This document shows positions 1 to 64,000 of a DNA stretch of 64,000 nt, in pieces. The DNA lies in contig CAVSJV010000002.1 in assembly GCA_963728405.1 (NCBI GenBank), positions 96,001 through 160,000 of the forward strand, in the 5' to 3' direction. The stretch's first letter is position 1, and each line of letters opens with the position of its first letter. Under the pieces are notes generated by a model that saw nothing but the letters and a program-made list of their open reading frames with translations, did no database searches and was not told the origin of the DNA. The DNA comes from Methanomassiliicoccaceae archaeon. GTDB taxonomy: Archaea; Thermoplasmatota; Thermoplasmata; Methanomassiliicoccales; Methanomassiliicoccaceae. Position numbers and translations under genes: made by a program.

Positions 1-2
1 TC

Positions 3-422
3 GAGATCGTACTGGTAAGGGGGAACCATGACAATTTTCTGGAGAACATCGTCTCGAGGATACAGATCCCCGTTGTGCCCCTATACCGCGCCGCAGGACT
101 GACCTTTGTCCATGGCCACCAACCCTGCGCAGATCGGCCTTTGATCATGGGGCATGAGCATCCATCGATCAAGATCGTCGATCGAGTGGGAGCGTATCTC
201 AAGATGCCCTGCTACCTCCTGCTTCGGGACGAGGGCATATTGGTCCTCCCGGCTTTTAGTCCGTTAGCTTCGGGGACCGACCTAACTGGGGTGACCCCCG
301 CGGAGTATCTCTCCCCTATCATCAAGAACATAAATGTGAGGAACGGAGAAATTTTCGCCTGCAGCGACATTGGTCTTCTTCCGTTAGGAAAGCTTGCCGC
401 CCTAGAGGGCCTCCGGCTGTGA
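3..422 (+). CDS. Metallophosphoesterase (calcineurin-like), 5'-truncated by the window edge
   Basis: Frame open from base 3: EIVLVRGNHDNF...FVHGH...IMGHEHP, the GNHD, HGH and GHxH motifs. Confidence 0.8.
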   Translation, partial: EIVLVRGNHDNFLENIVSRIQIPVVPLYRAAGLTFVHGHQPCADRPLIMGHEHPSIKIVDRVGAYLKMPCYLLLRDEGILVLPAFSPLASGTDLTGVTPAEYLSPIIKNINVRNGEIFACSDIGLLPLGKLAALEGLRL

Positions 423-568
423 GGATGAGAATTGCATACTCCATCCCAACTGGCCTAACGCCGTTAAAAAAAGCTTCTTTTATTGGTCCCATTTGAATGC
501 AACAATGTAACAATTGTTGTAGCGAAAATGCCCCTTCAGATAGTGGATTATGGGGGCCTAGATTTATG

Positions 569-603
569 TGGATGGTACATCCATCCATAAAAGAATTTAT
601 AAT
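569..603 (+). promoter_or_regulatory. Palindrome TGGATGG-tacat-CCATCCA (569-587) and TATA box TTTATAAT (596-603) of the corrinoid gene
   Basis: Perfect 7-bp inverted repeat 8 nt upstream of a TATA box. The motif recurs at 12021 and 19969. Confidence 0.7.
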
Positions 604-658
604 TAAGCAACTTAATGCAATGAGTAACTCTTTATTGTTTAGAGGAGGGAATCAGAGT

Positions 659-1300
659 ATGAGCAACGAGATACTTGATAAGCTAGCAGATGTCGTAGTT
701 AAGGGAAAGATCAAGGAAGCCAAGCCCCTCGCGGAGCAGGCCTTGGCCGCCGGCGTCGACCCGAAAGTGATCATCTTTGACAGCCTAAGCAAGGCCATGG
801 CCGTTGTAGGACAGAAGTATGAGAGCAAGCAGTACTACCTGCCCCAGGTTCTCCTGTCCGCCCAGACCATGTACCAAGCACTTGATGTCGTCCTCCCCAA
901 GATGAAGGTGGACGCCAAGGTGAAGGCACCTGGAAAGGTCGTTATCGCGGTCGTCGAGGGAGATGTCCACGACATCGGAAAGAACATCGTGAAGGCCATG
1001 TTGACCGGCGCTGGTCTGACCATCTTTGACATGGGCCGTGATGTGCCTGTAAAGAACCTGGTCGAGAAGTGCAAGTCCGAGGGTGCCCAAATCCTTGCAA
1101 CCTCTACCCTGATGACCCCCACCTTGGCGGGTATGAAGGAGATCGAGAGGATCCTGAAGGAGGAGAACCTGAAGGGCAAGATCAAGACCATCATCGGCGG
1201 TGGGGCTACCTCCAAGGAGTTCTCTCAACAGATCGGTTCGGACGCCTGGGCGTACGACGCGGTCGAAGCAGTTTCTGTCGTCGACGGCCTGCTGAAGTAA
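659..1300 (+). CDS. Methyltransferase cognate corrinoid protein (MtaC/MtbC family)
   Basis: GDVHDIGKN B12-binding motif, N-terminal four-helix cap, GGAGG RBS before ATG 659. Confidence 0.92.
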   Translation: MSNEILDKLADVVVKGKIKEAKPLAEQALAAGVDPKVIIFDSLSKAMAVVGQKYESKQYYLPQVLLSAQTMYQALDVVLPKMKVDAKVKAPGKVVIAVVEGDVHDIGKNIVKAMLTGAGLTIFDMGRDVPVKNLVEKCKSEGAQILATSTLMTPTLAGMKEIERILKEENLKGKIKTIIGGGATSKEFSQQIGSDAWAYDAVEAVSVVDGLLK

Positions 1301-1314
1301 ACCATATGATAAAC

Positions 1315-1357
1315 AAGAAGGACTCAGTCCTTCTTTTCCTTTGTTTTTTTATTTTTT
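1315..1357 (+). terminator. Hairpin plus T-tract terminator
   Basis: AAGAAGGAC-tca-GTCCTTCTT followed by long T runs. Confidence 0.6.
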
Positions 1358-1515
1358 AACCCGAGGGCGAAGCATATCGTCCCATCACCCTCATCGATGG
1401 TCGGATAGGAGATGAACATAGAACTCCTAATGATAAGCAGAAGAGGGACTCATTGTCGAAAGATGCTCCGGCGGTCAGGGCGGACTGGACGCGGTCCGAT
1501 GAAGGGGGTGAGGCA

Positions 1516-2400
1516 ATGCAGAGTATCGAAGGTATCGAGATCCCGATCACCAATGGCAACAAGGTCCTCTTCCCTCGGGACGGCTACACCAAGAACGATC
1601 TGGTCCGTTACTATTCACTGATCGCGCCCGTTATGTTGCCGCATATGAGGGGCCGCCCGGTCTCCATGGTGCGGTATCCTGACGGCATCGATGGCAAGAG
1701 CTTCTTCCAAAAAGATACACCATCCTATTTTCCCAAATGGCTCCGGCGCATCACGGTCGAAAAGAAGGGCGGAACGGTCGACCATATACTTTGCGAGAAG
1801 GAAGCGGACCTAGTCTACCTGGCCAACCTCGCCTGCATCACCCCCCACCTCTGGCTGAGCAGGGCGGACCGTTTGGACCGCCCGGACCGAATGATCATCG
1901 ACCTGGACCCCGCCGACACGGACTTCAGTAAGGTGATGGCAGCCGCTCTATTGCTCCGGGACGAACTAGAGGGGCTCAACCTCTCCCCGTTCGTTATGAC
2001 GACGGGATCGAGGGGTATGCATGTGGTTGTTCCCTTGGACCGGTCAGCTTCTTTCGACGAGGTTAGGAGCTTCGCCCGTCAAGTGGCAGGTACGGTCATG
2101 GCCGGAAGGGAGGACGAGTACACGCTAGAGACCTCCAAGGCCGATCGGGGTGGGCGTTTGCTGATCGACACTTTCCGCAACTCCTATGGCCAGACCGGTG
2201 TCGCTCCTTACGCGATCAGGGCCAGGGATGGGGCGCCCGTGGCCACCCCTCTTATGTGGAAGGAGGTCGAGAGAGGTTTGTTCGGGCCCCACTCCTTCAA
2301 CATTGGGAACATATTCCAGCGGCTTAAGGAGACAGGGGATCCCTGGAAAGATATCGATGCTCAAGGGGGGTCCCTTCCCGATGCGACGGAATGGCCCTGA
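1516..2400 (+). CDS. Stand-alone LigD polymerase domain (AEP primase-polymerase)
   Basis: KVLFP..GYTK.DL..YY, RYPDGI...FFQK, PDRMIIDLDP, TTGSRGMHV and APYAIRAR.GAPVATPL.W motifs. Confidence 0.88.
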   Translation: MQSIEGIEIPITNGNKVLFPRDGYTKNDLVRYYSLIAPVMLPHMRGRPVSMVRYPDGIDGKSFFQKDTPSYFPKWLRRITVEKKGGTVDHILCEKEADLVYLANLACITPHLWLSRADRLDRPDRMIIDLDPADTDFSKVMAAALLLRDELEGLNLSPFVMTTGSRGMHVVVPLDRSASFDEVRSFARQVAGTVMAGREDEYTLETSKADRGGRLLIDTFRNSYGQTGVAPYAIRARDGAPVATPLMWKEVERGLFGPHSFNIGNIFQRLKETGDPWKDIDAQGGSLPDATEWP

Positions 2401-2504
2401 CCCGGGGAGATCCCCCTGCATCTTCCTATGTTCTGATAATCTTGGTAGAACACTTATCTTCAGAGCCGTCCAATCCGCCGAACGATCGGGTGAGGTCCTT
2501 GGAT

Positions 2505-4473
2505 GTGAAGATCAAGAACGCTACCTATGGGCTGGGCATCGATACCGGTGGGACGTACACCGATGCGGCCATAGTCGATATGGCCACCCGGAAGGTAGTG
2601 GCTAAGGCCAAGTCCCCGACCACCCACTATGATCTTACAATAGGCCTCGGCGGGGCAGTGGATAACGTCCTGGCTGCCACGCACAGTTCGTCCGGAAGAA
2701 ATTGCCATGGTGGGGGTCTCCACCACGTTGGCCACTAACTCCATCCTGGAGGGAAGGGGTGGCAAGGTCGGTCTCATCTGCATAGGGTGGCGGCCTGACA
2801 AGGATTGGCCGACCGGGGCTACTGGGGAAGTGTTCATCGCCGGCGGCCACGATGTCCGGGGGCGGGAGCAGGCAGCCCTGGACATGAATGAGGTGGAGAA
2901 GGCCATCGCAGCCATTTCCGCCAGTTCCGATTCTCTGGTGGTCTCTTCTATATTCAGTGTTTACAACTCAGAGCACGAGGAAGCGGTCCGGAAAGCGGTG
3001 GCCAAGAGCAGTGGCTTGCCAGTAGTGGCAGGACATGAGCTTACCAGCGAGCTGGGCATCATGGAGCGGACCATCACCGCGGTCCTGAACGCTCGCCTAT
3101 TGCCGATCATCGCCCAGTTCCTTTCTGATGTTAAAGGTGCTCTCGCCCGGAGGAGCATAACCTCCCCCATAATGGTCTTCCGGGGTGACGGAACGCTCAT
3201 GAATCTCGATACCGCCCGAAGGCGCCCGGTCGATACCATCCTTTCTGGGCCTGCGGCAAGTGCGGTCGGCGGTCAGGTGCTGGCCGGAGTGGAGGACTGT
3301 ATCGTGGTGGACATGGGAGGGACATCGACAGACATCGCCTTCCTAAGGGGAGGATTTCCCCGGGTCTCCGAACTGGGCGCTTCCGTGGGGCAGTGGAGAA
3401 CTAGGGTGCAGGCAGTAGATGTTTGGACCTGCGCCCTGGGTGGGGACTCTGAGATCATCACGACCACTTCAGGGGAGGTTCGAATGTCCACCGACCGGGT
3501 GGTCCCTTTGTGTTTTGCCGCCCAGAGGTATCCGGGACTTCTCGAGAAGATCAAGGAGCGACAGGAGGTGCACTATTTTGCCGCGTATCCTAGGGATGCC
3601 GGTGAACTGACCCGGGCGGAACAGGAGGTCTTCGACCATCTCCAAAGGAGCGGGGCGAGCAGCATAAGCGAGCTCAGGGCGGCCTTGCCCGAGCTCTATA
3701 TGATCGATTCATATCTCGACTCCTTACGCAACCGCAACCTGGTGGTCGGAATCGGCCCTACCCCCACCGATGTCCTACATGCTGAGGGAATATATCTGCA
3801 GGGCAATGTCGAAGCATCGATCAAGGGGCTGGAATCCGTAGCTCTATCCCTGGGGCGGACCCTGGAGCAGATCGACAAGCTCGTCCTCAAGATGATCTCA
3901 GATCGGATCGCCCGCGAGGTGGTCAACAAACTTCTGATGGACGAGGTCAGCAATATCCCTGAGGGGGTCGCCGGCAACTATATGGTCGACATCGCTACCC
4001 GAGCCAGTCCCGCGGGTAATATGCAACTGGGCATGACCCTGGGCCTGCCCTTGGTCGGCATCGGTGCCCCGGCCCACGTGTTCCTACCGCCGTTGATGGA
4101 GCGGCTGGGCACGAAGGTGCTGATCCCGAGGGACCACGATGTGGGGAACGCCGTCGGAGCGGTCTGCAGCCAGGTGTCCATATCGGCCGAGGTCAGCGTA
4201 TTCCCTCGGAACTTTAAGTTCATATTATGCACCCCGTATGGTTCTCCGATCGAGTTCGAGCACATCAGTGAAGCAATTGCCCGAGGCAGAGATCTTGTCA
4301 CCAAGCACGTGAAGGATGAGGCCGCGAGGGCCGGGGCCATGAACGCTCGGGTGATCATCGATGTCATCGAGCGTAGGACCACCGCCGGATACCTCGTAGC
4401 GGGAGATATCATCACTCAGGTCGATATAAAAGCCAGAGCCGTGGGGAAGCCAACAATCGTTGACAAAAATTGA
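2505..4473 (+). CDS. Hydantoinase/oxoprolinase family protein (1-nt frameshift at ~2685)
   Basis: LGIDTGGTYTD, STTLATN, SGPAAS and DMGGTSTD motifs. The two ORFs join if A2685 is removed. Confidence 0.85.
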
Positions 4474-4540
4474 CGAAAACTAATTATATAGTAACTCCAA
4501 TTGCGAATCAAGATATTCGTAGAGTTATAGGAGGCAATTT

Positions 4541-5539
4541 ATGACACCCAAAGAGAGGTTCATGGCAGCGCTTTCCCGCAAGGAGCTAGACCGCCCCGCC
4601 GTTGGATGCGTTACCCAGTCCGTGACCGTTGATCAGATGGATGCTGTAGGCGTTCACTGGCCTGAGGCACACACCGACCCACAGATGATGGCAACCCTAG
4701 GTGCCGCCGGGCACAAGGTGTTCGGGTTCGAGAACGCCAGGATCCCCTTCTGTTTGACCGTTGAAGCGGAGATCTTTGGAGCCACCGTGGATTTGGGCAA
4801 GGTCGACAGGACCCCCATGGTCAAGAAGCACGCCTTCGATGCTGACGCCACCCCTACCTTCCCTAAGGACTTCGCTTCCATGGGCAGGGTAAAGACCGTC
4901 ATCGAGGCCACCAAGCTGCTGAAGCAGCAGGTCGGCAATGAGCTCCCCATCGTCGTCGGGACCACCGGCCCCCTGACCATCGCTGGTCACCTGGTCGGCA
5001 CTGAGAACCTGCTACTGATGATGATCACCGACCCCGAGGCCGTGCACAAGTTCATCAAGGTCTCAACCGAGATGGAGAAGGCCTACCTGAAGGCCCTCGT
5101 GGCCGCCGGTGCCGATGTCATCGCCATGAGCGACCCGTCCGCCTCCACTGACATGCTGTCCGGAGAGATGTTCGACGAGTTCGCGAAGCCCTACATCAAG
5201 ACCTGCTGGGAAGGAGCCGAGGGTGCCAAGAGGATTCTGCACATCTGCGGTGACACCACCATCCTGCTCGACCACATGATTGCCACCGGTTGCGAGGCGC
5301 TCTCCATCGAGGAGAAGGTCGACCCCTTCAAGGCAGTCGAGCTCGTCAACGGCCGTGCTGCCCTCGTCGGTAACATGGGTGTCGTTCGCCCGCTGCTCCA
5401 GGGAACCCCTGAGGACTGCCGCGAGCACGCTATCAAGATCAAGCAGGCCGGCTTCAACGTCGTCGCTCCCGGATGCGGACTCGCTGCCCGTGTACCCAAG
5501 GCCAACATCGAGGCCATGGTCAAGGCAATCAAGGGCTGA
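4541..5539 (+). CDS. mtaA: Methylcobamide:CoM methyltransferase (MtaA/MtbA family)
   Basis: UROD fold, PFCLTVEAE, Zn ligands LHICG and APGCG, strong codon bias, GGAGG RBS. Confidence 0.85.
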   Translation: MTPKERFMAALSRKELDRPAVGCVTQSVTVDQMDAVGVHWPEAHTDPQMMATLGAAGHKVFGFENARIPFCLTVEAEIFGATVDLGKVDRTPMVKKHAFDADATPTFPKDFASMGRVKTVIEATKLLKQQVGNELPIVVGTTGPLTIAGHLVGTENLLLMMITDPEAVHKFIKVSTEMEKAYLKALVAAGADVIAMSDPSASTDMLSGEMFDEFAKPYIKTCWEGAEGAKRILHICGDTTILLDHMIATGCEALSIEEKVDPFKAVELVNGRAALVGNMGVVRPLLQGTPEDCREHAIKIKQAGFNVVAPGCGLAARVPKANIEAMVKAIKG

Positions 5540-5619
5540 AACGGTCCACCCGCGCAACAGGAAGTTGAAAACCCTTTCCAATTCTCAATTTTTTAAAATA
5601 GAATCGATTTGAAGAGGTT

Positions 5620-6657
5620 TCAGTACCGCCCATACTTCTCGCATGCTTCGCGAACTCTGATGATGTTCTCTTGAGGGCTCTTGAACGGTATCTCGCTACC
5701 GGGAGCAATGATCAGGCCTGGATTCTTCCCATAGAGGTCGAGGGCCGAACGCACCTTGCCTTCCACATCCTCGGGGGTCCTCTTGAAGATGACCTCCTGG
5801 TGGTTGATCCCGGACATCATACACACCTTGCCGCGGTATTTTTGAATTAGGCCGGGCAGGTCTACGAAGTCATTGTTGAAGTGGGTGCAGCTGGCTCCTG
5901 CGGAGATCTGCTGATCAAGGTACGGGAACTGGGAGTCGTTATGCACGATGGTCCTGATGCCCAGGCTCCTGAACTTCTCAAGGACCTGGTGAAGATATGC
6001 GATGTCGTAGGCGTCGCACATCTCCGGAGATACCAGGGTTCCGGACGCGCTGCTGTCGTCAAGGAACGTGGCTTCCAGACCAAGGGCAGCGATCCTCTCC
6101 CCATACATGATCTCGGACCCCATTGCCACTTTGATCATACGGTGCACGATGCTCGGGTCGTTGATAGTGTCCATCATCAGGTTCTCATAGCCCCTGAGTT
6201 CGGTGGCCACGAAGAACGGCGAGATAACGCTGCCTATGACTGCGACCTCCTTTCCGATCTTCTCCTGCAGGATGGCCCCGGCCTTGATGGGTACGGACCA
6301 GAACGTGTCCTTCATTGGGTCTACGACCTCCAACTTGTCCACATCTGCAGGTTCCTGTACGACATACTTGTCTATCCGCGGATAGAAGTCGCGCTCAGGG
6401 AACTTCCAGGTGCTTCCTAGCGCTTGCGCTTCGGTCAGCAGGTCCCCCCAGCCAATCATTACATTATCATAGCCGAAGAGCTCGTGGGACTTCATGCAGA
6501 TCTTGGCGAAGGCGGCGGGATCATGGAACCCTTCCCTCATGGTCAGTCCAGCCACCTGGAGGACGTGCTTGGCTCCCCCCAGTTGTTGGTAGAATACCGG
6601 CACCCGGTCTGGCGTTTCCAGCCTCAAAGAGGACTGAAACCTCTCCCTGGAGTTCAT
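5620..6657 (-). CDS. UROD/MtaA-superfamily protein lacking the Cys Zn ligands
   Basis: MNSRERF...PDRVPV N-terminus. It has VHNDS and APGSE in place of HxC and GC. Confidence 0.75.
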   Translation of the reverse strand: MNSRERFQSSLRLETPDRVPVFYQQLGGAKHVLQVAGLTMREGFHDPAAFAKICMKSHELFGYDNVMIGWGDLLTEAQALGSTWKFPERDFYPRIDKYVVQEPADVDKLEVVDPMKDTFWSVPIKAGAILQEKIGKEVAVIGSVISPFFVATELRGYENLMMDTINDPSIVHRMIKVAMGSEIMYGERIAALGLEATFLDDSSASGTLVSPEMCDAYDIAYLHQVLEKFRSLGIRTIVHNDSQFPYLDQQISAGASCTHFNNDFVDLPGLIQKYRGKVCMMSGINHQEVIFKRTPEDVEGKVRSALDLYGKNPGLIIAPGSEIPFKSPQENIIRVREACEKYGRY

Positions 6658-6795
6658 GCTAATTCATATCCGCTCGTGGATAAATCTAAGTTTCGTAACT
6701 ACGCTGGATAATGCGGTCATCTGTCGTTTCTCGATCGCCCAATTCCGTGTGATTCTATTTATAGCCCATTCCCAATTTCAATCCGGCGACTTAAC

Positions 6796-8436
6796 ATGGG
6801 TTACGGCATAGCACTGGACGTTGGAACTAGCGGATATCGCAGCCATCTCGTTGACCTCTCCAAGAATGGTAAGATAATCTCTACCGCGATCACCATGCGC
6901 CACCCGCTTCCTGGCGCCAACATCATGGACCACCTGCACTTCTGGATCGAGAATGGTTCGGAGGTCGGCCATAGGATAGTCATGGACACGGTCAGCCACC
7001 TGATCGAGATCCACGGTGTCGACACCAAGAAGATCGACCGGTTGGCCGTTTGCGGCAACCCTGCCCAAGTCTCCATGTTCGAAGGCATCGAGGTAAGGGA
7101 TCTGGCTTATGCCGGACAATCTCTCTTGAATCGCCTGAAGGTAAAGGTTCCCGACCGCCGGGCTAAGGTCATAACTGCCGGGGAAATCGGTCTCACCGCG
7201 ATGAGGCCCGAGGCTGCTGTGGTAATTCCCCCATCCATTCGCCACGAGATCGGGGCCGACGCGCTGGCCATGATCATCAAGTCCCACATGTTGGAAAAGA
7301 AGGAGACCTGCATGGTCACCGACTACGGCACCAACGCCGAGATGGGCCTATATCACGACGGTGAACTATACACTGGCTCGGCAGCGGCAGGGCCGGCCAT
7401 GGAGGGGCAGGCCATTCATCACGGCATGCTGGCCGCACCGTTCGCTATTTCCGACTTCAACTTCGCCGAAGATGGGTTCTGGAGCAACTATGTCCTTTCC
7501 GATGTCCTAAAACCAGTGGAAGGCATGAGGGTCAACCCCTCCACCAGCGCCACTTGCCTAGTCAATGATATCCAGGCGAGGGGCATCACCGGCACCGGCG
7601 TCGTCGCCGCTGTGGCATTGGGACTGGAGTCCGGTCTCATCGAGCCCCCATACATAAGGACCAGGGACAAGGTCCTTCACTTCCAGAATGGTATCGACTT
7701 TGGCGAGGCGGACCTCATCGAGGCCGGAAAGGCCATGGGGGCCATCCGGGCCGGTCACCGTACCCTCATCGAGGAGGTCGGGATCGACGACCTGGATGTC
7801 AAGACCATGTATCTGGCTGGTGCATCGGGTACCTATGTCGATCCGATTAAGGCACAGACCGTGGGGATGGTCCCCCGGGTCATTGACCACACCGTGCAGG
7901 TAGGCAACACCTCGCTCATGATGGCGTACGACCTCCTGGTCAAGGATGAGGCCGTGGATGATATGCAGAGGGTGGCCGACTCCATCGCCTCCAAGCACAT
8001 CATGTTCGCCACCAGCAAGATCTTCGAGGACATGTATGTCAATGAGATCGCCTACTGGGTGGAAGGAATGCCTCTTGATATGTACAACGAAGTGCTCATA
8101 AGCTCCGGCCACAAGCCATTGCCCCCGATCGTCAGGCCGAAGACGACCCAGCGTATCGTCAGCTCGGATATCCCGGTCCTCGGCGATAAGGGCCTCAGGA
8201 TCCTGGACAATGTCGGCGTTTACCTGATGGGCAGCTTCGAAGGCTGCATCGGTTGTAAGAAGTGTGAGAAAGAGTGCCCCGAACGCGCCCTTACGGTGCT
8301 GGAAGGCGGTCTCCACGGATTCACCATAAATATCGCCACCGAACATTGCCTTGGGACCGCGTGCAAGAAATGCGAGTCGGTCTGCCCCCAAAAGGTCTAT
8401 CGGTTCAGTGATCTGAAGGTCACTCAGAGAGCCTAA
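6796..8436 (+). CDS. ramA: Corrinoid protein reductive activase RamA
   Basis: ALDVGTSGYR, RHPLPGANIMDHL, DYGTNAEM, GSAAAGPA and C-terminal 2x[4Fe-4S] motifs. Confidence 0.92.
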   Translation: MGYGIALDVGTSGYRSHLVDLSKNGKIISTAITMRHPLPGANIMDHLHFWIENGSEVGHRIVMDTVSHLIEIHGVDTKKIDRLAVCGNPAQVSMFEGIEVRDLAYAGQSLLNRLKVKVPDRRAKVITAGEIGLTAMRPEAAVVIPPSIRHEIGADALAMIIKSHMLEKKETCMVTDYGTNAEMGLYHDGELYTGSAAAGPAMEGQAIHHGMLAAPFAISDFNFAEDGFWSNYVLSDVLKPVEGMRVNPSTSATCLVNDIQARGITGTGVVAAVALGLESGLIEPPYIRTRDKVLHFQNGIDFGEADLIEAGKAMGAIRAGHRTLIEEVGIDDLDVKTMYLAGASGTYVDPIKAQTVGMVPRVIDHTVQVGNTSLMMAYDLLVKDEAVDDMQRVADSIASKHIMFATSKIFEDMYVNEIAYWVEGMPLDMYNEVLISSGHKPLPPIVRPKTTQRIVSSDIPVLGDKGLRILDNVGVYLMGSFEGCIGCKKCEKECPERALTVLEGGLHGFTINIATEHCLGTACKKCESVCPQKVYRFSDLKVTQRA

Positions 8437-8685
8437 GGGTCGTATCTCAAAAGGGACATCGGCGCTGTCATTATCCGACGCCGATCCCTCCATTTTCCTT
8501 TTTTAATGTTGCCGAGTGGGGCGAAAAGGGCTTCCTCGAGCATTCCGATGGGGCCGCGGTCGAACCGATTTGATGAATTGTTCTTCGGTAACGATTTAAT
8601 ACAGATTTAGTATATAGTATGAAACGAAGTTCACAAATTAGCCTGCTATCGGTCTGGTTTTGGAACATTGTTGCAAGAGGAAGGC

Positions 8686-9159
8686 ATGGACGATACCGAC
8701 CTGAATATCCTGCAGATCCTTAGGGAAAATTCCCGTGACAGCCTGGGGAAGATCTCAGAGCAGCTGGGAATATCCAAGGCTACGGTCTCCCGTCGTTTGA
8801 CCCGGATGGAACAGGAAGGTTACATTTCTGGCTATTCCATAGCCACCAACCCAGCCCGGTTCGGTCTCATGAAGGGAATTATCTCCCTGCAGGTAGTTGG
8901 CACTGCTGTGAACGGGGTCATCGAGCAGCTCAAAGAGAACAAGGAGATCGAGTCGGTCATGAGGGTGTTTGGTGACCACGGTCTGATCTGCGAGGTGTAT
9001 GCTAGCAGCGTTGACTCCCTCTATGCCCTCATCCAGGATCGGATCTTGAAGATACCTAATGTCCGCAACGTGGAAGTGGACATCGTCATCGATCGTATGT
9101 CCATCAATCCGGATGCCGAGTTCGACATGGCCCGCTCCAAGATCGAAGGGCGGAGTTGA
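8686..9159 (+). CDS. Lrp/AsnC transcriptional regulator
   Basis: MDDTDLNILQILRENSR HTH and a C-terminal RAM domain. Confidence 0.88.
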   Translation: MDDTDLNILQILRENSRDSLGKISEQLGISKATVSRRLTRMEQEGYISGYSIATNPARFGLMKGIISLQVVGTAVNGVIEQLKENKEIESVMRVFGDHGLICEVYASSVDSLYALIQDRILKIPNVRNVEVDIVIDRMSINPDAEFDMARSKIEGRS

Positions 9160-9993
9160 TCAGTCCCTGATCAACAGGACCCAGCGGTCGTAGAATGTGT
9201 CGCGCTGGTTCTCGGAGATATCTGCTTTCTTCCCCGCGCCTAATGCCCACATCCTTACCAGCTGGGCTTCCTTTTCTGTCTCCACCGTCACCATAGTTTC
9301 CTCGCTCAGGTCCATCAGCTCATGCAGGATGGCCCTCCAAATCAAGGACGTGAAGTCGTTGATGGACCCGGCCATCAGCGCCAGGCCCAGCTCCGTGGGG
9401 CGGATGTAGTGACCCAGCAGGGAAGCGTCGATCCACATGGTTTCCTCGGGATGTAATCTTCCCTTTGAAAGGCCTAGGCTAAGAAGGGTGGGATCGTTAT
9501 CGAAGGCCAGGGGGGTTAGCCCTATCTCCCGGAGTATGGACGCGCCCATGCCTGAACCGCACCCACAGTCCAGGCAGGTGGCCCCCTTTCGATCGCCCCA
9601 GACGTCATCCAGCAAAGACCTGACCAGTGATGCCCTCTCGGCCGAATAGTCCTCCAGGGCCGGGGCAGTGGTCCTTTGGAGGTCCAGAGCATAATACTCC
9701 CTGGTGGCCCTCATCCATTCATCCTGGGTCGTCCTTACTATTTCGCCGTCCAGCTCTTCGAAACGCTCCACGGCGTCGACCACGGGAGTTCGCAAAATAA
9801 AGTTGGTAGCTTTCCACTTACCATCGGTGTGTAATGCCAGGGCTAGGGGCCAATCCTGGTCGTCCACTACTAATCGGGCCTGGTCCGCAACATCTCCTAA
9901 GAGCATGCTGGTAAAGGCCTCATCGGGCAGTACATTGAAGGTTGGCTCGTTGAACTCGACCTCTGGCAGCTCCATGATCTTCAGGATCTTCAT
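9160..9993 (-). CDS. Class I SAM-dependent methyltransferase-like protein
   Basis: CLDCGCGSG motif I, followed by acidic AFDND. Confidence 0.65.
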   Translation of the reverse strand: MKILKIMELPEVEFNEPTFNVLPDEAFTSMLLGDVADQARLVVDDQDWPLALALHTDGKWKATNFILRTPVVDAVERFEELDGEIVRTTQDEWMRATREYYALDLQRTTAPALEDYSAERASLVRSLLDDVWGDRKGATCLDCGCGSGMGASILREIGLTPLAFDNDPTLLSLGLSKGRLHPEETMWIDASLLGHYIRPTELGLALMAGSINDFTSLIWRAILHELMDLSEETMVTVETEKEAQLVRMWALGAGKKADISENQRDTFYDRWVLLIRD

Positions 9994-10096
9994 AAGGACA
10001 CCCGGCCGCTCAGGAAGAAACGGTCCGCCCTATATTTTTGTTTGCCAATCCGGCCAGGGCCGGGGCGTTTCGAGAAGTTTATTAGCGTTAGAGCGC

Positions 10097-11312
10097 ATGG
10101 CCGCTCCCATGAAGTTGGGCCCCTCCCCCAAGAAGTTCACAACGGACGGGCATAGGACCGTCGACCCTCAGGAAACCCTAAAACGTGTCGAGCCACTGAT
10201 GAAGGTCGCTGGCATCACCAGGGTGGCCGACATCACCGATCTGGACCGCATAGGGATCCCCGTCTTCTCGGCCATCCGCCCTTCTGCCGAGAGCGGTGCC
10301 ATCTCAGTATACAATGGAAAAGGTCTCACTAAGGAGGAGGCAAAGGTCTCAGCCATCATGGAAGGCGTGGAACGCTACTGCGCCGAGGTGAGGGGCTTCA
10401 ACATCGTTCGCAAGGGTGCCGAGGAGTTCTTGGCCTCTCATAATGCGGTCAACCCATTGGACCTGATCCTGACCCCGGCCTCGGCGTTCCACCTCTCCAG
10501 GCAGCCAGTAGGGTGGACCAAGGGCTTTGAGCTCAACATGATGGAGGACATATGGGTGCCAGCCAGCGCGGTATTCCATCCTTATGTGTCCAAGCTAGAT
10601 ATGGCCCTTTTCCGGACATCGACCAATGGTCTGGCCTCGGGAAATAACCTGGAAGAGGCGGTCTTCCATGGCCTGTGCGAGGTCATCGAGCGTGACGCCT
10701 GGTCCCTAGCCGAAGGCCGGCGCAAGATCAACGGCGACATCGAGCTTCCCGAAAGTGGCATGGTCAAAAGCTTGGTTGATAAGTTCACCTCAAAAGGCAT
10801 CGAGGTACATCTCAAGAATTTGACCTCTGATATCGGCGTATGCACTATAGCCGCTGCGGCCGACGACAGTGGTCATGCAGGACCCGGCATTGCTGACGCT
10901 GGGGATCGGCACGCATCTCAACCCCGAGGTCGCGGCGTTGAAGGCCCTCTTAGAAGTTGCGCAGAGCCGCCTCACCCAGATTCACGGTGCCAGGGAGGAT
11001 ACGGTCCGAGGGGAGCACAGCAGGAAGCTCGGGTACGAGCGCATGAAGCGCATCAACAAGCTGTGGTTGACCGAGAACGGGCCGTTGGTGAAACTAGAGG
11101 ACCTCCCCCGCGCGGACACTGATGATATCTTTGACGACCTTCAGGTCGTCCGTTCCAAGCTTAACGCCCGAGGACTGAACCGTACGGTGGTCGTCGATCT
11201 CACCCGGAAAGAGCTGGGCATCCCTGTAGTAAGGGTCATTGTGCCCGGCCTGGAGGTCTTTGCCATCGATGAGGACCGTGTCGGGCCGCGAATGATGGGA
11301 GGAATGGCCTGA
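10097..11312 (+). CDS. ycaO: YcaO McrA-glycine thioamidation protein (frameshift at ~10868)
   Basis: GITRVADITDLDRIGIPV, YNGKG, STNGLASGN, EVIERDA, EVAQSR and PVVRVIVPGLE motifs; adjacent to tfuA and mcr. Confidence 0.9.
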
Positions 11313-11317
11313 GGCCA

Positions 11318-11953
11318 GTGATCTTCCTTGGCCCCAGCCTTCCCCGGGAGGAGGCCATGGCCGTGTTGGACGCCGACTATCGTCCTCCTGTAAAAAGGGG
11401 CGACCTTGCGTCGATCCCCACAGAGGTCGAGGTCGTGGGCATTGTGGACGGCGTCCTGCTGAATGATGCGGCGGTCGGGCATCGGGAGATATTGGCACTG
11501 CTCGATAGGGGGGTGAAAGTCCTCGGGGCAGGTAGCATGGGAGCTTTGCGAGCGGCGGAATTGGCCGATTTCGGCATGGTAGGTATCGGCCGGATATTCG
11601 AGGAATATGTCTCCGGACGTGTAGAAGGCGATGACGAGGTCGTCCTATCTTATGACCCTTTCACTCTACTCCCCCTCTCCGAGCCGCTCATCAATATCCG
11701 ATTAAACCTGGAAAAAGCTAGAGAAAAGGGGGCGATCGGTCCCGAGACCGAAAAAGCCTTATTGATCGAAATGAAGACGGTATTCTACCCTCGAAGAAAC
11801 TTCTCACTGTTAATTGAAATGGCAGAGAGAATATCGGAAAAAAAAGAGGCTCAAAAATTGAAAAATTTCCTTCGAGACGAGGCCGAAGATTTCAAGCAAA
11901 AAGACGCACTTTTTTTACTAAAGGCCGTTAAACAAATCACTTGTATTTGTTAA
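11318..11953 (+). CDS. tfuA: TfuA McrA-glycine thioamidation protein
   Basis: IFLGPSL, PPVKRGDL, SMGALRAAEL and DDEV motifs. Confidence 0.92.
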   Translation: MIFLGPSLPREEAMAVLDADYRPPVKRGDLASIPTEVEVVGIVDGVLLNDAAVGHREILALLDRGVKVLGAGSMGALRAAELADFGMVGIGRIFEEYVSGRVEGDDEVVLSYDPFTLLPLSEPLINIRLNLEKAREKGAIGPETEKALLIEMKTVFYPRRNFSLLIEMAERISEKKEAQKLKNFLRDEAEDFKQKDALFLLKAVKQITCIC

Positions 11954-12020
11954 AAATTAACCAATGTTAAGAAAAATTGGAACATGCTGGCTACTTTCAA
12001 AAAATCACGATTGTTTACGC

Positions 12021-12054
12021 TGGTTGGATTATCCATCCAGCAGCATGTTTATAT
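12021..12054 (+). promoter_or_regulatory. mcr promoter: palindrome TGGTTGG-attat-CCATCCA (12021-12039) and TATA box TTTATAT (12048-12054)
   Basis: Same motif and same 8-nt spacing to the TATA box as at 569-603. Confidence 0.7.
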
Positions 12055-12196
12055 GCCCTTCTCTACTTACTAGGCTCCGCAAGGGGATTCGATTTTCATC
12101 GTAAGGGTCTAAGCTCAAGCGATGGGAATCAAGAAATATTTAGCTCGGTCGGGGGGACTCTGCCGGGTGAGGAAAAGATATCAAGGAGGTAGAAAT

Positions 12197-13516
12197 TTGG
12201 CGAAATACAAGGACAAGATAGACTTGTACGACGACCGGGGTAAGCTCATCGAGAAGGATGTACCCCTCGAGGCTATTAGCCCGTTGAACAACCCCGCCGT
12301 ACAGAAGATTGCATCCTTGGCTAAGAGGACCATCGCCGTGGACATGACCGGACTTGAGAAGTCTCTCAAGAGCGGACGTGTCGGCGGTGGCTACATCAAG
12401 GGCAAGGAGATCAACGCCGATGTCGTCGCGAACGCAGAGAAGCTCGCGAAGAGGGTCCGGGATATCCTGAAGGTCGAAAAGGATGATGACACTGATGTAA
12501 GGGTCATCATGGAAGGGAAGAGGATGATCGTCATCGTTCCCTCCGGTAGACTCGACGCCGGTGTTGAATACACCACCGGTTTCACCGCTGCAGCCGCTGC
12601 GGTCACCCAGGCCGTCATTGACGAATTCGACGTAGACATGTTCCGCGCGAACATGGTAAAGGGTGCTGTTTGGGGCAGATATCCCCAGAGTTTGAACTTC
12701 CTGGGAGCTAACCTGAAGTCCATTCTCGAAGTGCCGCAGAACAACGAAGGCGCCGGTTATGCCCTGAGAAATATCATGGCGAACCACCTGGTTGCTCTGT
12801 CGAGCAAGAATTCGATGAACGCAGCTGCTCTATCCTCGATCTTTGAGCAGACCGCTATGTTCGAGCTCGGTGACGCTGTCGGGCCGTTCGAGAGGTACCA
12901 CCTCTTGGGCCTAGCCTACCAGGGACTGAACGCGAACAACATGGTCGTTGACCTCGTAAAGGAGAATGGCAAGACCGGAACCGTCGGCACTGTCGTCGAG
13001 TCCCTGGTCTCCCGTGCCATCGAAGACAAGGTCATCAAGGTCAAGGAGAAGCTGCCGTCCGGATACAAGGTGTACACCACCAACGACTTCCCGTTGTGGA
13101 ACGCGTACGCTGCGGCCGGTATGCTTGCTGCCAACATGGTCAACATTGGTGCCGCCAGGGCTTCCCAGGCTGTTCCTGCGACCATCCTGTACTATAACGA
13201 CCTGCTCGAGCATGAGACTGGACTGCCAAGCGTTGACTTTGGGCGTGCGATGGGTGTTGCCGTCGGTATGTCTTTCTTCAGCCACTCTATCTATGGAGGC
13301 GGCGGGCCTGGTCTGTTCCACGGTAACCACGTCGTGACCAAGCACTCCAAGGGCTTTGTCATCCCGTGTATCGCCGCAGCCTGCTCTCTGGATGCCGGTA
13401 CTCAGATGTTCTCCCCGGAGAACACCTCGTCCCTCGTTAGGGATGTATTCGGCGACATTCCCGAGTTCAGGGCCCCGCTGAAGGCCGTCGGTAAGGAGGC
13501 AAAGAAGCTGAAGTAA
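12197..13516 (+). CDS. mcrB: Methyl-coenzyme M reductase subunit beta
   Basis: TTG start after GGAGGT. Contains [11 protein letters not shown] and [13 protein letters not shown]. Confidence 0.98.
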
Positions 13517-13532
13517 GCGGTCTGGTGGCTTG

Positions 13533-13955
13533 ATGAACAGTACTGACAAACCTGAAGCAGTTCCGTTGCCGGAGATTCTAATATTCCCTAACAGGTTGCT
13601 CAAGGCCGAAACGACCGAGACGCTCCTGAACAAGGTATATGAGGTCCCCCACGTAAGGCAGGTCAACATCGCTGGCGAAGGATTGCCGGCAGTGCTTGGC
13701 TCTGGCCCCGGTAAGGGACTTCCGAACGAGCACCCTGAACGCAGGGTAATCACAGTGAAAGGAAAGCAAGTGGAGCTGCGTCTGCTCGTGGGACGGGTGT
13801 TTGTCGAGATCGACGACATTGATCACGTGCAGCAGGCACTGGAGGACATCGAGAAAATTTGTATCGAGGTCCTTCCGTTCGGCTTCAATCTTGAAGTAGG
13901 CCGGTACTCGAAGTACAAGCCAACTGTGACCGATTACGCAAAAGGCAAGAGGTAA
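13533..13955 (+). CDS. mcrD: MCR operon protein D
   Basis: [19 protein letters not shown]...[12 protein letters not shown]; lies between mcrB and mcrG. Confidence 0.95.
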
Positions 13956-13960
13956 TTACT

Positions 13961-14734
13961 ATGGCATACCAGAGACAATTCTATCCCGGATCGAGCCAGG
14001 TCGCCCAGAACAGGCGCCGCTACATGGACCCTTCCCAGAAGCTGAAGAAGCTCAGGGACATCTCCATGGATGACGTCGTTAGGATCATGGGCCACAGGGC
14101 TCCTGGAGAAGATTACAAGAGCATCCACCCGCCACTGGAGGAGGGCAACGAGCCGGATGACCTCATCCGCAAGTTGGTCGTCCCCATCGAGGGTGCAAAG
14201 AAGGGAGACAGAATCAGATACATCCAGTTCACCGACTCGGTGTACTTCGCTCCGATGGTACCGTACCTGAGGGCCTGGATGTACATGACCAGGATGCGCG
14301 GCTTCGACACCGGTACCCTTTCCGGCAGACAGATCATCGAAATGAGGGAGAGGGACCTCGAGAAGGTAGCGAAGGAGCTCATCGACAACGAGACCTTTGA
14401 CCCCGCAAAGACCGGTATCAGAGGCGCCACTGTGCACGGGCACGCCTGCAGGCTTGACGAGAACGGCCTGATGTTCGATGCCTGGCAGAGGTACCGCTGG
14501 AACGCCAAGAAGGGAGAGGTCGAGTACACGAAGGACCAGGTAGCTATCCCACTGGACAAGCCTATCTCTGTAGGCAAGCCACTGTCCGATGCTGACCTGA
14601 AGAAGATGACCACCATCTTCAGAGTAGATGGCGTTGACATGAGGGACGACCCTGAAGTCATGGCCTTAAACCTGAGGATCCACAGGCTCAGGACCCTATG
14701 CGGGTTCCAGTCCTACGCGGTCAAGGGGGAGTAA
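13961..14734 (+). CDS. mcrG: Methyl-coenzyme M reductase subunit gamma
   Basis: [17 protein letters not shown] and [16 protein letters not shown] motifs. Confidence 0.98.
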
Positions 14735-14737
14735 ACA

Positions 14738-16402
14738 ATGGCAAAGGAAAAGGACAAGTTGTTCTTGGACGCAATGAAGAAGAAGTTCAAGGAGGCCCCG
14801 ACTGAGGTCAACACTCACTACTACACCTTTGGTGGCTGGAAGCAGTCCAAGAGGAAGAGAGAGTGGGTTGAGCAGGCCAACAAGATCGCCAAGGCCCGTG
14901 GCATCCCGATGATGAACCAGGACATTGGTGTTCCTCTCGGCCAGCGTGTCTTGATGCCCTACCAGCTGTCTCACACCGACATCTACGCTGAGGCTGATGA
15001 CCTGCACTTCGTCAACAACGCCGCTATGCAGCAGGCGTGGGATGATATCCGCAGGACCGTCATCTCTGGTCTGGACACCGCTCACCAGGTTATCGAGAAG
15101 AGGCTGGGCAAGGAAGTTACTCCTGAGACCATCAACCACTACCTCGAGACCGTGAACCACGCTATGCCCGGTGGCGCAGTCGTGCAGGAGCACATGGCCG
15201 AGTGCAGCCCCGCCCTAACCGCGGACTGCTATGTGAAGGTCTTCTCCGGCGATGACGAGCTCATCAGCCAGATCGACAAGCGCTTCGTGATCGACATCAA
15301 CAAGGAGTTCCCGAAGGACCAGGCCAAGCAGCTGAAGGACGCTATTGGCAAGTCCCTGTGGCAGAAGGTCGCGTGCCCGACCATCGTCGGCCGTGTCTGC
15401 GACGGCGGTACTATGTCCCGGTGGAGCGCCATGCAGATCTCGATGTCGTTCATCAGCGCGTACCGGCTAGCTGCCGGTGAGGCCGCCATCGCGGACTTCG
15501 CCTTCGCTGCCAAGCACGCGTCGGTCGTAGAGATGGGTACCATGATGCCCGCCAGGCGTGCACGTGGCCCCAACGAGCCCGGTGGAATTCCATTCGGGTT
15601 CCTGGCCGATATGGTCCAGTCCTACCGTACCCACCCTGACGACCCTGGCAGGGCTGCCCTGGAAACCGTCGCTCTCGGCGCGGTCATCCTGGACCAGATC
15701 TACCTCGGGTCGTACATGTCCGGCGGTGTCGGATTCACCCAGTACGCTACTGCGGCCTACACCGACGACATCCTGGAAGACTACACCTACTGGGCCCTTG
15801 ACCTGATCAAGACCAAGTATGGTGGGCTGTGCAAGAGCAAGCCTTCCATGGAACTGATGGACAAGCTCGGAACTGAGGTCAACTCCTATGCGCTGGAAAT
15901 GTATGAGAGGTACCCGTCTGCGATGGAAGCCCACTTCGGTGGCTCCCAGCGTGCGACCGTTGCCGCCGCCGCCACTGGTATCGCTTGCGCGATGGCCACT
16001 GGTAACGCCGACTTCGGTGTCAACGGCTGGTATCTGTCAATGATGCAGCACAAGGAAAGGCACGGCCGCCTAGGCTTCTACGGGTACGACCTGCAGGACC
16101 AATGCGGTGCAGCCAACTCGTTCTCCTACAGGAGCGACGAGGGCCTGCCCTTCGAGCTCAGGGGCCCGAACTACCCCAACTACGCCATGAACGTCGGTCA
16201 CCTGTCCGGATACGCCGGCATAGCGGCAGCCTCTCACGCGGCCCGCGGCGACGCTTTCGCCTGCAGCCCGCTGATCAAGGTCGCCTTCGCCGACAAGAAC
16301 ATGCCGTTCGACTTCGGAAACATCACGAAGGAGTTCGGCCGTGGCGCCCTCAGGGAGTTCATGCCTGCTGGCGAAAGGTCCGTAATCATCCCCGCTCAGT
16401 GA
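14738..16402 (+). CDS. mcrA: Methyl-coenzyme M reductase subunit alpha
   Basis: [53 protein letters not shown] and NYAMNVGH motifs. Confidence 0.99.
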
Positions 16403-16406
16403 GCCC

Positions 16407-16685
16407 ATGATCGTCGGTGACATCGTAAAGTACAGAAACACCGGGACGGTAGGAAAGATAGTGGAAATCATGGAAGAAGGAAAGGTGGTCTGGGCACTCC
16501 TGGACACCTCAAACCTCTTCTATGATTCGACCGCTCTCGATCTGGCCAATCCGGACGAGTACCACGGTGCCGCCGAACGTGAAAAGGGCTTGAGGGACCA
16601 ACTGGAGGACATCAACCGTCTCCGCGAGGAAATGGCGGAGATGGCCGAAAAAGCCTCCAAGATAACTCCCTCAGGCGCGGGTTAG
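16407..16685 (+). CDS. Small methanogen protein, DUF2098-like
   Basis: VGDIVKYRNTGTVGKI...WALLD pattern; directly after mcrA. Confidence 0.7.
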   Translation: MIVGDIVKYRNTGTVGKIVEIMEEGKVVWALLDTSNLFYDSTALDLANPDEYHGAAEREKGLRDQLEDINRLREEMAEMAEKASKITPSGAG

Positions 16686-16851
16686 GACCTTCGGGCTAAC
16701 TAACAAACCCCTTCCCTTCACATTTTTCTAGATTCTTTGAGGGGCGGAGCCATCGCACTAAGGGGCCATGGCTGAAACATGTTGTCTATGAAATTAGAAT
16801 AGAGTGTAATTTATTATTTGCTTTTTTATTAATCCGCTCTCGAGAATAAAC

Positions 16852-17492
16852 ATGGATGAGGGTCAGCGAACTGAAGGTAATGGGGGCAAGGGAAAGGGGA
16901 GAACCATCATCTCGATCATCGCCGTCGTGGCCGTAGTGGCCATAATACATGACCGCGGTCATTCTTTCCGGCCTGAACAGCACAGCGGGATCGAATGATA
17001 AAGACAGGCTGATAACCAAAGCGAACGCGGACCTGGTCATCGGCCTCAATGATCTGTCTCCGGGGTGGGTGGTCGATATCACCTACAGGCCGGATACCGA
17101 TGTGCACGAAGATAATGTCACAGCAGGCGTCGCCAGGTACAACCACACCACCTCCACCGACCCCCTCATGATGGAGTTCGTCACCATACAGATTTATCGG
17201 GTCAACACAACAGAGAATGCCACTGATGTGTTCGCTCAGATCTTCGCGAACGCTGGTTGGCACATGTGGCAGGCCGTGCCCCTTACCACCGTCGGGAACT
17301 GTCAGTGTCGGTGACGAAGGAGTCCTCTGCAGCGGCAATTGGACCGGCAGCCACGCCGCGATCAAGACCCTGGTGTTCAGGGAGAACAACGTCATTGTGC
17401 TCATGGTCTACGAGGCCACTGAGAACATGAACCTGTCCGACGAGGCCGTGATCGAGCTGGCTACTAAGCAGGACGCCAAACTATTGAGCTGA
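16852..17492 (+). CDS. Hypothetical membrane-anchored or secreted protein (frameshifts at ~16948 and ~17300)
   Basis: Reconstructed N-terminus MDEG...KGRTIISIIAVVAVVAII-MTAVIL is hydrophobic. Three segments join via single-base insertions. Confidence 0.5.
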
Positions 17493-17578
17493 ACGACGAG
17501 GGGGTGGCTATGGCCACCCTGCCTTCTCTTATCAAGTTCTCGGCGTTGTCAGATATACCTTCGCCCGGTGAGATATGC

Positions 17579-18136
17579 TCAGCAGATTTTCTCATCGGCG
17601 TCAAAGCCGATGAGTATCGATGCCAGCTTGGGGTCGTCCTCGAAACCATGCATCTCGCGGAGCATCATATCGGCCGGAGCGGAAGGAGAGCATGAGACAA
17701 CGTTCTTCATCCCCATCTCGGTGACCTCGGGGAACGATACTGGAGGCATGACAAAGAATTCCCGCTCTTTGCCCTTCCTTTCAGGATACATGACGAACTC
17801 CTCGGACAGCCAGATGATCTCTTCCTTGTTGGTGGCGAGGAACTCCTTCATCCGGTTGGGCAAGACCTCTTCTCCCAGGACGATACCGTCATCGGAGAGG
17901 AGCATGACTGTGGGCTCGGGCGGGGGCCGAAAGCTCGCTTTCTTGATGATGCAAACTACATACTTGCGTTCGAGGCACTTCTCCACGCCCATATTGATGA
18001 CAGGGATCCCGAGTGTTGCCTTGATGTCCTTCTCGATGTCCACTATCTTGGAACGGCAGGAATCGCTGAGAGGAAAGACATGTATCGTGCCCTTCATCTC
18101 CTTGAGCCTGGCAACCACGTCGCTCATCTTAGCCAT
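17579..18136 (-). CDS. Uncharacterized protein, paralog of 22312-22878
   Basis: Clean 185-aa ORF with colinear similarity to the 22312 ORF. Confidence 0.75.
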   Translation of the reverse strand: MAKMSDVVARLKEMKGTIHVFPLSDSCRSKIVDIEKDIKATLGIPVINMGVEKCLERKYVVCIIKKASFRPPPEPTVMLLSDDGIVLGEEVLPNRMKEFLATNKEEIIWLSEEFVMYPERKGKEREFFVMPPVSFPEVTEMGMKNVVSCSPSAPADMMLREMHGFEDDPKLASILIGFDADEKIC

Positions 18137-18257
18137 ATATGCGTGGTGAGAGCATAAGTTGTAATAAATCTAACCACCGTCCGCAAGAACGAAGTACCAG
18201 AAAGTACGGCCCAAAAGAGAGCTAGGATTTTATATCGCTTCAGCCGGTGCCCCCGAC

Positions 18258-18560
18258 ATGAGCCTTTCCCTGATCGCCAAGCAGCAGCCCCAAGCTATAA
18301 CAAAGCTATACAAGCTGAAGCATGAGGTCTTCCAGGACGGGGCCCTGACGTCCAAAGAAAAGGAGATCATCGCCGTATCCCTGTCCTGCGTGCTCAAATG
18401 CGAGACTTGTCTGGAAACTCATGTCAAGTCAGCCAAGGACCTCGGTGCGACAAGGGACGAGCTTAGAGAGGCCATGCTTGTGGCGATGTACCTGGCCGGT
18501 CCGACCGCGTTAGTGTGGAGCCCCAAGATCGATGAGGCTCTGGCCGATGACCTTGAATGA
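18258..18560 (+). CDS. Carboxymuconolactone decarboxylase/AhpD family protein
   Basis: DGALTSKEKEIIAV...KCETCLETH...GAT.DEL.EA. Confidence 0.88.
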   Translation: MSLSLIAKQQPQAITKLYKLKHEVFQDGALTSKEKEIIAVSLSCVLKCETCLETHVKSAKDLGATRDELREAMLVAMYLAGPTALVWSPKIDEALADDLE

Positions 18561-18574
18561 CGAAGGTCACCCGT

Positions 18575-18916
18575 TCAGCAATCGAAGTCAAATTTAACGC
18601 TTCTCTTCAGTCCGAACCCCGCGGCGGCCTCGGCCGACTTGATCAGGGCCGAAGGAATGGGACATGCGGAATGAGCCAGAACCTTGCCGCAGGCCTCGTA
18701 GACCGGATTGGCGGAGAACGGCATTTTGAGCGCGTCGAATGGGCTGAGATCGTCCGTCAGTTCGTCCCTGAGCTTCTTGACATGAGGGCAATCGGAGGAG
18801 ATGTCGAAGTGGATGGAGCCATCAACGTAGGTGGCGGTTATCCTGGTCCGAAACCTGCAGACGCCGGGGTCCACAGTTAAGCATACCTGTCCGGAACCTT
18901 CATTGACCGAGGACAT
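18575..18916 (-). CDS. Cys-rich hypothetical protein (DUF6951-like)
   Basis: VDPGVC.F, ISSDCPHV and HSACPIPSALIK..E motifs. Confidence 0.6.
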   Translation of the reverse strand: MSSVNEGSGQVCLTVDPGVCRFRTRITATYVDGSIHFDISSDCPHVKKLRDELTDDLSPFDALKMPFSANPVYEACGKVLAHSACPIPSALIKSAEAAAGFGLKRSVKFDFDC

Positions 18917-18981
18917 GGAGGGGCAATGCGGCATGGCGCTTCTTAACTCTTTCTGATTTCCGTTCAGGGTTCTCCAGGCAC

Positions 18982-19959
18982 CTAGTAGCCGGTCTGGTCC
19001 TTTCTAGTGCGGGAGATCATCTCGAACATACCGCCTTTAGTGATGTCCACGATGCCGAACACGGCCACCGCCTCCTTCTTTCTGATGATCGGTACGACCA
19101 CCACTGGTACGCCACGATACGGTCCGGAAGGTGATATCTTCCTGATCACCATGCTTTTCTTCAGCGATTCCTCGAGGACCGGGCCCGTGTAGTTGGTGTC
19201 TAACACCTCGCCATCCTCGCACCTGACCCCGTAGTTGTTCTTGCTTCGCATAGTGACCGGGAGTCTTCCGACCAGTTCGTGGACTGCCAGCGCAAGGCAC
19301 TTTAGGTCCTCGGCCTCGGTGTCAGGGCTTATTAGGCCCGATGGAGAGCCCTCCTTCCAGCAGGGTTTGGACTGATCGCTCAGAGAGAGGCCAGCTGTGA
19401 CCGCCCCTTTCTCGGCGACCTCGTATGAGTTCGCCGTCCCGATGATCACCACATCGTTCTCCTCGATGGAGAAGGCCGAGCGGATGGGTGCCAACCTGAC
19501 CTGGTCCGGTTCGGCCTTGTCGCCGGGAAAGAAGAGCTTGCCGTTCTTGGCTATAAGGGTGGTCGCCCCGACCGCCCCGGCCCGAACAGCCTCGTCCCTT
19601 TGCTCATAGCCCGTCCCGATCCGGTCGGCCATTCCTTTGACCAGGACCGCACAATCCTGAGTGGATATCGTAAGGCCTTCGATCTTTACAGGGGCGGCGG
19701 TGATGCCAGAAGTACGGAACTGTTTGATTCCCCGGTCGGTGAGCACGGCGCCCAGCTTAGTGTTCTCCACCGAACCCTCTCGGATCATCTTATCCAGGAT
19801 GGTTCGGGTGCTTCCTTCGCCGATCCCCAATGTCTGGGACAGGGCCTTGCGGCCTATCGGTCCCTTTTCATTGATGATGTCGTAGGTCTTCCAAACGTGG
19901 AACAAGGAGAACTTGGGGGTAGGCCCCCCTCCAGAATAGGCCTGGAACTTAAGAACCAT
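18982..19959 (-). CDS. Putative transcription factor: winged-HTH + DUF4443-like + DUF2111-like domains
   Basis: GPIGRKALSQTLGIGEGSTRTIL wHTH; QRDEAVRAGAVGATT; C-terminal LPVTMRS...YTGPVLEE...GPYRGVPVVV...GIVD. Confidence 0.75.
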   Translation of the reverse strand: MVLKFQAYSGGGPTPKFSLFHVWKTYDIINEKGPIGRKALSQTLGIGEGSTRTILDKMIREGSVENTKLGAVLTDRGIKQFRTSGITAAPVKIEGLTISTQDCAVLVKGMADRIGTGYEQRDEAVRAGAVGATTLIAKNGKLFFPGDKAEPDQVRLAPIRSAFSIEENDVVIIGTANSYEVAEKGAVTAGLSLSDQSKPCWKEGSPSGLISPDTEAEDLKCLALAVHELVGRLPVTMRSKNNYGVRCEDGEVLDTNYTGPVLEESLKKSMVIRKISPSGPYRGVPVVVVPIIRKKEAVAVFGIVDITKGGMFEMISRTRKDQTGY

Positions 19960-19968
19960 CTAGGGGGT

Positions 19969-19999
19969 TGGATGGTCTATCCATCCTATATCCTTTTCG
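19969..19999 (-). promoter_or_regulatory. Palindrome TGGATGG-tctat-CCATCCT (19969-19987) abutting the BRE/TATA-like element of the wHTH gene
   Basis: Minus strand reads CGAAAA-GGATATAG, then the palindrome, then ATG 19959. Confidence 0.65.
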
Positions 20000-20080
20000 C
20001 CAAGTTCCACACATGGCCTATATGGTGTCGTATATAATGGGGGAAGACTATATACTGTTAATAAAGGATGTCGGGATGTT

Positions 20081-21706
20081 ATGACTGAGTCATCGGATGC
20101 ATTCGTAATTATTCTCAATGTCAGTAAAAAATTCGGCGGCTCTTACGCTCTAAGGGATGTGAGCGCCACCATCAGGTCCGGAGAGATACTCGGGCTCATA
20201 GGACGTAGTGGTGCGGGCAAGTCTGTTCTCATCAATATGTTGAGGGGAACCCCTGATTACCGGCCCGACTCTGGCAAGGTCATTTATCGATTCAATTCCT
20301 GCAATGCCTGTGGATGGGTCGAACTCCCCTTCGAGGGAAAGAGATGCGGCAAGTGCGGCCGGGACATGAAAATAAAGGAGGTCGACTTTTGGGCCCTTGA
20401 CGATGAGGACCCCCTCAAGACCCAGATACGGCGGCGCATTGCCATCATGCTGCAGAGGACCTTCGCCCTGTTCGGAGACATGACGGTCATCGAGAACGTA
20501 TTCGAGGCATTGGGCGAGCACATGCCTGAGAAGCAAAAGGTCGACCGGGCGTTGGAATTGCTAAGGATGGTCAAATTGGACCATCGTATCACTCACATCG
20601 CCAGGGACCTGTCGGGCGGAGAGAAACAGAGATGTGTCCTGGCACGACAACTGGCCAAGGATCCCATATTGTTCCTGGCCGACGAACCTACCGGAACTCT
20701 AGATCCTCAGACGGCCGACATCGTGCACCAGGTGCTTATCGATTCGGTGAAGAAGAGTGGCATGGCCATGGTCGTGACCTCACACTGGCCTAAGGCCATC
20801 AACACCATGGCCGATCGGGCGGTGTGGCTGGAATCGGGCGAGATGATGAAGATCGGGAAGCCTGTTGATGTCACCACCGAGTTCATGGTGGGTTTCGACC
20901 CTAGGACCGAGGACCATGTCGATATAGGTCAACCGCTAGTAAAGATCGAGGACGTCAAGCGTTACTATTATTCTTACACGAGGGGTGTAGTGAAGGCCGT
21001 CGATGGCGTTTCCATCGAGGTTGGGGAGAAAGAGATAGTAGGTCTGGTCGGGCTGTCCGGCGCGGGTAAGACGACAATCTCGCGTATGATCGCTGGGATA
21101 TGCGAACCATCCGATGGCAAGATATCGGTGCGCATTGGCGACGATTGGGTCAACATGGCCGAGCCAGGCCCGGAAGGGAAAGGGCGAGCGACCCAGTATA
21201 TCGGGATCCTGCATCAGGAGTTCTCCCTATACCCGTTCGATACTATATTGCAAAACCTAACTGTGTGCATCGGGATGAACCTTCCAGCAGAGCTGGCTAA
21301 AATGAAGGTCATCCAGGTGCTCCTAGGGGTCGGCTTTACTCGCCAGGAGGTGGAGCGCATCCTTTACGCTTATCCGGATAATCTGTCAGTGGGGGAGAAA
21401 CAGCGGGTGGCCCTCGCCCAGGTGCTTATACGGGAGCCGCGGATTGTCATTCTGGACGAGCCGACAGGTACCATGGACCCCATTACTAAGTTGTCGGTAG
21501 CGAAGTCCGTTCTCCATGCCCGAAAGGAGCTGGGAGAGACCTTCCTCATAGTATCGCATGACATGGACTTCGTCATCAATTGCTGCGACCGCGCCGCTAT
21601 AATGAAGGACGGCAAGGTCGTCGCGATGGGAGATCCTAAGGGCATCGTCGGACACCTGACCGAAAAGGAATCGGAGATCATGTTGCGAGGCGGTGCGGAG
21701 CAGTGA
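20081..21706 (+). CDS. atwA: MCR activation component A2 (ABC-type ATPase)
   Basis: Two ABC ATPase domains ([16 protein letters not shown]), a CxxC...CxxC zinc insert and [13 protein letters not shown]. Confidence 0.95.
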
Positions 21707-22305
21707 AGGACCAGATCGGCCGGCACATGAGCTTCGTGGAGTGCCGGGAATCGCGCGGTCTCGGCGTGGGGGGCGGTCTCGCTCAACGGGCCACGATCTC
21801 CGAGAGCGGCCGGGATGTCGTCGCGGTGGCCATGGGGCCGGGGAAAAGGCACATCACCAAGCCGGTATGCGAGATCACCTATGCTCTAAGGGAGGAAGGC
21901 ATCGACACAAGCGTCATTGTGGTCAACGCCGGCTCGGGTGTTCCAGCCGATGCCCCGGACGTTAGCACCGGCTCGATCTTTGGTCTTGACCAGATCGAGA
22001 TCGACCGCATACAGCAGTTCAAGATCGCGCTCATACACCTGGGAAATGTGCGCAACCACATCATCTATAAAGCGAGGCTCATTCTGCGCAATGTGGATCT
22101 GCCCGCAGTGGTGGTGTGCCAGGCTCCCGTCGATTTCGAGGACTTCGCCCGCATCGGGGTCAAGACCCGCCTGGTCATGCCTCGCAAGGAGGACATCGCC
22201 ACCAAGGGCACGATCATGGAGATCGTGCCTGGTATAGTGAGGGGGACGACCGCTCCACAGAACAAGCTGGATGAGATCGTCTCCAAGGTCCGCCGCAACC
22301 TGTGA
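21703..22305 (+). CDS. mcrC: MCR operon protein C
   Basis: [28 protein letters not shown] and NAGSGVP motifs. Confidence 0.95.
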
Positions 22306-22311
22306 GCTCTA

Positions 22312-22878
22312 TCACTCGAGGTCGAAGCCTACTAGGTGGGTCCACTGATTGGGAGCAGTATAGCCCATGACCCTACGGACGAGATCATCCGACATGGTAG
22401 AAACACTTCCGGAGGTCACCCTGGTCACCCCGGGAACGTCCTCGATATAGTGGAACTTGATCTCGTCGATCAGGAAGTACGGCTCGCCGGAGATATCGAC
22501 CTCTGGATGCATAAGGAAGTCCTCGGACAGGAATGAGGCCTCGGGGTCCCTCTCCAGGATCTCCACCCTCTGCTCTGGGGTCACATACTCGCCCATGATC
22601 TGCCCCTTCTGGTCCAGCATGAACAGCAGGCCCTTGTTATCGACGAGCAGGTGGGTGTTGCCGACCAGGATGAGACTTACCTCGCGGGCCAGCGCTTCCC
22701 AGACGCCCTTGTTCACGAAGGGCATGAGCCCGGCACAGGCACCGTTCTTCTCGGCCAGTATCTCCAGTCGAGTGATCTCCTCCTTGAGGTCGGGGTCGAG
22801 GAACCTCATGTCCTCGACACCGGGGATCTCGCGCACCCTCTTCTCCACTTCGGCCAGGACTGTCTGTCGGTCCATCAT
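22312..22878 (-). CDS. Uncharacterized protein, paralog of 17579-18136
   Basis: Colinear similarity to the 17579 ORF; divergent from marker 3. Confidence 0.75.
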   Translation of the reverse strand: MMDRQTVLAEVEKRVREIPGVEDMRFLDPDLKEEITRLEILAEKNGACAGLMPFVNKGVWEALAREVSLILVGNTHLLVDNKGLLFMLDQKGQIMGEYVTPEQRVEILERDPEASFLSEDFLMHPEVDISGEPYFLIDEIKFHYIEDVPGVTRVTSGSVSTMSDDLVRRVMGYTAPNQWTHLVGFDLE

Positions 22879-23011
22879 ACCCTCTTCCGCATATGCATTG
22901 AGCTGCCGAGATTTTATTGTTGTGACAGTTGGACCCAACATCCCAGAGCTGCCAGGTAGTTACACCGGGAGAAAGGATAATAACTCCATTGTGCTTTCAG
23001 AAAATGACCAG

Positions 23012-24750
23012 ATGTTGCTGACAGTCAATGGGAAAGAGAAGAACATCGAGACGGGGGCTCGGCTTTCTGAAGCTATCAATGGCGAGCCGTACAATGCCGG
23101 TGCGCTCATCGCCGTCACTCGTTCCACCAGCTCGATGCAAAAGGAGACCAGCGAGTTCGAGATCGTCACCTTAAAAGGCGCGTTTGTCATCCGTCTCAAT
23201 GATTCCGAGTTTGCCAAGAGCTGGCGGGAGCTCATTCCCCAAATAGTGGGCAGCGGGGTCCGCTGGCAGAGCACCAAGGTGGTGGCGGTCGGCTCGTTCC
23301 CCTCGTCCCTGGAAGTAGATAGGGGCCGTTACCGTTACTCAAGGTACGATTGCTTCTTCGCCCTGGGGGGCTTCGACAATCGCTCCACCTACATGATGAT
23401 GGCCAAGATCGATCACGAGGCCGGTTATGGTGTCAAGGACGGCCGCTTCGGACGGGTCACCCGAGGCCGTCACATCCTGAAGGAGATCGAAGAGGGCGAG
23501 AGGATAGAGGCCATCCGGCCAGTGGTGCTCGAACTGTCCGAGAAGGATGCCTTCGTCACCACGGACCTTGATCTCGTGCTGGAGGAAGGCATGTCCGTCG
23601 ACACCTGCGTGCAGGTCGCCCTGGACCACCGGTCCCCGGTCAGCTGCGAGCAGTTCCTGGTCATCACCAATGGCAACCGGTTCAACATCACTGATCGCAC
23701 CGCAACCTATTCGGCCAACTCCGAACGCATGGATGTGTCGCTCATCCCTGAGCACGTCGAGGTGCGGGAAGATGGGACATGACCGTCCGTCACGGCGGTT
23801 CCTTCACCGGACGGGTCTACCTTTACCGCAAGCGACGGCAGCTGTCCCAAGCCCACAATCTGGTCGGCAAGATAACTGCGGGAATGGAACTGGTCCGACT
23901 CGCTCCCCAGGGTTCGTTCATCACTCTCATCAACACCCCCTCGAGGATCATGTCCATCGGCATGACCCAGAAGGAGGCCGGGGCCTTCCTGGAAGCGAGG
24001 GGATTGAAGCAGAGGAGGACCGGGCAGGTCGACGACCTGGCGCTGGTGGCGGAGCAGGAACCCGAGCTGACCATGGAGATCAAGGACGGCGAGGAGGTCG
24101 AGACGTTCGGCGTGCTGCCTGAAAAAGTCTCGGTCTGGGAGTTCGATGATGAACGCTCGTCCCGCACCTCTCACTATGTCCGCAAGATGACCGGACTGGA
24201 CCACAAGCCCATCGGCACGATGAAGGTGTTCTTCACTTTCCAGGACATGCCCATGATCACCTTCGAGGGGAATCCCAGGGAGGCTTCGGTCCTGTTACCG
24301 GAGAATCCCTTCGAGGACGAGTCGCCGCGCGGGCAGGTCGGTGTCACCAACATGTCCCGTCCTAATCGGGGAACCATCGGCATACGCCTGGAAGCGAGTC
24401 CAGAGTTCGGTCCGACCGGGGAAGAGCGCTACGGTACCAATGCTGTAGGCAGAGTGGTATCGGACATCGACACCATGTTGCGCGGGGTAAAGGACGGTGA
24501 CATCATCTACCTGCGAGAGCGGATGGCCGGAGAACAGTTCATGGCTACCGCTCCCGCCAAGAGGCCGGAACTTACCATGGACGAGATCACCGAGATCGCC
24601 CGACGGGCCGAGTTCATGGAACATGCCCCGCCCACCGGACCGTTCCAAGGGGCGGCCAGCGAGACCGGGGAGAGGCAGAAGGCCAATAGGCCGGCCCAGA
24701 AGAGGACCACGGGGGGAAGACCACGAGCGAAGAAACCGAAACAAGAATGA
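23012..24750 (+). CDS. Methanogenesis marker protein 3 (frameshift at ~23778)
   Basis: GRVYLYRKRR, GVTNMSR..RG.IGIRL....FGPTGE....TN..G motifs; first gene of the marker operon. Confidence 0.88.
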
Positions 24751-25148
24751 TCGTGATCGCACCCAGTTCCGAGCTCGCGCCGGACCAGGTGTCAAGATTC
24801 ATCCATTCACTGGGCCTGGACCTGAAAGTCAAAGAGACCTGCTATGGGGCGAACATCGAGGGACCTCGGGACCAGGTAAGAAAGGCGATGGTCGAGGTGC
24901 GCAAGCTGGACCCCAACCGGATATTCACCAAGATCCGGGCCTTCCCCATCGGCGACGAGCGTAGATGCCGGGCCCATCATGGATCGAGACCGGGATTCCC
25001 GCAACTGGAGAAGGAGTGGAAGGACCTGTCGCTTATCGATAAGGGACTGTGCGCGGCGGACTGTGGCGAGGTTTGCGTCGAGCGGCCCAAGCCCGAGAGG
25101 CTGCCGATCAAGAGGCTTCAGGAGATAGTCGACGAGGTGATGAGATGA
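24747..25148 (+). CDS. Methanogenesis marker protein 6
   Basis: VKETCYGA.IEG, DPNRIFTK.R.FPIGD.RRCRA and RPGF.QLE.E motifs. Confidence 0.9.
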   Translation: MIVIAPSSELAPDQVSRFIHSLGLDLKVKETCYGANIEGPRDQVRKAMVEVRKLDPNRIFTKIRAFPIGDERRCRAHHGSRPGFPQLEKEWKDLSLIDKGLCAADCGEVCVERPKPERLPIKRLQEIVDEVMR

Positions 25149-25579
25149 AAGTGTTCATTGTACCGCCCAACAGTCTGATCCTATACGATCTGGTCGAGCG
25201 CTTCGGCCATGAGCCCCTATCGCTTATGGGCGAGCTGCGTGAGCATGTGGTCAAGCCGGAAGTGGAATCGCCCCCCCTAAATCTGTCCCAGGAGGACATC
25301 ATGAAGGGCTTGAAGTATGCCGGTATCGAGGTACCGTCGGGCGTCCGGGGTCGACTCGCCATATGGGGGCCGTTGGTCGACCAGGCTGAAGCGGCCATCA
25401 TCATGCATGACATGCCATACACCTTCGGATGCGTCGGCTGCCATCGTACCAACCTCATGCTCATGTACCTAGTGCGGAAGAAGAAGATCCCCACCCTGGA
25501 GATACATTACCCCCATGACGAAGAGGAGGCCAAGGTCATGGTCAGCAAGATCAAAGGCTTCTTGGAGGGATTGAAATGA
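25145..25579 (+). CDS. Methanogenesis marker protein 5
   Basis: [34 protein letters not shown] and FGCVGC.RTN motifs. Confidence 0.92.
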
Positions 25580-26808
25580 CCATCAAGATTGCACAATTAT
25601 CGTGCGGAACAGAGTACTCAGGAATCCAGTCGGAGATCGAGCGGGCGGCCTCTACCGTGGGCGGCAAGATGGTCTATCCGGACGTGGCGTTCGATGACAT
25701 CGACCGTTCGGTGGAGGAGTTCGGCTTCGAGCCAGCCTCGCCTCAGCTGAGGATGATGATCGCTCGGGCCAAGGCCCTCGCCGACGGCCACTATGACGCC
25801 GACGCGGTGTTCATCGCCACCTGCTTCCGTTGCGCCGAGGGCGCCCTGGTCAGGAACGAGGTCCGGCGATACATCCAGGAGCACACCAAGCTGCCGGTCG
25901 TTACCTACTCGTTTACGGAGCGGATGAAGGCCGCCCAGTTGTTGACCCGGATGGAGGCCCTGGTGACCATCGTATCCAAGAAGGAGCTGCTGGCGAGGGA
26001 GAGGCAGGTCGGCCTCACCGCCGGCATCGACTCCGGCTCGTCGACCACCAAGGCCATGATCCTTCGGGACAACGAGATCATCGGCAAGGCCTGGACACCC
26101 ACTGGAGATGTGCTGGGAACGGCTATGGAGGTGCTAGAGAAGGCACTGGCCGAGGCCGGGGTCAAGCAGTCGCAGCTCGAGGGAGTTGGTGTCACTGGCT
26201 ACGGGCGGTTCCTTATCGGCAAAAAGATCAATGCCAAGCTGATCCAGGAAGAGCTCACGGTGAACAGCAAGGGAGCGGTTTGGCTCGCCGACAGGCAGAA
26301 AGGAGAGGCGACGATCATCGACATCGGAGGGATGGACAACAAGGCCATCACTGTCCGGGACGGCATCCCGGACAACTTTACCATGGGGGGCATCTGTGCC
26401 GGCGCATCTGGTCGGTTCCTGGAGATGGTCTCCAAGCGGCTGCGGGTGGAGATCGAGAACCTCGGCCCGATGGCCGACAAGGGCGACTGGAGGAAGGTCA
26501 ACATGAACTCCTACTGCTCGGTGTTCGGCATCCAGGACCTGGTGACCTCGCTCGCCGGTGGCTCCACTATGGAGGACGTCGCCGCCGCGGCGTGCCACTC
26601 CGTGGCCGAACAGGTGTATGAGCAGCAGCTGCAGGAGATCGACGTCCGACAGCCGGTAATACAGGTGGGGGGCACTTCGCTCATAAGTGGCCTAGTGACC
26701 GCGGTCGGGGACATGGTTGGGTCGAAACCGATCATCCCGCCACATTCTCAGTACATCGGAGCGGCCGGAGCGAGCCTGCTGGCCTCAGGGTTCCTAGAGG
26801 GGCTGTGA
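25576..26808 (+). CDS. Methanogenesis marker protein 15 (CoA-activase-like ATPase)
   Basis: [30 protein letters not shown] and [15 protein letters not shown] motifs. Confidence 0.92.
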
Positions 26809-27366
26809 TGAGCGAGGAGGATGAGAGCTTCGCGTTCCAGAACTTCGATACTATCTTCCGTCAGATCCTGCAGGATCTGGGGGTCACCCGCAGCGTAGAG
26901 GTCTTCAAGATCCTGGCCGACCCCGACGAGCCCTACTTCCTCGTCTCCATGAAGTTGGGTCGGGCGCGCTCGGCCATCAAGGTCTCGGACATGGCCCAGC
27001 TCAACGAGCACACCGGGGGTACGGCCATCACCATAACCGATGAGAACTGGGCCCCGGCGCTCCTCACTAAGCTGTGGCAGCAATATGGTCGGGACCGCGT
27101 CGAACAGCTCACCCGGTTCGAACTGCTGGTGCGGGGGGCGTCCGTCGGAAGAGCTTACCGCGCTGGAACTTGATCCAGGCGAGGAGCTTAAGAGCAAGTT
27201 GCTGGACGCGGTGTGGAGGATGTTCCCGGAGGGTTTCAAGGTCCGTTACGAGATAGCCGATGATAGGGTCATGACCATCATCGGTACGGAGCACGATATG
27301 AAGGAGAAGTGGATGGACCTGGCCAAGAAGGTGCACCATGAGATGCGGGACGCGGAGGCGCAGTGA
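26808..27366 (+). CDS. Methanogenesis marker protein 17 (frameshift at ~27135-27145)
   Basis: ENWAP.LL..LW..YGRD.VEQ..R and PEGFKVR motifs; lies between markers 15 and 7. Confidence 0.8.
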
Positions 27367-28304
27367 TGTACGAGGTCCTGATGTACGATGGGGGCGTCTA
27401 CAAGGTCAACGAACTCTATGAGCTGGTGGAGGACGTCGGCGGTTTCATCATCCAGAAGACCCAGATCCAGGTCCAGATCATGGTGACCATGGCCATCCCA
27501 GAGGAGGAGCGGCCGGCCATCGAGGCCAAGACCCGTGAGCTGGGAGGAAAGATCGTCAATGTGCCCCTGGCCGGAACAGAGATCGCCGTAGTGGCGCCGA
27601 CATTAGGGAGGCACCATATGCCCCACCCTACCTGTGATATCGCGGAGCAGCTGCGCCGGCTCGGTGCGATCACCGTGGTGATGGGCCTGGCCCGGGGCAA
27701 AGGCCGTCGCACGGCCCAGATCAACGCCGACGAGAAGGCGGTGATCGAGGAGTACGACGCCGCGGTGTTCGTCCTAGGCAACTTCAAGGATTGCATACTT
27801 GAGCATAAGGTGCGGTTGTTCGAGGATATCCAGGTTCCGGTGACCGCGGTGTGCGGGCCGCAGATCGACTCCCTCCCCAATTGCGAGGCCTTGGTATGCG
27901 GCGTAGGTCGGAAGGTAGAGAGGATGCGCCGGGAGGAGGAGATCGCCCGGCTGGACGATGTCTCCGAAGCGATGGAAAAGGTGGTCAAGGGCCGGCGCAA
28001 GGAGCTGGAGGAGGACCCCCTCTTCGTTCACCCCGCCGAGGTCAAGGAGCGCATCGCCGAGCTGGAAGCGGTCCAGAGGAGCCTGCGTCCCGCGCCAGTG
28101 GTCCTTCACCTGGATGGCTTGAGGGTAAAGATCCCCTACCAGGAATGGAAGGAACAGATCGCCGCGGTGGAAGTGTATGGTCATCGGCTGGGGGACATAT
28201 CCACGCTGTCCGATTCCCGCCTGGGCGGAAGCACCCTCATTAAGATCAAGACCCGCTCTGAGGTCGAGGCCCAGGACGCCAAAGGCCGGATGAGCGGTGG
28301 ATGA
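27366..28304 (+). CDS. Methanogenesis marker protein 7
   Basis: GGVYK..EL.ELVEDVGGF, PLAGTEIAVV.PTL..HH.PH..CDIAE.LRR and LDGLRVKIPY motifs. Confidence 0.92.
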   Translation: MYEVLMYDGGVYKVNELYELVEDVGGFIIQKTQIQVQIMVTMAIPEEERPAIEAKTRELGGKIVNVPLAGTEIAVVAPTLGRHHMPHPTCDIAEQLRRLGAITVVMGLARGKGRRTAQINADEKAVIEEYDAAVFVLGNFKDCILEHKVRLFEDIQVPVTAVCGPQIDSLPNCEALVCGVGRKVERMRREEEIARLDDVSEAMEKVVKGRRKELEEDPLFVHPAEVKERIAELEAVQRSLRPAPVVLHLDGLRVKIPYQEWKEQIAAVEVYGHRLGDISTLSDSRLGGSTLIKIKTRSEVEAQDAKGRMSGG

Positions 28305-28756
28305 GGTCGTCTGTGAAGAAGGCGGCCCGGACCCCCGGCGCGTACATCCTCCTTTTCCGTCTCCCTCGCTGCGAGGATATGACCGTCGGCCGTCTGGGCA
28401 CCTTTGACCTTGCGTCAGGTCATTATGCTTATGTCGGCTCGGCCAGGGGCGGCCTGGAAGCACGGGTTGGGCGGCATCTGCGAGGTGGGGGAAAGAAACA
28501 CTGGCATATCGACTACCTAACGGAGAGGGCGGTCGATCTAGGTGCATATGTGTTCCCATCCGGCCAGGACATCGAATGCGAGCTTGCCAAGATGGTCGCG
28601 GGGCTGCCTGGTGCAACGATGCCGATCAGAAGGTTTGGCAGCTCTGATTGCCGCTGTATCTCTCATCTTTTCTTATTGGACGGGAAGGCCATCGAAGCGC
28701 TATCGGCCAAGATGTCGGAACGTGGTTCCAAGCCGTTGATGGCAGATCAGCGCTAG
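28301..28756 (+). CDS. GIY-YIG nuclease family protein (DUF123)
   Basis: GAYIL, YAYVGSA, HWHIDYL and FGSSDC.C.SHL motifs. Confidence 0.88.
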   Translation: MRSSVKKAARTPGAYILLFRLPRCEDMTVGRLGTFDLASGHYAYVGSARGGLEARVGRHLRGGGKKHWHIDYLTERAVDLGAYVFPSGQDIECELAKMVAGLPGATMPIRRFGSSDCRCISHLFLLDGKAIEALSAKMSERGSKPLMADQR

Positions 28757-28878
28757 ATATCATTTGATCAGAGCAGGAGGCCCGGGTGATGAGGCCGGTC
28801 AATCTCCAAAGGTCTGGCCATTTCACCAACGATGGCTGCTTGAAAACGTATAAGTATGATGAATATCTAATACGATAA

Positions 28879-29161
28879 CGCTCAGAGGCGGAATGTGCCT
28901 TTGAGAGGCCTGATGGAGTTCGTGTCCATTCAAGGATGGTCTTGGACCCATCTCGTTCCATCTGCGGTCACAGTACTGCAGTATGCGACCCCGCTGAGAT
29001 AGAGGCTGTCAGTGCGAAGTTGCATATCCGAACCCTCTAAAAATCAACAGTGTCCGTGATAACGGCCTGACCTGGGTAGGAATGGTGCTCATTGGACCAG
29101 AGCGAGGTGATTGCCAGGAGATCAATGAGACCGCTCAAAGACGCGACGTGAACTCTGGGCG
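28879..29161 (+). ncRNA. Candidate structured non-coding RNA (~283 nt) of unknown family
   Basis: BRE/TATA at 28842-28856, 9-bp terminal helix (28879-87/29153-61), several nested helices and a following C7T6 tract. No credible ORF. Confidence 0.6.
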
Positions 29162-29280
29162 CCCCCCCTTTTTTCCGGACCCCCATAGCAGTGCTTTTCT
29201 ATGCCCTCCTCGGGGATAGATTTCATATATGTTAATGCGACTATCAGGTCAAGATTCCGACTTAACCCAGGAGGCAAAAA

Positions 29281-30876
29281 ATGGAAGCCGCTGCGGACAC
29301 TTCTGAGAAATTTCAAGGTTCAATCGTACAAAAGCTTGAGAGAGAGATAGGCGCAGAGAACGTCAAGATCAGCAAGATGGAGAGATTGCTGTACAGCCAT
29401 GACCTGGCTCCCTTGCCCAAGGAAGCCCAGATGGCCTTCAAGATCATTCCGGACGTTGTGGTGCGCCCCCGCTCCGTCGAGGACGTATCCAAGATCGTAA
29501 AGCTGGCCGCCCATGAAGGGGTACCGATCACCCCCCGCGGCGCCTCGACCTGGGGGCTGGCCGGGGCCGTCCCCGCGTTCGGCGGCATCCTGATCGACAT
29601 GATCGGCGGGATGGGTAAGGTCCTCAATATCGACGAGGAGAACATGACCATCACCTGCCAGGGCGGCGCTTCCTGGAAGCAGGTCTACGACGCCGCGTGG
29701 GAAAAAGGGTTCCTTCTTGGGTCCTACCCCAGCAGCTTCCCGTCTGCCTCAGTGGCTGGATGGATCTCCACCGCCGGTGTCGGAGTGGGCAACTACAAGT
29801 ACGGATCGGCCGGGGACAACATTCGCAGCATGAAGGTAGTGATTCCAGACGGGTCCATCGTCGAGACCGGGTTCGAGACCCTCTCGGACAACATGTCCGG
29901 ATACAACCTGAACCGCCTGTTCGTCGGCGCGGAGGGAACGCTCGGTGTCATCTGCGAGGTCACTTTCAAGCTGACCCCGCGGCCGGAAGTGCTCCGCGCC
30001 CTCGCCTATGCCTTCCCCAGCCTGGATAAGCTCCAGGGGCCCATCAAGGACATCACCCGCTCGAGGGTCAGCCCGCTCCACGTTGCGTGGTCCGACGCCA
30101 ACCACTTCAAGTTCCTGAGAAAGGTCCACCCCAATGCCCCCAACGTGGGCTCGCTACTCCTGGTCACTCTGGAAGGTGACAAGGCCGTCGTGGACCATGA
30201 AGAGAAGGTCATCGACGAGATCGCCGCCAAGCATGGTGGGGCCAAGCAGAGCAGCGAGATCGCTACCCATGAGTGGGACGAGCGGTGCTACGAGTTCCGC
30301 TCTCGCGAGGTCGGCCTGGGTGCAATCCCTATGGAAGTGCTCGTGCCGGTCAACGACTACGCGGCCATGACCAACGATCTCTACGACCTAATGGCCTCGA
30401 TGAAGATGGAGGGCGCCATTATCGGCATATTGACCGACCGCAACACGGTCATGTTCATGCCGTACTACATGTACGACAGCGAGTCCCTCAGCAAGAGCGT
30501 GACGTCCCTTTCGTTCAACTACAAGTGTGGCGATCTGGCCTACAAGAACAACGGCCGGATGCTGGGTGGCTTCGGCCTGTTCTTCGGCTCGCTCCTGAAG
30601 CGGGTCCGTGGGGAAGGCTATGAGGTCGAGGTGGCCATCAAGAAGGCCATCGATCCCAAGGACATCATGAACCCTGGCAAGCTGCTGGGTATGAAGACCC
30701 GCTTCGGCCTGCCGATCGGACCGGGCATGCTGGGCTTCGGAATGGGCGCCATGGCCACGGTCAAGAAGGTCCTGCCGGGCGACAAGAACATGGATAAGAA
30801 GGGCAGCGACTTCGAGCTGGAGAATCTGGAGAAGGAAAAGTTCGAGCAGCACAAGAACGACCCGCTCAAGAAGTAA
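29281..30876 (+). CDS. FAD-binding oxidoreductase (GlcD/D-lactate dehydrogenase-like)
   Basis: PDVVVRP, ITPRGA, GYNLNRLFVGAEGTLG and IKKAIDP.DIMNPGK motifs; GGAGG RBS; strong codon bias. Confidence 0.85.
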   Translation: MEAAADTSEKFQGSIVQKLEREIGAENVKISKMERLLYSHDLAPLPKEAQMAFKIIPDVVVRPRSVEDVSKIVKLAAHEGVPITPRGASTWGLAGAVPAFGGILIDMIGGMGKVLNIDEENMTITCQGGASWKQVYDAAWEKGFLLGSYPSSFPSASVAGWISTAGVGVGNYKYGSAGDNIRSMKVVIPDGSIVETGFETLSDNMSGYNLNRLFVGAEGTLGVICEVTFKLTPRPEVLRALAYAFPSLDKLQGPIKDITRSRVSPLHVAWSDANHFKFLRKVHPNAPNVGSLLLVTLEGDKAVVDHEEKVIDEIAAKHGGAKQSSEIATHEWDERCYEFRSREVGLGAIPMEVLVPVNDYAAMTNDLYDLMASMKMEGAIIGILTDRNTVMFMPYYMYDSESLSKSVTSLSFNYKCGDLAYKNNGRMLGGFGLFFGSLLKRVRGEGYEVEVAIKKAIDPKDIMNPGKLLGMKTRFGLPIGPGMLGFGMGAMATVKKVLPGDKNMDKKGSDFELENLEKEKFEQHKNDPLKK

Positions 30877-30951
30877 ACCCTTTATTCCAAATCTCTTACT
30901 CTTTATCCATTTTTTAAAAATAATGAGGGGGGGACCCGGAGGTCCTTTTTT

Positions 30952-31122
30952 CTACTGTCTCGAGGTGGTCCTGATCTGCTCCTTGGACCACTTATCGGGG
31001 TGGGCGTCGAACTTAGCCTTGCATCCCGCTGAGCAGAAGTAGAATGTCTTCCCCTCGTACTCGCTCATGTACTCTGCTCCCTGCTCATCCACCTCGCATG
31101 CGCAAACTGGGTCCTGTGGCAT
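30952..31122 (-). CDS. YHS/TRASH-domain metallochaperone (56 aa)
   Basis: MPQDPVCACEVDE...YEGKTFYFCSAGCKAKF. Confidence 0.8.
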   Translation of the reverse strand: MPQDPVCACEVDEQGAEYMSEYEGKTFYFCSAGCKAKFDAHPDKWSKEQIRTTSRQ

Positions 31123-31166
31123 TTTTACACCTGCAGGCAACGTTCGAGCTGGGGGGATATCAAGAT

Positions 31167-31313
31167 TTACTTTTTCAGGTACTTCTGGGGGTCCTTGTCG
31201 AACACCTTCTTGCATCCCGGAGCGCAGAAATAGTAGGTCTGTCCGTTCAGCTCGGACTTCCACTTGGCGGTCTTCTCATCTACATCCATCTTACATACTG
31301 GGTCCACTGCCAT
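31167..31313 (-). CDS. YHS/TRASH-domain metallochaperone (48 aa, not in the ORF track)
   Basis: Translated by hand: [48 protein letters not shown]. Its start overlaps the copA stop. Confidence 0.85.
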   Translation of the reverse strand: MAVDPVCKMDVDEKTAKWKSELNGQTYYFCAPGCKKVFDKDPQKYLKK

Positions 31314-33831
31314 TATTTCTTCACCTCTTTCTTCTTTATTTCCGGCGTATAGCGCTTGAGCAGCAGGGCGTTCGTAACCACGGACACCGAGCTCATGGCC
31401 ATGGCTGCCGCGGCCACGATGGGGTTCAGCAGCACGTGGAAGAACGGGTACAGGATACCCGCGGCGATGGGTATGCCGGCCGAGTTATAGCCCAGCGCCC
31501 AGAAAAGGTTCTGCCGGATCTTCGACATGGTCCTCCTGGACAGCTGGATGGCCGCCACGACGTCGGTGAGGTCGCTTTTTATCAGCACGATGTCCCCTGT
31601 CTCCATGGCCACATCCGTGCCGCTGCCGATGGCGATCCCGACGTCCGCCTGGGCCAAAGCCGGGGCGTCATTGATGCCGTCGCCCACCATGGCGACCTTC
31701 TTGCCTTCGCCCTGCAGCCTGGCCACTTCATTCGCCTTGTTCTCTGGGAGCACTTCGGCGATATACTTGTCTATGCCGACCTGCAGGGCGATGACCCTCG
31801 CGGTCCGCTTATTGTCGCCGGTGAGCATGATCACGTCGATCCCCATCTTCTTTAGTTCGGAGATCGCCTCTTTGGATGTCTCCTTGATGACATCCGCCAC
31901 TCCGATGATACTGGCCAGATGGCCGTCCACCGACATGAGCATGGCGGTACGGCCCTCTTCCTCCAGCTTTTGAAGGGTCTGCTCCGATGAGGTCACCGAG
32001 ATCCTGTTGACCTCCATCAGCTGGCGGTTCCCCACCAGCACGAGCTTCCCGTCGACCTGGGCCCTGATCCCCTGTCCGGGGATGGCCTCAAAGCTGGAGG
32101 CGTCCGCTACCTCGATGCCGTCATGCCTGGCCCTCCTCACAATGGCCTCGGCCAGCGGGTGTTCGGAGCCTTTCTCGGCCACTGCAGCGTAGCGCAACGC
32201 GTCCTGTTCGGACATCCCCAGGGCGATGACGTTGGTGACCTCGGGCTCACCTTTGGTGATGGTGCCGGTCTTGTCCAGCACTACCGTCTGCACCTTTCCG
32301 GCGGTCTCCAGGGACTCGGCGCTCTTGAACAGTATCCCGTTCTCCGCGCCTTTGCCCGAGCCGACCATGATGGCCGTTGGCGTCGCCAGGCCGAGGGCAC
32401 AGGGGCAGGAGATGACCAGGACCGAGATGAAGATTATAAGCGAGAAGACGAAGGATTGTCCTTCGTTCACCAGCTCCCCATATGCGTAGAAGTACCACAC
32501 CAAGAAGCTGATCGAGGCCAGCAGGATAACCACGGGAACGAACCATGCCGATACGTTATCCGCCAACCTCTGGATGGGAGCTTTCGAGGCCTGGGCGTCC
32601 TCTACTAAGCTGATGATCTGGGCGAGGGCGGTGTCCTTGCCGACCTTGGTGGCCTGGACCTTAAGCACGCCGTTCTTATTGATCGAACCACCGATAGCGC
32701 TCGAACCGGCGCTCTTCTCCACCGGAATCGACTCTCCAGTGATCATGCTCTCGTCCACCGCCGAGCTGCCCTCGATCACCTGTCCGTCCGTGGCTATCTT
32801 TTCGCCGGGACGGACGACGAAGACATCGTCGACCTTGAGCAGCTCCACCGGGTACTTCGACCTCCTGCCCATCTCGAAGCACGCGGGCGGTGCGGGCCTG
32901 GAGGCCGATCAGCTCTCTGATGGCCTGTGAGGTCCGTCCCTTGGCCTTGGCCTCAAGATACTTACCGAACAGGATGAGCGAGATGATCATGGCCGAGGTG
33001 TCGAAGTAGACGTTGAGAGTAAAATGGAATGAGCCCGGGCAGGAATACCACGACGACCGAATAGACGTAGGCCGTGGTAGAGCCCATGGCGATGAGGGTG
33101 TCCATATTGGCCCGTCTATTCTTTAGGGCGTAGTACGTGCCGATGTAGAACTGGTAACCAGCGATGAACTGCACTGGGGTGGCTAGGGCGAAGAGCAGGT
33201 AGCCTTCGTAGCCCACGATGCCCAACGTGTCGGCGAGACCGAAGAAGTCGAAGCTGATCATCAGCAGCATGATCGGAACGCTGAGCGAGAGGGAGAATAT
33301 CAGGAGGTATAACTGCCTCCGCTGTTCCTTCTCCCTTTCGGCCATCTCCGTATCCAGGGTCTCGGCCTCGATGACCTCGTAGCCGGAATCGGCTATCGCC
33401 GCCTTCAGGACCGGGACGGTCACCTGTTCCGGATTGTAGCGGATGAATACCTTCTCGGTCGCCAAGTTCACGTTGGCCGAGTAGACACCATCAAGGGCCA
33501 ACAGCGTCTCCTCGATGATCTGCACACAGGAGGCACAGGTCATGCCCTTTACGCCGATCGAGATCTGGTCGACCGCTATATCGTATCCGGCGTCCTTCAC
33601 CGCCTTCTGGATGGCATCAGGAGACACCTTCGTAGGGTCGTAGATCACTCGGGCCTTTTCCGTGGCCAGGTTGACCGAGGCCTGCTCCACTCCTGGCAGT
33701 TCCCCTATGGCCCCCTCGATGATCCCGGCGCAGGAAGCGCAGGTCATACCGGTAACTCCGAACGTTGCTGCTTTCCTGTCCAATGGGGGCGGTTTCAGTG
33801 GGCAGGTCTCCTCACCGCAGGGCTCGGTCAT
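31313..33831 (-). CDS. copA: Copper-exporting P1B ATPase (frameshifts at ~33020 and ~32850)
   Basis: Two GMTCASC HMA domains, [34 protein letters not shown] and MAMSS motifs. Confidence 0.92.
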
Positions 33832-33990
33832 AATGTCGAATCCCCTCACCTGACACTTGTAGTTATCCCCTGAGGATGTTGACTAGTTGGAAACGTTTCT
33901 TTGATAAATGGAAGGAAATGTAATGAAACGGAGCCTTCTGCCTTCCCCTTGGAAAAAAGATATAACTACCATGCTCCCAAGGAATCCTTC

Positions 33991-34584
33991 ATGAGCCTTG
34001 ATGAGAATGATGTCAATATTCTCCACGCACTCCAAGGGAACGGTCGCCTCTCCTTCCGCCAGGTATCCGAGAAGGTAAAGATCAGCGTGCCCACCGTTAG
34101 CAACAAAGTGGGGATAATGGAAAAGCTCGGGGTGATCAAGGGTTACCGGGCGGACCTGGACCCAGAACGTCTCGGGGAGCTGAGTGCTATGGTCACTGTC
34201 AAGGCTAAGCCGGCCGAACTTTCAGCGGTGGCTGACCACTTCGATGACGATGAACAGGTCCGTCAAATGTTCTACCTGAGCAGCGGTCGCCTGCTGTTGG
34301 TTTGTACATTCGTTGGAGCGCACCAGATCAACGAGTTCGCTGCCAAGCTCGGCTCGATCCCGGAGGTCCTGGAATACGACATCGCTAACGTTATAAGTGT
34401 GGCCAAGGAGCTGGACCGGGCAGTGGTTGCTTCAGGCCTGAGCGTGGTGATGCAGTGCACCCAATGCGGGAGGGAAATGAGGGACGAACCGATCCGACTT
34501 AAGGAGAATGGGAAGGACTTCTACCTGTGCTCCCCGACCTGTATGAATGCCTTTCAGGCCCGGCCGGCCCGTTTGGGCACCTGA
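33991..34584 (+). CDS. Lrp/AsnC regulator with C-terminal TRASH domain (CopT/CopR-like)
   Basis: HTH plus CTQCG...FYLCSPTC; divergent from copA. Confidence 0.85.
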   Translation: MSLDENDVNILHALQGNGRLSFRQVSEKVKISVPTVSNKVGIMEKLGVIKGYRADLDPERLGELSAMVTVKAKPAELSAVADHFDDDEQVRQMFYLSSGRLLLVCTFVGAHQINEFAAKLGSIPEVLEYDIANVISVAKELDRAVVASGLSVVMQCTQCGREMRDEPIRLKENGKDFYLCSPTCMNAFQARPARLGT

Positions 34585-34965
34585 TCATCGTCTATGGGCG
34601 ACAACTTCGATCTCGACCCTGGCCCCCAAGGGCAGGGCGCTGACGGCCACAGTGCTGCGGGCCGGAGGGTCGTGAGCAAAGGAACGTGCATAGCTCTCGT
34701 TGACCTCTTTGAAATCGGCCATGTCAGTGACGAATATGGTGGTCTTGACCACATCCGCCATAGAGCACCCAGCAGATATTAGGACCGCTTCTAGGTTCCT
34801 GAGGGCTTGGCGGGCCTGTTCGGCCGCTCCGTTACCGACCAGCATGCCATTGGATGGATCGATGCCGATCTGGCCAGAGCAATAGATCACTTGACCATGG
34901 GCGATGGCCTGCGAATAGGGCCCCACCGGGCGGGGGGCCTTCTCGGTTTGGATGACCGCTCTCAT
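34585..34965 (-). CDS. ridA: RidA family reactive-imine deaminase
   Basis: AP..VGPYSQA, SGQIG.DP and PPARS.V.V..LP....VEIE motifs. Confidence 0.9.
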   Translation of the reverse strand: MRAVIQTEKAPRPVGPYSQAIAHGQVIYCSGQIGIDPSNGMLVGNGAAEQARQALRNLEAVLISAGCSMADVVKTTIFVTDMADFKEVNESYARSFAHDPPARSTVAVSALPLGARVEIEVVAHRR

Positions 34966-34991
34966 CCGTCCGGCATCCATGAGCTGGATAT

Positions 34992-35696
34992 TTACTCTTT
35001 TTTGATGCCAAGCAGGGCCGGCAGTTCGTCCACACTGGCTATAACGGTGGGGCAATCGCATTTCTTCCAGTCTCGCCAGTCGAACGAACCGGTCAGCACT
35101 CCGACGAACTGGGCCGAGGTCGAGCGCGCGCAGGTGAGGTCCATTGAATGATCGCCCACCATGAGACAGTTCTCCGAGGGTATCCCGAGCAATGAGGCCA
35201 CACGTTCCATGGCCTTTCCATTAGGTTTGGCCTCTTCCTCGGGGTGATCGTCCCGACATACCATGGCATCGAATCCTTGTTTCAGGCCTGCATTCCGGAG
35301 CGCTGCCAGGGCATAAGCGCGGGAGCCCCTTGTCAGCAGGCCGATCATTAGCCCATGCTCCTCTAAGATGCGAAGGCAATCGCCCGCTCCCCCGACCGGC
35401 CGGGTTTCGGAGACTTTCTCCATCTCGGTCAGGTCCATCAGCCTGCCGACCTCATCCCGGAGGTCCATCTCCTCCGCTCCCCGCCCCCGCGACGCGAGGT
35501 CCTTGATCCCCCGGTCAAGGTTGTTCACGATGGTGTCCTGAGGGTCCAATAGTGTCAGTTTAACGCCCCGTCGGGTCAGTTCCTCTAATAATCGCTGCTT
35601 CATCTTCCGGAAGTCCACCGACGTGTGGATGAGCGTACCATCGAGGTCGAAGACCACCGCTTCGATGACTCTGTCCCCGAATCTCAACGAGGTCAC
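34992..35696 (-). CDS. HAD-family hydrolase
   Basis: FDLDGTL, KP and MVGD motifs. Confidence 0.88.
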   Translation of the reverse strand: MTSLRFGDRVIEAVVFDLDGTLIHTSVDFRKMKQRLLEELTRRGVKLTLLDPQDTIVNNLDRGIKDLASRGRGAEEMDLRDEVGRLMDLTEMEKVSETRPVGGAGDCLRILEEHGLMIGLLTRGSRAYALAALRNAGLKQGFDAMVCRDDHPEEEAKPNGKAMERVASLLGIPSENCLMVGDHSMDLTCARSTSAQFVGVLTGSFDWRDWKKCDCPTVIASVDELPALLGIKKE

Positions 35697-35823
35697 TCGT
35701 GGTCCATGCTCCTTCCGCTATTTTAGGGCAACGTTCAGGCACGCTATTAACGGTATTTAATATTTCAGTGCCAGATGGTGGATTATTGGTCCGTTTTAAG
35801 GAGTTCAGTATTTAAAGTTAACT

Positions 35824-35852
35824 GGAGCATGCTCAACGACCCATTTTATATT
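35824..35852 (+). promoter_or_regulatory. Palindrome GAGCATGCTC and TATA box upstream of the repeat array
   Basis: GGAGCATGCTCAA (35824-36), then TTTATATT (35845-52). The same 13-mer occurs at 39051-63. Confidence 0.6.
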
Positions 35853-35903
35853 CACAAATCAACCCCGGAACATCAGATAATTGGGTAGGGAAAGGTGGAA
35901 AAA

Positions 35904-35930
35904 ATGTTTGGAAGCATCGGTCCGCACTAA
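35904..35930 (+). CDS. Putative micropeptide MFGSIGPH, copy 1
   Basis: AGGTGGAAAAA-ATG TTT GGA AGC ATC GGT CCG CAC TAA. Confidence 0.5.
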   Translation: MFGSIGPH

Positions 35931-36018
35931 CTGTCCAAATACACTCCCTGCGGGGAGAGAAACACTAGAAACTCGATCACAGGTTCGCGATTGAAAAAAG
36001 CTGGAAGAGGTGGAAAAA

Positions 36019-36045
36019 ATGTTTGGAAGCATCGGTCCGCACTAA
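36019..36045 (+). CDS. Putative micropeptide MFGSIGPH, copy 2
   Basis: GAGGTG SD 6 nt before ATG; identical ORF. Confidence 0.5.
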   Translation: MFGSIGPH

Positions 36046-36132
36046 CGTCCAAATACACTCCCTGCGGGGAGAGAAACACTAGAAACTCGATCACAGGTTC
36101 GCGATTGAAAAAAGCTGGAAGAGGTGGAAAAA

Positions 36133-36159
36133 ATGTTTGGAAGCATCGGTCCGCACTAA
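36133..36159 (+). CDS. Putative micropeptide MFGSIGPH, copy 3
   Basis: GAGGTG SD 6 nt before ATG; identical ORF. Confidence 0.5.
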   Translation: MFGSIGPH

Positions 36160-36246
36160 CGTCCAAATACACTCCCTGCGGGGAGAGAAACACTAGAAAC
36201 TCGATCACAGGTTCGCGATTGAAAAAAGCTGGAAGAGGTGGAAAAA

Positions 36247-36273
36247 ATGTTTGGAAGCATCGGTCCGCACTAA
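36247..36273 (+). CDS. Putative micropeptide MFGSIGPH, copy 4
   Basis: GAGGTG SD 6 nt before ATG; identical ORF. Confidence 0.5.
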   Translation: MFGSIGPH

Positions 36274-36312
36274 CGTCCAAATACACTCCCTGCGGGGAGT
36301 ATTCCTCCTGAT

Positions 36313-39007
36313 TTATATTCCAATTTTTGCTATCGTTTCTTCGACCTTCGCTTTTAGCATGGTGGCGGAACCATCGGTCGAGATCTGTAGGGCTTCATTC
36401 AAGAGGTTGGATGCGCCCTCGAAGTCCCCGCTCTTCAGGTACTCCTGGGCAACTTCATAGAGCATCATCCCTAGGGCCAATGGCACATTGATCTTCCGAA
36501 TGCCTTCTATGGCGGTTCTGAACTCCTCCTTGGCCCATTCCCACTCCATCTTCCGGTTGTAGATGCCTCCCTTGATCATGTGAAGGTCGGCAAGATTGAA
36601 TTGGTTGTTCAACTTCTCGAAGATCTTGAATGCAGAATTAAGGTATTCTTCCGCCTGGTTAAGCTCATCGAGCTCCAACATGGCGTTAGATGCATTGCGG
36701 AATGCATAGGCCTGTAACTCCAGATTACCGGAGGTTCGCCCCATCTCAATGGCCCTTTCCTGGTACCTAACGGCCTCGGAAAACTTGTTGATATCCGCAA
36801 AGCTCCCACCCAATCCTATGAGCACTCTGGCGATATCATCGACGTCGCCGGTCCGTTCGATAATGCTCAGGGCTTCCTTCTTGTACAGGATGGCCTGAGC
36901 ATGATCCATCTGTGCCGAATGGACCAATCCTATGCCATAGAGCGCTTTTCCTAGACCGTTATCGTCGAGGTTGGCCTGTGCCAGCCCCTTGGACTTCTGG
37001 AAGAAATCGATCGCTTCCAGGTAGCGTCCCCGGCTTCTCAACACCCCGCCCATGTCATAATAGGTCTCCACAAGAGCATGGGGGTCAGTGATGCCCTCGG
37101 CCAATCGAAGGCTTCGGGCCAGATACTCTTCGGCCTTTTCATAGTTCGACCAGCGGATATGAACGACGCCGATCCGCCTGTTGACCTCGGCCAGCACCCT
37201 GCGGTCCTTCTCCGGATGGGCCAGTGCAGAAACCTCCTCGAACCGAGCTATGGCCGATCGCCACTCGCCTCGGACCTCCAGGATATATCCTTCTAATAAA
37301 AGCAGTTCGATCTTCTCGCTGCGGTCGATATTGTCACATTGGCCTCTCAGGGAAGCGAGCAGTGGGGCGAACGGTAGGCCATATCCCTTGGAGATGATCT
37401 CCCGTCCCTTGCTAGCGGCTATCCTCACTGCCATGCTAAATTCCCTGGCCATGAGACAATGGTACATCGCCTCCACATTGGCAGGGGCCGATGTGTCGGT
37501 GAGATAGTATCGAGATGCTGCCTTATGATAGCTTATCCTCTGTCGGGGAGTGAGGCGGGAATAGAAGAAGTCCCTCAGGAGATCGATGCATGCCGATCAT
37601 GCGGCCGATCGACTCGACCATCAGGGATTTGGCCAGTAGGGTGTCGAGGGTGTCATAGTCTACGAGGTAGTCCTTGTAGTCCATTTCCTTCCGAACCATT
37701 CCGTATTCCTTGGCGATCTCCTCCTCCATGGTGTAGAATGCGTCCACCATCACCGGATAGCGGAATATGGAGGCGATCTCCAAGATGCGTCGTTCCGTGA
37801 CATCAAGCTTGGCGTACACCTCCTGCTCGATGAACATACGGATGTTCTTGCCCAGCGCGCTGCGGGGGTTGTCCACAAGCTCCAGGAATAGAGGGTGGCC
37901 CCGGGTCGCCTTGTAGATGTCCAAAAGGTCCGGCTCCGGTAGCTCCCGGCCACGCATCAATTTGAGGCTGCTTTCGAGGTCCAGACCATCCAGCATCATC
38001 TCTGATACCAGCCCATTGAACACTGCGCTGCGGGAATAGAATGAAGGGATCTCTCGGCTAGTGCAAAGGACGGACACATGCTCGAGCGATTCGAGGACAC
38101 CTGCCAGCGCCGTAAGGAAGTCCTGTACCGACTGATCGGCCTTCTGGACATCATCGATAATGAAGACCGTCGGCAGGTCCTTGAGCTCCGTCTCCAGTAT
38201 GGAGGTGACCTCCCCCACCATGGGCGTATCGGTCCTGGAAATGTACCGTTCTAGTCCCTTCCTTCCCAGCTGGGACAGGAACTCGGCGATGGGGGTCAGG
38301 AGGATCTCTAGGTTTACCCATTCATGGACCCGATACCAGTATACGTTCCTCTGCTCCCGGACATCCTGTACGAACTTGGCAAGTAAGGTGGTCTTTCCGA
38401 TGCCAGGGATACCACAGATCACCAGCAACCGGGCAGTGTCCGAATCGAGGAACGACGCCAGCTTTTGTAGTTCATGCTGACGACCGTAGAATGTTCTGAC
38501 CGTGGGCTTTCGATCAGTATAGTCAACGAACCTCCTTTCCTCCTTGGCCTTCCCCTCATGAAACGAAGAGCAGTCGAAATGGCCTCTGGAGACGCCTAGC
38601 GCGAGGTCCAAGAAGGCGTAGCGTTTTGGCAGGAAGAGGCTCAGCTTACCCATCTCCTCCTCGTGACTCTTCCCGTCAAAATCGATGATGACTATCTTGG
38701 TACGCTCCAGATCAGCCTTGAGTTCTAGGGAAGTCTGGTACCCCTTTGGGGTTAAGAAATACACCTTTTTTACGCTGGCGAACCCTTTCACATGCTTGGT
38801 GTGAACCTCGATTATGCCATCGGAAGCCAGCGCATTGACCACCTTGGACACGTTATTCCTGCCCACCTCCACCGCATCGGCGATACCCTCCTGAGTGATC
38901 GATGCAGGAGCGTCGGAGTCCTGCAGGTATCTTTGATATGCCAGTAGGTGCAAGAGCACCCTCTCACGGACAGTGAGCAAAGATTTCTTGGAGGACCGGT
39001 TCAACAC
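36313..39007 (-). CDS. HTH-STAND (NB-ARC-like) ATPase-TPR regulator (frameshift at ~37585)
   Basis: N-terminal HTH (TQEGIADAVEVGRNNVS), FYGR, Walker A GIPGIGKT, Walker B FIIDD and GHPL. Removing one base restores an MHDLL motif and joins the C-terminal TPR array. Confidence 0.82.
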
Positions 39008-39050
39008 GACTGGAAGCGGTTGTTAGACAAAATAATTTTCTAGACTAAAA

Positions 39051-39077
39051 GGAGCATGCTCAAAACGGTATTATATA
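39051..39077 (+). promoter_or_regulatory. Palindrome GAGCATGCTC and TATA box of the DUF835 gene
   Basis: GGAGCATGCTCAA (39051-63), then ATTATATA (39070-77), in the intergenic region divergent from the STAND gene. Confidence 0.6.
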
Positions 39078-39118
39078 CGCAAAATCCGACCCCTATCTGC
39101 GAAATAAGGTGATCTAAG

Positions 39119-39671
39119 ATGAAGAGCGATTCAAGAATATCATTGCTCATCGAAGGATACCCCCGGACCGGTTACCAGACCTATTCCCGGATCGTTGGTC
39201 GGTCGACTAGGGGGCTATGCATCTCCCGTCTGCACCCTGATTATGTAGCCAAGAAGTACGGTCTGGAGATGTCCAAGAGGTACTGGCTGAGCGGCCAGAA
39301 GGGTGAAGAGGTCATCGCACCGAAATCACTTCACCAGCTCATCAAGGTCGTCCGCTCCGAACTTAGGGGACGTGCCGGCGGTTCGATCTTCATGGACGGT
39401 CTTGAGTATCTGCTGTTGTTCAATGACCTAGGTAAAGTGATGGCCGCCATGGACGAGCTTGATGTCCTGCTCAAGGCCGCCAATGTTGAACTCATCGTCT
39501 CCGTGGACCCCCTGACCTTCGAGCAGAAGGACAGTTGAGAAGCTTTGGGGTTCATTCCCCCGGTACACCACCGAGGAAATGTTGATGAAGCACCCTATAG
39601 AACAATCTCAGCATATCTCCGAAGACGAGCCAATGAGCGCTGGTCAAGGGATTGCGGGTCTAAGGGTATAA
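39119..39671 (+). CDS. DUF835 protein (frameshift at ~39533 near the C-terminus)
   Basis: GLCISRLHP, YWLS, IFMDGLEYLLLFND and VDP motifs. Confidence 0.8.
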
Positions 39672-40155
39672 GAAGGATGGCCCCCGAGGCCATTACTAGG
39701 TCGTTGATCTGCTCCACGAACATCTGGACCCTGTTGAAATCGTTGAACAGGCACAAGTACTCGATGCCGTCGAGCAGTATCACCGCGTTCTTTTTTCCTA
39801 TCAGGAAACCGTCGATGCGATTGATGACCCTGTGGAGTTGGTCCGGCGGGATGTTGTTAGCACCATTGCGCTCGCTCAACCAGATGGACTCGAGCGACTG
39901 GTCGGGCATCCTCTCGTGTAATAGGTCTGGATGCATTCGGGAAACGCACATGGTGCTTGAGCCAGAATAGATGAGGTCTTGGAGGATCTTAAGGGTCTTG
40001 TCCATCCGTTTTTCGCAAATGAGATAGACCCTACCGTAGTCGAACAGGAGCGTATCCTCCCCCGTATTGGTATTGAGGGAATGAATGCTTACGGTGTCAT
40101 CTTTCAGTGATCCAGGCACGAACAAAGGCCACACCCTATAATTCTGTCTCGACAA
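39595..40155 (-). CDS. DUF835 protein (start uncertain)
   Basis: MCVSRMHP, IWLS, VILLDGIEYL.LFNDF and LDP..L motifs. Confidence 0.8.
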   Translation of the reverse strand: MSRQNYRVWPLFVPGSLKDDTVSIHSLNTNTGEDTLLFDYGRVYLICEKRMDKTLKILQDLIYSGSSTMCVSRMHPDLLHERMPDQSLESIWLSERNGANNIPPDQLHRVINRIDGFLIGKKNAVILLDGIEYLCLFNDFNRVQMFVEQINDLVMASGAILLIPLDPQSLDQRSLARLRRYAEIVL

Positions 40156-40412
40156 ATTATATGCCGTCTAGATTGTGGTATGAATATTAATAACCGACTG
40201 CGGACCTCAAATATTGACCTGCTCAGTGCCACCTGGCCCTATCCAGGCTACCGCCATCCTGCAGGATGCGGTGACCGATGTGTATCGCTTCCAGGCAACC
40301 GTTCTTATGTGCCTGTACCCGCTTCTTCTCCCCCCATGCACGATGATGGTGACTATAAGTTAGGCGATAACGCCGCGGTTCTAAAGAAAATATGGAGGAA
40401 GGGGTTTGTAGC

Positions 40413-41738
40413 TCAGTTGCCGTTTCCGCCTTTCAGCTCGCCGTGGATGTACTTCCCGTAGCCGACCATATCAAGCAGGCCGTGGCCGGATAGATTGAAG
40501 ACGATGATCTTCTCCTCGTTCTTCTTCTTGGCCTCCAGGGCCTTATCGATGGCCGCCTTGATGGCGTGCGAGCTCTCCGGGGCGGGGATGATGCCCTCGG
40601 TCTTAGCGAACGTTATGGCTGCCTCGAACGTTTCCACCTGATCATAGGCCATAGGTGTGACGTAATTCAGTTTGGTTACCAACGAGACGGTGGGGGCCAT
40701 GCCGTGGTAGCGCAGTCCACCGGCGTGGATCGGCGAGGGCATGAATTCGTGGCCGAGGGTGTACATCTTGAACAGCGGGGTCATGCCGGCAGTGTCGCCG
40801 AAGTCGTAACGGTACTCCCCAGCTGTTAGTGACGGGACAGATGTCGGTTCGACCGCGATGAATTCGGTGTCGATCTGGCCCTTGATCTTCTTCTCGAGCA
40901 TGGGGAAGCTGAATCCCGCGAAGTTGCTGCCCCCACCTACGCAACCGATCATGTAATCCGGCACGATGTCAAGATAGTCCAGCTGCTGTATGACCTCCTG
41001 ACCGATGACGGTCTGGTGGAGCATGACATGGTTCGCCACGCTGCCTAGTGCATATTTGGTGTTATTCTGATTCACGCAGGTCTCGATCGCCTCGGAAATG
41101 GCTATTCCAAGAGATCCGGGGTGGTTGGGGTCCTTTTCCAGTAGCTGCCGGCCAAAGGAGGTCTCCTTGCTCGGGGACGCGTAAACCTGGCCGCCATAGG
41201 TTTCCATTATTAGCCGGCGGAAGGGCTTCTGGTCGAAAGAAACACGGACCATGAACACTTTGCAGTCCATATCAAAGTGCGCGCAGGACAGTGCCAGGGC
41301 GGTACCCCATTGCCCCGCCCCAGTCTCGGTTGTAAGGTGCTCCACTCCTTCTTTCATGTTATAATAGACCTGAGCTATGGCCGTGTTAGGCTTATGAGAA
41401 CCGCCTGGGCTGAGGTCTTCCCGCTTGAAGTAGATCTTAGCAGGGGTCTTCAGGAACGCCTCCAGCCTCCTGGCCCTTTGCAGGGGAGAGGGGCGTCCGA
41501 GCATCACGTAGGCATCGCGGACCTCTTCCGGGATGTCGATGTACCGTTCGCTGGCCATCTCCTGGGCGATGATGGCCTTGGGGAAGATAGCCTCCAGTTC
41601 TTGAGGTGTGGATGGCTGCATGGTCCTTGGATTGAGGGGTGGGGGGACCGGTTCAGGGAGATCAGCGGCTATATTGTACCACTTGGTGGGGATGTCGTCC
41701 ACCGTGAGCATGACCTTGTCGTCCTTGTGAATGGACAT
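40413..41738 (-). CDS. trpB: TrpB2-type tryptophan synthase beta chain
   Basis: [31 protein letters not shown] and [10 protein letters not shown] motifs. Confidence 0.93.
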
Positions 41739-41800
41739 ACAGGGCCAATAATACTGAGAAATATATAACACTATTGTGTAATGATGTACATATAGTTACA

Positions 41801-43568
41801 TTATCCACAGCTTTCACACTGCATAGCGCCCTCTTCGGCATGTATGGACCTGCCACAGGCAGGGCAGGTGCTGGTATCCTTGATGGTCGTTAGGACCTGA
41901 CCCGGCTTGGATCCTTCCCGATATACGGTAAGCCCTTTGCACCCTTTGAGATGGGCATAGGTCAAGGCATGGTAGATATCCTTCCAAGACGCCGTCGCCG
42001 GGAGATTAATGGTCTTAGAAACGGCATTGTCCACATGCTTCTGGAACGTCGCCTGCAGGTCGATCTGCAGTTCGGCCGGGACCTCATGGGCAGTGACGAA
42101 GATGTCCCGCACTTCCTTCGGTATCTCTTCGATGTCATGAACGGAATGCGCCCCAGTCATCTTGCGCAGCAGCTCCGGTGAGTAGAACCCTCCCTGCTTG
42201 GCCGCCGATATGAATAAGGGAAGCACCTCTTCGAAATGTTGACCATCCATCACATTTCGGGAATAGGAAACCGCATAATATGGCTCGATCCCCGAGGAAC
42301 AACCGGCGATGAGGCTGATGGTGCCAGTGGGAGCGATCGACAGCACTGTAGCGTTCCGGCGGGGTCCTATGATGACCGAGTCACCGATATTGGGAAAGCT
42401 CCCTCTTGATTCCGCGATGCGCCGCGAGGCATTCTCGGCCTGTTTCCTGATGAATGATATTAGCCTATCCGCCAGCTCCAGAGAGCTGCTGCTGCCGTAA
42501 CGAACGTTCATGCGTACCAGCATATCAGCGAAGCCCATTATCCCCAGTCCGATCTTGCGATTGCCTTTAACGATAACATCGGTCTGATGCAACGGAAAGC
42601 GATTGGCGTCGATGACAGTTGTCGAGGAATCGAACACCCAGGTCAACGGTCCGGCCGAGCTTGTCCCAGTCGATCTTCCCGCCATCGACCATCCTGTTGA
42701 GGTTTATGGAGCCGAGATTGCAGGCCTCGAACGGTAGGAGGGGCACCTCCCCGCACGGGTTGGTCGCCTCGATCGGTCCCAGGGCGGGCGTGGGATTGGA
42801 ACGATTTACCGAGTCGATGTAAAGTACGCCTGGGTCTCCCGACCGCCAGGCCGACGTGGCAATCCTCTCCAGTATGTATGAGGCGGATACGCTGCGCATT
42901 GCGCCCCCGGTCCTGGGGTTGATGAGATCATAGTCCTCTCCCCTGGCCGCCCTCGCCATGAACTCGTCAGTCACTGCCACGGAGAGGTTGAAGTTTGAGA
43001 ACGAGGTCAGGTCTTCCTTGGCATGGATGAACTTTTCGATATCCGGGTGGTCGACCCTTAGGACCCCCATGTTCGCTCCCCTCCTCCTACCGCCCTGCTT
43101 GATCGATTCAGTCGCCGCGTCGAACACCTTCATGAAAGAAACGGGGCCGGAGGCGATGCCACCGGTGGAACCTACCTCATCGCCTTCCGGCCGAAGTCTC
43201 GAGAACGATAGGCCGGTGCCACCACCGGTCTGCTGGACGATGGCCGCGAACTTGATCGCGTCATAGATGCTCTCGATGGAATCCTCGACCGGTATCACGA
43301 AGCAGGCCGACAGCTGTTGGATCCTGGTTCCCGCGTTCATCAGGGTCGGGGAGTTAGGTAGGAACTCCAGTTCGCGCATGGCCCGATAGAACTCGTCCTC
43401 TTCACCCAAGCGGTCCTGGTACCTCTCATTGATCGAGGAAATGTTCCTGGCCACCCGTCGGAACATCTCATCAGGTGATTCCAGCGTTCTTCCTTCCTGC
43501 CCCTTCATCAGGTATCTCTTCTCCAGTAATTGGAGGGCGTTAGGTGAGAGAGCGGGAGGCTCAGGCAT
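41801..43568 (-). CDS. nrdJ: Class II (B12-dependent) ribonucleotide reductase (frameshift at ~42617)
   Basis: PNSPTLMNAG, QLSACF, RRGANM, TNPCGE, ACNLGS, IAPTGTIS and AVSKTIN motifs; C-terminal CPACG...CESCG. Confidence 0.92.
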
Positions 43569-43713
43569 CGTTCGTAGATGGTCGGCGGTAACCTAAATGA
43601 CTTGCTCCGTACGGAACGACCGGACCCCGTCGGCGCTCATTAAAAAAGAACGTAATCTATTATTATCGCGAGGACCTTCCACATTCCAACCCATTTACGA
43701 GGAGTTGTTGACA

Positions 43714-43932
43714 ATGGTCGTTAAATCTTACGAGAGCGCGTCCAAAGGGTTTACCATCGAAGTGGACCAGGAGCTGTGCGAGGGCTTGAAGGATTGTGTT
43801 GAGGTCTGCCCAGTGGATGTTTATGATCTTATCGATGGGAAGGCCGTTCCCACCCGCATCGACGCGTGCATTGAATGCTGCCAGTGCGTTGATTCCTGCC
43901 CCAAGAACGCTATCAAGCACTCGTCATGCTAG
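43714..43932 (+). CDS. Dicluster ferredoxin
   Basis: CEGLKDCVEVCP and CIECCQCVDSCP. Confidence 0.88.
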   Translation: MVVKSYESASKGFTIEVDQELCEGLKDCVEVCPVDVYDLIDGKAVPTRIDACIECCQCVDSCPKNAIKHSSC

Positions 43933-44828
43933 TAACCGTTATCGGGCTTCTTAAGCACGCCCCGGGAGTACCAGGCCCGGGCCACCTTCTTGATCCTCAG
44001 CTCCATGCGGAGGTCTGCCGAAGAGAGCATGCCCTGGTCCGTGATTATGTGGGAGAACAGGTCCAGCGGAGTGCTCTCGAAAACTTGCACGTGTTCAGTC
44101 AGGTGAGGACCCATGGGATTTGTCTTGACGACAAGATCGGAAAGCACCACGGGGCTGATCTTGCTCCATCCGCACACCGCGACTGCGGGTAGGTCGTTGG
44201 CCCTGGCCGCCTCGGCCAGCACTCGGGTCCCGACCTTGTTCACCAAGCCGGATTGGGTCACTGAATCGGCCCCGGTGATGGCCCCGTCAACATCTTCCAT
44301 TCGGGCGAAGATGGTCGAATCGTAAATGACCTCGGTCTCCATCCTGTGGTCCGAGAGTAGCTTGGCGAATTGCCTGCCCTCGCCCCCCGGGGACGCTTCC
44401 GCCACGGTCACCTTGACCTGCCGGTCCTTTGATAGGGCTTTCAGGACCTGGGCAACGGTGTCGGAATGGGAGGTGGTCATGAACCAGTTCCCCTTGATGT
44501 GCTTGAGGGATTGCTCAGCGATGCGCAGTCCGCTCCTTCTCTCCCGTTCCATCATCTCCAGGAGAGTGTCGTGCAGAAAATGGGAACCATGTGACCCATG
44601 TTCCATCTGCAACATGATGGAGTTGGCGATATTGAACACCGGGGCGATGCTCGGCTTGGCGAAATAGATGGCAACAGCGAAGTCCTCCCACTCCGGTGCG
44701 GGGATGGATGCCAGGTCATCGTCTGATATTGCCAGGAGACTGTTGAGGATGTCGCTCATCATCTCCGATGCGCCGGAATTGGCATCCTTGGCCAGGGTCT
44801 CCGCGATCTCTCTCAGGCGGGGGTCCAT
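43929..44828 (-). CDS. eIF-2B/ribose-1,5-bisphosphate isomerase family protein
   Basis: SGAS, TTSHSDTV, EASP..EG, GADSV...G.VNKVGT and FESTP....IITD.G motifs. Confidence 0.8.
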   Translation of the reverse strand: MDPRLREIAETLAKDANSGASEMMSDILNSLLAISDDDLASIPAPEWEDFAVAIYFAKPSIAPVFNIANSIMLQMEHGSHGSHFLHDTLLEMMERERRSGLRIAEQSLKHIKGNWFMTTSHSDTVAQVLKALSKDRQVKVTVAEASPGGEGRQFAKLLSDHRMETEVIYDSTIFARMEDVDGAITGADSVTQSGLVNKVGTRVLAEAARANDLPAVAVCGWSKISPVVLSDLVVKTNPMGPHLTEHVQVFESTPLDLFSHIITDQGMLSSADLRMELRIKKVARAWYSRGVLKKPDNGY

Positions 44829-44889
44829 GCTACCAGTATAAGGAATGGAGCTATAATGATTTTTAAAAGGAAAGGGGTTTGGACCCGCC

Positions 44890-45363
44890 TCAAGCGTAGG
44901 ACGAGATCACTTCATCGGAGATATGCTCCAACTTAACGAGCTTCTCATGATAATGGTTCCTGGGGTCCAAACTTATGATCAAATTGCTGCCGTCCTCATT
45001 GATCTTATTCGTGGTCCTGGCCAGGACGTCCAGTACGGGGCGGAAGCCGTTCCACATCTCAAGAACGTCCAGTCCGTTAAGGACGATGATCCCCTCCTTG
45101 TTCACGGCCAAGAAATTATTAATATTGTTCTCGAACGCCTGCAGGTTCATCGGTGGGATGCAGTCTGGGTTGGGGCGTGTGCTCAGCCACATGGTCTCCA
45201 GCATCTGCTCGTCAAAGTCCAGCTGGCTTCTCAGCAGCCGGGGCGGGTTCTTTGAGATATACAGGGTCTTCCGACCTTTATCGAGTTCCTTCCTCAGGAC
45301 CTGATGCGTCCGCAATGGTACCCGTTCCTCGAACAGGTAGAACTTCCCCTTTAATAACTTCAT
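44890..45363 (-). CDS. DUF835 protein
   Basis: LYISKNPP, MWLS, IIVLNGLDVL..WNGF and LDP motifs. Confidence 0.75.
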   Translation of the reverse strand: MKLLKGKFYLFEERVPLRTHQVLRKELDKGRKTLYISKNPPRLLRSQLDFDEQMLETMWLSTRPNPDCIPPMNLQAFENNINNFLAVNKEGIIVLNGLDVLEMWNGFRPVLDVLARTTNKINEDGSNLIISLDPRNHYHEKLVKLEHISDEVISSYA

Positions 45364-45629
45364 TTCAGTACCTCCGATCTCCAGATCCGGCCCCTACCAC
45401 TGGTTGTGGCTATTAGGCGGTTGCCCACCGATAAAATTCATTAATTGATAATACGTCCGCAGAAAAAGCGTAATTATTTGGATATGTTAAATGAAAAAAT
45501 TATCTGGTATGCCAATTTTATAAGCGGAATAATTCGACATATTCGATCAACGTATTGATAATAATTAATCATTGATGAAATACTGGCCTATATTGACCGA
45601 TGTATGCTGGTGAAAAAATGTCGAAAAGT

Positions 45630-45926
45630 GTCAGGTGAGGGTAGTAGGCCCCCTTCTGTTTCAGGCAGCATTCAACTAAGCACCCTACCCGTCGGTCCTG
45701 AGAGTCATCCCGACTGTTTGGGCTTGCTCCGGTGGGGAGTCGCCGTTTCACCAAATCCCTGACCAACGTCACCGCCGGGCGGATCATCCTCGGTCAAGGC
45801 TGTGTCGTTTCTGCGCCCTTGCCCTGGCTCTAACCAGGCCGCTCGCGCGACCCACCTTCTCAATGGAGGGGGGACCTTCCTCAGCTGGGCTTGCGCCCTA
45901 CCGTCAGCCGCCCTCCCTCTCCTGAC
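45630..45926 (-). ncRNA. rnpB: RNase P RNA
   Basis: Minus strand has P1 ends GTCAGGAGAGGG...CCCTCACCTGAC, P4 halves GAGGAAGGTCCCCC and AAACAGAAGGGGGCCTA, and GCAGAAAC/TGAAAC motifs. Confidence 0.93.
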
Positions 45927-46072
45927 GATGAATCGAAATCGTTCTTTCTATTTGAACATTAAGGCGGTAGGTGAGCCGAAATATCGAAAGGGCCACTTTT
46001 TTCGTACTATCAGAATGATTATTTAGATAGGTAGTTATACGCCGTTAACCTTTTTATTTCTGAGGTTAAAAA

Positions 46073-46426
46073 ATGGCTAAAGTAGCTATCGTTGTAAATG
46101 GTGCAGAACCAAAATCTGTATACCCACCATTCGTGTTGGGAACGAGCGGCTTGGCTATTGGAAACGACGTAATAATGTTCTTCTGCCCCGCAGGTGGAAC
46201 ATGGTGCAAGAAAGGCGAGTTGGAGAAGGTCACCGGGAAGGGAATGCCGGATATGAAGGACCTCATAGAGAAGTTCAAGAAGCTGGGTGGAAAAATGTAT
46301 CTCTGTGAGCTGGCCCTTGAGGCCAAGGACCTTAAGACTGAGGACCTGCGAACCGATATCGAGATAATCGGTGCTACTGAATTTATGACAAAGGCAAGCG
46401 ATGCCACTGTCACCTTTTCGTTCTGA
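46073..46426 (+). CDS. DsrE/DsrF-like family protein
   Basis: VIMFF...G, GGKMYLCE and IIGATEF motifs; next to a TusA gene. Confidence 0.78.
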   Translation: MAKVAIVVNGAEPKSVYPPFVLGTSGLAIGNDVIMFFCPAGGTWCKKGELEKVTGKGMPDMKDLIEKFKKLGGKMYLCELALEAKDLKTEDLRTDIEIIGATEFMTKASDATVTFSF

Positions 46427-46458
46427 TAGGGCGATCTAAGATCCTTTGGTGATTGGAG

Positions 46459-46680
46459 ATGGCGACCTACAAGATCGACGCGCTGGGGCTTAAATGCCCC
46501 CAGCCAATATTGGAAGTGGCGGTCAAAGCCAGAGAATTAAAACCGGGAGATGTTCTGGAGGTCCTATCGGATTGCCACTCCTTCCCGAAGGATGTAAAGG
46601 CTTGGTGCGAAAAAACCAAGAGGGTCCTCCTGTTCGTCAACGACGAGGGAGGCAAGTTCAGAGCCCAGATACAGTTCTGA
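46459..46680 (+). CDS. tusA: TusA/SirA sulfur carrier
   Basis: IDALGLKCPQP motif and GDVLEVLSD....DV.AWC. Confidence 0.88.
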   Translation: MATYKIDALGLKCPQPILEVAVKARELKPGDVLEVLSDCHSFPKDVKAWCEKTKRVLLFVNDEGGKFRAQIQF

Positions 46681-46738
46681 AAGCGATACGAATGAAAGGG
46701 CCTGGAGCAAGTGAAATGCACCTTAATTAGTGGTAACT

Positions 46739-47163
46739 ATGCAAGATTTCGAACCGAGGATAGTCGGATTCCTCTGTAATTGGTGCTCCTATGCTGGAGC
46801 GGACCTTGCGGGAATGAACAAATTAAGCATTCCCGCTTCATTCACGCCGATCAGGGTCATGTGCTCATCCCGATTGGACCCTGTGCTCATACTGACAGCA
46901 TTCCTGCGGGGAGCTGACGGCGTTCTGGTGGCGGGGTGCCATCCGGGGGACTGCCATTACGATACCGGCAACTACTATACCCGCCGCAGGCAAGTGCTCC
47001 TGAAGAAACGTGATAGGGAGCCTGGGGCTGGAACCGGAGAGGCTCCAGCTTTCCTGGGTATCGGCCTCAGAGGGGAAAAGGTTCGCTGAGGTGGTGAACG
47101 AGTTCGATCAGCGGGTCCGATCAATGGGGCCCAACTGTCCTAAAAACCAAAGCGAGCGTGTGA
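46739..47163 (+). CDS. mvhD: MvhD-like Fe-S subunit (indels at ~47008 and ~47136)
   Basis: FLCNWCSYAGAD, IRVMCS and GCHPGDCHY motifs; continues WVSASEG after the shift. Confidence 0.85.
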
Positions 47164-47169
47164 GACGTT

Positions 47170-48451
47170 ATGGCTGGAAACAACACTGAAGTATTGGTCA
47201 TCGGAGCGGGCGTCGCTGGTATCGAGGCAAGCCTGTTGCTTTCCCAGTCTGGCCGCCGAGTGCACCTTGTAGAGAAGAGTTCGTTCACTGGTGGCATGGC
47301 GGTCCTGTTCGAGCAGGTCTTTCCAACGTTCGAATGTGCTACCTGCATGCTTTCCCCTCGTCAACAGGAGGTGCTTCAGGATAGTATGATCGATCTCCTC
47401 ACTCTTTCCGAGGTCCAACAAGTCGAGCCAGTCCCCCAGGGGTTCCGGGTCAAGGTTCTGAAGATGGCGCGATTCATTGACGCGAACGCCTGCATCGGTT
47501 GCGGGGCCTGCTACGAACCCTGCCCGATCAGCGTGCCTAACGAGGTGGAGTTGGGCCTGGCCACTAGGAAAGCGGTCTACGTCCCATTTGCGGGGAGTTT
47601 GCCCAATGTGCCTCAGATCGATAAAGAACGCTGTCTCCACTTCAAGGGGGAAAGCTGCCAGGCATGCAAGGACGCTTGTGTGTTCGAGGCCATCGATCTC
47701 GAGCAGAAGGATGAGCTGGTGGAGCTGGAGGTAGGGGCGATCATCGTGGCTACCGGTTCTACCCTGATCGACCTGCGGGACGTCGATCGCTATGGCTATG
47801 GGAAGCATAGTGGTATCTACAGCGCTCTGGAGCTGGAGAGGTTGTTCTCCTCGAACGGTCCGACGGGCGGGAACATTGTGCAAAGGGACGGAAAGGCTCC
47901 CCGTTCGGTGGCACTGGTCCATTGTGCCGGCCGCGAGGAACAAGGTTTCTGTTCATCGGTGTGCTGCCTTTACCTGCTCAAGTTCAACCGATATCTCCGC
48001 TCCAAGCTCCCCGACTGTACAGATCCATGAGCTCTATACGGATCTCTGCATACCTGGTCAAGGGGATCAGCGGTTCTTCATGAGGATGATGGAAGGTGGT
48101 ACCGACCTGGTCCGGGCGAGCGGCCTGAACGTGGACACAAAGGGTGAGATGCCGGTGATCGAGTTCACCCGGTCAGGTGGAGGTAAGGGATCCTTGGAAG
48201 TGGACATGGTGATCCTGGCCCCAGCCCTGGTGGGCCGGCCGGATGGCGATCGCCTCGCTGGGGCCCTAAGCATCGACCTGGACGAACATGGTTTCTTCGC
48301 AGAAGGTGATGGGGGCCCGGTCAGCACGTCCCGGGAAGGAATCTACGTGATCGGTGGCGCCCAGGGCCCCAAGAGCATCGAGGCTGCGACAGCGGACGCC
48401 TACGCCGCAGTGGCCGAGATACTGGCAGCCGGCAACGAGGGGAGTGGTTGA
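47170..48451 (+). CDS. hdrA: HdrA-like flavo-iron-sulfur protein, short form (frameshift at ~48016)
   Basis: VIGAGVAG, FPTFEC..C, 2x[4Fe-4S] insert, CSSVCC and GPKSI motifs. Confidence 0.82.
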
Positions 48452-50135
48452 TCTGGCCCGTATCGGCGTGTTCATCTGCGAATGCGGTTCCAACATATCG
48501 GACAAGATCGATATCAAAAAGGTGATCGGAGAGCTCTCTGGGATGGAACAGGTGGTCCTGGTCGAGCCGTACCGTTTGATGTGCTCGTCCGAAGGTAAAT
48601 CTTACCTTGAGGAACGTATCAAAAAGGAACGGCTCACCCATGTCGTGGTCGCCGCATGTTCTCCTAGGGAGCACCAACAGACCTTCATGGGGGTCTGCGA
48701 AACAGCGGGCATGAACCCCTACCTGATGCAGCTGGTCAACATCCGAGAGCAATGCGCCTGGGTCACCGAAGACCCCCAGAAGGCCACCGAGAAGGCCACC
48801 CGCATGATCAGAGCGGCCATCAAGCGGGTCGCCTACCAGAACTCCTTGCCCAAGAGAGAGCTGGAGATGAACTCAGATGTGCTGGTCCTGGGAGGCGGGA
48901 TCGCCGGCATCGAGGCCAGCCTGTTGCTGGCCAGCCGCGGGCGTAAGGTCTACCTGGTGGAGAGGGAAGCGAAGTTGGGAGGGCTGGCGGCCTCCTTCCA
49001 AAGGGCTTATCCGAATATGACGGACCTTCCCCTGTTCCTGGAAGGTAGGATAGCGCAGGTGATGAAGGACCCCCACATCGAGGTGATGTCAGAGAGCGTT
49101 CTGGAACATGTGGTGGGCTTCTCAGGTAATTTTGAGGTTCGGTTACGTCGGGCCGGTGAGGGAGACGTGACCAAAGACATCGAGGTCGGAGCGGTGATCC
49201 TGACCACCGGCGGACAACTGTTCGATCCACACCGGATAAGAGGCAACGGCTATGGGATGGTGGACAACGTCATTACTGCCCTGGAGTTCGAGTCGATGAA
49301 CCGGGCTGGTCCGATCCGGCTCAAAGATGGTTCGACCCCTTCCTCAGTGGCCCTCATCCATTGCGTAGGGAGGGAGGTCAAGGGCTACTGCTCCGGGATA
49401 TGTTGCATGTACGGGATGAAGTTCTCCCGTTACCTGACCGAAAGCTTGCCAGGCATCAAGGTCTTTCACCTCTATTCGGATATGACCGTGCCGGGAAAGG
49501 ATAACCAGAACTTCATGGAAGACACCTTGAAGGGAGGCCCTGAGCTGGTCCGTGTCGCCGATCCCCGGGTCCGCCAGGGAGAGCGTGGACCTACCATCGA
49601 TTACTTGGACGAGAACGGTGGCACCAAGGGCCTGAGCGTTGATATGATCATTCTTCTGCCGGCCTTGGAGCCGCGGGCCGATGCGGTGGAGGTGGCCAAG
49701 CTTGTGGGGATCGAGACCGATGGCGAGGGTTTCTTTGCCCAGCAGCACCAGAAGCTCGGCCCGGTATCCGCTTCCAAGGAGGGAGTGTACATCGCTGGTT
49801 GTGCTCAAGGGCCCAAGGACCTCCACGACAGCATCGCCCAGGCCCAGGCCACCGCCGGCAGGGTGCTCGCTTCCCTCGTCCCAGGAAGGAAGATCGAGAT
49901 CGAGGCCAAGACCTCCCACATCCTCGAATCGTTCTGCCAGGGGTGCAAGTCCTGCATCTCGGTCTGCCCCTTTGGGGCCATCTCCTTCGACGAGCAACGG
50001 AAGGTAGCAGTGGTCAACGAGGTGCTCTGTCGAGGATGCGGCAACTGTTCGGCGGCCTGTCCGTCAGGGGCGGCCGTGCTCAAACACTCGACCTATGGCC
50101 AGATCTATCAGGAGATCATGGAGGCGGTAAGATGA
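48444..50135 (+). CDS. hdrA: HdrA-like flavo-iron-sulfur protein
   Basis: IGVFICECG, AACSP, NIREQC.W, GGGIAG, CSGICC and GCAQGPKD motifs; C-terminal ferredoxin. Confidence 0.88.
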   Translation: MVDLARIGVFICECGSNISDKIDIKKVIGELSGMEQVVLVEPYRLMCSSEGKSYLEERIKKERLTHVVVAACSPREHQQTFMGVCETAGMNPYLMQLVNIREQCAWVTEDPQKATEKATRMIRAAIKRVAYQNSLPKRELEMNSDVLVLGGGIAGIEASLLLASRGRKVYLVEREAKLGGLAASFQRAYPNMTDLPLFLEGRIAQVMKDPHIEVMSESVLEHVVGFSGNFEVRLRRAGEGDVTKDIEVGAVILTTGGQLFDPHRIRGNGYGMVDNVITALEFESMNRAGPIRLKDGSTPSSVALIHCVGREVKGYCSGICCMYGMKFSRYLTESLPGIKVFHLYSDMTVPGKDNQNFMEDTLKGGPELVRVADPRVRQGERGPTIDYLDENGGTKGLSVDMIILLPALEPRADAVEVAKLVGIETDGEGFFAQQHQKLGPVSASKEGVYIAGCAQGPKDLHDSIAQAQATAGRVLASLVPGRKIEIEAKTSHILESFCQGCKSCISVCPFGAISFDEQRKVAVVNEVLCRGCGNCSAACPSGAAVLKHSTYGQIYQEIMEAVR

Positions 50136-51259
50136 CGGAGGCCTCACAGCAGCAGTTCAAGGCGGTTCGATTGGCCGATAGGGGAAGCATCTCGGCGACG
50201 CTTATCGACCTGCTCACCAAGGGAATGGAGAAAGGGGTCTTCGAGGCGGTCCTGGTTCCCATGAAAGTACCGCAAGGCGACGGCTTCGCATATATCATGA
50301 TAAAGGACCGCTCGCTCCTGGCAGAGGCATGTCCTCTACCCCCGGTGGTGTCCATGCAGGGCGGGATCGCGCTGAGCGCCCTTACCCGTCGGGGCAATAG
50401 CCCGCTAAAGATCGCGGCGGTCATGAGGCCCTGCGAGATGCGGGCGACCATCGAGCTGGTCAAATTGGGCCAGGTGGACCTGACCAATGTCACGCTCATC
50501 AGCATGGATTGCCCCGGAGCGCTCCGATTGAAAGACTTCTCCCAGGACCCTCGGTCCGAGGAGACCAGGTTCGAGAAGGCCATCAGGGAAGGGAGGGATG
50601 ATGATGTCCGGCCCATATGTCAGATATGCCATCGTTCCAGCCAGGTCTCGGGAGACCTACACCTGGGCCAGCTCGGCAGCGACGGTTCCTACCTGCCCCT
50701 CCTCTCGAACAGCCCCCAAGGCGATAAGGTCCTAGCTGCTCTGAGCCTGACCTCCGTCGAGGACGTGACGGCTTGGGGTTCGGGAGTGGCCAAGGTTACC
50801 GACCGTAGGGCGGCCGCCCGGGAGGCCTGGCACCTGGAGTACGAGGCTAACATCGAGGGGACCGAAAACCTTCTCAAGACCTTGGCCACGTGCATCGACT
50901 GCCATAACTGCATGAGAGTATGCCCCGTCTGCTACTGCCGGCTGTGCTATTTCGATTCGGACAAGATCAAGCACCCTGCGGACGACTATCTGGACCAGGC
51001 CAAGTCCAAAGGGTGCCTAAGGTTTCCTCCGGACATGCTCCTCTTCCACTTGGGAAGAATGACCCATATGAGCCTCACCTGCGTATCATGTGGGGCTTGC
51101 GAGGATGCCTGTCCCGCCTCGATCCCCATAGCTCGGATATTCAGCTACGTGGCCGATAAGGCCCAGGGCGCCTTTGATTATGTTCCCGGAAGGAGCCGTG
51201 ACGATCCTCAGCCCCTGATCGTTTACAAAGAGCAGGAACACCTGGAGGAGGGAGAGTAG
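50132..51259 (+). CDS. FdhB/FrhB-like polyferredoxin subunit
   Basis: RPCE.RA..EL.K, DCPG, CIDCHNC...CPVCYC..C and FHL.R..H....CVSCG.CEDACP motifs. Confidence 0.8.
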   Translation: MTEASQQQFKAVRLADRGSISATLIDLLTKGMEKGVFEAVLVPMKVPQGDGFAYIMIKDRSLLAEACPLPPVVSMQGGIALSALTRRGNSPLKIAAVMRPCEMRATIELVKLGQVDLTNVTLISMDCPGALRLKDFSQDPRSEETRFEKAIREGRDDDVRPICQICHRSSQVSGDLHLGQLGSDGSYLPLLSNSPQGDKVLAALSLTSVEDVTAWGSGVAKVTDRRAAAREAWHLEYEANIEGTENLLKTLATCIDCHNCMRVCPVCYCRLCYFDSDKIKHPADDYLDQAKSKGCLRFPPDMLLFHLGRMTHMSLTCVSCGACEDACPASIPIARIFSYVADKAQGAFDYVPGRSRDDPQPLIVYKEQEHLEEGE

Positions 51260-51260
51260 G

Positions 51261-52355
51261 ATGACCAAAGGGATCACACTGGCTACCGGCCCAGAGGGTG
51301 GGCTCAAACTACTGCTCAAGCATTTGTTGGAGGGCGGTACGGTCCAGGGCATATTCGTACTTACGCGGATCGAGAACGGTAAGGTGGCCTATGCATTGGT
51401 CACCGACCCTGCTAAGATCGACGATAGCGCTCCTCTCTACCCGGTGATGCCGGTAAACCTCGGTCAGATCCTGCACCGATTCGCGGTAAGGAAGGGCGTT
51501 ACGCGCCCGGTGGCGGTGGTGGCCAGGCCCTGTGAGCTCCGAGCGTTCGTGGAGACGATGAAGCGCCGCCAATGGAGCTTGGACAACGTCCTCATCATAA
51601 GCCATACCTGTCCGGGGGTATACACCCTGCGGACATCGGTAGAGCGGGACCTGGACGAGGAGCTGCCTGGCTATTGGGAACACGTACATACGAACACTAT
51701 CAATACAGATCTCCGGCCGGCGTGTCGGTCCTGCACTGAGTTCGTCCCGTACACGGCCGATCTGACCTTAAGGCTGGTCGACGCGGGGAAGGACTGCACG
51801 TTCCTGGCGAACAATGAACGCGGTGAGCGTCTGATCGAGGGCCTGACCGGGAAAAGGATCGAGGGCGAGTTGGACCGAGAAAGGATCGAAGGCCTGCTGA
51901 ACAAAAGGGCGGAGCAGAGATTCCAGTTACTGGGCCATCAGGCGAATATCAAGGGGCTCGATGACCTCGTCGGGACCTTCGGGAAGTGTATCAACTGTCA
52001 CGCCTGCGGCCGGGCCTGCCCCATCTGCTCGTGCACCCTATGCGCCTTCGAATCGACGACCTATGAAAAGAACCCGGGCGATTTCGATCAGGCACTGCTG
52101 AAAAAGAAGGGCGTGCGGCTCCCTCCCGACACCATGTTCTTCCACCTCGGGAGGATGCTGCACATGGCCGTTTCCTGCGTGGCCTGCGGTTCCTGCCAGG
52201 ATGTCTGCCCGGTCGAAATACCGGTCTCCCTGGTGTTCAAGAGGGTCGGGGAATCCCTCCAGAAGACATTTGGCTACGTGCCTGGGAGGGACCTGAAAGA
52301 ACCGTTGCCGGTGAACACGTTCAACGTGGAGGAGTTCATCGAGGTCGAGGAGTAA
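51261..52355 (+). CDS. FdhB/FrhB-like polyferredoxin subunit (second paralog)
   Basis: RPCELRA, CINCHAC...CPICSC..C and FHLGR..H....CVACG.CQDVCP motifs. Confidence 0.8.
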   Translation: MTKGITLATGPEGGLKLLLKHLLEGGTVQGIFVLTRIENGKVAYALVTDPAKIDDSAPLYPVMPVNLGQILHRFAVRKGVTRPVAVVARPCELRAFVETMKRRQWSLDNVLIISHTCPGVYTLRTSVERDLDEELPGYWEHVHTNTINTDLRPACRSCTEFVPYTADLTLRLVDAGKDCTFLANNERGERLIEGLTGKRIEGELDRERIEGLLNKRAEQRFQLLGHQANIKGLDDLVGTFGKCINCHACGRACPICSCTLCAFESTTYEKNPGDFDQALLKKKGVRLPPDTMFFHLGRMLHMAVSCVACGSCQDVCPVEIPVSLVFKRVGESLQKTFGYVPGRDLKEPLPVNTFNVEEFIEVEE

Positions 52356-52365
52356 GAGGTGCAAC

Positions 52366-52791
52366 ATGGATGAGATCGAGGACACGAAGATAATCGCCTT
52401 CCTATGCAATTGGTGTTCCTATGCCGGAGCGGACCTGGCCGGGGTAAGCCGGCTCCAGATGCCTACCAACGTCCGCAATGTCAGGGTGATGTGTTCGAGC
52501 CGGGTGAACCCCGTATTCCTCCTGAAGGCCTTCCTAGGCGGCGCTGACGGTCTGCTCGTGGCGGGCTGCCACCCCAAGGACTGCCATTACACTCGAGGCA
52601 CTTACTTTACCCGCCGCCGGATCGTCCTCCTGAAGAACATTCTCGAGACTCTTGGGTTGGAGGATGACCGGTTAAAACTGACCTGGATCTCAGCCTCGGA
52701 GGGGAGGAAGTATTCCGAGGAGGTCAAGGACCTGGCCGAGCGGGTGAACAAGTTAGGCCCCAATCCGACCAGGAGCGAGATCTTCCTGTAG
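52366..52791 (+). CDS. mvhD: MvhD-like Fe-S subunit (second copy)
   Basis: FLCNWCSYAGADLAG, RVMCS, GCHPKDCHY and WISASEG motifs. Confidence 0.9.
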   Translation: MDEIEDTKIIAFLCNWCSYAGADLAGVSRLQMPTNVRNVRVMCSSRVNPVFLLKAFLGGADGLLVAGCHPKDCHYTRGTYFTRRRIVLLKNILETLGLEDDRLKLTWISASEGRKYSEEVKDLAERVNKLGPNPTRSEIFL

Positions 52792-52827
52792 GGGGGAACA
52801 TGGGCGGAGCAGATGATCGGTCGATGC

Positions 52828-55077
52828 TCATGAGCGGCTCTGGGAGCAGCTAGGGTCGCTGGCCACCACGCGACCATTGACCACATCAGCCTTTATCAGG
52901 GTTTTTATCTTCAAGGCCAGTTCTTTCTCTAGCCTTTCCTTCCCCGTCCCCTTTTCGATCACCACGATCACATCCACGACCACCACCCCCATCGACATCA
53001 GCGCCCGCACGATCGAAGACAGCGTGCCTCCGGTGGAGACGATGTCGTCCACGACGACGACCCGGTCCCCTGATCTGAGACCATTGATATACATCTGGCA
53101 TTTCGAGTACCCGGTGATCTGGCAGACGCTGATCTCCCCCGGCAGGCCGTACTTACGCTTCCTCACGATGTTGTACGGGATCCCGGTGCGGAGGGACAAC
53201 GGTATGGCCAGAGGTATGCCCATGGCCTCCGGGGCCACGATGAGGTCGCAATCAAGGTTAGCTATATCCATGATGCGGTCGATGATCTCATCCAGCACCT
53301 TCGGGTCCATGAAAGGGATGCCGTCGGTGATCGGGCATACGAAGTAATCGTAGCCTCCCATAAGGACGACCGGGGACTCTTCTACGCACTTCTTCAGAAG
53401 GCTAGGCATCAATACTGTGAAACCGCTCGCGGGCTTATCTATCCGTCCATCATCCATTACCGGATTCACGAACTTCATGTGAACACTATCGTACAGCCCC
53501 CGGTCCCCGAGCTTGAGCTCAGGAACGACCAGCAAGGATTGGAACGACAATGTCGCGAACGGCTCGGGCAGGGGGCACCCGAGGCCCTTGACGAATTCGT
53601 TGATCTCCACTTCCTTTATGGCCACCTCTTTGCACGGCCGATCGCTCATCAGGCCGGCGATGGGAAGTTCGAGCCTCCTTATCCGTTCACCACCGATGGC
53701 GATATAGCCGCCACCCTGAAGAGTTAGGCCGTTGATGGCGGCGGCCAGCACATCATGGTTCGTTCCCACTACGATGATGTTATGAGAATCGTGGGCCACC
53801 GATGAGGCTATCGCCCCGGACCTAAGACCGAACCCCTTGACGAATGCTAACGCAGGCTTAGCCTCGGCGTATCGATTTACGACCGCCAGTAGCAGGACGT
53901 CCTGAGAACTGTCTGGTACGACGTGTCCATCGACGACCATCAGTTGGGCCACTTTTGCGCGGCTGGTGATATGGTCCGGTCTGACCTCGATGACCCGGAC
54001 CATGGCCACCTTGCCCGCCGCCTGGATCATCAGGTCGGCCCTATCGATGGCCAGGCGAGGCATGGTAGGGGCCATGGAAGTGGGCCTTGTGTTGAACAGG
54101 GGAACCCCGTTCTTGGCCACGAGTTTTCCGCCGATCCAGGTCTCCAGTACCTTGAACTCACTCAGGTCCTCGACCACTACGAGATCGGCAACCCCGCCGA
54201 CCCGCAGCGTGCCCCCCTGCAGGCCATAGTGTTCGGCCGGCCACAGCGTGGCCGCTCGAACGGCGTGCATCGGGTCGACCCCGCCCCCCACCGCTTTCTT
54301 CAGGAGACCGTCGAGATGCCATCTGATGAGGTCGACGGCGTGAAGGTCGTCGGTGACCAGGAAGTGCCTGTGCTCTCGGGCGAACGGCAGGAGCATCTCA
54401 AGGTCCTTGGCGGCACTTCCTTCCCTGACCATGATCGTCATGCCCTTGCGGTACTTCTCCTCTGCCTCCTCCAGGCTCACGCACTCATGATCGGTGGTTA
54501 TGCCCGCTGCGATATATCTGTCCAGGTCGACTCCTCTAAGGTCCGGGCAGTGGCCGTCCACTGGCTTACCCAGCAGCTTGGCCACTTCTATCTTGGCAAT
54601 CATCTCGGGGTCGCCATTGATCACGGCCCAGTAGTTCATCACCTCACCCAGAGCGACGCAGTCCGGTCGGCGCATCATTTCCAGGATATCCTTCCGCTCC
54701 AGTACCGCTCCGGCGGTCTCCCATTTTGTAGAGGGCACGCAGGGGGGAGCAGTGAAGTAGAAGCGAAGTGGCGTCCCCCCTCCGTCCTCGATCATGAACC
54801 TGATGCCCTCCATTCCAGCAACATTGGCGATCTCATGTGGGTTGGTCACCACCGCGGTGGTTCCGTGCAGGACCGCCACCTCGGCGAAGCGGCACGGTGT
54901 GAGTAGCGACGACTCGATATGGATGTGAGCATCGATGAGGCCGGGCAGGATGTAATGGTCCGGAGCATTGGTCAAGCGAGCTACATGTGCGATGATACCC
55001 TGACGAATGGTCAAACGGGCCGGATAGATATCTCCACCGAGCACGTCCACTATCTGGCCGGTGACTTGATGTTCCAT
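52828..55077 (-). CDS. ade: Adenine deaminase fused in frame to an archaeal Hpt-type purine phosphoribosyltransferase
   Basis: PGLIDAHIHIESS, GEVMN, DGHCP, DHEC, VTDD and AHDSHN; then YFVCPITDG, EAMGIP and VVVDDIVSTGGT. Confidence 0.85.
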   Translation of the reverse strand: MEHQVTGQIVDVLGGDIYPARLTIRQGIIAHVARLTNAPDHYILPGLIDAHIHIESSLLTPCRFAEVAVLHGTTAVVTNPHEIANVAGMEGIRFMIEDGGGTPLRFYFTAPPCVPSTKWETAGAVLERKDILEMMRRPDCVALGEVMNYWAVINGDPEMIAKIEVAKLLGKPVDGHCPDLRGVDLDRYIAAGITTDHECVSLEEAEEKYRKGMTIMVREGSAAKDLEMLLPFAREHRHFLVTDDLHAVDLIRWHLDGLLKKAVGGGVDPMHAVRAATLWPAEHYGLQGGTLRVGGVADLVVVEDLSEFKVLETWIGGKLVAKNGVPLFNTRPTSMAPTMPRLAIDRADLMIQAAGKVAMVRVIEVRPDHITSRAKVAQLMVVDGHVVPDSSQDVLLLAVVNRYAEAKPALAFVKGFGLRSGAIASSVAHDSHNIIVVGTNHDVLAAAINGLTLQGGGYIAIGGERIRRLELPIAGLMSDRPCKEVAIKEVEINEFVKGLGCPLPEPFATLSFQSLLVVPELKLGDRGLYDSVHMKFVNPVMDDGRIDKPASGFTVLMPSLLKKCVEESPVVLMGGYDYFVCPITDGIPFMDPKVLDEIIDRIMDIANLDCDLIVAPEAMGIPLAIPLSLRTGIPYNIVRKRKYGLPGEISVCQITGYSKCQMYINGLRSGDRVVVVDDIVSTGGTLSSIVRALMSMGVVVVDVIVVIEKGTGKERLEKELALKIKTLIKADVVNGRVVASDPSCSQSRS

Positions 55078-55321
55078 TGGACTGGCCAGTTCGTCATGTA
55101 AGGCATTCGTCACAGATCGCCCCATGGAAGAATTCCATCAGAAGATGCCCATAATACTTTGGTTCGATAGGAGCAAGTCCCTTCGTGAAGGGTAGAGGTC
55201 CGCTCAACGCCCCATCCCATTGCTGTATCGGATGCCCCCGTCGAAAGGTGTCAAGACCGTCAAGAAAATATCGTGAGAACGACGTTAGATGGCCATCGAG
55301 GCAGAGCCTAGGTGAAAATAT

Positions 55322-56038
55322 ATGAGCACCGTCGTTTGCATCGGGGGAGGAATGTTCGGCTCCAAGGCAGCTTTGGCTAGCCGGCGGAGAAGTGCAAAGG
55401 TGCTGGTGATTGACACCAACGAAAGCTGCCAGGCAAGCAAAATAGCCGATCTTATCACTAAGGATGTGGACTCCATCCTCCACGCCGCCCCCGGAGAAGT
55501 GAGGTTATTCATCGGTGAGGGGGCCTCCACGCTCGATGATATCCTTGCTCATTGGGTCCCCGACCTCGTCGTCCCCGCATCAAAAGGCCATCTCGCGGCC
55601 CATCTGGCCGTAGAGCATTGTCGTAGGCAGGGGAGGAGGTTGGAACCCATCTCACCAATGCAAGGACTGGCAGGCGCGCTCCCCCCTGGCTCGGTACTTA
55701 TTTCTGACGATAAGCTCGGTGTCATTGTGACCAGCCATATGGCGCAGGGAAAGATGTGCCGAGAGGACTGCGAGCAGCCCGAGATATGTCCAGTGAGCGG
55801 GACTCTGATCCCTTCCCCCATGCATCACTCCATAGAGGAAGCATTTAGCGGGTCGGTGGACCGGCAGTTCGTGATGGTGACCACGGGGACCGGTCAGTTC
55901 GGCGGCATAAAGGGTTCGGACCTGAAAGTGATGCTCGCCTCTCTCGACGACCTGAAGGAAGGAACGACCTGTGGGATCGCCACCGCCTGCAGGTGCCATG
56001 GCATCATAAATCTATTTCGGATTCTTGGTCTGATCTGA
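55322..56038 (+). CDS. Hypothetical protein with Rossmann-like N-terminus and Cys motifs
   Basis: VCIGGGMFG, C...C..P..CP and ATACRCHG motifs. Confidence 0.6.
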   Translation: MSTVVCIGGGMFGSKAALASRRRSAKVLVIDTNESCQASKIADLITKDVDSILHAAPGEVRLFIGEGASTLDDILAHWVPDLVVPASKGHLAAHLAVEHCRRQGRRLEPISPMQGLAGALPPGSVLISDDKLGVIVTSHMAQGKMCREDCEQPEICPVSGTLIPSPMHHSIEEAFSGSVDRQFVMVTTGTGQFGGIKGSDLKVMLASLDDLKEGTTCGIATACRCHGIINLFRILGLI

Positions 56039-56098
56039 TCCTAACAAAAGATGTCCTTTGAATTTGGATCGACGGTGCTCGATGTTAGCTCCCATTCA

Positions 56099-56806
56099 TC
56101 ATGGACCTTTGCCTATGTTCGGCTCTTCAGTGACAATTTTGAAGTTGAACATCGGCGTCTTCAGTAGACCGAAAAGCCTAACCCAGATCGGCAGGACCAT
56201 CTCAACACCACGCGCTGTGGTGATGTCCCCCATGTCGATAACATCCCTCCAACCATAACCTTCTAGAATGTGCATGACCATTCTTTTCGCCTCCGCATCG
56301 TTACCGCTCAAGAAGGCATGATGGTCCCCTTCCAATAGTTTTCGGGGATCCACCTGCAGAATTGCATTCACGGTGTTGAGCGTTTTGACCACTTTTACCT
56401 TCGGAAATGTCCTCTGGATCTGTTCGCCCAGAGAATCGGTGTTGGAGATGAATAGGGAGGGAGGCATGCCCTTGGAAAAGTCAAGCGGATTGGTGATGTC
56501 AATGAGAACCTTGCCCTGCAGATTCGTGTCCCCAGCCGAACGAAGCGCTTCTAGTGCATGCATACCATTGATGGCATTGATCAACAAGACGCCATGTTTG
56601 GCCGCTTCTGGAAATGATCCCAGTTTCACACGCGGGTTCCTGCTGAGCCATTCTTTGAGCGGGGCGTTCCCCATTGCGTCATATCCACTGACCGCCAAGG
56701 ACCTGTCCACATCTCTCGTTCCCATGATGACCTCATGACCCAATTCCGAAAGCTTTGAGGAATGCGACCGGCCCACTATGCCAGTACCGAGAATACCTAT
56801 CCTCAG
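56099..56806 (-). CDS. NADP oxidoreductase, F420-dependent family (apparent CTG start)
   Basis: In-frame (L)RIGILGTGIVG Rossmann motif upstream of the GTG; LIDITNPL, SLGEQIQ and VVKTLNT motifs. Confidence 0.82.
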   Translation of the reverse strand: MRIGILGTGIVGRSHSSKLSELGHEVIMGTRDVDRSLAVSGYDAMGNAPLKEWLSRNPRVKLGSFPEAAKHGVLLINAINGMHALEALRSAGDTNLQGKVLIDITNPLDFSKGMPPSLFISNTDSLGEQIQRTFPKVKVVKTLNTVNAILQVDPRKLLEGDHHAFLSGNDAEAKRMVMHILEGYGWRDVIDMGDITTARGVEMVLPIWVRLFGLLKTPMFNFKIVTEEPNIGKGP

Positions 56807-57189
56807 CCTATCTACCCTATCTGCACTGGTCCATGTTGCAGTCCATTGCTCATCACTGTTACGGTCGCGTATGCTCCCATACGCTCGGGTCTCAGGGATA
56901 CGATCGGAATATGTGGGTGGAGGGGCGACCCCATAGCGGGAAGATAAGGTGGCACCAACGCTGATCGTCCGGGATGGGATCAGCGATAGTAATTAATCGT
57001 TCTCGGCAACGCCGATGATGTTTTATCGATACCTGCAGGCTCTTCAATCTCAGCGCCCTAAATTGTGCATCTGGACCTCCCCATGTTTCATTGTCCCAGC
57101 TCTGCCGGTAATCAGCTGCGACCACCATGTCGAATATCATGGCCCAGGATAAGGTTTATATTTGACCCCAGTATAAGGTGGAACTACAA

Positions 57190-57276
57190 GCAGGGGTAGC
57201 CAAGCTTGGCCAACGGCGTAAGATTGAGGGTCTTATCCTTAGTGGTTCGTGTGTTCAAATCGCACCCCCTGCACCA
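57190..57276 (+). tRNA. tRNA-Leu(GAG)
   Basis: Acceptor stem GCAGGGG/CCCCTGC, anticodon arm TAAGA-TTGAGGG-TCTTA, variable arm, GTTCAAATC T-loop, encoded CCA and upstream TATA TTTATAT. Confidence 0.95.
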
Positions 57277-57400
57277 GCTATTTTCATTCTCACTTTTACT
57301 TTAAAAATGACGGGGGCGAGCGACCCGCCCATTTTTGGATAGGATTGGCAACGCGCTTGTTCCATTTCCTACCGGGATTGAAGAGGGATCTGCGATCTGC

Positions 57401-58030
57401 TTATTCGAATCGCAAGACCTCCGCCGGGGACACCTCGTTCGCTCCTCGGGCCGCCGGGACCACGATGAGCATGGTGGCCAGGAATGTCCCGATGCCGACC
57501 AGGAGTATCGCTTCCCAGGGGATCACAAAAGGAAAATTCACTGCTTTGAACCCGGTGTCCCATAGATGGTAACCGACCACTATGCCCAGGGCCGAGCCGA
57601 TCAGAATGCCCAGGATCGCTATGAAGCCGGCCTCCAGGGCGAAATTGACAACCACCAGGCGCGCTTGGTATAACTAATCGCCCGCATGACCCCTATCTCG
57701 ATCCCCCGCTCGCGGATGGAGCGTATGGGGATTATGCCCAGTCCGGTGATGCCGACGATCAGCCCCATGCCCAAGAACGCCCCCATCAGGTTAAAGAAGA
57801 TCTCCGTTTGATCGACCGCCTCCTTGGCCACTGCCTTCATGGAGATGGTGTTCATCTGATAGTTGAAGAACTCGCTCTGGAGCTATGTGGCTTGTTTGTC
57901 CGAGCCCAGCTCCGGAGCCAACTTGATCGGGAAAAGGTTGTTGCTCGGTACATGGAGACCGTCCCTTACAAAGGCCTCCTGGATGAAGGAAAGGTGTCCT
58001 ATCGGACAGCTGAAGCCTAAGCATATATTC
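57401..58030 (-). pseudogene. Fragmented FtsX-like ABC permease C-terminus
   Basis: AFLGMGLIVGITGLGI..IRSIRER..EIGVMRAI and PAARGANEVSPAEVLRFE lie in different frames. No N-terminus or ATPase gene. Confidence 0.7.
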
Positions 58031-58143
58031 GTGGTCGAAGGAGAGCAGGACTTCCAGAAGGCGTTAAGCCAGAAGCTGGTCCACTGAAGCGTCTTAAGAA
58101 CACACAAATAAACCCTTCTCCCTAGATCATGTGAGGCTTCACG

Positions 58144-59535
58144 ATGCAAGAGCAACATGCCTTGCCCAATGACATCGACCCAGAGAAGATCGGATCATTT
58201 AAAAGAAGCATAGAGGGCGATCTACTTCGGCCAGGGGATAAAGGATATGATGATGCAAGAAAACTGTTCAATGGATTGATCGATAAAAGGCCGGCGCTGA
58301 TCGCTAAATGCACCAGTGTGGGTGACATCGTTCAATGTGTGAACTTCGCCCGTGAGAATCGTATGCAATTGGCGGTCAGAGGCGGCGGTCATGGTGTGGC
58401 GGGAAAGGCGTTGTGCGATGATGGTCTGGTCATAGATCTCTCCCTTATGAGGGGAGTAAGGGTCGATCCCGAGCAGCTGAGGGCGGTGGTCGAGCCAGGA
58501 GCCCGCTGGCAGGAGCTTGACCTGGCGGCCCAAAGATTTGGGCTTGCCACCACGGGGGGGCGAGTCTCCACGACCGGGATCGCCGGATTCACCCTAGGTG
58601 GTGGTGCAGGGTGGCTGATGGGCCGATGCGGCTTGGCGTGTGATAACCTGGTCTCAGCTGATGTCGTTACTGCCGAAGGCGAAGTGGTCAGGGCGAGCCA
58701 TCATGAGAACCCCGATCTGTTTTGGGCCCTAAGGGGGGGAGGAGGCAACTTCGGTGTGGTCTCATCCTTCGAGTATTCACTTTATCCCGTTAAAACAACG
58801 CTCTCTGGTCTGCTCGCCTGGCCCAGGACAAAGGCTCTTGAAGTGATGAGGTTCTTTGGTGATTTCGCCCTACGGGCCCCCGATGACCTGGGCCTGGTCT
58901 TTGCTTGTGTCACCGGACGGGATGGACGGCCGGCGGTCACTGTGACCACATGCTGGATCGGAGAGATCGAGGAAGGGATGAGGGTACTTGCGCCCATTCG
59001 AGCGTTCGCTTCACCGAGCGTTGACACGATCGCTGAGATGCCGTACGATAAGGTCCAGATGATGCTTGACTACACCGGTGTCTGGGGCTCCCGCAATTAT
59101 TGGAAATCTGGCTTCATTCCCGAGCTGACCGTTGAGGCGATGAGGACGATCATAGATCACACTGAGAATATGCCCTCGCGTTTATCAGCTATACATCTTT
59201 GGCTCCATCATGGGGCCGCCAATCGGGTGGCCGAGGACGAGACCGCTTTTCCCAACAGGTCATTCCCCTTCAACCTCCATATCATTGGGGCTTGGGAAGA
59301 CCCCGATATGGACGCTGATGGTATTGAGTGGGCGAGATCCCTATGGGGGGACATGATGCCGCATTTTGCTGACAGGGCCTATGTCAACTTCGATGACCTG
59401 AAGGATTCTGGCAGGATCAGAGCGGCCTACGGTCCCAACTATGGGAGGCTGGTCCGTGTCAAGACAAAATATGACCCGAGCAACCTGTTCCGCTCTAACC
59501 AGAACATCATGCCAGAGGGAAAGAATGACCGCTAG
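58144..59535 (+). CDS. Berberine-bridge-enzyme-like FAD oxidoreductase
   Basis: AVRGGGHG, GFTLGGG.G, FWALRGGGGNFGVV, AYVNF and K..YDP.N.F..NQNI motifs. Confidence 0.9.
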   Translation: MQEQHALPNDIDPEKIGSFKRSIEGDLLRPGDKGYDDARKLFNGLIDKRPALIAKCTSVGDIVQCVNFARENRMQLAVRGGGHGVAGKALCDDGLVIDLSLMRGVRVDPEQLRAVVEPGARWQELDLAAQRFGLATTGGRVSTTGIAGFTLGGGAGWLMGRCGLACDNLVSADVVTAEGEVVRASHHENPDLFWALRGGGGNFGVVSSFEYSLYPVKTTLSGLLAWPRTKALEVMRFFGDFALRAPDDLGLVFACVTGRDGRPAVTVTTCWIGEIEEGMRVLAPIRAFASPSVDTIAEMPYDKVQMMLDYTGVWGSRNYWKSGFIPELTVEAMRTIIDHTENMPSRLSAIHLWLHHGAANRVAEDETAFPNRSFPFNLHIIGAWEDPDMDADGIEWARSLWGDMMPHFADRAYVNFDDLKDSGRIRAAYGPNYGRLVRVKTKYDPSNLFRSNQNIMPEGKNDR

Positions 59536-59713
59536 TGGAGCGGGAGAGTAAGTGCATCGCTTCTTTGCTTGCATGACGGGCATCGTTACCTCCTTTGGTC
59601 CAAGGGTCAGTGATCCCCACCGTCTGGTTCATCAGTTAAACCCCCGGTGGGCCACGAGTGCATTGAGAAAGATAGATGGGCCGGGTCTCGGCTCATCTTT
59701 CGACGTGGTCCAA

Positions 59714-60025
59714 ATGACATATGCTAGAATAGCTTGGTGAAAGTTCAGGCCCGGCAAGAGGGAAGGAGCAGTGGGTCGGATGGATGGTTTCCTCGATGAG
59801 GCCAAAGCAGCCGATGGGTACCAGGGGCTGATCTCACTGCTCTCCATGAACAACCCCGATCGTGCCACGATAATCACCCTTTGGGATTCCGAAGAAGCGA
59901 TGAGGGCAGTTCAGAGCGGAGTCTACCAGAAAGTTGTAGCAGTGCTATCGAACCTTATCGACGAACCACCTCAAGTGGCAAACCAAGAGGTCCAGACCTT
60001 CGACGTGGCCCAGATATTGGCTTAG
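59714..60025 (+). pseudogene. ABM (antibiotic biosynthesis monooxygenase)-fold protein with in-frame TGA at codon 9
   Basis: MTYARIAW*KFRPGKRE...GYQG...ITLWDSEEAM, all in one frame. Confidence 0.6.
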
Positions 60026-60100
60026 GCACCGGCATCATCGATCCGACCGTGAACGATCGAGCACGGCCGAACCTCCTTTTTCAGCGATGAGGGCAGATAC

Positions 60101-60505
60101 TCAGATCAGCCGCTTTCCTGCTCCTGCACCGGAGGCGCAATCGTAGACCTCGGTGACCTTCAGGATGAGAAGCGAACGGCACTTGAGCTCTGCCTTCCTG
60201 GCACTGACCATGCCCTTCATCTTCTCATAGTCCTCGCCGGAAGAGGCCACATTCACGTCGGCCTTGATCTTCAAGCATCCTTTTACGCCCTGGGTCCAAA
60301 CATAGATCGAGGCCCTAGGGTTCTCCTGGACGTTCTTCAGGGTGTTGTCCATGAACTGATTGCCGATCCAAATGGTCTCGGGGTCCATCAGGAATACCGA
60401 ACCCACCGGCGCGACATTGGGGTCGCCGCTCTTTGACGCTGTGGCCAGCGGGAAGTACTTGGTCGCGTTGAACGCTTCGATCATTTCGGGTGTAAGTTTG
60501 ACCAT
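60101..60505 (-). CDS. Pyridoxamine 5'-phosphate oxidase-like FMN-binding protein
   Basis: LATASKSG.PNVAP, FM..T..N..ENP and G..AGK.L motifs. Confidence 0.85.
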   Translation of the reverse strand: MVKLTPEMIEAFNATKYFPLATASKSGDPNVAPVGSVFLMDPETIWIGNQFMDNTLKNVQENPRASIYVWTQGVKGCLKIKADVNVASSGEDYEKMKGMVSARKAELKCRSLLILKVTEVYDCASGAGAGKRLI

Positions 60506-60640
60506 GGCAAGAAATCATCATTTCTGGTATATGTCACTTGAGAACGGCTGTTCGTCCCCTTCGCTTTAGGCATCGGGTCGCTTCAGGGCTATCAAATAAC
60601 GGGATAGAGTATAAGTTGACCTGAACCATGGGTGATAGCG

Positions 60641-61768
60641 ATGGAGCCGCTGGAGATAAGCACGTTATTCCCGCCTATGGACCAGGCGTGGCTAGAGCAT
60701 TCAAGAAAAAGGTTCGCCAGCCCTTTCATGGGGACCAAGTATGACCGGATATCGGTCGACCCGATGATGCTCTCCCATGCGGCCGTGGCTTGCGGCTACA
60801 CCATCGGTGATTTCTACCGGACCCCTGAGCTGGGGGCTCATTGCGTAGCCTACGCCTCCCAGCTTTACGATCTTCTTCCGGTCACCCACTGGTACTTTTC
60901 TCTACCCTGGATCACCGAACTGGGGGCGCAGGTCCATTATTCGAACGTTCTGCCGCCGACCACCCGTGATGCCGTGGTCTCCTGCCCCGAGGATGTGGAG
61001 CGGATCGAGGTTCCCGGGGTCGAAGAGATCAAGAAGGGGTGGACCTTCCAGCAGATGACCCGTGCCAACGATTATATCCAGGAGCACCTGCCCCAGATGT
61101 TCCTGCCCATGGCCTCGGTCTCCGACCTGCCCGGCTCGGCTGCACAGCTTTGTGGGGTGGAGAACTTTATCATGTGGACGCTGTCCGAGCCCGATCTGGC
61201 CCATGTTCTCACGAAGAAGTACACCGAGACGGCGATCACCGGGGCGGAGGTCATCGCCGATAAGTACGGAATGGCCATGATATCCACCGGGTCGGTCCTG
61301 GGGAACAATGATATATTCAGCGACCAAGCGGTCATGGAGTTCTCGGCGAGATATCTCAAGAAGTTGGTGGACGGGGCGTTCCGCAAGGGGGCCGGACCTC
61401 AGGTCTTCTACCACATGTGCGGGAACCATGAGACCGACTACAAGATCTTCAAGGATGTTCTGATGTGGTCCCCGTTCACGATAATCCATGTCGGTTACGA
61501 GGGACAACAGGTCTTCCCCACCGGCAAGCTGGTCAAAGAGTTCGGTAACCTCGCTACTATCATGGGCTCGGTGGACACCAAGATCATGATCAACCCGAAC
61601 CCCAGGGCGGTCTACGATCAGGCCAGCAGGCAGATCATTGAAGGGCGGGACAGCCCCAATGGTTTCATCCTGGGCACCGCCTGCGAGACGCCGCCCTTCA
61701 CCCTTCCAGGCAACATCCTGGCCATGGTAAAGGCGGCCAAGGACCATGGGACGTATGGCAAGTGGTGA
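60641..61768 (+). CDS. UROD/MtaA-family methyltransferase-like protein
   Basis: FYHMCGN and GFILGTACE Zn-ligand pattern; IMGSVD. Confidence 0.75.
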   Translation: MEPLEISTLFPPMDQAWLEHSRKRFASPFMGTKYDRISVDPMMLSHAAVACGYTIGDFYRTPELGAHCVAYASQLYDLLPVTHWYFSLPWITELGAQVHYSNVLPPTTRDAVVSCPEDVERIEVPGVEEIKKGWTFQQMTRANDYIQEHLPQMFLPMASVSDLPGSAAQLCGVENFIMWTLSEPDLAHVLTKKYTETAITGAEVIADKYGMAMISTGSVLGNNDIFSDQAVMEFSARYLKKLVDGAFRKGAGPQVFYHMCGNHETDYKIFKDVLMWSPFTIIHVGYEGQQVFPTGKLVKEFGNLATIMGSVDTKIMINPNPRAVYDQASRQIIEGRDSPNGFILGTACETPPFTLPGNILAMVKAAKDHGTYGKW

Positions 61769-62043
61769 TTTCACCACTGTCGGGTCGGTGTTGACGACCA
61801 CCACCCGTCCCGGCCGTGACAGGTCTGTCGCTCGACATACACCGTCATTCCTTGGCCGAAGGGCACTTGAACGTTTGGACCAGTTGGTTGAAAATGAATT
61901 TATCCAGCACAGCTAAAAGGGCCGAACGCAGCTTGTAAGCATCTATCTAACTTTATATTTAATGATGGCCGGAGGGCTAACGAAGATATCTTCGATCGCA
62001 GACAGTGATCGTTAAAAAATCAAAATCCCTTGGGGCCTAATTA

Positions 62044-62082
62044 TAAGAAAAAAAGGTTGGAGGACAGGTTTAGAACCTGTCC
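62044..62082 (-). terminator. Hairpin plus T-tract terminator of the zinc-ribbon gene
   Basis: GGACAGGTT-cta-AACCTGTCC overlaps the stop, followed by a T run on the minus strand. Confidence 0.6.
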
Positions 62083-62240
62083 TTGGGCTTGTGCTTCTGG
62101 AAGCAGTCCCTGCAGTAAACCGGCCTTCCCTCGGTCGGCTTGAACGGTACCTGGGTCTGAGCTCCACAGTCGGAGCACTTTACGTCATGCATTTCACGGG
62201 GTTCGCGGCTGTAGCCGCCCTCTCTCTTGTTTCCGTACAT
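62070..62240 (-). CDS. CxxC-x17-CxxC zinc-ribbon protein (56 aa, not in the ORF track)
   Basis: MYGNKREGGYSREPREMHDVKCSDCGAQTQVPFKPTEGRPVYCRDCFQKHKPKDRF. Confidence 0.88.
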   Translation of the reverse strand: MYGNKREGGYSREPREMHDVKCSDCGAQTQVPFKPTEGRPVYCRDCFQKHKPKDRF

Positions 62241-62578
62241 TACTAATCTACCTACTGTTGATTATATCCCAAAAAAATCCTTACGGACCCTTTTAGACGG
62301 AAATGGACTAGGCCCTTCTAGTATTTATACAAATGCTTTTGTAGGGAAAATTGACATCGATCCTAGGCGCGTCGACTTTCCCGGGACTTTGATATGCGAA
62401 GGGGTGGTCGGTTTATAGTGGTAAGTCCTCACAGTTTTCTCCATAGGTCCGATTTGCAAGGATTTATATCTGAAGGTACATAATGGAGAGGCTGCCTGAA
62501 CGCGCCGCCGGCACACATCCAGTATGCCGATCGGTCGGCGCGTATAGCCTTGGCAGATAAATCGAACGAGATGTATAC

Positions 62579-62722
62579 ATGACTGACAAAATCAAAACAG
62601 AGTGCGAGAAGTGCGGCGCCAAGTTCGAGACCATCGATGAGCTCGGTGAGCACATGGAAGACGTTCACGGTGAGATGCAGAGAAAGCGCGTTATCCCTCG
62701 TAAGAAGCCTAAGAAGAAGTAA
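62579..62722 (+). CDS. C2H2 zinc-finger microprotein (47 aa, not in the ORF track)
   Basis: MTDKIKTECEKCGAKFETIDELGEHMEDVHGEMQRKRVIPRKKPKKK. Confidence 0.72.
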   Translation: MTDKIKTECEKCGAKFETIDELGEHMEDVHGEMQRKRVIPRKKPKKK

Positions 62723-63046
62723 GCAGGATTTGAGAGGCCGGGTCGAGCCGGCCGACCTGCATCCAATGGTAATCCATCCTAGCCATTATTATTAGTCATA
62801 GGCAGGATCGGTTCCCCTTTACATTATTATCTGTTTATCACTGGGCCATGTGCCGCTTTTTCGATAGCTCTCCATCATTATTACACTGCCCCGGTCTTGT
62901 CCAAGTTTCAAGTACTGACCCGGAGCAAGAACGTGGGACTCATAAAGAGTACCAAATAAGGAGTCGCCAATAATTCCGTTCTCAATGGCCGCCGATGCAT
63001 TGGAAGAAGATTCTTGGCGGTGCTCAAGGCACCGCCATCGATGCGT

Positions 63047-63496
63047 TCACCGCCACGGATAGTGCTTAGCTCTCTTATCGGACCAGCCCTCGAGGCCGTA
63101 CTGACGGATCATGTTGTGGTTATATTCGATGGTCTTGCCATGGAATCTTTTTAGGGCAGCCAGCTTCGTACAGCTACTGCTATCTTCACATTCCCAGCAG
63201 CCACGATATCCATTCATCTTCACGCAATCGCGGATGATGCAGACCTTCTTCCCTCCGCCGGCGGCGCAGGGCCCACGACATTCTATGCCCTCGATCTCGT
63301 CAAGGACCCGCACGAAGATGGGGTAGTCCAACAGCTTACCATTGGCCTGCGCGCGCAGGTATGCGTACTGATCGAACTGTGCCTCGTCCAGAGCCTTCTT
63401 CAGCTCCTCTACAGCCTGGAACACTCTCTTATCGCGAGGTATACACTCGCCGCAATAAAGGCCACAATATGCGGTACGGTCGGTCGATTCGGACAT
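63047..63496 (-). CDS. DUF3795-like Cys-rich protein
   Basis: AYCGLYCGEC...CRGPC...CIIRDC....GCWEC....C..L pattern. Confidence 0.8.
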   Translation of the reverse strand: MSESTDRTAYCGLYCGECIPRDKRVFQAVEELKKALDEAQFDQYAYLRAQANGKLLDYPIFVRVLDEIEGIECRGPCAAGGGKKVCIIRDCVKMNGYRGCWECEDSSSCTKLAALKRFHGKTIEYNHNMIRQYGLEGWSDKRAKHYPWR

Positions 63497-63625
63497 GATG
63501 CTCAATCCCCCAAGGTCCTGTAGCCTGTTTGAATCTTTCGCAAGCTCCTCTCGATCCAAGGAGCACCACCGTAAAATAGCATCCTAGGTGTAATGGGCGT
63601 GACGGCTGGAGGAAAGTTCCGCAAT

Positions 63626-63805
63626 TCAACATTTTTCCTTCTTTTCTTCCACGGTCGTCCCGTGTCCATCGCGATATTTGTTCATAGTGGCCGATGCGAT
63701 GCGCTCGGCATCAGCCTCCGAACGGCCCTCCTAATTTTCCTCAGAATCCTTGACATGCTCGTACATCCTGTTCATCTTAGGGCCCCTTACTCCTCTGGGT
63801 GGCAT
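63626..63805 (-). CDS. Small basic protein with an in-frame TAG at codon 25
   Basis: MPPRGVRGPKMNRMYEHVKDSEEN*EGRSEADAERIASATMNKYRDGHGTTVEEKKEKC; GAGG RBS upstream. Confidence 0.5.
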
Positions 63806-64000
63806 TCTACTGCCTCTTGAAAGGGTGGATTTTCGGCCCTATTGGAAAGATGCCCGCCGTAGCTGCGCCCCAAGTGACTGTTGGTGGATCATGTTGCTGT
63901 CATGTCGTATGATGGCTCGAGGGTCCTAACGATCTCAATAAGAGTGTTCTGAACGCCTCATCTCGTTCATTACTGGGGGAAGACGAAGGCTGGCACCATT

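Follow-up and report, generated by a model that had tools for sequence, protein, structure and literature searches.

SurR and TrmBL1 of the Thermococcales are winged-helix one-component factors that act as position-dependent dual regulators. Palindromes of this type repress where they lie downstream of, or overlap, the TATA box or the transcription start site (TSS) and activate where they directly precede the BRE, since from there an archaeal activator can aid the binding of TFB and TBP. REG, the protein described here, differs from both in protein family, motif and signal, and its two effects are read from the position of its sites alone. The Msr proteins reportedly regulate methanol methyltransferase genes in Methanosarcina and, as dedicated regulators that serve the methyltransferase/corrinoid operons of a methylotrophic methanogen, parallel the role predicted for REG. 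To our knowledge they belong to a protein family unrelated to REG and control of mcr by them has not been reported; the regulon predicted for REG, unlike that of Msr, joins mcr with the methyl-transfer genes. Nearly all biogenic methane is produced by methyl-coenzyme M reductase (MCR), and the Methanomassiliicoccales are H2-dependent methyl-reducing methanogens of guts and rumen. No paper was found on a dedicated transcriptional regulator of mcr with a defined operator in this order.

The N-terminal two thirds of REG are matched by PH0730 of Pyrococcus horikoshii (PDB 2p8t, a 'hypothetical protein'), which consists of the PH0730-like_N and DUF4443 domains. The match extends over residues 14-190 in sequence (E 1.1e-11) and was also found by Foldseek (E 2.7e-10, TMt 0.77), while the winged helix-turn-helix (wHTH) and DUF4443 together superimposed on 2p8t with VIA Z 19.0 and an rmsd of 2.8 over 172 aligned residues. 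A transcription-factor census of P. furiosus mentions PH0730. It has no DUF2111 and no known function or DNA site, whereas REG has this third domain together with a candidate operator and regulon. With a DNA-binding domain ahead of a putative PAS/GAF-like sensor, REG would share the overall logic of the IclR-family and SpoVT-type regulators, and the model of its DUF2111 domain matched IclR effector domains with Z 6-7 and the C-terminal domain of SpoVT with Z 7.8-7.9; the full-length model matched IclR proteins with a Foldseek E of ~2e-4 but a poor rmsd. It differs from these regulators in that DUF4443 is interposed and that there is no Pfam match to IclR, GAF or SpoVT_C. The N-terminal winged helix of the CggR/SorC regulators is also similar (Pfam CggR_N E 2.1e-5, below its cut-off; SorC structure 2o0m, E 5.8e-4; CggR DNA-binding domain on its operator, 7oyk, TMt 0.65 and rmsd 1.1 over 65 columns), although REG lacks the sugar-phosphate-binding SorC effector domain. 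Other methanogens encode stand-alone DUF2111 proteins of 115-190 aa that are 46-53% identical to the C-terminus of REG (Atlas feature score 0.96), and the family is also present in M. jannaschii and M. acetivorans. Unlike REG, these proteins have no DNA-binding domain, and in Methanofastidiosia-like genomes they are encoded between mmp6 and mmp5.

REG occupies positions 18982..19959 on the minus strand of the window, by which is meant the whole stretch of 64,000 nucleotides that was analysed. It has an ATG start and encodes a protein of 325 aa (P0001) in which Pfam recognises a winged helix, DUF4443 and DUF2111, in that order. The original prediction placed the gene between mcrA and atwA-mcrC, and the Pfam and NCBIfam matches of its neighbours bear this out: on one side lies mcrBDGA-DUF2098 (12122-16685) and on the other a divergent atwA-mcrC-mmp3-mmp6-mmp5-mmp15 cluster (20081-26808), with NCBIfam matches to A2, McrC, Mmp3, Mmp6, Mmp5 and Mmp15. 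REG itself matched no NCBIfam family and none of the methanogenesis marker HMMs (TIGR0326x-0329x), and as far as Table 5 of PMC4153887 extends it is absent there. Literature searches, which covered publications outside their supplements, found none on the protein or its dyad, and nothing on DUF2111 or DUF4443 by name. An orthologue was found in 143 of the 149 genomes of the order. The best explanation is that REG serves the Methanomassiliicoccales as a one-component transcription factor, and on comparative grounds it is probably a ligand- or state-sensing, autorepressed activator of methyl-reducing methanogenesis genes.

The wHTH (19723..19866, minus strand; residues 32-79) was identified by PF22167, PH0730-like_N (35.8 bits against a gathering score of 30.2, E 8.8e-9), and by fold matches; its presumed recognition helix, GEGSTRTILDKM, is conserved among orthologues. 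As modelled, it has a fold like those of DNA-bound regulators, matching MarR-family chains with Z 10-11.6 (rmsd 1.3-2.6, 65-74 residues aligned) and the structure of the CggR DNA-binding domain on its operator with Z 9.9. The middle domain (19381..19665, minus strand; residues 99-193) is DUF4443, PF14544, at 96.5 bits against a cut-off of 27 bits (E 1e-27). The C-terminal domain (19039..19284, minus strand; residues 226-307) is the sole DUF2111 in the genome, matching PF09884 at 114.5 bits against a cut-off of 27 bits (E 2.4e-33). The suggestion that this domain could bind a small molecule gained some ground from structure prediction, in which it was modelled (pLDDT 90.4) with a putative PAS/GAF-like sensor fold, although a shared fold alone shows no ligand. 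Cys247, which is invariant in REG and specific to it, is a candidate thiol switch. Nearly all of the top 50 fold matches were to GAF, PAS, Cache, SpoVT_C or IclR-effector domains, with top scores that were middling (Z 7.9 for the CitA PAS domain and SpoVT; best Foldseek E 4.9e-4, for the GAF domain of Lcd1).

The element on which the argument depends is a dyad of the form GGATGG-N5-CCATCC. At REG it lies at 19970..19986, 10 nt 5' of the ATG (19959) and immediately following a putative BRE/TATA-like element (19987..19999, minus strand) that was recognised from sequence, and both its position and the abutting TATA-like box are conserved in orthologues; the location originally given for the palindrome, between REG's own core promoter and its ATG, was correct. 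A second perfect copy (570..586) precedes the BRE/TATA (587-604) of a corrinoid-protein gene (659..1300, plus strand; ATG 659) with B12-binding and B12-binding_2 domains in Pfam, which is a predicted target; ~10 nt separate this copy from the TATA box. The predicted target mcrBDGA (12122..16402, plus strand, assigned by Pfam) has a copy with one mismatch, GGTTGG-N5-CCATCC, at 12022..12038, some 9 nt upstream of the mcrB TATA box TTTATATG (12048..12055, plus strand), which was called from sequence and is conserved in relatives including those without REG. At both promoters the palindrome had been said to occupy an activating position; it stands directly upstream of BRE/TATA, and the arrangement recurs in relatives at mcrB and at many corrinoid and MT2 genes. 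The window holds four dyads with at most one mismatch, compared with a mean of 0.60 in 100 shuffles, none of which reached four or more; the fourth (55462) is inside an ORF and is probably due to chance. Only three places in the entire 2.73-Mb genome carry the perfect dyad, namely at REG, at 570-586 and in the promoter of a second corrinoid gene on contig C17. Copies with one mismatch showed no enrichment over other spacings in this genome (24 at a spacing of N5, 14-32 at spacings from N3 to N10), so what carries the signal is the small number of perfect or near-perfect copies in promoters and the fact that these are conserved. When a 16-base pattern allowing up to three mismatches was scanned in five genomes, coding background dominated the matches in each of them, which made the pattern unusable for comparing genomes with REG and without it.

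Conservation was assessed in 41 related genomes, which contained 82 perfect dyads compared with 1 for a reversed control. Among the 75 sites listed, 60 fell in promoters of REG (14), mcrB (15, one of them assigned from position only), corrinoid-protein genes (28) or URO-D MT2 methyltransferase genes (3); a further 3 were intergenic elsewhere and 12, with GC-rich spacers, were in long ORFs and were taken as chance, the other 7 of the 82 being unclassified. The layout TATA-dyad-ATG at REG's own promoter is conserved throughout the order. Of 34 orthologous REG promoters 23 had a perfect dyad, two had a dyad with one mismatch, six had a variant and two had none, with one that was not assessable. 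The perfect copies, spaced by N5 in 14/34 promoters and by N9 in 9/34, are 6-11 nt before the ATG and abut a TATA-like box; in 5/5 genomes from family f7 the layout is kept with hardly any spare bases. Lineages with a variant dyad at their own promoter also have a different wing and differ over the second half of the recognition helix (GEGSIRTILNKM in g3, GEGSTRTILSLL in f7). In the nine genomes where REG's own site has the N9 spacing the mcrB sites are nevertheless N5, and a single binding mode does not obviously explain both. A recognisable dyad was found in the mcrB promoter of 18/20 genomes with REG and 0/3 without it. The mcrB promoter of G029, a member of f7 that has REG, had no recognisable dyad, and control of mcrB is therefore not universal.

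It is proposed that REG, presumably dimeric, binds through its N-terminal winged helix to (A)TGGATGG-N5-CCATCCA(T), with half-sites 11 bp apart from centre to centre. In REG's own promoter the dyad takes up the space that separates the TATA box from a start predicted to be leaderless or nearly so, and because it lies between them bound REG should block recruitment of RNA polymerase, which would constitute autorepression. At the proposed targets, which are mcrBDGA, the genes of methyl-corrinoid proteins and those of MT2 methyltransferases of the URO-D type, the centre of the dyad is 18-19 bp upstream of TATA and the dyad abuts the BRE; since this is the position of an archaeal activator, activation is to be expected there. 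DUF2111 may respond to a small molecule or to the state of the MCR machinery, thereby tuning DNA binding. That REG binds DNA and forms dimers is inferred, as are the sign of its regulation, the positions of the TSSs and the nature of the signal; the evidence linking REG to the dyad is all comparative, and TATA and TSS assignments were made from sequence only.

A different sign of regulation has to be considered, in which REG, once bound to the dyad, would repress at every site, the BRE-abutting sites hindering TFB/TBP until a signal relieves repression. The site in REG's own promoter is clearly at a repressing position, and in congeners without REG, where BRE/TATA is unchanged, mcr is presumably expressed with no dyad at all, which means that promoter function does not require activation. 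The geometry, however, points the other way. In the window, on C17 and at 20 loci of relatives the order at targets is constant, the dyad being followed by an A-rich BRE of ~8-10 nt and then by TATA, and the dyad never overlaps TATA or the TSS; at REG it is always downstream of TATA. Two geometries so strictly separated, 8-10 nt upstream of TATA or downstream of it, suggest two outcomes. In known archaeal dual regulators the outcome follows the position of the site relative to TATA, and repression at all sites is considered unlikely.

The fate of the reading of REG as an autorepressed activator had been tied to the co-occurrence of gene and motif, and it was found that in three congeners the absence of the gene goes with loss of the dyad from two target promoters. 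No DUF2111 and no full-length REG were detected in G004, G005 and G008, which are 99% complete (G008 being a single contig). Both mcrB (89-90% identity) and the corrinoid orthologue (86-88% identity) are retained in these genomes, in each case with a conserved BRE/TATA, and the dyad is absent from both promoters; in the orthologous corrinoid promoter it was present in all three genomes with REG that were compared (G000, G001 and G009) and in 0/3 without. The promoters of the three are nearly identical and the co-loss was probably one evolutionary event, so it has to be counted once. One perfect dyad in the activator layout persists in G005, before a gene that is cut by the end of the contig. 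This orphan copy is the only hint of a dyad occurring with the shorter REG paralogue and without REG, as would be expected if that paralogue (wHTH-DUF4443 only, ~195 aa, at ~194190-194750 of G000:C2) were the protein that binds the dyad. The paralogue is found in 40 of 41 genomes searched and its recognition helix, GEGSMRTIIDHL, resembles that of REG. Against such a role, it was retained in G004, G005 and G008 although the dyads of mcrB and the corrinoid gene had vanished, it is unlinked to the mcr genes, and the dyad is in the promoter of REG while none is visible upstream of the paralogue. Binding by the paralogue is accordingly rated very unlikely.

Also missing from exactly these three congeners without an mcrB or corrinoid dyad is the protein that had been put forward as an alternative binder, an Lrp/AsnC-family regulator encoded at 8668-9159, upstream of ycaO-tfuA-mcrB, for which REG would be merely one target among others. 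Pfam finds HTH_AsnC and AsnC_trans_reg (RAM) in this protein and neither of them in REG. In many genomes its orthologue shares synteny with the mcr cluster, it was lost in the same event as REG, and G017 has neither Lrp nor a perfect dyad. The phyletic pattern nonetheless makes the suggestion highly improbable. An orthologue of Lrp (E <= 1e-25) was found in only 72/149 genomes, being absent from 77/149, compared with 143/149 for REG, and it is wanting in whole genera (0/14 in g12, 0/5 in g20, 0/6 in g22, 0/35 in g23 and 0/9 in g27). The dyad was still present between TATA and the ATG of REG in 5/5 of the 99%-complete genomes without Lrp that were examined, and further copies were seen near corrinoid-like genes in the genomes without Lrp. 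Among eight Lrp promoters examined none had a dyad and no conserved motif was visible. An additional copy of the dyad in G029, which lacks Lrp, precedes a gene without a Pfam family.

Hardly any credence can be given to the idea that REG is an accessory for MCR maturation or activation, its winged helix making protein contacts and the dyad belonging to some other factor: REG does adjoin the activation cluster and DUF2111 is a stand-alone gene within the mmp6-mmp5-mmp15 cluster in 5/5 Methanofastidiosia-like genomes, but its wHTH is closest to the DNA-bound MarR and CggR domains, the conserved dyad within REG's core promoter and the joint loss of gene and motif are hard to account for in this way, and the three congeners without any DUF2111 retain MCR and the A2 gene.

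The mmp cluster has recently been tied to the activation of MCR (PMC12176620). For REG as a transcription factor a tentative extension, considered less likely than not, is that DUF2111 is a hitherto unrecognised PAS/GAF-like component of the MCR-activation cluster (mmp6-DUF2111-mmp5-mmp15) of methanogens that in the Methanomassiliicoccales left this cluster and became fused to a PH0730-type DNA-binding protein, coupling transcription of mcrBDGA, of methyl transfer and of REG itself to the state of MCR activation or to its ligands. Candidate signals would be F430, the thiols CoM/CoB or their heterodisulfide, some nucleotide, or the redox state. Prediction of a complex of Mmp6, Mmp5 and the DUF2111 of REG from alignments, run without controls, gave a score of 0.00, which carries no weight either way on contact between them. 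If the extension is true, no dedicated feedback loop acting on transcription and linking the activation of MCR with the expression of mcr would have preceded this one. The analysis provides a conserved candidate operator of 17-21 bp with a nearly universal candidate factor, and a small and coherent predicted regulon made up of mcrBDGA, corrinoid proteins, MT2 methyltransferases and REG. It would also give PH0730-like_N, DUF4443 and DUF2111 their first functional context and marks out DUF2111 as a component of the mmp cluster that has probably gone unnoticed, while the congeners that naturally lack REG offer a ready comparison for transcriptomics.

The divergent neighbour of REG is atwA (20081..21706, plus strand), which encodes MCR component A2 (TIGR03269, 1.4e-234). 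Its TATA box, aligned with those of relatives, is at 20047-20055 and is 61 nt from the REG dyad, in agreement with the ~60 nt originally given; as a general target, however, atwA found no support. Where REG is not adjacent, and likewise in genomes without REG, the atwA core promoter is conserved with no dyad close by, on which grounds atwA was rejected as a conserved direct target; its control by the REG dyad appears doubtful. A second element of the mcrB promoter is the conserved box TCACGATTGTTTAC (12005..12018, plus strand), 3 nt upstream of the mcrB dyad, which is conserved in the mcrB promoters of genomes with REG and lost, in the same event as REG and Lrp, from those of G004, G005 and G008. 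It was rejected as a regulon motif, since genome-wide ACGATTGTT occurred 13 times compared with 10 for the reversed control. Judging by the sequence around it, the start of mcrB is probably the TTG at 12197, which comes after GGAGG.

The span holds a single gene, REG (18982-19959, minus strand), which encodes a 325-aa protein from an ATG start, together with 40 nt of its upstream region. Pfam identified a PH0730-like winged helix (residues 32-79, E = 8.8e-9; CggR_N also matches, less strongly), DUF4443 (residues 99-193, E = 1e-27) and DUF2111 (residues 226-307, E = 2.4e-33); no NCBIfam model matched REG, and its close homologues, whose source names point to Methanomassiliicoccales, carry only the labels 'DUF2111 domain-containing protein' or 'predicted transcriptional regulator'. 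On the upstream side lie, in order, ycaO (mmp1), tfuA, mcrBDGA and a DUF2098 gene, then a CMD-family gene and DUF6951, and atwA (A2), mcrC, mmp3, mmp6, mmp5 and mmp15 run in the opposite orientation. Pfam and NCBIfam thus place REG where the original prediction had it, with mcrBDGA-DUF2098 on one side and divergent atwA-mcrC on the other. The DUF2098 gene (16407-16685), immediately 3' of mcrA, represents a family that is reported to purify together with the M. maripaludis MCR activation complex (PMC12176620). Mmp3 (TIGR03268) is encoded as two overlapping ORFs (22457-23782 and 23779-24750, model positions 2-259 and 261-503), and the TTG start of the first may be wrong because its ~188 additional N-terminal residues match no family.

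Three copies of a palindrome, GGATGG-N5-CCATCC, define the promoters of interest in the window. The REG copy (19970-19986) is 10 nt from the ATG, right after a BRE/TATA-like stretch on the same strand (19987-19999), and so lies between this element and the start codon as had been proposed. Downstream of a second perfect dyad (570-586) are an A-rich BRE, TTTATAAT (597-604) and then the ATG (659) of a corrinoid-protein gene, and a copy with one mismatch (12022-12038) is followed by TTTATATG (12048-12055) ahead of mcrB; in both the palindrome is upstream of BRE/TATA, again the layout described. Dyads with at most one mismatch number four in the window against 0.60 expected, and none of 100 shuffles reaches four. 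The 2.73-Mb assembly as a whole contains perfect dyads at only three places, the third (contig C17) before another corrinoid gene with a URO-D methyltransferase gene next. One-mismatch copies at N5 are not commoner than at other spacings in the source genome, so the regulon there is small. At activated-type promoters the TATA box is 18-19 bp downstream of the dyad centre, and with its flanks the consensus becomes (A)TGGATGG-N5-CCATCCA(T). Three GGATGG-N1-CCATCC copies are likewise present genome-wide, one overlapping the C17 site because (GGAT)n repeats move the register by 4. A lone ATCCATCC half-site beside ATCCAATGG in AT-rich surroundings (CATCCAATGGTAATCCATCCTAGCC) at 62760-62790 could be a degenerate site.

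A full-length REG orthologue was found in most of 41 relatives, covering seven families, and in 143 of the order's 149 genomes with a completeness of 90% or more. The synteny mcrBDGA-DUF2098-...-CMD-DUF6951-REG<>atwA-mcrC-...-mmp15 is broadly conserved. Comparison of 34 orthologous REG promoters revealed a perfect N5 dyad in 14, a perfect N9 dyad (GGATGGAT-N5-ATCCATCC) in nine, one with a single mismatch in two and a variant or degenerate form in six; none was seen in two and one was not assessable. Perfect dyads have the ATG 6-11 nt away and a TATA-like box abutting, and in family f7 TATA box, dyad and start codon are nearly in contact. The TATA-to-TSS distance of archaeal promoters is ~25 nt, and with spacing this tight the REG mRNA must, to judge from the sequence, be leaderless or nearly so; the dyad would then span roughly -7 to -23, a repressing position.

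Across the 41 genomes the perfect dyad occurs 82 times, against once for a reversed control. Classification of the 75 listed sites assigned 28 to promoters of corrinoid-protein genes, 15 to mcrB (one by position only), 14 to REG, three to URO-D-type MT2 methyltransferase genes and three to other intergenic regions, and the 12 inside long ORFs, with GC-rich spacers, were taken as chance. Corrinoid sites have a common architecture of dyad, AAAAG-type BRE, TTTAT-type TATA and an ATG 85-120 nt on. The mcrB dyad is recognisable in 18 of 20 REG-bearing genomes; none could be recognised in the mcrB promoter of G029, and G038 was not assessed. The dyad is almost certainly a real cis-regulatory element of REG, mcrB and corrinoid-type genes. 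In genus g5 (L107-L109, L045) DUF169 may also be part of the regulon, since the dyad sits between it and a divergent corrinoid gene. A second box, TCACGATTGTTTAC (12005-12018), is conserved across the order, 3 nt ahead of the mcrB dyad; it reads ATTGTTTA in more distant families and vanishes together with the dyad in congeners lacking REG and Lrp. It is not enriched genome-wide (13 vs 10 for the control), and some atwA promoters contain comparable ACAATCG-like strings.

No DUF2111 and no full-length REG was found in the congeners G004, G005 and G008 (99% complete; G008 a single contig), which have ~20 kb between atwA and mcr. Their mcrB is 89-90% identical to that of the window and the TATA region alignable, but the left half-site and adjoining box are lost and only an ATCCAAC remnant is left. 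An orthologous corrinoid gene (86-92% identity) keeps its BRE/TATA ataaaagaNtttataat in all six genomes compared, with the dyad just upstream in 3/3 genomes with REG and 0/3 without. Gene and motif thus co-occur at both promoters. Since G004, G005 and G008 are evidently near relatives, their loss is most safely treated as a single event. The exception is one perfect dyad in activator layout in G005, before a gene truncated at the contig end. This dyad (L054, G005:C6:1-300) is followed by TTTATAAT, a GGAGG site, an ATG and the contig end, and ~55 nt upstream are a ACGATTGTT string and a TATCCATCCAT half-site; it represents either an operator left orphaned or a promoter gained recently.

The same three genomes have lost the orthologue of the neighbouring Lrp/AsnC protein (Lrp, 8668-9159), put forward originally as the alternative binder, so this co-loss alone cannot separate Lrp from REG. 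The order-wide profile does: Lrp (E <= 1e-25) is present in only 72 of 149 genomes and missing from whole genera of f7, whereas REG is found in 89 of 91 f7 genomes. The dyad also persists at REG without Lrp, all five of the 99%-complete Lrp-less genomes examined (G145, G158, G179, G183, G230) having TGGATG-N7-CATCCA, which matches the canonical dyad in half-sites and register, immediately after a TATA-like box and immediately before the REG start, and more copies close to corrinoid-like genes; eight Lrp promoters examined revealed no dyad. Binding by a shorter wHTH-DUF4443 paralogue, whose recognition helix is similar to that of REG, is disfavoured by its presence in the three genomes that lost dyads. 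REG is the only candidate that tracks the motif by phyletic pattern and also has it in its own core promoter. Probably, as far as sequence comparison can tell, the dyad is bound by REG, which would thereby repress its own gene and activate its targets: at its own promoter binding would lead to autorepression, and upstream of BRE/TATA at mcrB, corrinoid and MT2 genes to activation. The paralogue (G000:C2 ~194100-194750, outside the window; 36% identity; in 40 of 41 relatives) has AAATTGTTTAT in its upstream region. One REG orthologue (G017:C75:126-1091, L079) contains an in-frame TAG, in a genome with no Lrp orthologue and no perfect dyad, and is either a pseudogene amid regulon loss or has the TAG read as pyrrolysine.

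The atwA TATA box is 61 nt from the dyad in the window, in line with the ~60 nt first noted, but atwA is not counted as a conserved target, since its core promoter (ctttatagtgttaa...) recurs with no dyad in genomes that have REG and atwA farther apart, and also in those lacking REG.

The literature search found no paper naming DUF2111 or DUF4443, nor a description of a regulator or operator for mcr in Methanomassiliicoccales. In the sections available, Kroeninger et al. 2017 merely postulate 'a regulatory network' (PMC5688252) and Borrel et al. 2014, Table 5 included, do not list the REG gene (PMC4153887). As a kind of system, a one-component winged-helix regulator that has a sensor domain and acts according to position is familiar; what is new is the protein family, together with its operator, a regulon centred on mcr and the source of the sensor domain.

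Structure prediction, suggested originally as a check, gave a full-length REG model (pLDDT 83.9) of three domains, joined by a linker (197-206) that is disordered. PH0730 can be superposed on residues 16-197 (Z 19.0), and MarR-type regulators and the operator-bound CggR domain on the winged helix; DUF4443 is similar to the insertion domain of AspRS (Z 11.9). DUF2111 modelled alone (pLDDT 90.4) matches almost exclusively GAF, PAS, Cache, SpoVT-C and IclR-effector domains with middling scores (best Foldseek E 4.9e-4, best Z 7.9), an Atlas lead agrees, and the predicted domain is read as a PAS/GAF-like sensor fold, itself silent on ligand. Within the representative library the three-domain fusion accounts for just a dozen or so clusters, the remaining matches being many 200-aa PH0730-like proteins and stand-alone DUF2111 proteins of 110-140 aa. 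In five of five Methanofastidiosia-like genomes DUF2111 is a stand-alone gene between mmp6 and mmp5 with mmp15 next, and it appears to belong to the methanogenesis-marker cluster although it has gone unlisted; only five of 101 sampled genomes of that phylum have the family. In the window mmp6 adjoins mmp5 directly, and the genome's only DUF2111 copy is in REG. This history suggests that REG may sense something connected with MCR activation. The components of the activation complex named in the available part of PMC12176620 are McrC, Mmp7, Mmp17, Mmp3, A2 and DUF2098, with DUF2111 not among them. The Methanofastidiosia-like loci L143, L144 and L147-L151 run mmp6 (DUF2102), stand-alone DUF2111, mmp5 (DUF2112), then mmp15, mmp17 (DUF2113) and an MCR_C-like gene. 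In G014 (L074:865-1719) mmp6 and mmp5 read as a single 285-aa ORF, through natural fusion or through loss of a stop codon, which hints at Mmp6 and Mmp5 working together.

Follow-up and report, generated by a model that had tools for sequence, protein, structure and literature searches.

Among the described peptide-receptor systems, we compare our locus with those of the RRNPP type (Rap/Phr, NprR/NprX, PlcR/PapR, PrgX, Rgg/SHP and AimR/AimP) from Firmicutes and their phages. Therein, the gene of a small secreted pro-peptide adjoins the gene of a cytoplasmic HTH-TPR receptor, peptide gene expression is under operator-based self-control and an Opp-type importer is required. To our knowledge, RRNPP pro-peptides carry one core copy. 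Yeast alpha-factor-type precursors consist of a signal sequence and then several identical short peptides between cleavable spacers. With regard to the receptor side, the TPRs of Pins/LGN (GPSM2) bind extended peptides in a concave channel. Finally, MalT, whose inducer is maltotriose, and PH0952 of Pyrococcus horikoshii (PDB 6mfv) combine an N-terminal winged HTH, a NOD, an arm and a TPR sensor, as laid out in the available text of PMC6468293, which does not name an inducer for PH0952.

Here, we investigate a locus within a 64,000-nt stretch of archaeal DNA (the window, to which all positions refer).

Array, promoters and regulator in the window

Tandem Repeats Finder reports a single array at 35889-36299 (plus strand; period 114, 3.6 copies, 99% matches), i.e., four units of 115, 114 and 114 nt plus a shorter last one. 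Each unit consists of an SD (GAGGTGG), an 8-codon ORF and a hairpin (CTCCCTGCGGGGAG); T-rich tracts follow the last unit only. The array's GGTGGAAAAAATG starts at 35894, 36009, 36123 and 36237, and the four mini-ORFs (35904-35930, 36019-36045, 36133-36159 and 36247-36273, plus strand) identically read ATG TTT GGA AGC ATC GGT CCG CAC TAA, i.e., MFGSIGPH*. Only 13 nt separate the array end (36299) from the stop codon (36313-36315) of a convergent STAND-TPR gene.

Upstream of the array, a bidirectional promoter core (35809-35851), also visible as a conserved segment in relatives, comprises in this order a minus-strand TATA box (TATTTAAAG, 35809-35817), the palindrome TGGAGCATGCTCAA (35823-35836) and the array's TATA box (TTTTATAT, 35844-35851). 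A second operator is found in the divergent intergenic region of the STAND gene and DUF835-1 (39051-39077), where the 13-mer GGAGCATGCTCAA (39051-39063) is followed after 5 nt by TATTATATA. In the whole 2.73-Mb genome, this 13-mer has just two occurrences, at window positions 35824 and 39051, each time with a TATA-like box 5-7 nt downstream. The operator motif is confined in this genome to the two window sites; the 10-mer palindrome alone has 10 occurrences.

The STAND gene (minus strand) is split between two frames in the assembly, with a frameshift at about 37585. Its N-terminal half (37586-39007) encodes a winged-HTH-like effector and a P-loop NOD with Walker A (GIPGIGKT) and Walker B (VFIIDD) motifs; it matches the Pfam families AAA_16, ATPase_2 and NB-ARC as well as PH0952 (E 4.6e-17), and shows a weak HTH signal (HTH_Crp_2 with 26.0 bits, under the 27-bit cut-off). 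The C-terminal half (36313-37584, 423 aa), i.e., arm and TPR sensor, matches TPR_12 (E 1e-33) and TPR_MalT (E 1.7e-15) as well as, in the PDB, Pins/LGN TPRs, PH0952, RapF and NprR. Residues 475-897 of the ortholog from the nearest relative (G003) align to window positions 37584-36316 (tblastn). In orthologs, one continuous ORF of about 900 aa encodes the protein, and the gene is intact in G003 (897-901 aa).

DUF835-1 (39119-39671, plus strand; iKaiC-like, Pfam DUF835 E 3.7e-18) likewise falls in two frames according to tblastn, with a frameshift near 39530 (orthologs are unsplit ORFs of 177-204 aa, the one of G003 having 183 aa). DUF835-2 (39595-40155, minus strand; E 8.9e-29) is convergent with it and overlaps its 3' end. 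On the other side of the array, a divergent HAD-family hydrolase gene (34992-35696, minus strand; Pfam HAD_2 E 1e-21) has the intergenic region with the palindrome in common with the array; it is a possible regulon member.

All this is in accordance with the initial annotation, which had described four identical SD-led 8-aa ORFs behind a promoter, their 13-nt distance to a convergent HTH/NB-ARC-like/TPR gene, two DUF835 genes, one of them divergent from that gene, and a 13-mer shared by the array and DUF835 promoters. Instead of 'NB-ARC-like', the regulator is better termed a PH0952/MalT-type STAND protein. The frameshifts of the STAND and DUF835-1 genes had been missed, as had the fact that the array is the sole copy in the genome.

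Peptide genes, operators and TPR divergence in relatives

We compared the locus among 60 relatives (61 genomes with our own). A STAND ortholog is found in 39/60 relatives at E<=1e-133, and 38 of these hold a peptide gene behind the same palindrome+TATA promoter; this peptide gene is convergent with the STAND gene in 34 genomes and on another contig in the 4 remaining ones, where the STAND contig ends. The idea of short-ORF repeats beside orthologous STAND genes thus survives, in a modified form. As a rule, a single ORF encodes a signal-peptide-like leader together with 1-12 (x)IPxx[DESP]PH copies, and separate 8-aa ORFs are confined to the window genome (G000) and its nearest relative. These 8-aa ORFs are a derived form, the usual one being a predicted secreted multi-copy precursor. 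Two lineages are leaderless, i.e., G000/G003 with their separate 8-aa ORFs and G057 with a hydrophilic polyprotein, such that cell density cannot be reported there by the usual route.

Strong purifying selection acts on the peptide core: core units within 26 precursors show 1020 synonymous versus 7 non-synonymous pairwise codon differences. The spacers between cores vary in both length and sequence in the genera g11, g13 and g14. In 27/35 precursor ORFs, the stop codon is located immediately 3' of the last PH; five ORFs from genus g8 carry 4 extra residues and three are interrupted by masked bases or the contig end. Overall, the module is conserved across the order Methanomassiliicoccales (named after a source's name for one homolog), while 40 more distant homologs outside the order (28-40% identity) show no linked repeat-peptide gene alongside.

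The promoter segment is 78-89% identical in 31/60 relatives across 5 families. Palindrome motif and TATA box are present in 38/39 relatives with and 5/21 without STAND ortholog (reversed motif as control: 0/61 genomes), a correlation that is confounded by kinship and genome size. With the exception of L057 (G060), the scanned STAND-ortholog loci have the second operator in the corresponding place. One genome (G026) lacks both STAND and peptide gene and keeps one palindrome between its epimerase and DUF835 genes; single operator-motif matches also occur in 4 further genomes in which no STAND ortholog was found. Another factor could therefore bind the palindrome, e.g., one of the ~440-aa paralogs with the same HTH. 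Neighbours of the locus across relatives are RidA, HAD, epimerase, two DUF835 and PALP genes. The HAD gene keeps its position in families f1 and f3; in f2, f4 and f6, an NAD-epimerase gene adjoins the promoter and the HAD gene is located further out.

We also related the divergence of the TPR half to changes of the peptide core. Given equal HTH+NOD divergence, differing cores go along with a drop in TPR identity by about 10-15 points. Within genus g1, same-core pairs show identities of about 82/84% (N half/TPR half), compared to about 80/67% for G000 or G003 versus the IIPGIDPH group. Branch lengths on a fixed tree give a TPR/NOD ratio of 1.47 for the 15 branches with core change and 1.08 for the 42 without (one-sided MWU, p=0.02), which is modest statistical support from few independent events, and several branches without core change likewise have high ratios. 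The co-variation of peptide and TPR expected from the initial annotation is thus observed. At the level of single residues, the Arg of 'ALYG[IL]G-R-V' is conserved in 35/35 genomes with IP-type core and leader (one of them having Lys). Only G000, G003 and G057, i.e., the two independent leaderless lineages with G[IV]GPH cores, have L, M or Q instead. In the alignment, this position corresponds to the Asn of the 'LGN' motif of the peptide-binding Pins/LGN TPRs. A simple Arg-Asp salt bridge is unsupported, since the Arg is also kept in G011 (Pro at core position -3) and along with Ser-cores. The number of conserved TPR columns that changed in both leaderless lineages (2/91) is not above expectation (~0.8). 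Taken together, TPR divergence seems to track peptide change, which points to the STAND protein as the receptor.

A putative peptide-sensing circuit and its alternatives

Given these observations, we lean slightly towards an autoregulating module of a peptide ligand and a PH0952/MalT-like STAND receptor. Besides core selection, co-variation and operators, this reading draws on the joint loss of STAND and peptide gene in G026, on the PH0952 match of the N half, on the export-signal-like leader of 34/35 precursors and on an Opp-type binding protein (SBP_bac_5) that tracks the STAND ortholog. Therein, the ligand of the cytoplasmic HTH-STAND-TPR transcription factor would be a short peptide ending in Pro-His. 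It would usually derive from a Sec-type precursor in which the (x)IPxx[DESP]PH cores stand in tandem or apart from each other, and which is exported and cut into 7-8-mers; the peptide would be re-imported, possibly via an Opp/Dpp-type ABC transporter. Binding of the peptide in the TPR groove would open the NOD and lead to multimerisation, whereupon the N-terminal winged HTH would bind the 14-bp palindrome T(G/T)(G/T)AGCATGCTCAA. The palindrome directly adjoins the TATA/BRE elements that serve the peptide gene, DUF835-1 and the divergent HAD or epimerase gene, and an autoinducing loop would result. For the window genome and G003, we assume that the leader was lost and that a unit of SD, Met, 7-mer, stop and hairpin was duplicated four times. 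MFGSIGPH would thus arise directly in the cytoplasm, i.e., the window would show a leaderless, short-circuited and cell-autonomous variant.

The initial annotation had suggested that the STAND protein senses MFGSIGPH and controls both promoters in a feedback loop. At the sequence level, this gains strong comparative support from the 38/39 peptide genes, the core selection, the co-variation and the operator co-occurrence. The support is partial, however: the 8-aa ORFs are a derived form, the regulator is frameshifted here and an operator persists in the STAND-less G026.

A rather unlikely alternative is that the PH-repeat gene is a mere target of the regulator, with a secreted or membrane-anchored repeat product (such as for His-based metal binding, as surface/adhesive material, or as an antimicrobial or nutrient-related peptide), and that STAND-TPR senses another ligand. 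Regulators frequently adjoin their targets, 34/35 precursors have a K/R n-region and a hydrophobic stretch of 22-32 aa that is free of charges, and there is one His per 7-9 residues. Furthermore, the Opp-type binding protein SBP_bac_5 is found in 37/39 relatives with and 2/21 without STAND ortholog, which is again confounded by kinship and genome size and would be just as compatible with the uptake of metals or nutrients; the family also includes nickel and dipeptide binders. However, the leaderless peptides of G000, G003 and G057 are hard to square with an extracellular structural or metal-related role. Invariant cores between drifting spacers are the signature of released peptides rather than of a folded or polymeric product, and TPR divergence follows core changes.

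The peptide might also be a signal that is received elsewhere, e.g., by the two DUF835 proteins or a membrane sensor, with STAND being only the transcriptional regulator. We consider this quite improbable. The DUF835 pair is conserved across the order, both genes being present in 34/34 loci compared and kept in G026, and a table in PMC5847659 includes DUF835 among the iKaiC-type output domains that archaeal response regulators carry. But it is exactly G026, with its joint loss of peptide gene and STAND, that shows peptide presence to co-vary with STAND and not with DUF835. Moreover, TPRs are established peptide binders, with Pins/LGN, RapF and NprR among the closest PDB matches, and the TPR-core co-variation points to STAND.

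A decaying module, in which the array of this genome would be a non-functional relic or have a role at the RNA level (e.g., as an sRNA or through convergent transcripts running into the STAND 3' end), is very improbable. The frameshifts of both STAND and DUF835-1 would fit such a decay, but tblastn detects frameshifts in 6/20 genes within 26 kb syntenic with G003, such that the module's two are not special and most likely assembly indels. The array ends next to the STAND stop codon, the last unit of the G003 array is degenerate and, since the window copies are nucleotide-identical, selection on the mini-ORF is not measurable within the genome. Nevertheless, G003, an independent assembly with intact STAND and DUF835-1 genes, holds the same mini-ORF with 27/27 nt identical, although the spacer has diverged by substitutions and indels. 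In addition, the array has no match in Rfam and the fold of its unit reaches z = -1.79 only. Least probable of all, hardly to be expected, is a RiPP-like natural product whose pathway STAND would regulate: leader, repeated cores and variable spacers resemble multi-core RiPP precursors, and there are weak, sub-threshold NCBIfam matches to peptide-maturation TPR proteins (HaaT, E 1.1e-11; FxSxx-COOH TPR, 19-24 bits vs. a cut-off of 300), but no conserved maturase, protease or transporter gene is among the locus neighbours compared and leaderless 8-aa ORFs give a maturase no recognition sequence.

Comparison with known systems

We found no published description of such a module in the literature. 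The locus looks like a peptide signal with its receptor, which would be the first for archaea if binding were demonstrated.

Signal sequence and repeated peptide copies are shared with yeast alpha-factor and other eukaryotic multi-copy precursors, but these belong to another domain of life and the receptor here would be cytoplasmic instead of a GPCR. Among PDB sequences, Pins/LGN match the TPR half best (E ~1e-17 to 1e-18); since they are eukaryotic scaffolds without NTPase or HTH, this similarity is restricted to the level of TPR repeats. The domain order of the regulator is that of PH0952 and MalT, with PH0952 also matching the TPR half (E 1.7e-6). In contrast to MalT with its maltotriose, the candidate inducer is a genetically linked peptide.

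With RRNPP systems, the module shares the adjacent genes of a small, predictedly secreted pro-peptide and an HTH-TPR regulator, the (proposed) operator-based self-control, the co-occurrence of an Opp-type component (SBP_bac_5) and a TPR half with weak sequence similarity to RapF (E 1.3e-6) and NprR (E 1.8e-5). It differs by its archaeal host with TATA/BRE promoter, a precursor with up to 12 core copies, two lineages without peptide export signal, and a STAND P-loop NTPase (NOD) between HTH and TPR, such that activation would be by nucleotide-dependent multimerisation. By descent, the module does not belong to the RRNPP family.

The mini-ORF array and peptide precursors in relatives

The only tandem array of the region spans 35889-36299 (period 114 nt, 3.6 copies, 99% matches) and occurs once in the window's own genome. 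It holds, as the initial annotation had claimed, four identical SD-led 8-aa ORFs, i.e., MFGSIGPH on the plus strand (starts 35904, 36019, 36133 and 36247; GGTGGAAAAAATG followed by TTT GGA AGC ATC GGT CCG CAC TAA), and it does end 13 nt short of the stop of the convergent HTH-STAND-TPR gene. The mini-ORF copies are nucleotide-identical, such that selection on them can be tested only by comparison with the nearest relative (G003). Since 114 is 38 x 3, longer ORFs run through the array (106 aa at 35991-36311, plus strand; 119 aa at 35927-36286, minus strand). Both were rejected because the 27-nt mini-ORF is identical in the two genomes while the spacer carries substitutions and indels, and because in relatives an ORF ending in PH lies equally far from the promoter. 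A leader-peptide/uORF attenuator was also rejected, since what lies behind the array is the 3' end of the convergent gene and no regulated gene on the same strand. The leaderless array is an 8-codon gene backed by comparative evidence, which is of separate interest. Two more exact six-frame matches of FGSIGPH are found in the genome, both outside the window (C2:237352, plus strand; C18:74291-74353, minus strand). They use other codons and lie antisense within evident protein genes; the expected count is 0.012, but they are probably due to chance.

Among the 60 compared relatives, 39 encode an ortholog of the STAND N half (E<=1e-133) in single frames of about 900-950 aa. For 38 of these 39, the gene behind the conserved promoter encodes PH-ending peptides; the locus of the lone exception (G060) has a masked stretch. 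That is, the short-ORF repeats anticipated beside orthologous STAND genes are present as PH-peptide genes, but usually in the form of one leader-bearing precursor, with separate 8-aa ORFs only in the window's genome and G003. Precursors usually start at an ATG with an SD-like GGTG or GAGG upstream, and in 34/35 precursors the leader combines 1-3 Lys/Arg with a charge-free hydrophobic stretch of 22-32 residues. The 1-12 core copies are arranged head to tail (IIPGIDPH in genus g1, TIPLIDPH, IIPGLEPH, AIPFIDPH, TIPVLDPH) or with variable spacers (IPVNDPH, IPVSDPH, IPGNDPH, IPGNSPH). The ORF stops right after the final PH in 27/35 precursors, while the five precursors of genus g8 continue for 4 residues past the last PH and three ORFs are truncated at masked bases or at the end of a contig. 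In L066 (genome G042) and L079 (G052:C123), the repeat frame changes midway (IIPGTDPH... to RAQTRTSS...), which is either an assembly slip or a real frameshift. Precursor homologs in the database are unnamed or called 'hypothetical protein' and come without a precomputed Pfam domain; one bears the source name 'Methanomassiliicoccales archaeon'.

Leaderless forms, unlike the precursors of most relatives, are found in two lineages. The first comprises the window's genome and G003 with their separate SD-led MFGSIGPH ORFs. The other is the relative G057 (L060, G057:C1, minus strand, downstream of the palindrome), where MKVKSTVNYHNVRSRGKN is followed by eight MPLPGVGPH units behind a hydrophilic 18-residue N terminus. 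An extra Asn follows every third unit, and the three unit versions differ synonymously only. Judged from sequence, leaderless G[IV]GPH peptides have a second, independent lineage in G057.

Within-gene comparison of core units for 26 precursors yields 1020 synonymous vs 7 non-synonymous codon comparisons; e.g., the eight units of G010 are all distinct in nucleotides and identical in amino acids. As far as codon comparisons can tell, this excess shows that the precursors are translated and that strong purifying selection acts on the 7-mer itself. The spacers between cores are free to vary, and an invariant core with variable spacers is the pattern one would expect of peptides released from a precursor.

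Palindromic promoter and gene neighbourhood

Upstream of the array, TATTTAAAG, 5 nt, TGGAGCATGCTCAA, 7 nt and TTTTATAT form a palindrome between two opposed TATA-like boxes. The 13-mer GGAGCATGCTCAA (35824) has one further copy only in the 2.73-Mb genome, located at 39051 within the STAND/DUF835 intergenic region and 5 nt upstream of TATTATATA, which bears out the earlier claim that the array and DUF835 promoters share it. The palindrome-bearing promoter segment is kept at 78-89% nucleotide identity in 31/60 relatives from five families. The motif AGCATGCTCAA-N3-10-TTWWAWA occurs in 38/39 relatives with a STAND ortholog vs 5/21 without, while the reversed control pattern is found in 0/61 genomes.

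In the window's genome, this operator motif is restricted to the two window sites. Several other genera carry a third TATA-palindrome-TATA site ahead of a ~175-aa P-loop kinase-like gene with motif GTPGTGKS (L073, L074, L075 and L080, i.e., G015:C7, G039:C77, G028:C17 and G055:C197); a site before such a gene was not found in the window's genome. Matches on other contigs are located on G019:C72, G021:C15, G022:C57, G040:C2 and G052:C130. The palindrome abuts the BRE/TATA region, which would fit an activator, a repressor being possible too. Most relatives also have paralogous ORFs of ~425-480 aa, often as adjacent pairs, whose N-terminal HTH-like 100 residues resemble those of the STAND protein (30-40% identity); in the window's genome they correspond to open frames of 274 and 301 aa (C7:84732-86374). 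These HTH-sharing paralogs may bind the palindrome instead.

The gene order RidA-HAD-(epimerase)-peptide-STAND-DUF835-1-DUF835-2-PALP recurs in the 34 compared loci, as far as each reaches. Both DUF835 genes (39119, plus strand; 39595-40155, minus strand) match the iKaiC-like family PF05763 (66.1 and 100.5 bits, cut-off 33.1), and a table in PMC5847659 counts DUF835 among the iKaiC-type output domains. The pair is convergent with 3' ends overlapping by ~77 nt (39595-39671), which is also the case in G003. At 15692-16072, the window encodes an McrA domain (methyl-coenzyme M reductase alpha), i.e., the host is a methanogen. With regard to uptake, an SBP_bac_5 protein (Opp/Dpp-type binding protein) is encoded in 37/39 relatives with a STAND ortholog vs 2/21 without, a count confounded by kinship and genome size; the split is also seen within genus g5. 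The SBP_bac_5 family also takes in nickel binders.

A predicted STAND-TPR regulator and its co-variation with the core

The convergent gene (36313-39007, minus strand) encodes a P-loop STAND core (Walker A motif GIPGIGKT, Walker B motif VFIIDD) flanked by an HTH-like N terminus on one side and TPRs on the other. For the P-loop region, the Pfam matches AAA_16 (E 5e-16), ATPase_2 (E 6e-13) and NB-ARC (E 1.3e-6) are all over cut-off, and the C-terminal TPR sensor matches TPR_12 (E 1e-33) and TPR_MalT (57.6 bits, cut-off 45). The putative effector end reaches 26.0 bits for HTH_Crp_2 (cut-off 27) and E 0.009 for TrmB; over residues 5-110, it shares homology with the N-terminal ends of the ~440-aa paralogs. 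The solved STAND protein PH0952 (6mfv_A) matches the N half (query residues 166-424, E 4.6e-17) as well as the TPR half (E 1.7e-6). By its P-loop NOD, its TPR sensor and its homology to a solved member, the predicted protein probably belongs to the PH0952/MalT-type STAND regulators. An antiviral STAND (Avs) protein was rejected: matches in PADLOC are weak and partial (Avs4 15.9 bits; PDC-S27 E 3.5e-7 across the P-loop region) and, like those in NCBIfam, sub-threshold, and the N terminus is HTH-like rather than a nuclease- or protease-type effector.

N-half homologs at E<=1e-40 are present in 163/401 genomes sampled across the phylum. A coarse screen of 40 loci from 36 genomes with 28-40% identical homologs outside the order, in which single-copy peptides could escape detection, turned up no palindrome or PH-repeat ORF.

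We divided the orthologs into an HTH+NOD half and an arm+TPR half and compared their identities. Both halves are equally identical for g1 pairs sharing IIPGIDPH (e.g., 82/84% and 90/95%). Relative to this g1 group, the window's genome and G003 show ~80% identity for the N half and 66-71% for the TPR half, and G015 (TIPLIDPH) shows 72-76% against 56-61%. In every N-half bin over 34 genomes, the TPR-minus-N identity difference ranges from -0.01 to -0.05 for same-core and from -0.05 to -0.19 for different-core pairs. We also compared branch lengths on a fixed maximum-likelihood topology with inferred core changes. The geometric mean of the TPR/N ratio is 1.47 for the 15 core-change branches vs 1.08 for the 42 without (one-sided Mann-Whitney p=0.02), and some branches without core change also show high ratios. 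Concerning the peptide-TPR co-variation that the initial annotation had proposed to look for, the TPR half does diverge more where cores differ, but the branch-ratio test is suggestive rather than strong evidence that TPR sequences track core changes.

A single position is of interest here. All 35 genomes that combine an IP-type core with a leader have the Arg of 'ALYG[IL]G-R-V' (Lys in one of them); Leu, Met or Gln takes its place in the window's genome, G003 and G057 only, i.e., in the two leaderless lineages. In the alignment to Pins/LGN TPRs, the corresponding residue is the Asn of their 'LGN' motif, which lies on the concave, peptide-contacting face. The replacement is a lead and no proof, since 2/91 conserved TPR columns changed in both leaderless lineages, which is not above expectation, and since G011 (core IPGIPPH) keeps the Arg. 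Retention in G011 and in the Ser-core genomes also weakens an Arg-Asp salt bridge as the cause of the Arg loss. A complex prediction of the G010 TPR half with four repeats of its own precursor, run without controls, scored 0.02 and is uninformative either way.

A candidate peptide circuit, its alternatives and known systems

Taking locus anatomy, conservation, core selection, operator footprint and core-TPR co-variation together, we lean towards a circuit in which a PH-ending hepta-/octapeptide is the inducer of the PH0952/MalT-type STAND regulator. Once induced, the regulator would act via the palindrome both on adjacent genes and, as positive feedback, on the peptide gene. Most genomes would export the peptide, excise it from the multi-copy precursor and take it up again. 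The four cistrons of the window would each yield Met plus 7-mer by direct translation, such that the loop would be closed inside the cell. The biochemical steps (export, cleavage, re-import, binding and regulation) are what we infer.

An unlikely but serious alternative is that the peptide gene is a target gene whose product has an extracellular role of its own. The leaders would suit such a role, while the greater TPR divergence between different cores points to the peptide as ligand. That the receptor is something other than the STAND protein seems improbable. A lone G026 palindrome, left between epimerase and DUF835-1 in a genome with neither STAND nor peptide gene (L077, G026:C5:33762-37804), implies that the operator can outlast the STAND gene; the joint loss of the two genes, on the other hand, ties the peptide gene to STAND. 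The G026 arrangement looks as if two operator copies had recombined, removing both genes.

We give still less credit to the array of the window's genome being a relic or having an RNA role. A hairpin (CTCCCTGCGGGGAG) lies downstream of every mini-ORF and is retained in G003 through a different stem sequence, and T-rich tracts follow the last array unit only. The fold of one array unit is unremarkable (z = -1.79), and an Rfam scan of 30000-45000 returned two chance-level viral motifs only and none at the array. Decay could be read from the frame breaks, which the earlier reading of the sequence had missed: the window's STAND gene lies in two frames (shift at ~37585), while each ortholog occupies one frame of 897-954 aa stop to stop, and DUF835-1 is frameshifted near 39530. 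Within the 26 kb of window 16059-42205 that are syntenic with G003 (its contig C35, 84% nucleotide identity), however, 6/20 G003 ORFs (>=110 aa) fall in two or three frames in the window, i.e., the window assembly is indel-rich. Locus-specific pseudogenisation was therefore rejected as first choice, and most simply both breaks are probably assembly errors and not module decay. Gene calls across this genome need care given such frame-breaking indels. Finally, a RiPP-like product is very doubtful: the cores are indeed repeated within a precursor, but no maturase, protease or transporter gene is conserved beside the peptide gene (neighbours are RidA, HAD, epimerase, two DUF835 and PALP) and neither NCBIfam nor PADLOC has a family that the precursor matches.

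If the induced circuit described first holds, a natural, physiological inducer could be assigned to PH0952-type STAND regulators, i.e., to a group with homologs in those 163/401 genomes of the phylum. The signals known from archaea are diketopiperazines or molecules resembling acyl-homoserine lactones, and we are not aware of an archaeon for which a peptide pheromone and its receptor have been described. Our literature search, whose coverage excluded most subscription journals, found no description of an archaeal peptide-TPR signalling pair or of these PH peptides. We only tentatively suggest a first peptide-based cell-cell signalling system of Archaea, with a secreted multi-copy heptapeptide pheromone and a cytoplasmic STAND-TPR reader, of which the window would be a short-circuited form. 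Its four directly translated 8-residue pheromone genes would then be among the shortest functional protein-coding genes, and through them what is a density signal elsewhere would become a cell-autonomous switch. The 'pherotype' series IPGIDPH, IPLIDPH, IPGLEPH, IPVNDPH, IPGNSPH, IPFLDPH, FGSIGPH and LPGVGPH, each with its matched candidate receptor, would suit specificity studies. The circuit, if it holds, would provide a handle on density-dependent behaviour of methyl-reducing methanogens.

The closest comparison is with the bacterial RRNPP systems. Their receptors join the TPR directly to the output domain without an NTPase, whereas here a STAND NOD is placed between HTH and TPR. RRNPP receptors have an adjacent small gene for a secreted pro-peptide; a signal-like leader is carried by 34/35 precursors of relatives and by none of the 8-aa ORFs of the window. 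For switching by a peptide in the TPR groove, the co-variation of core and TPR sequences would be an indirect hint. The module would work like RRNPP systems without being a member, given its interposed STAND NTPase and its different host and promoter type, and it would represent functional convergence from different parts.
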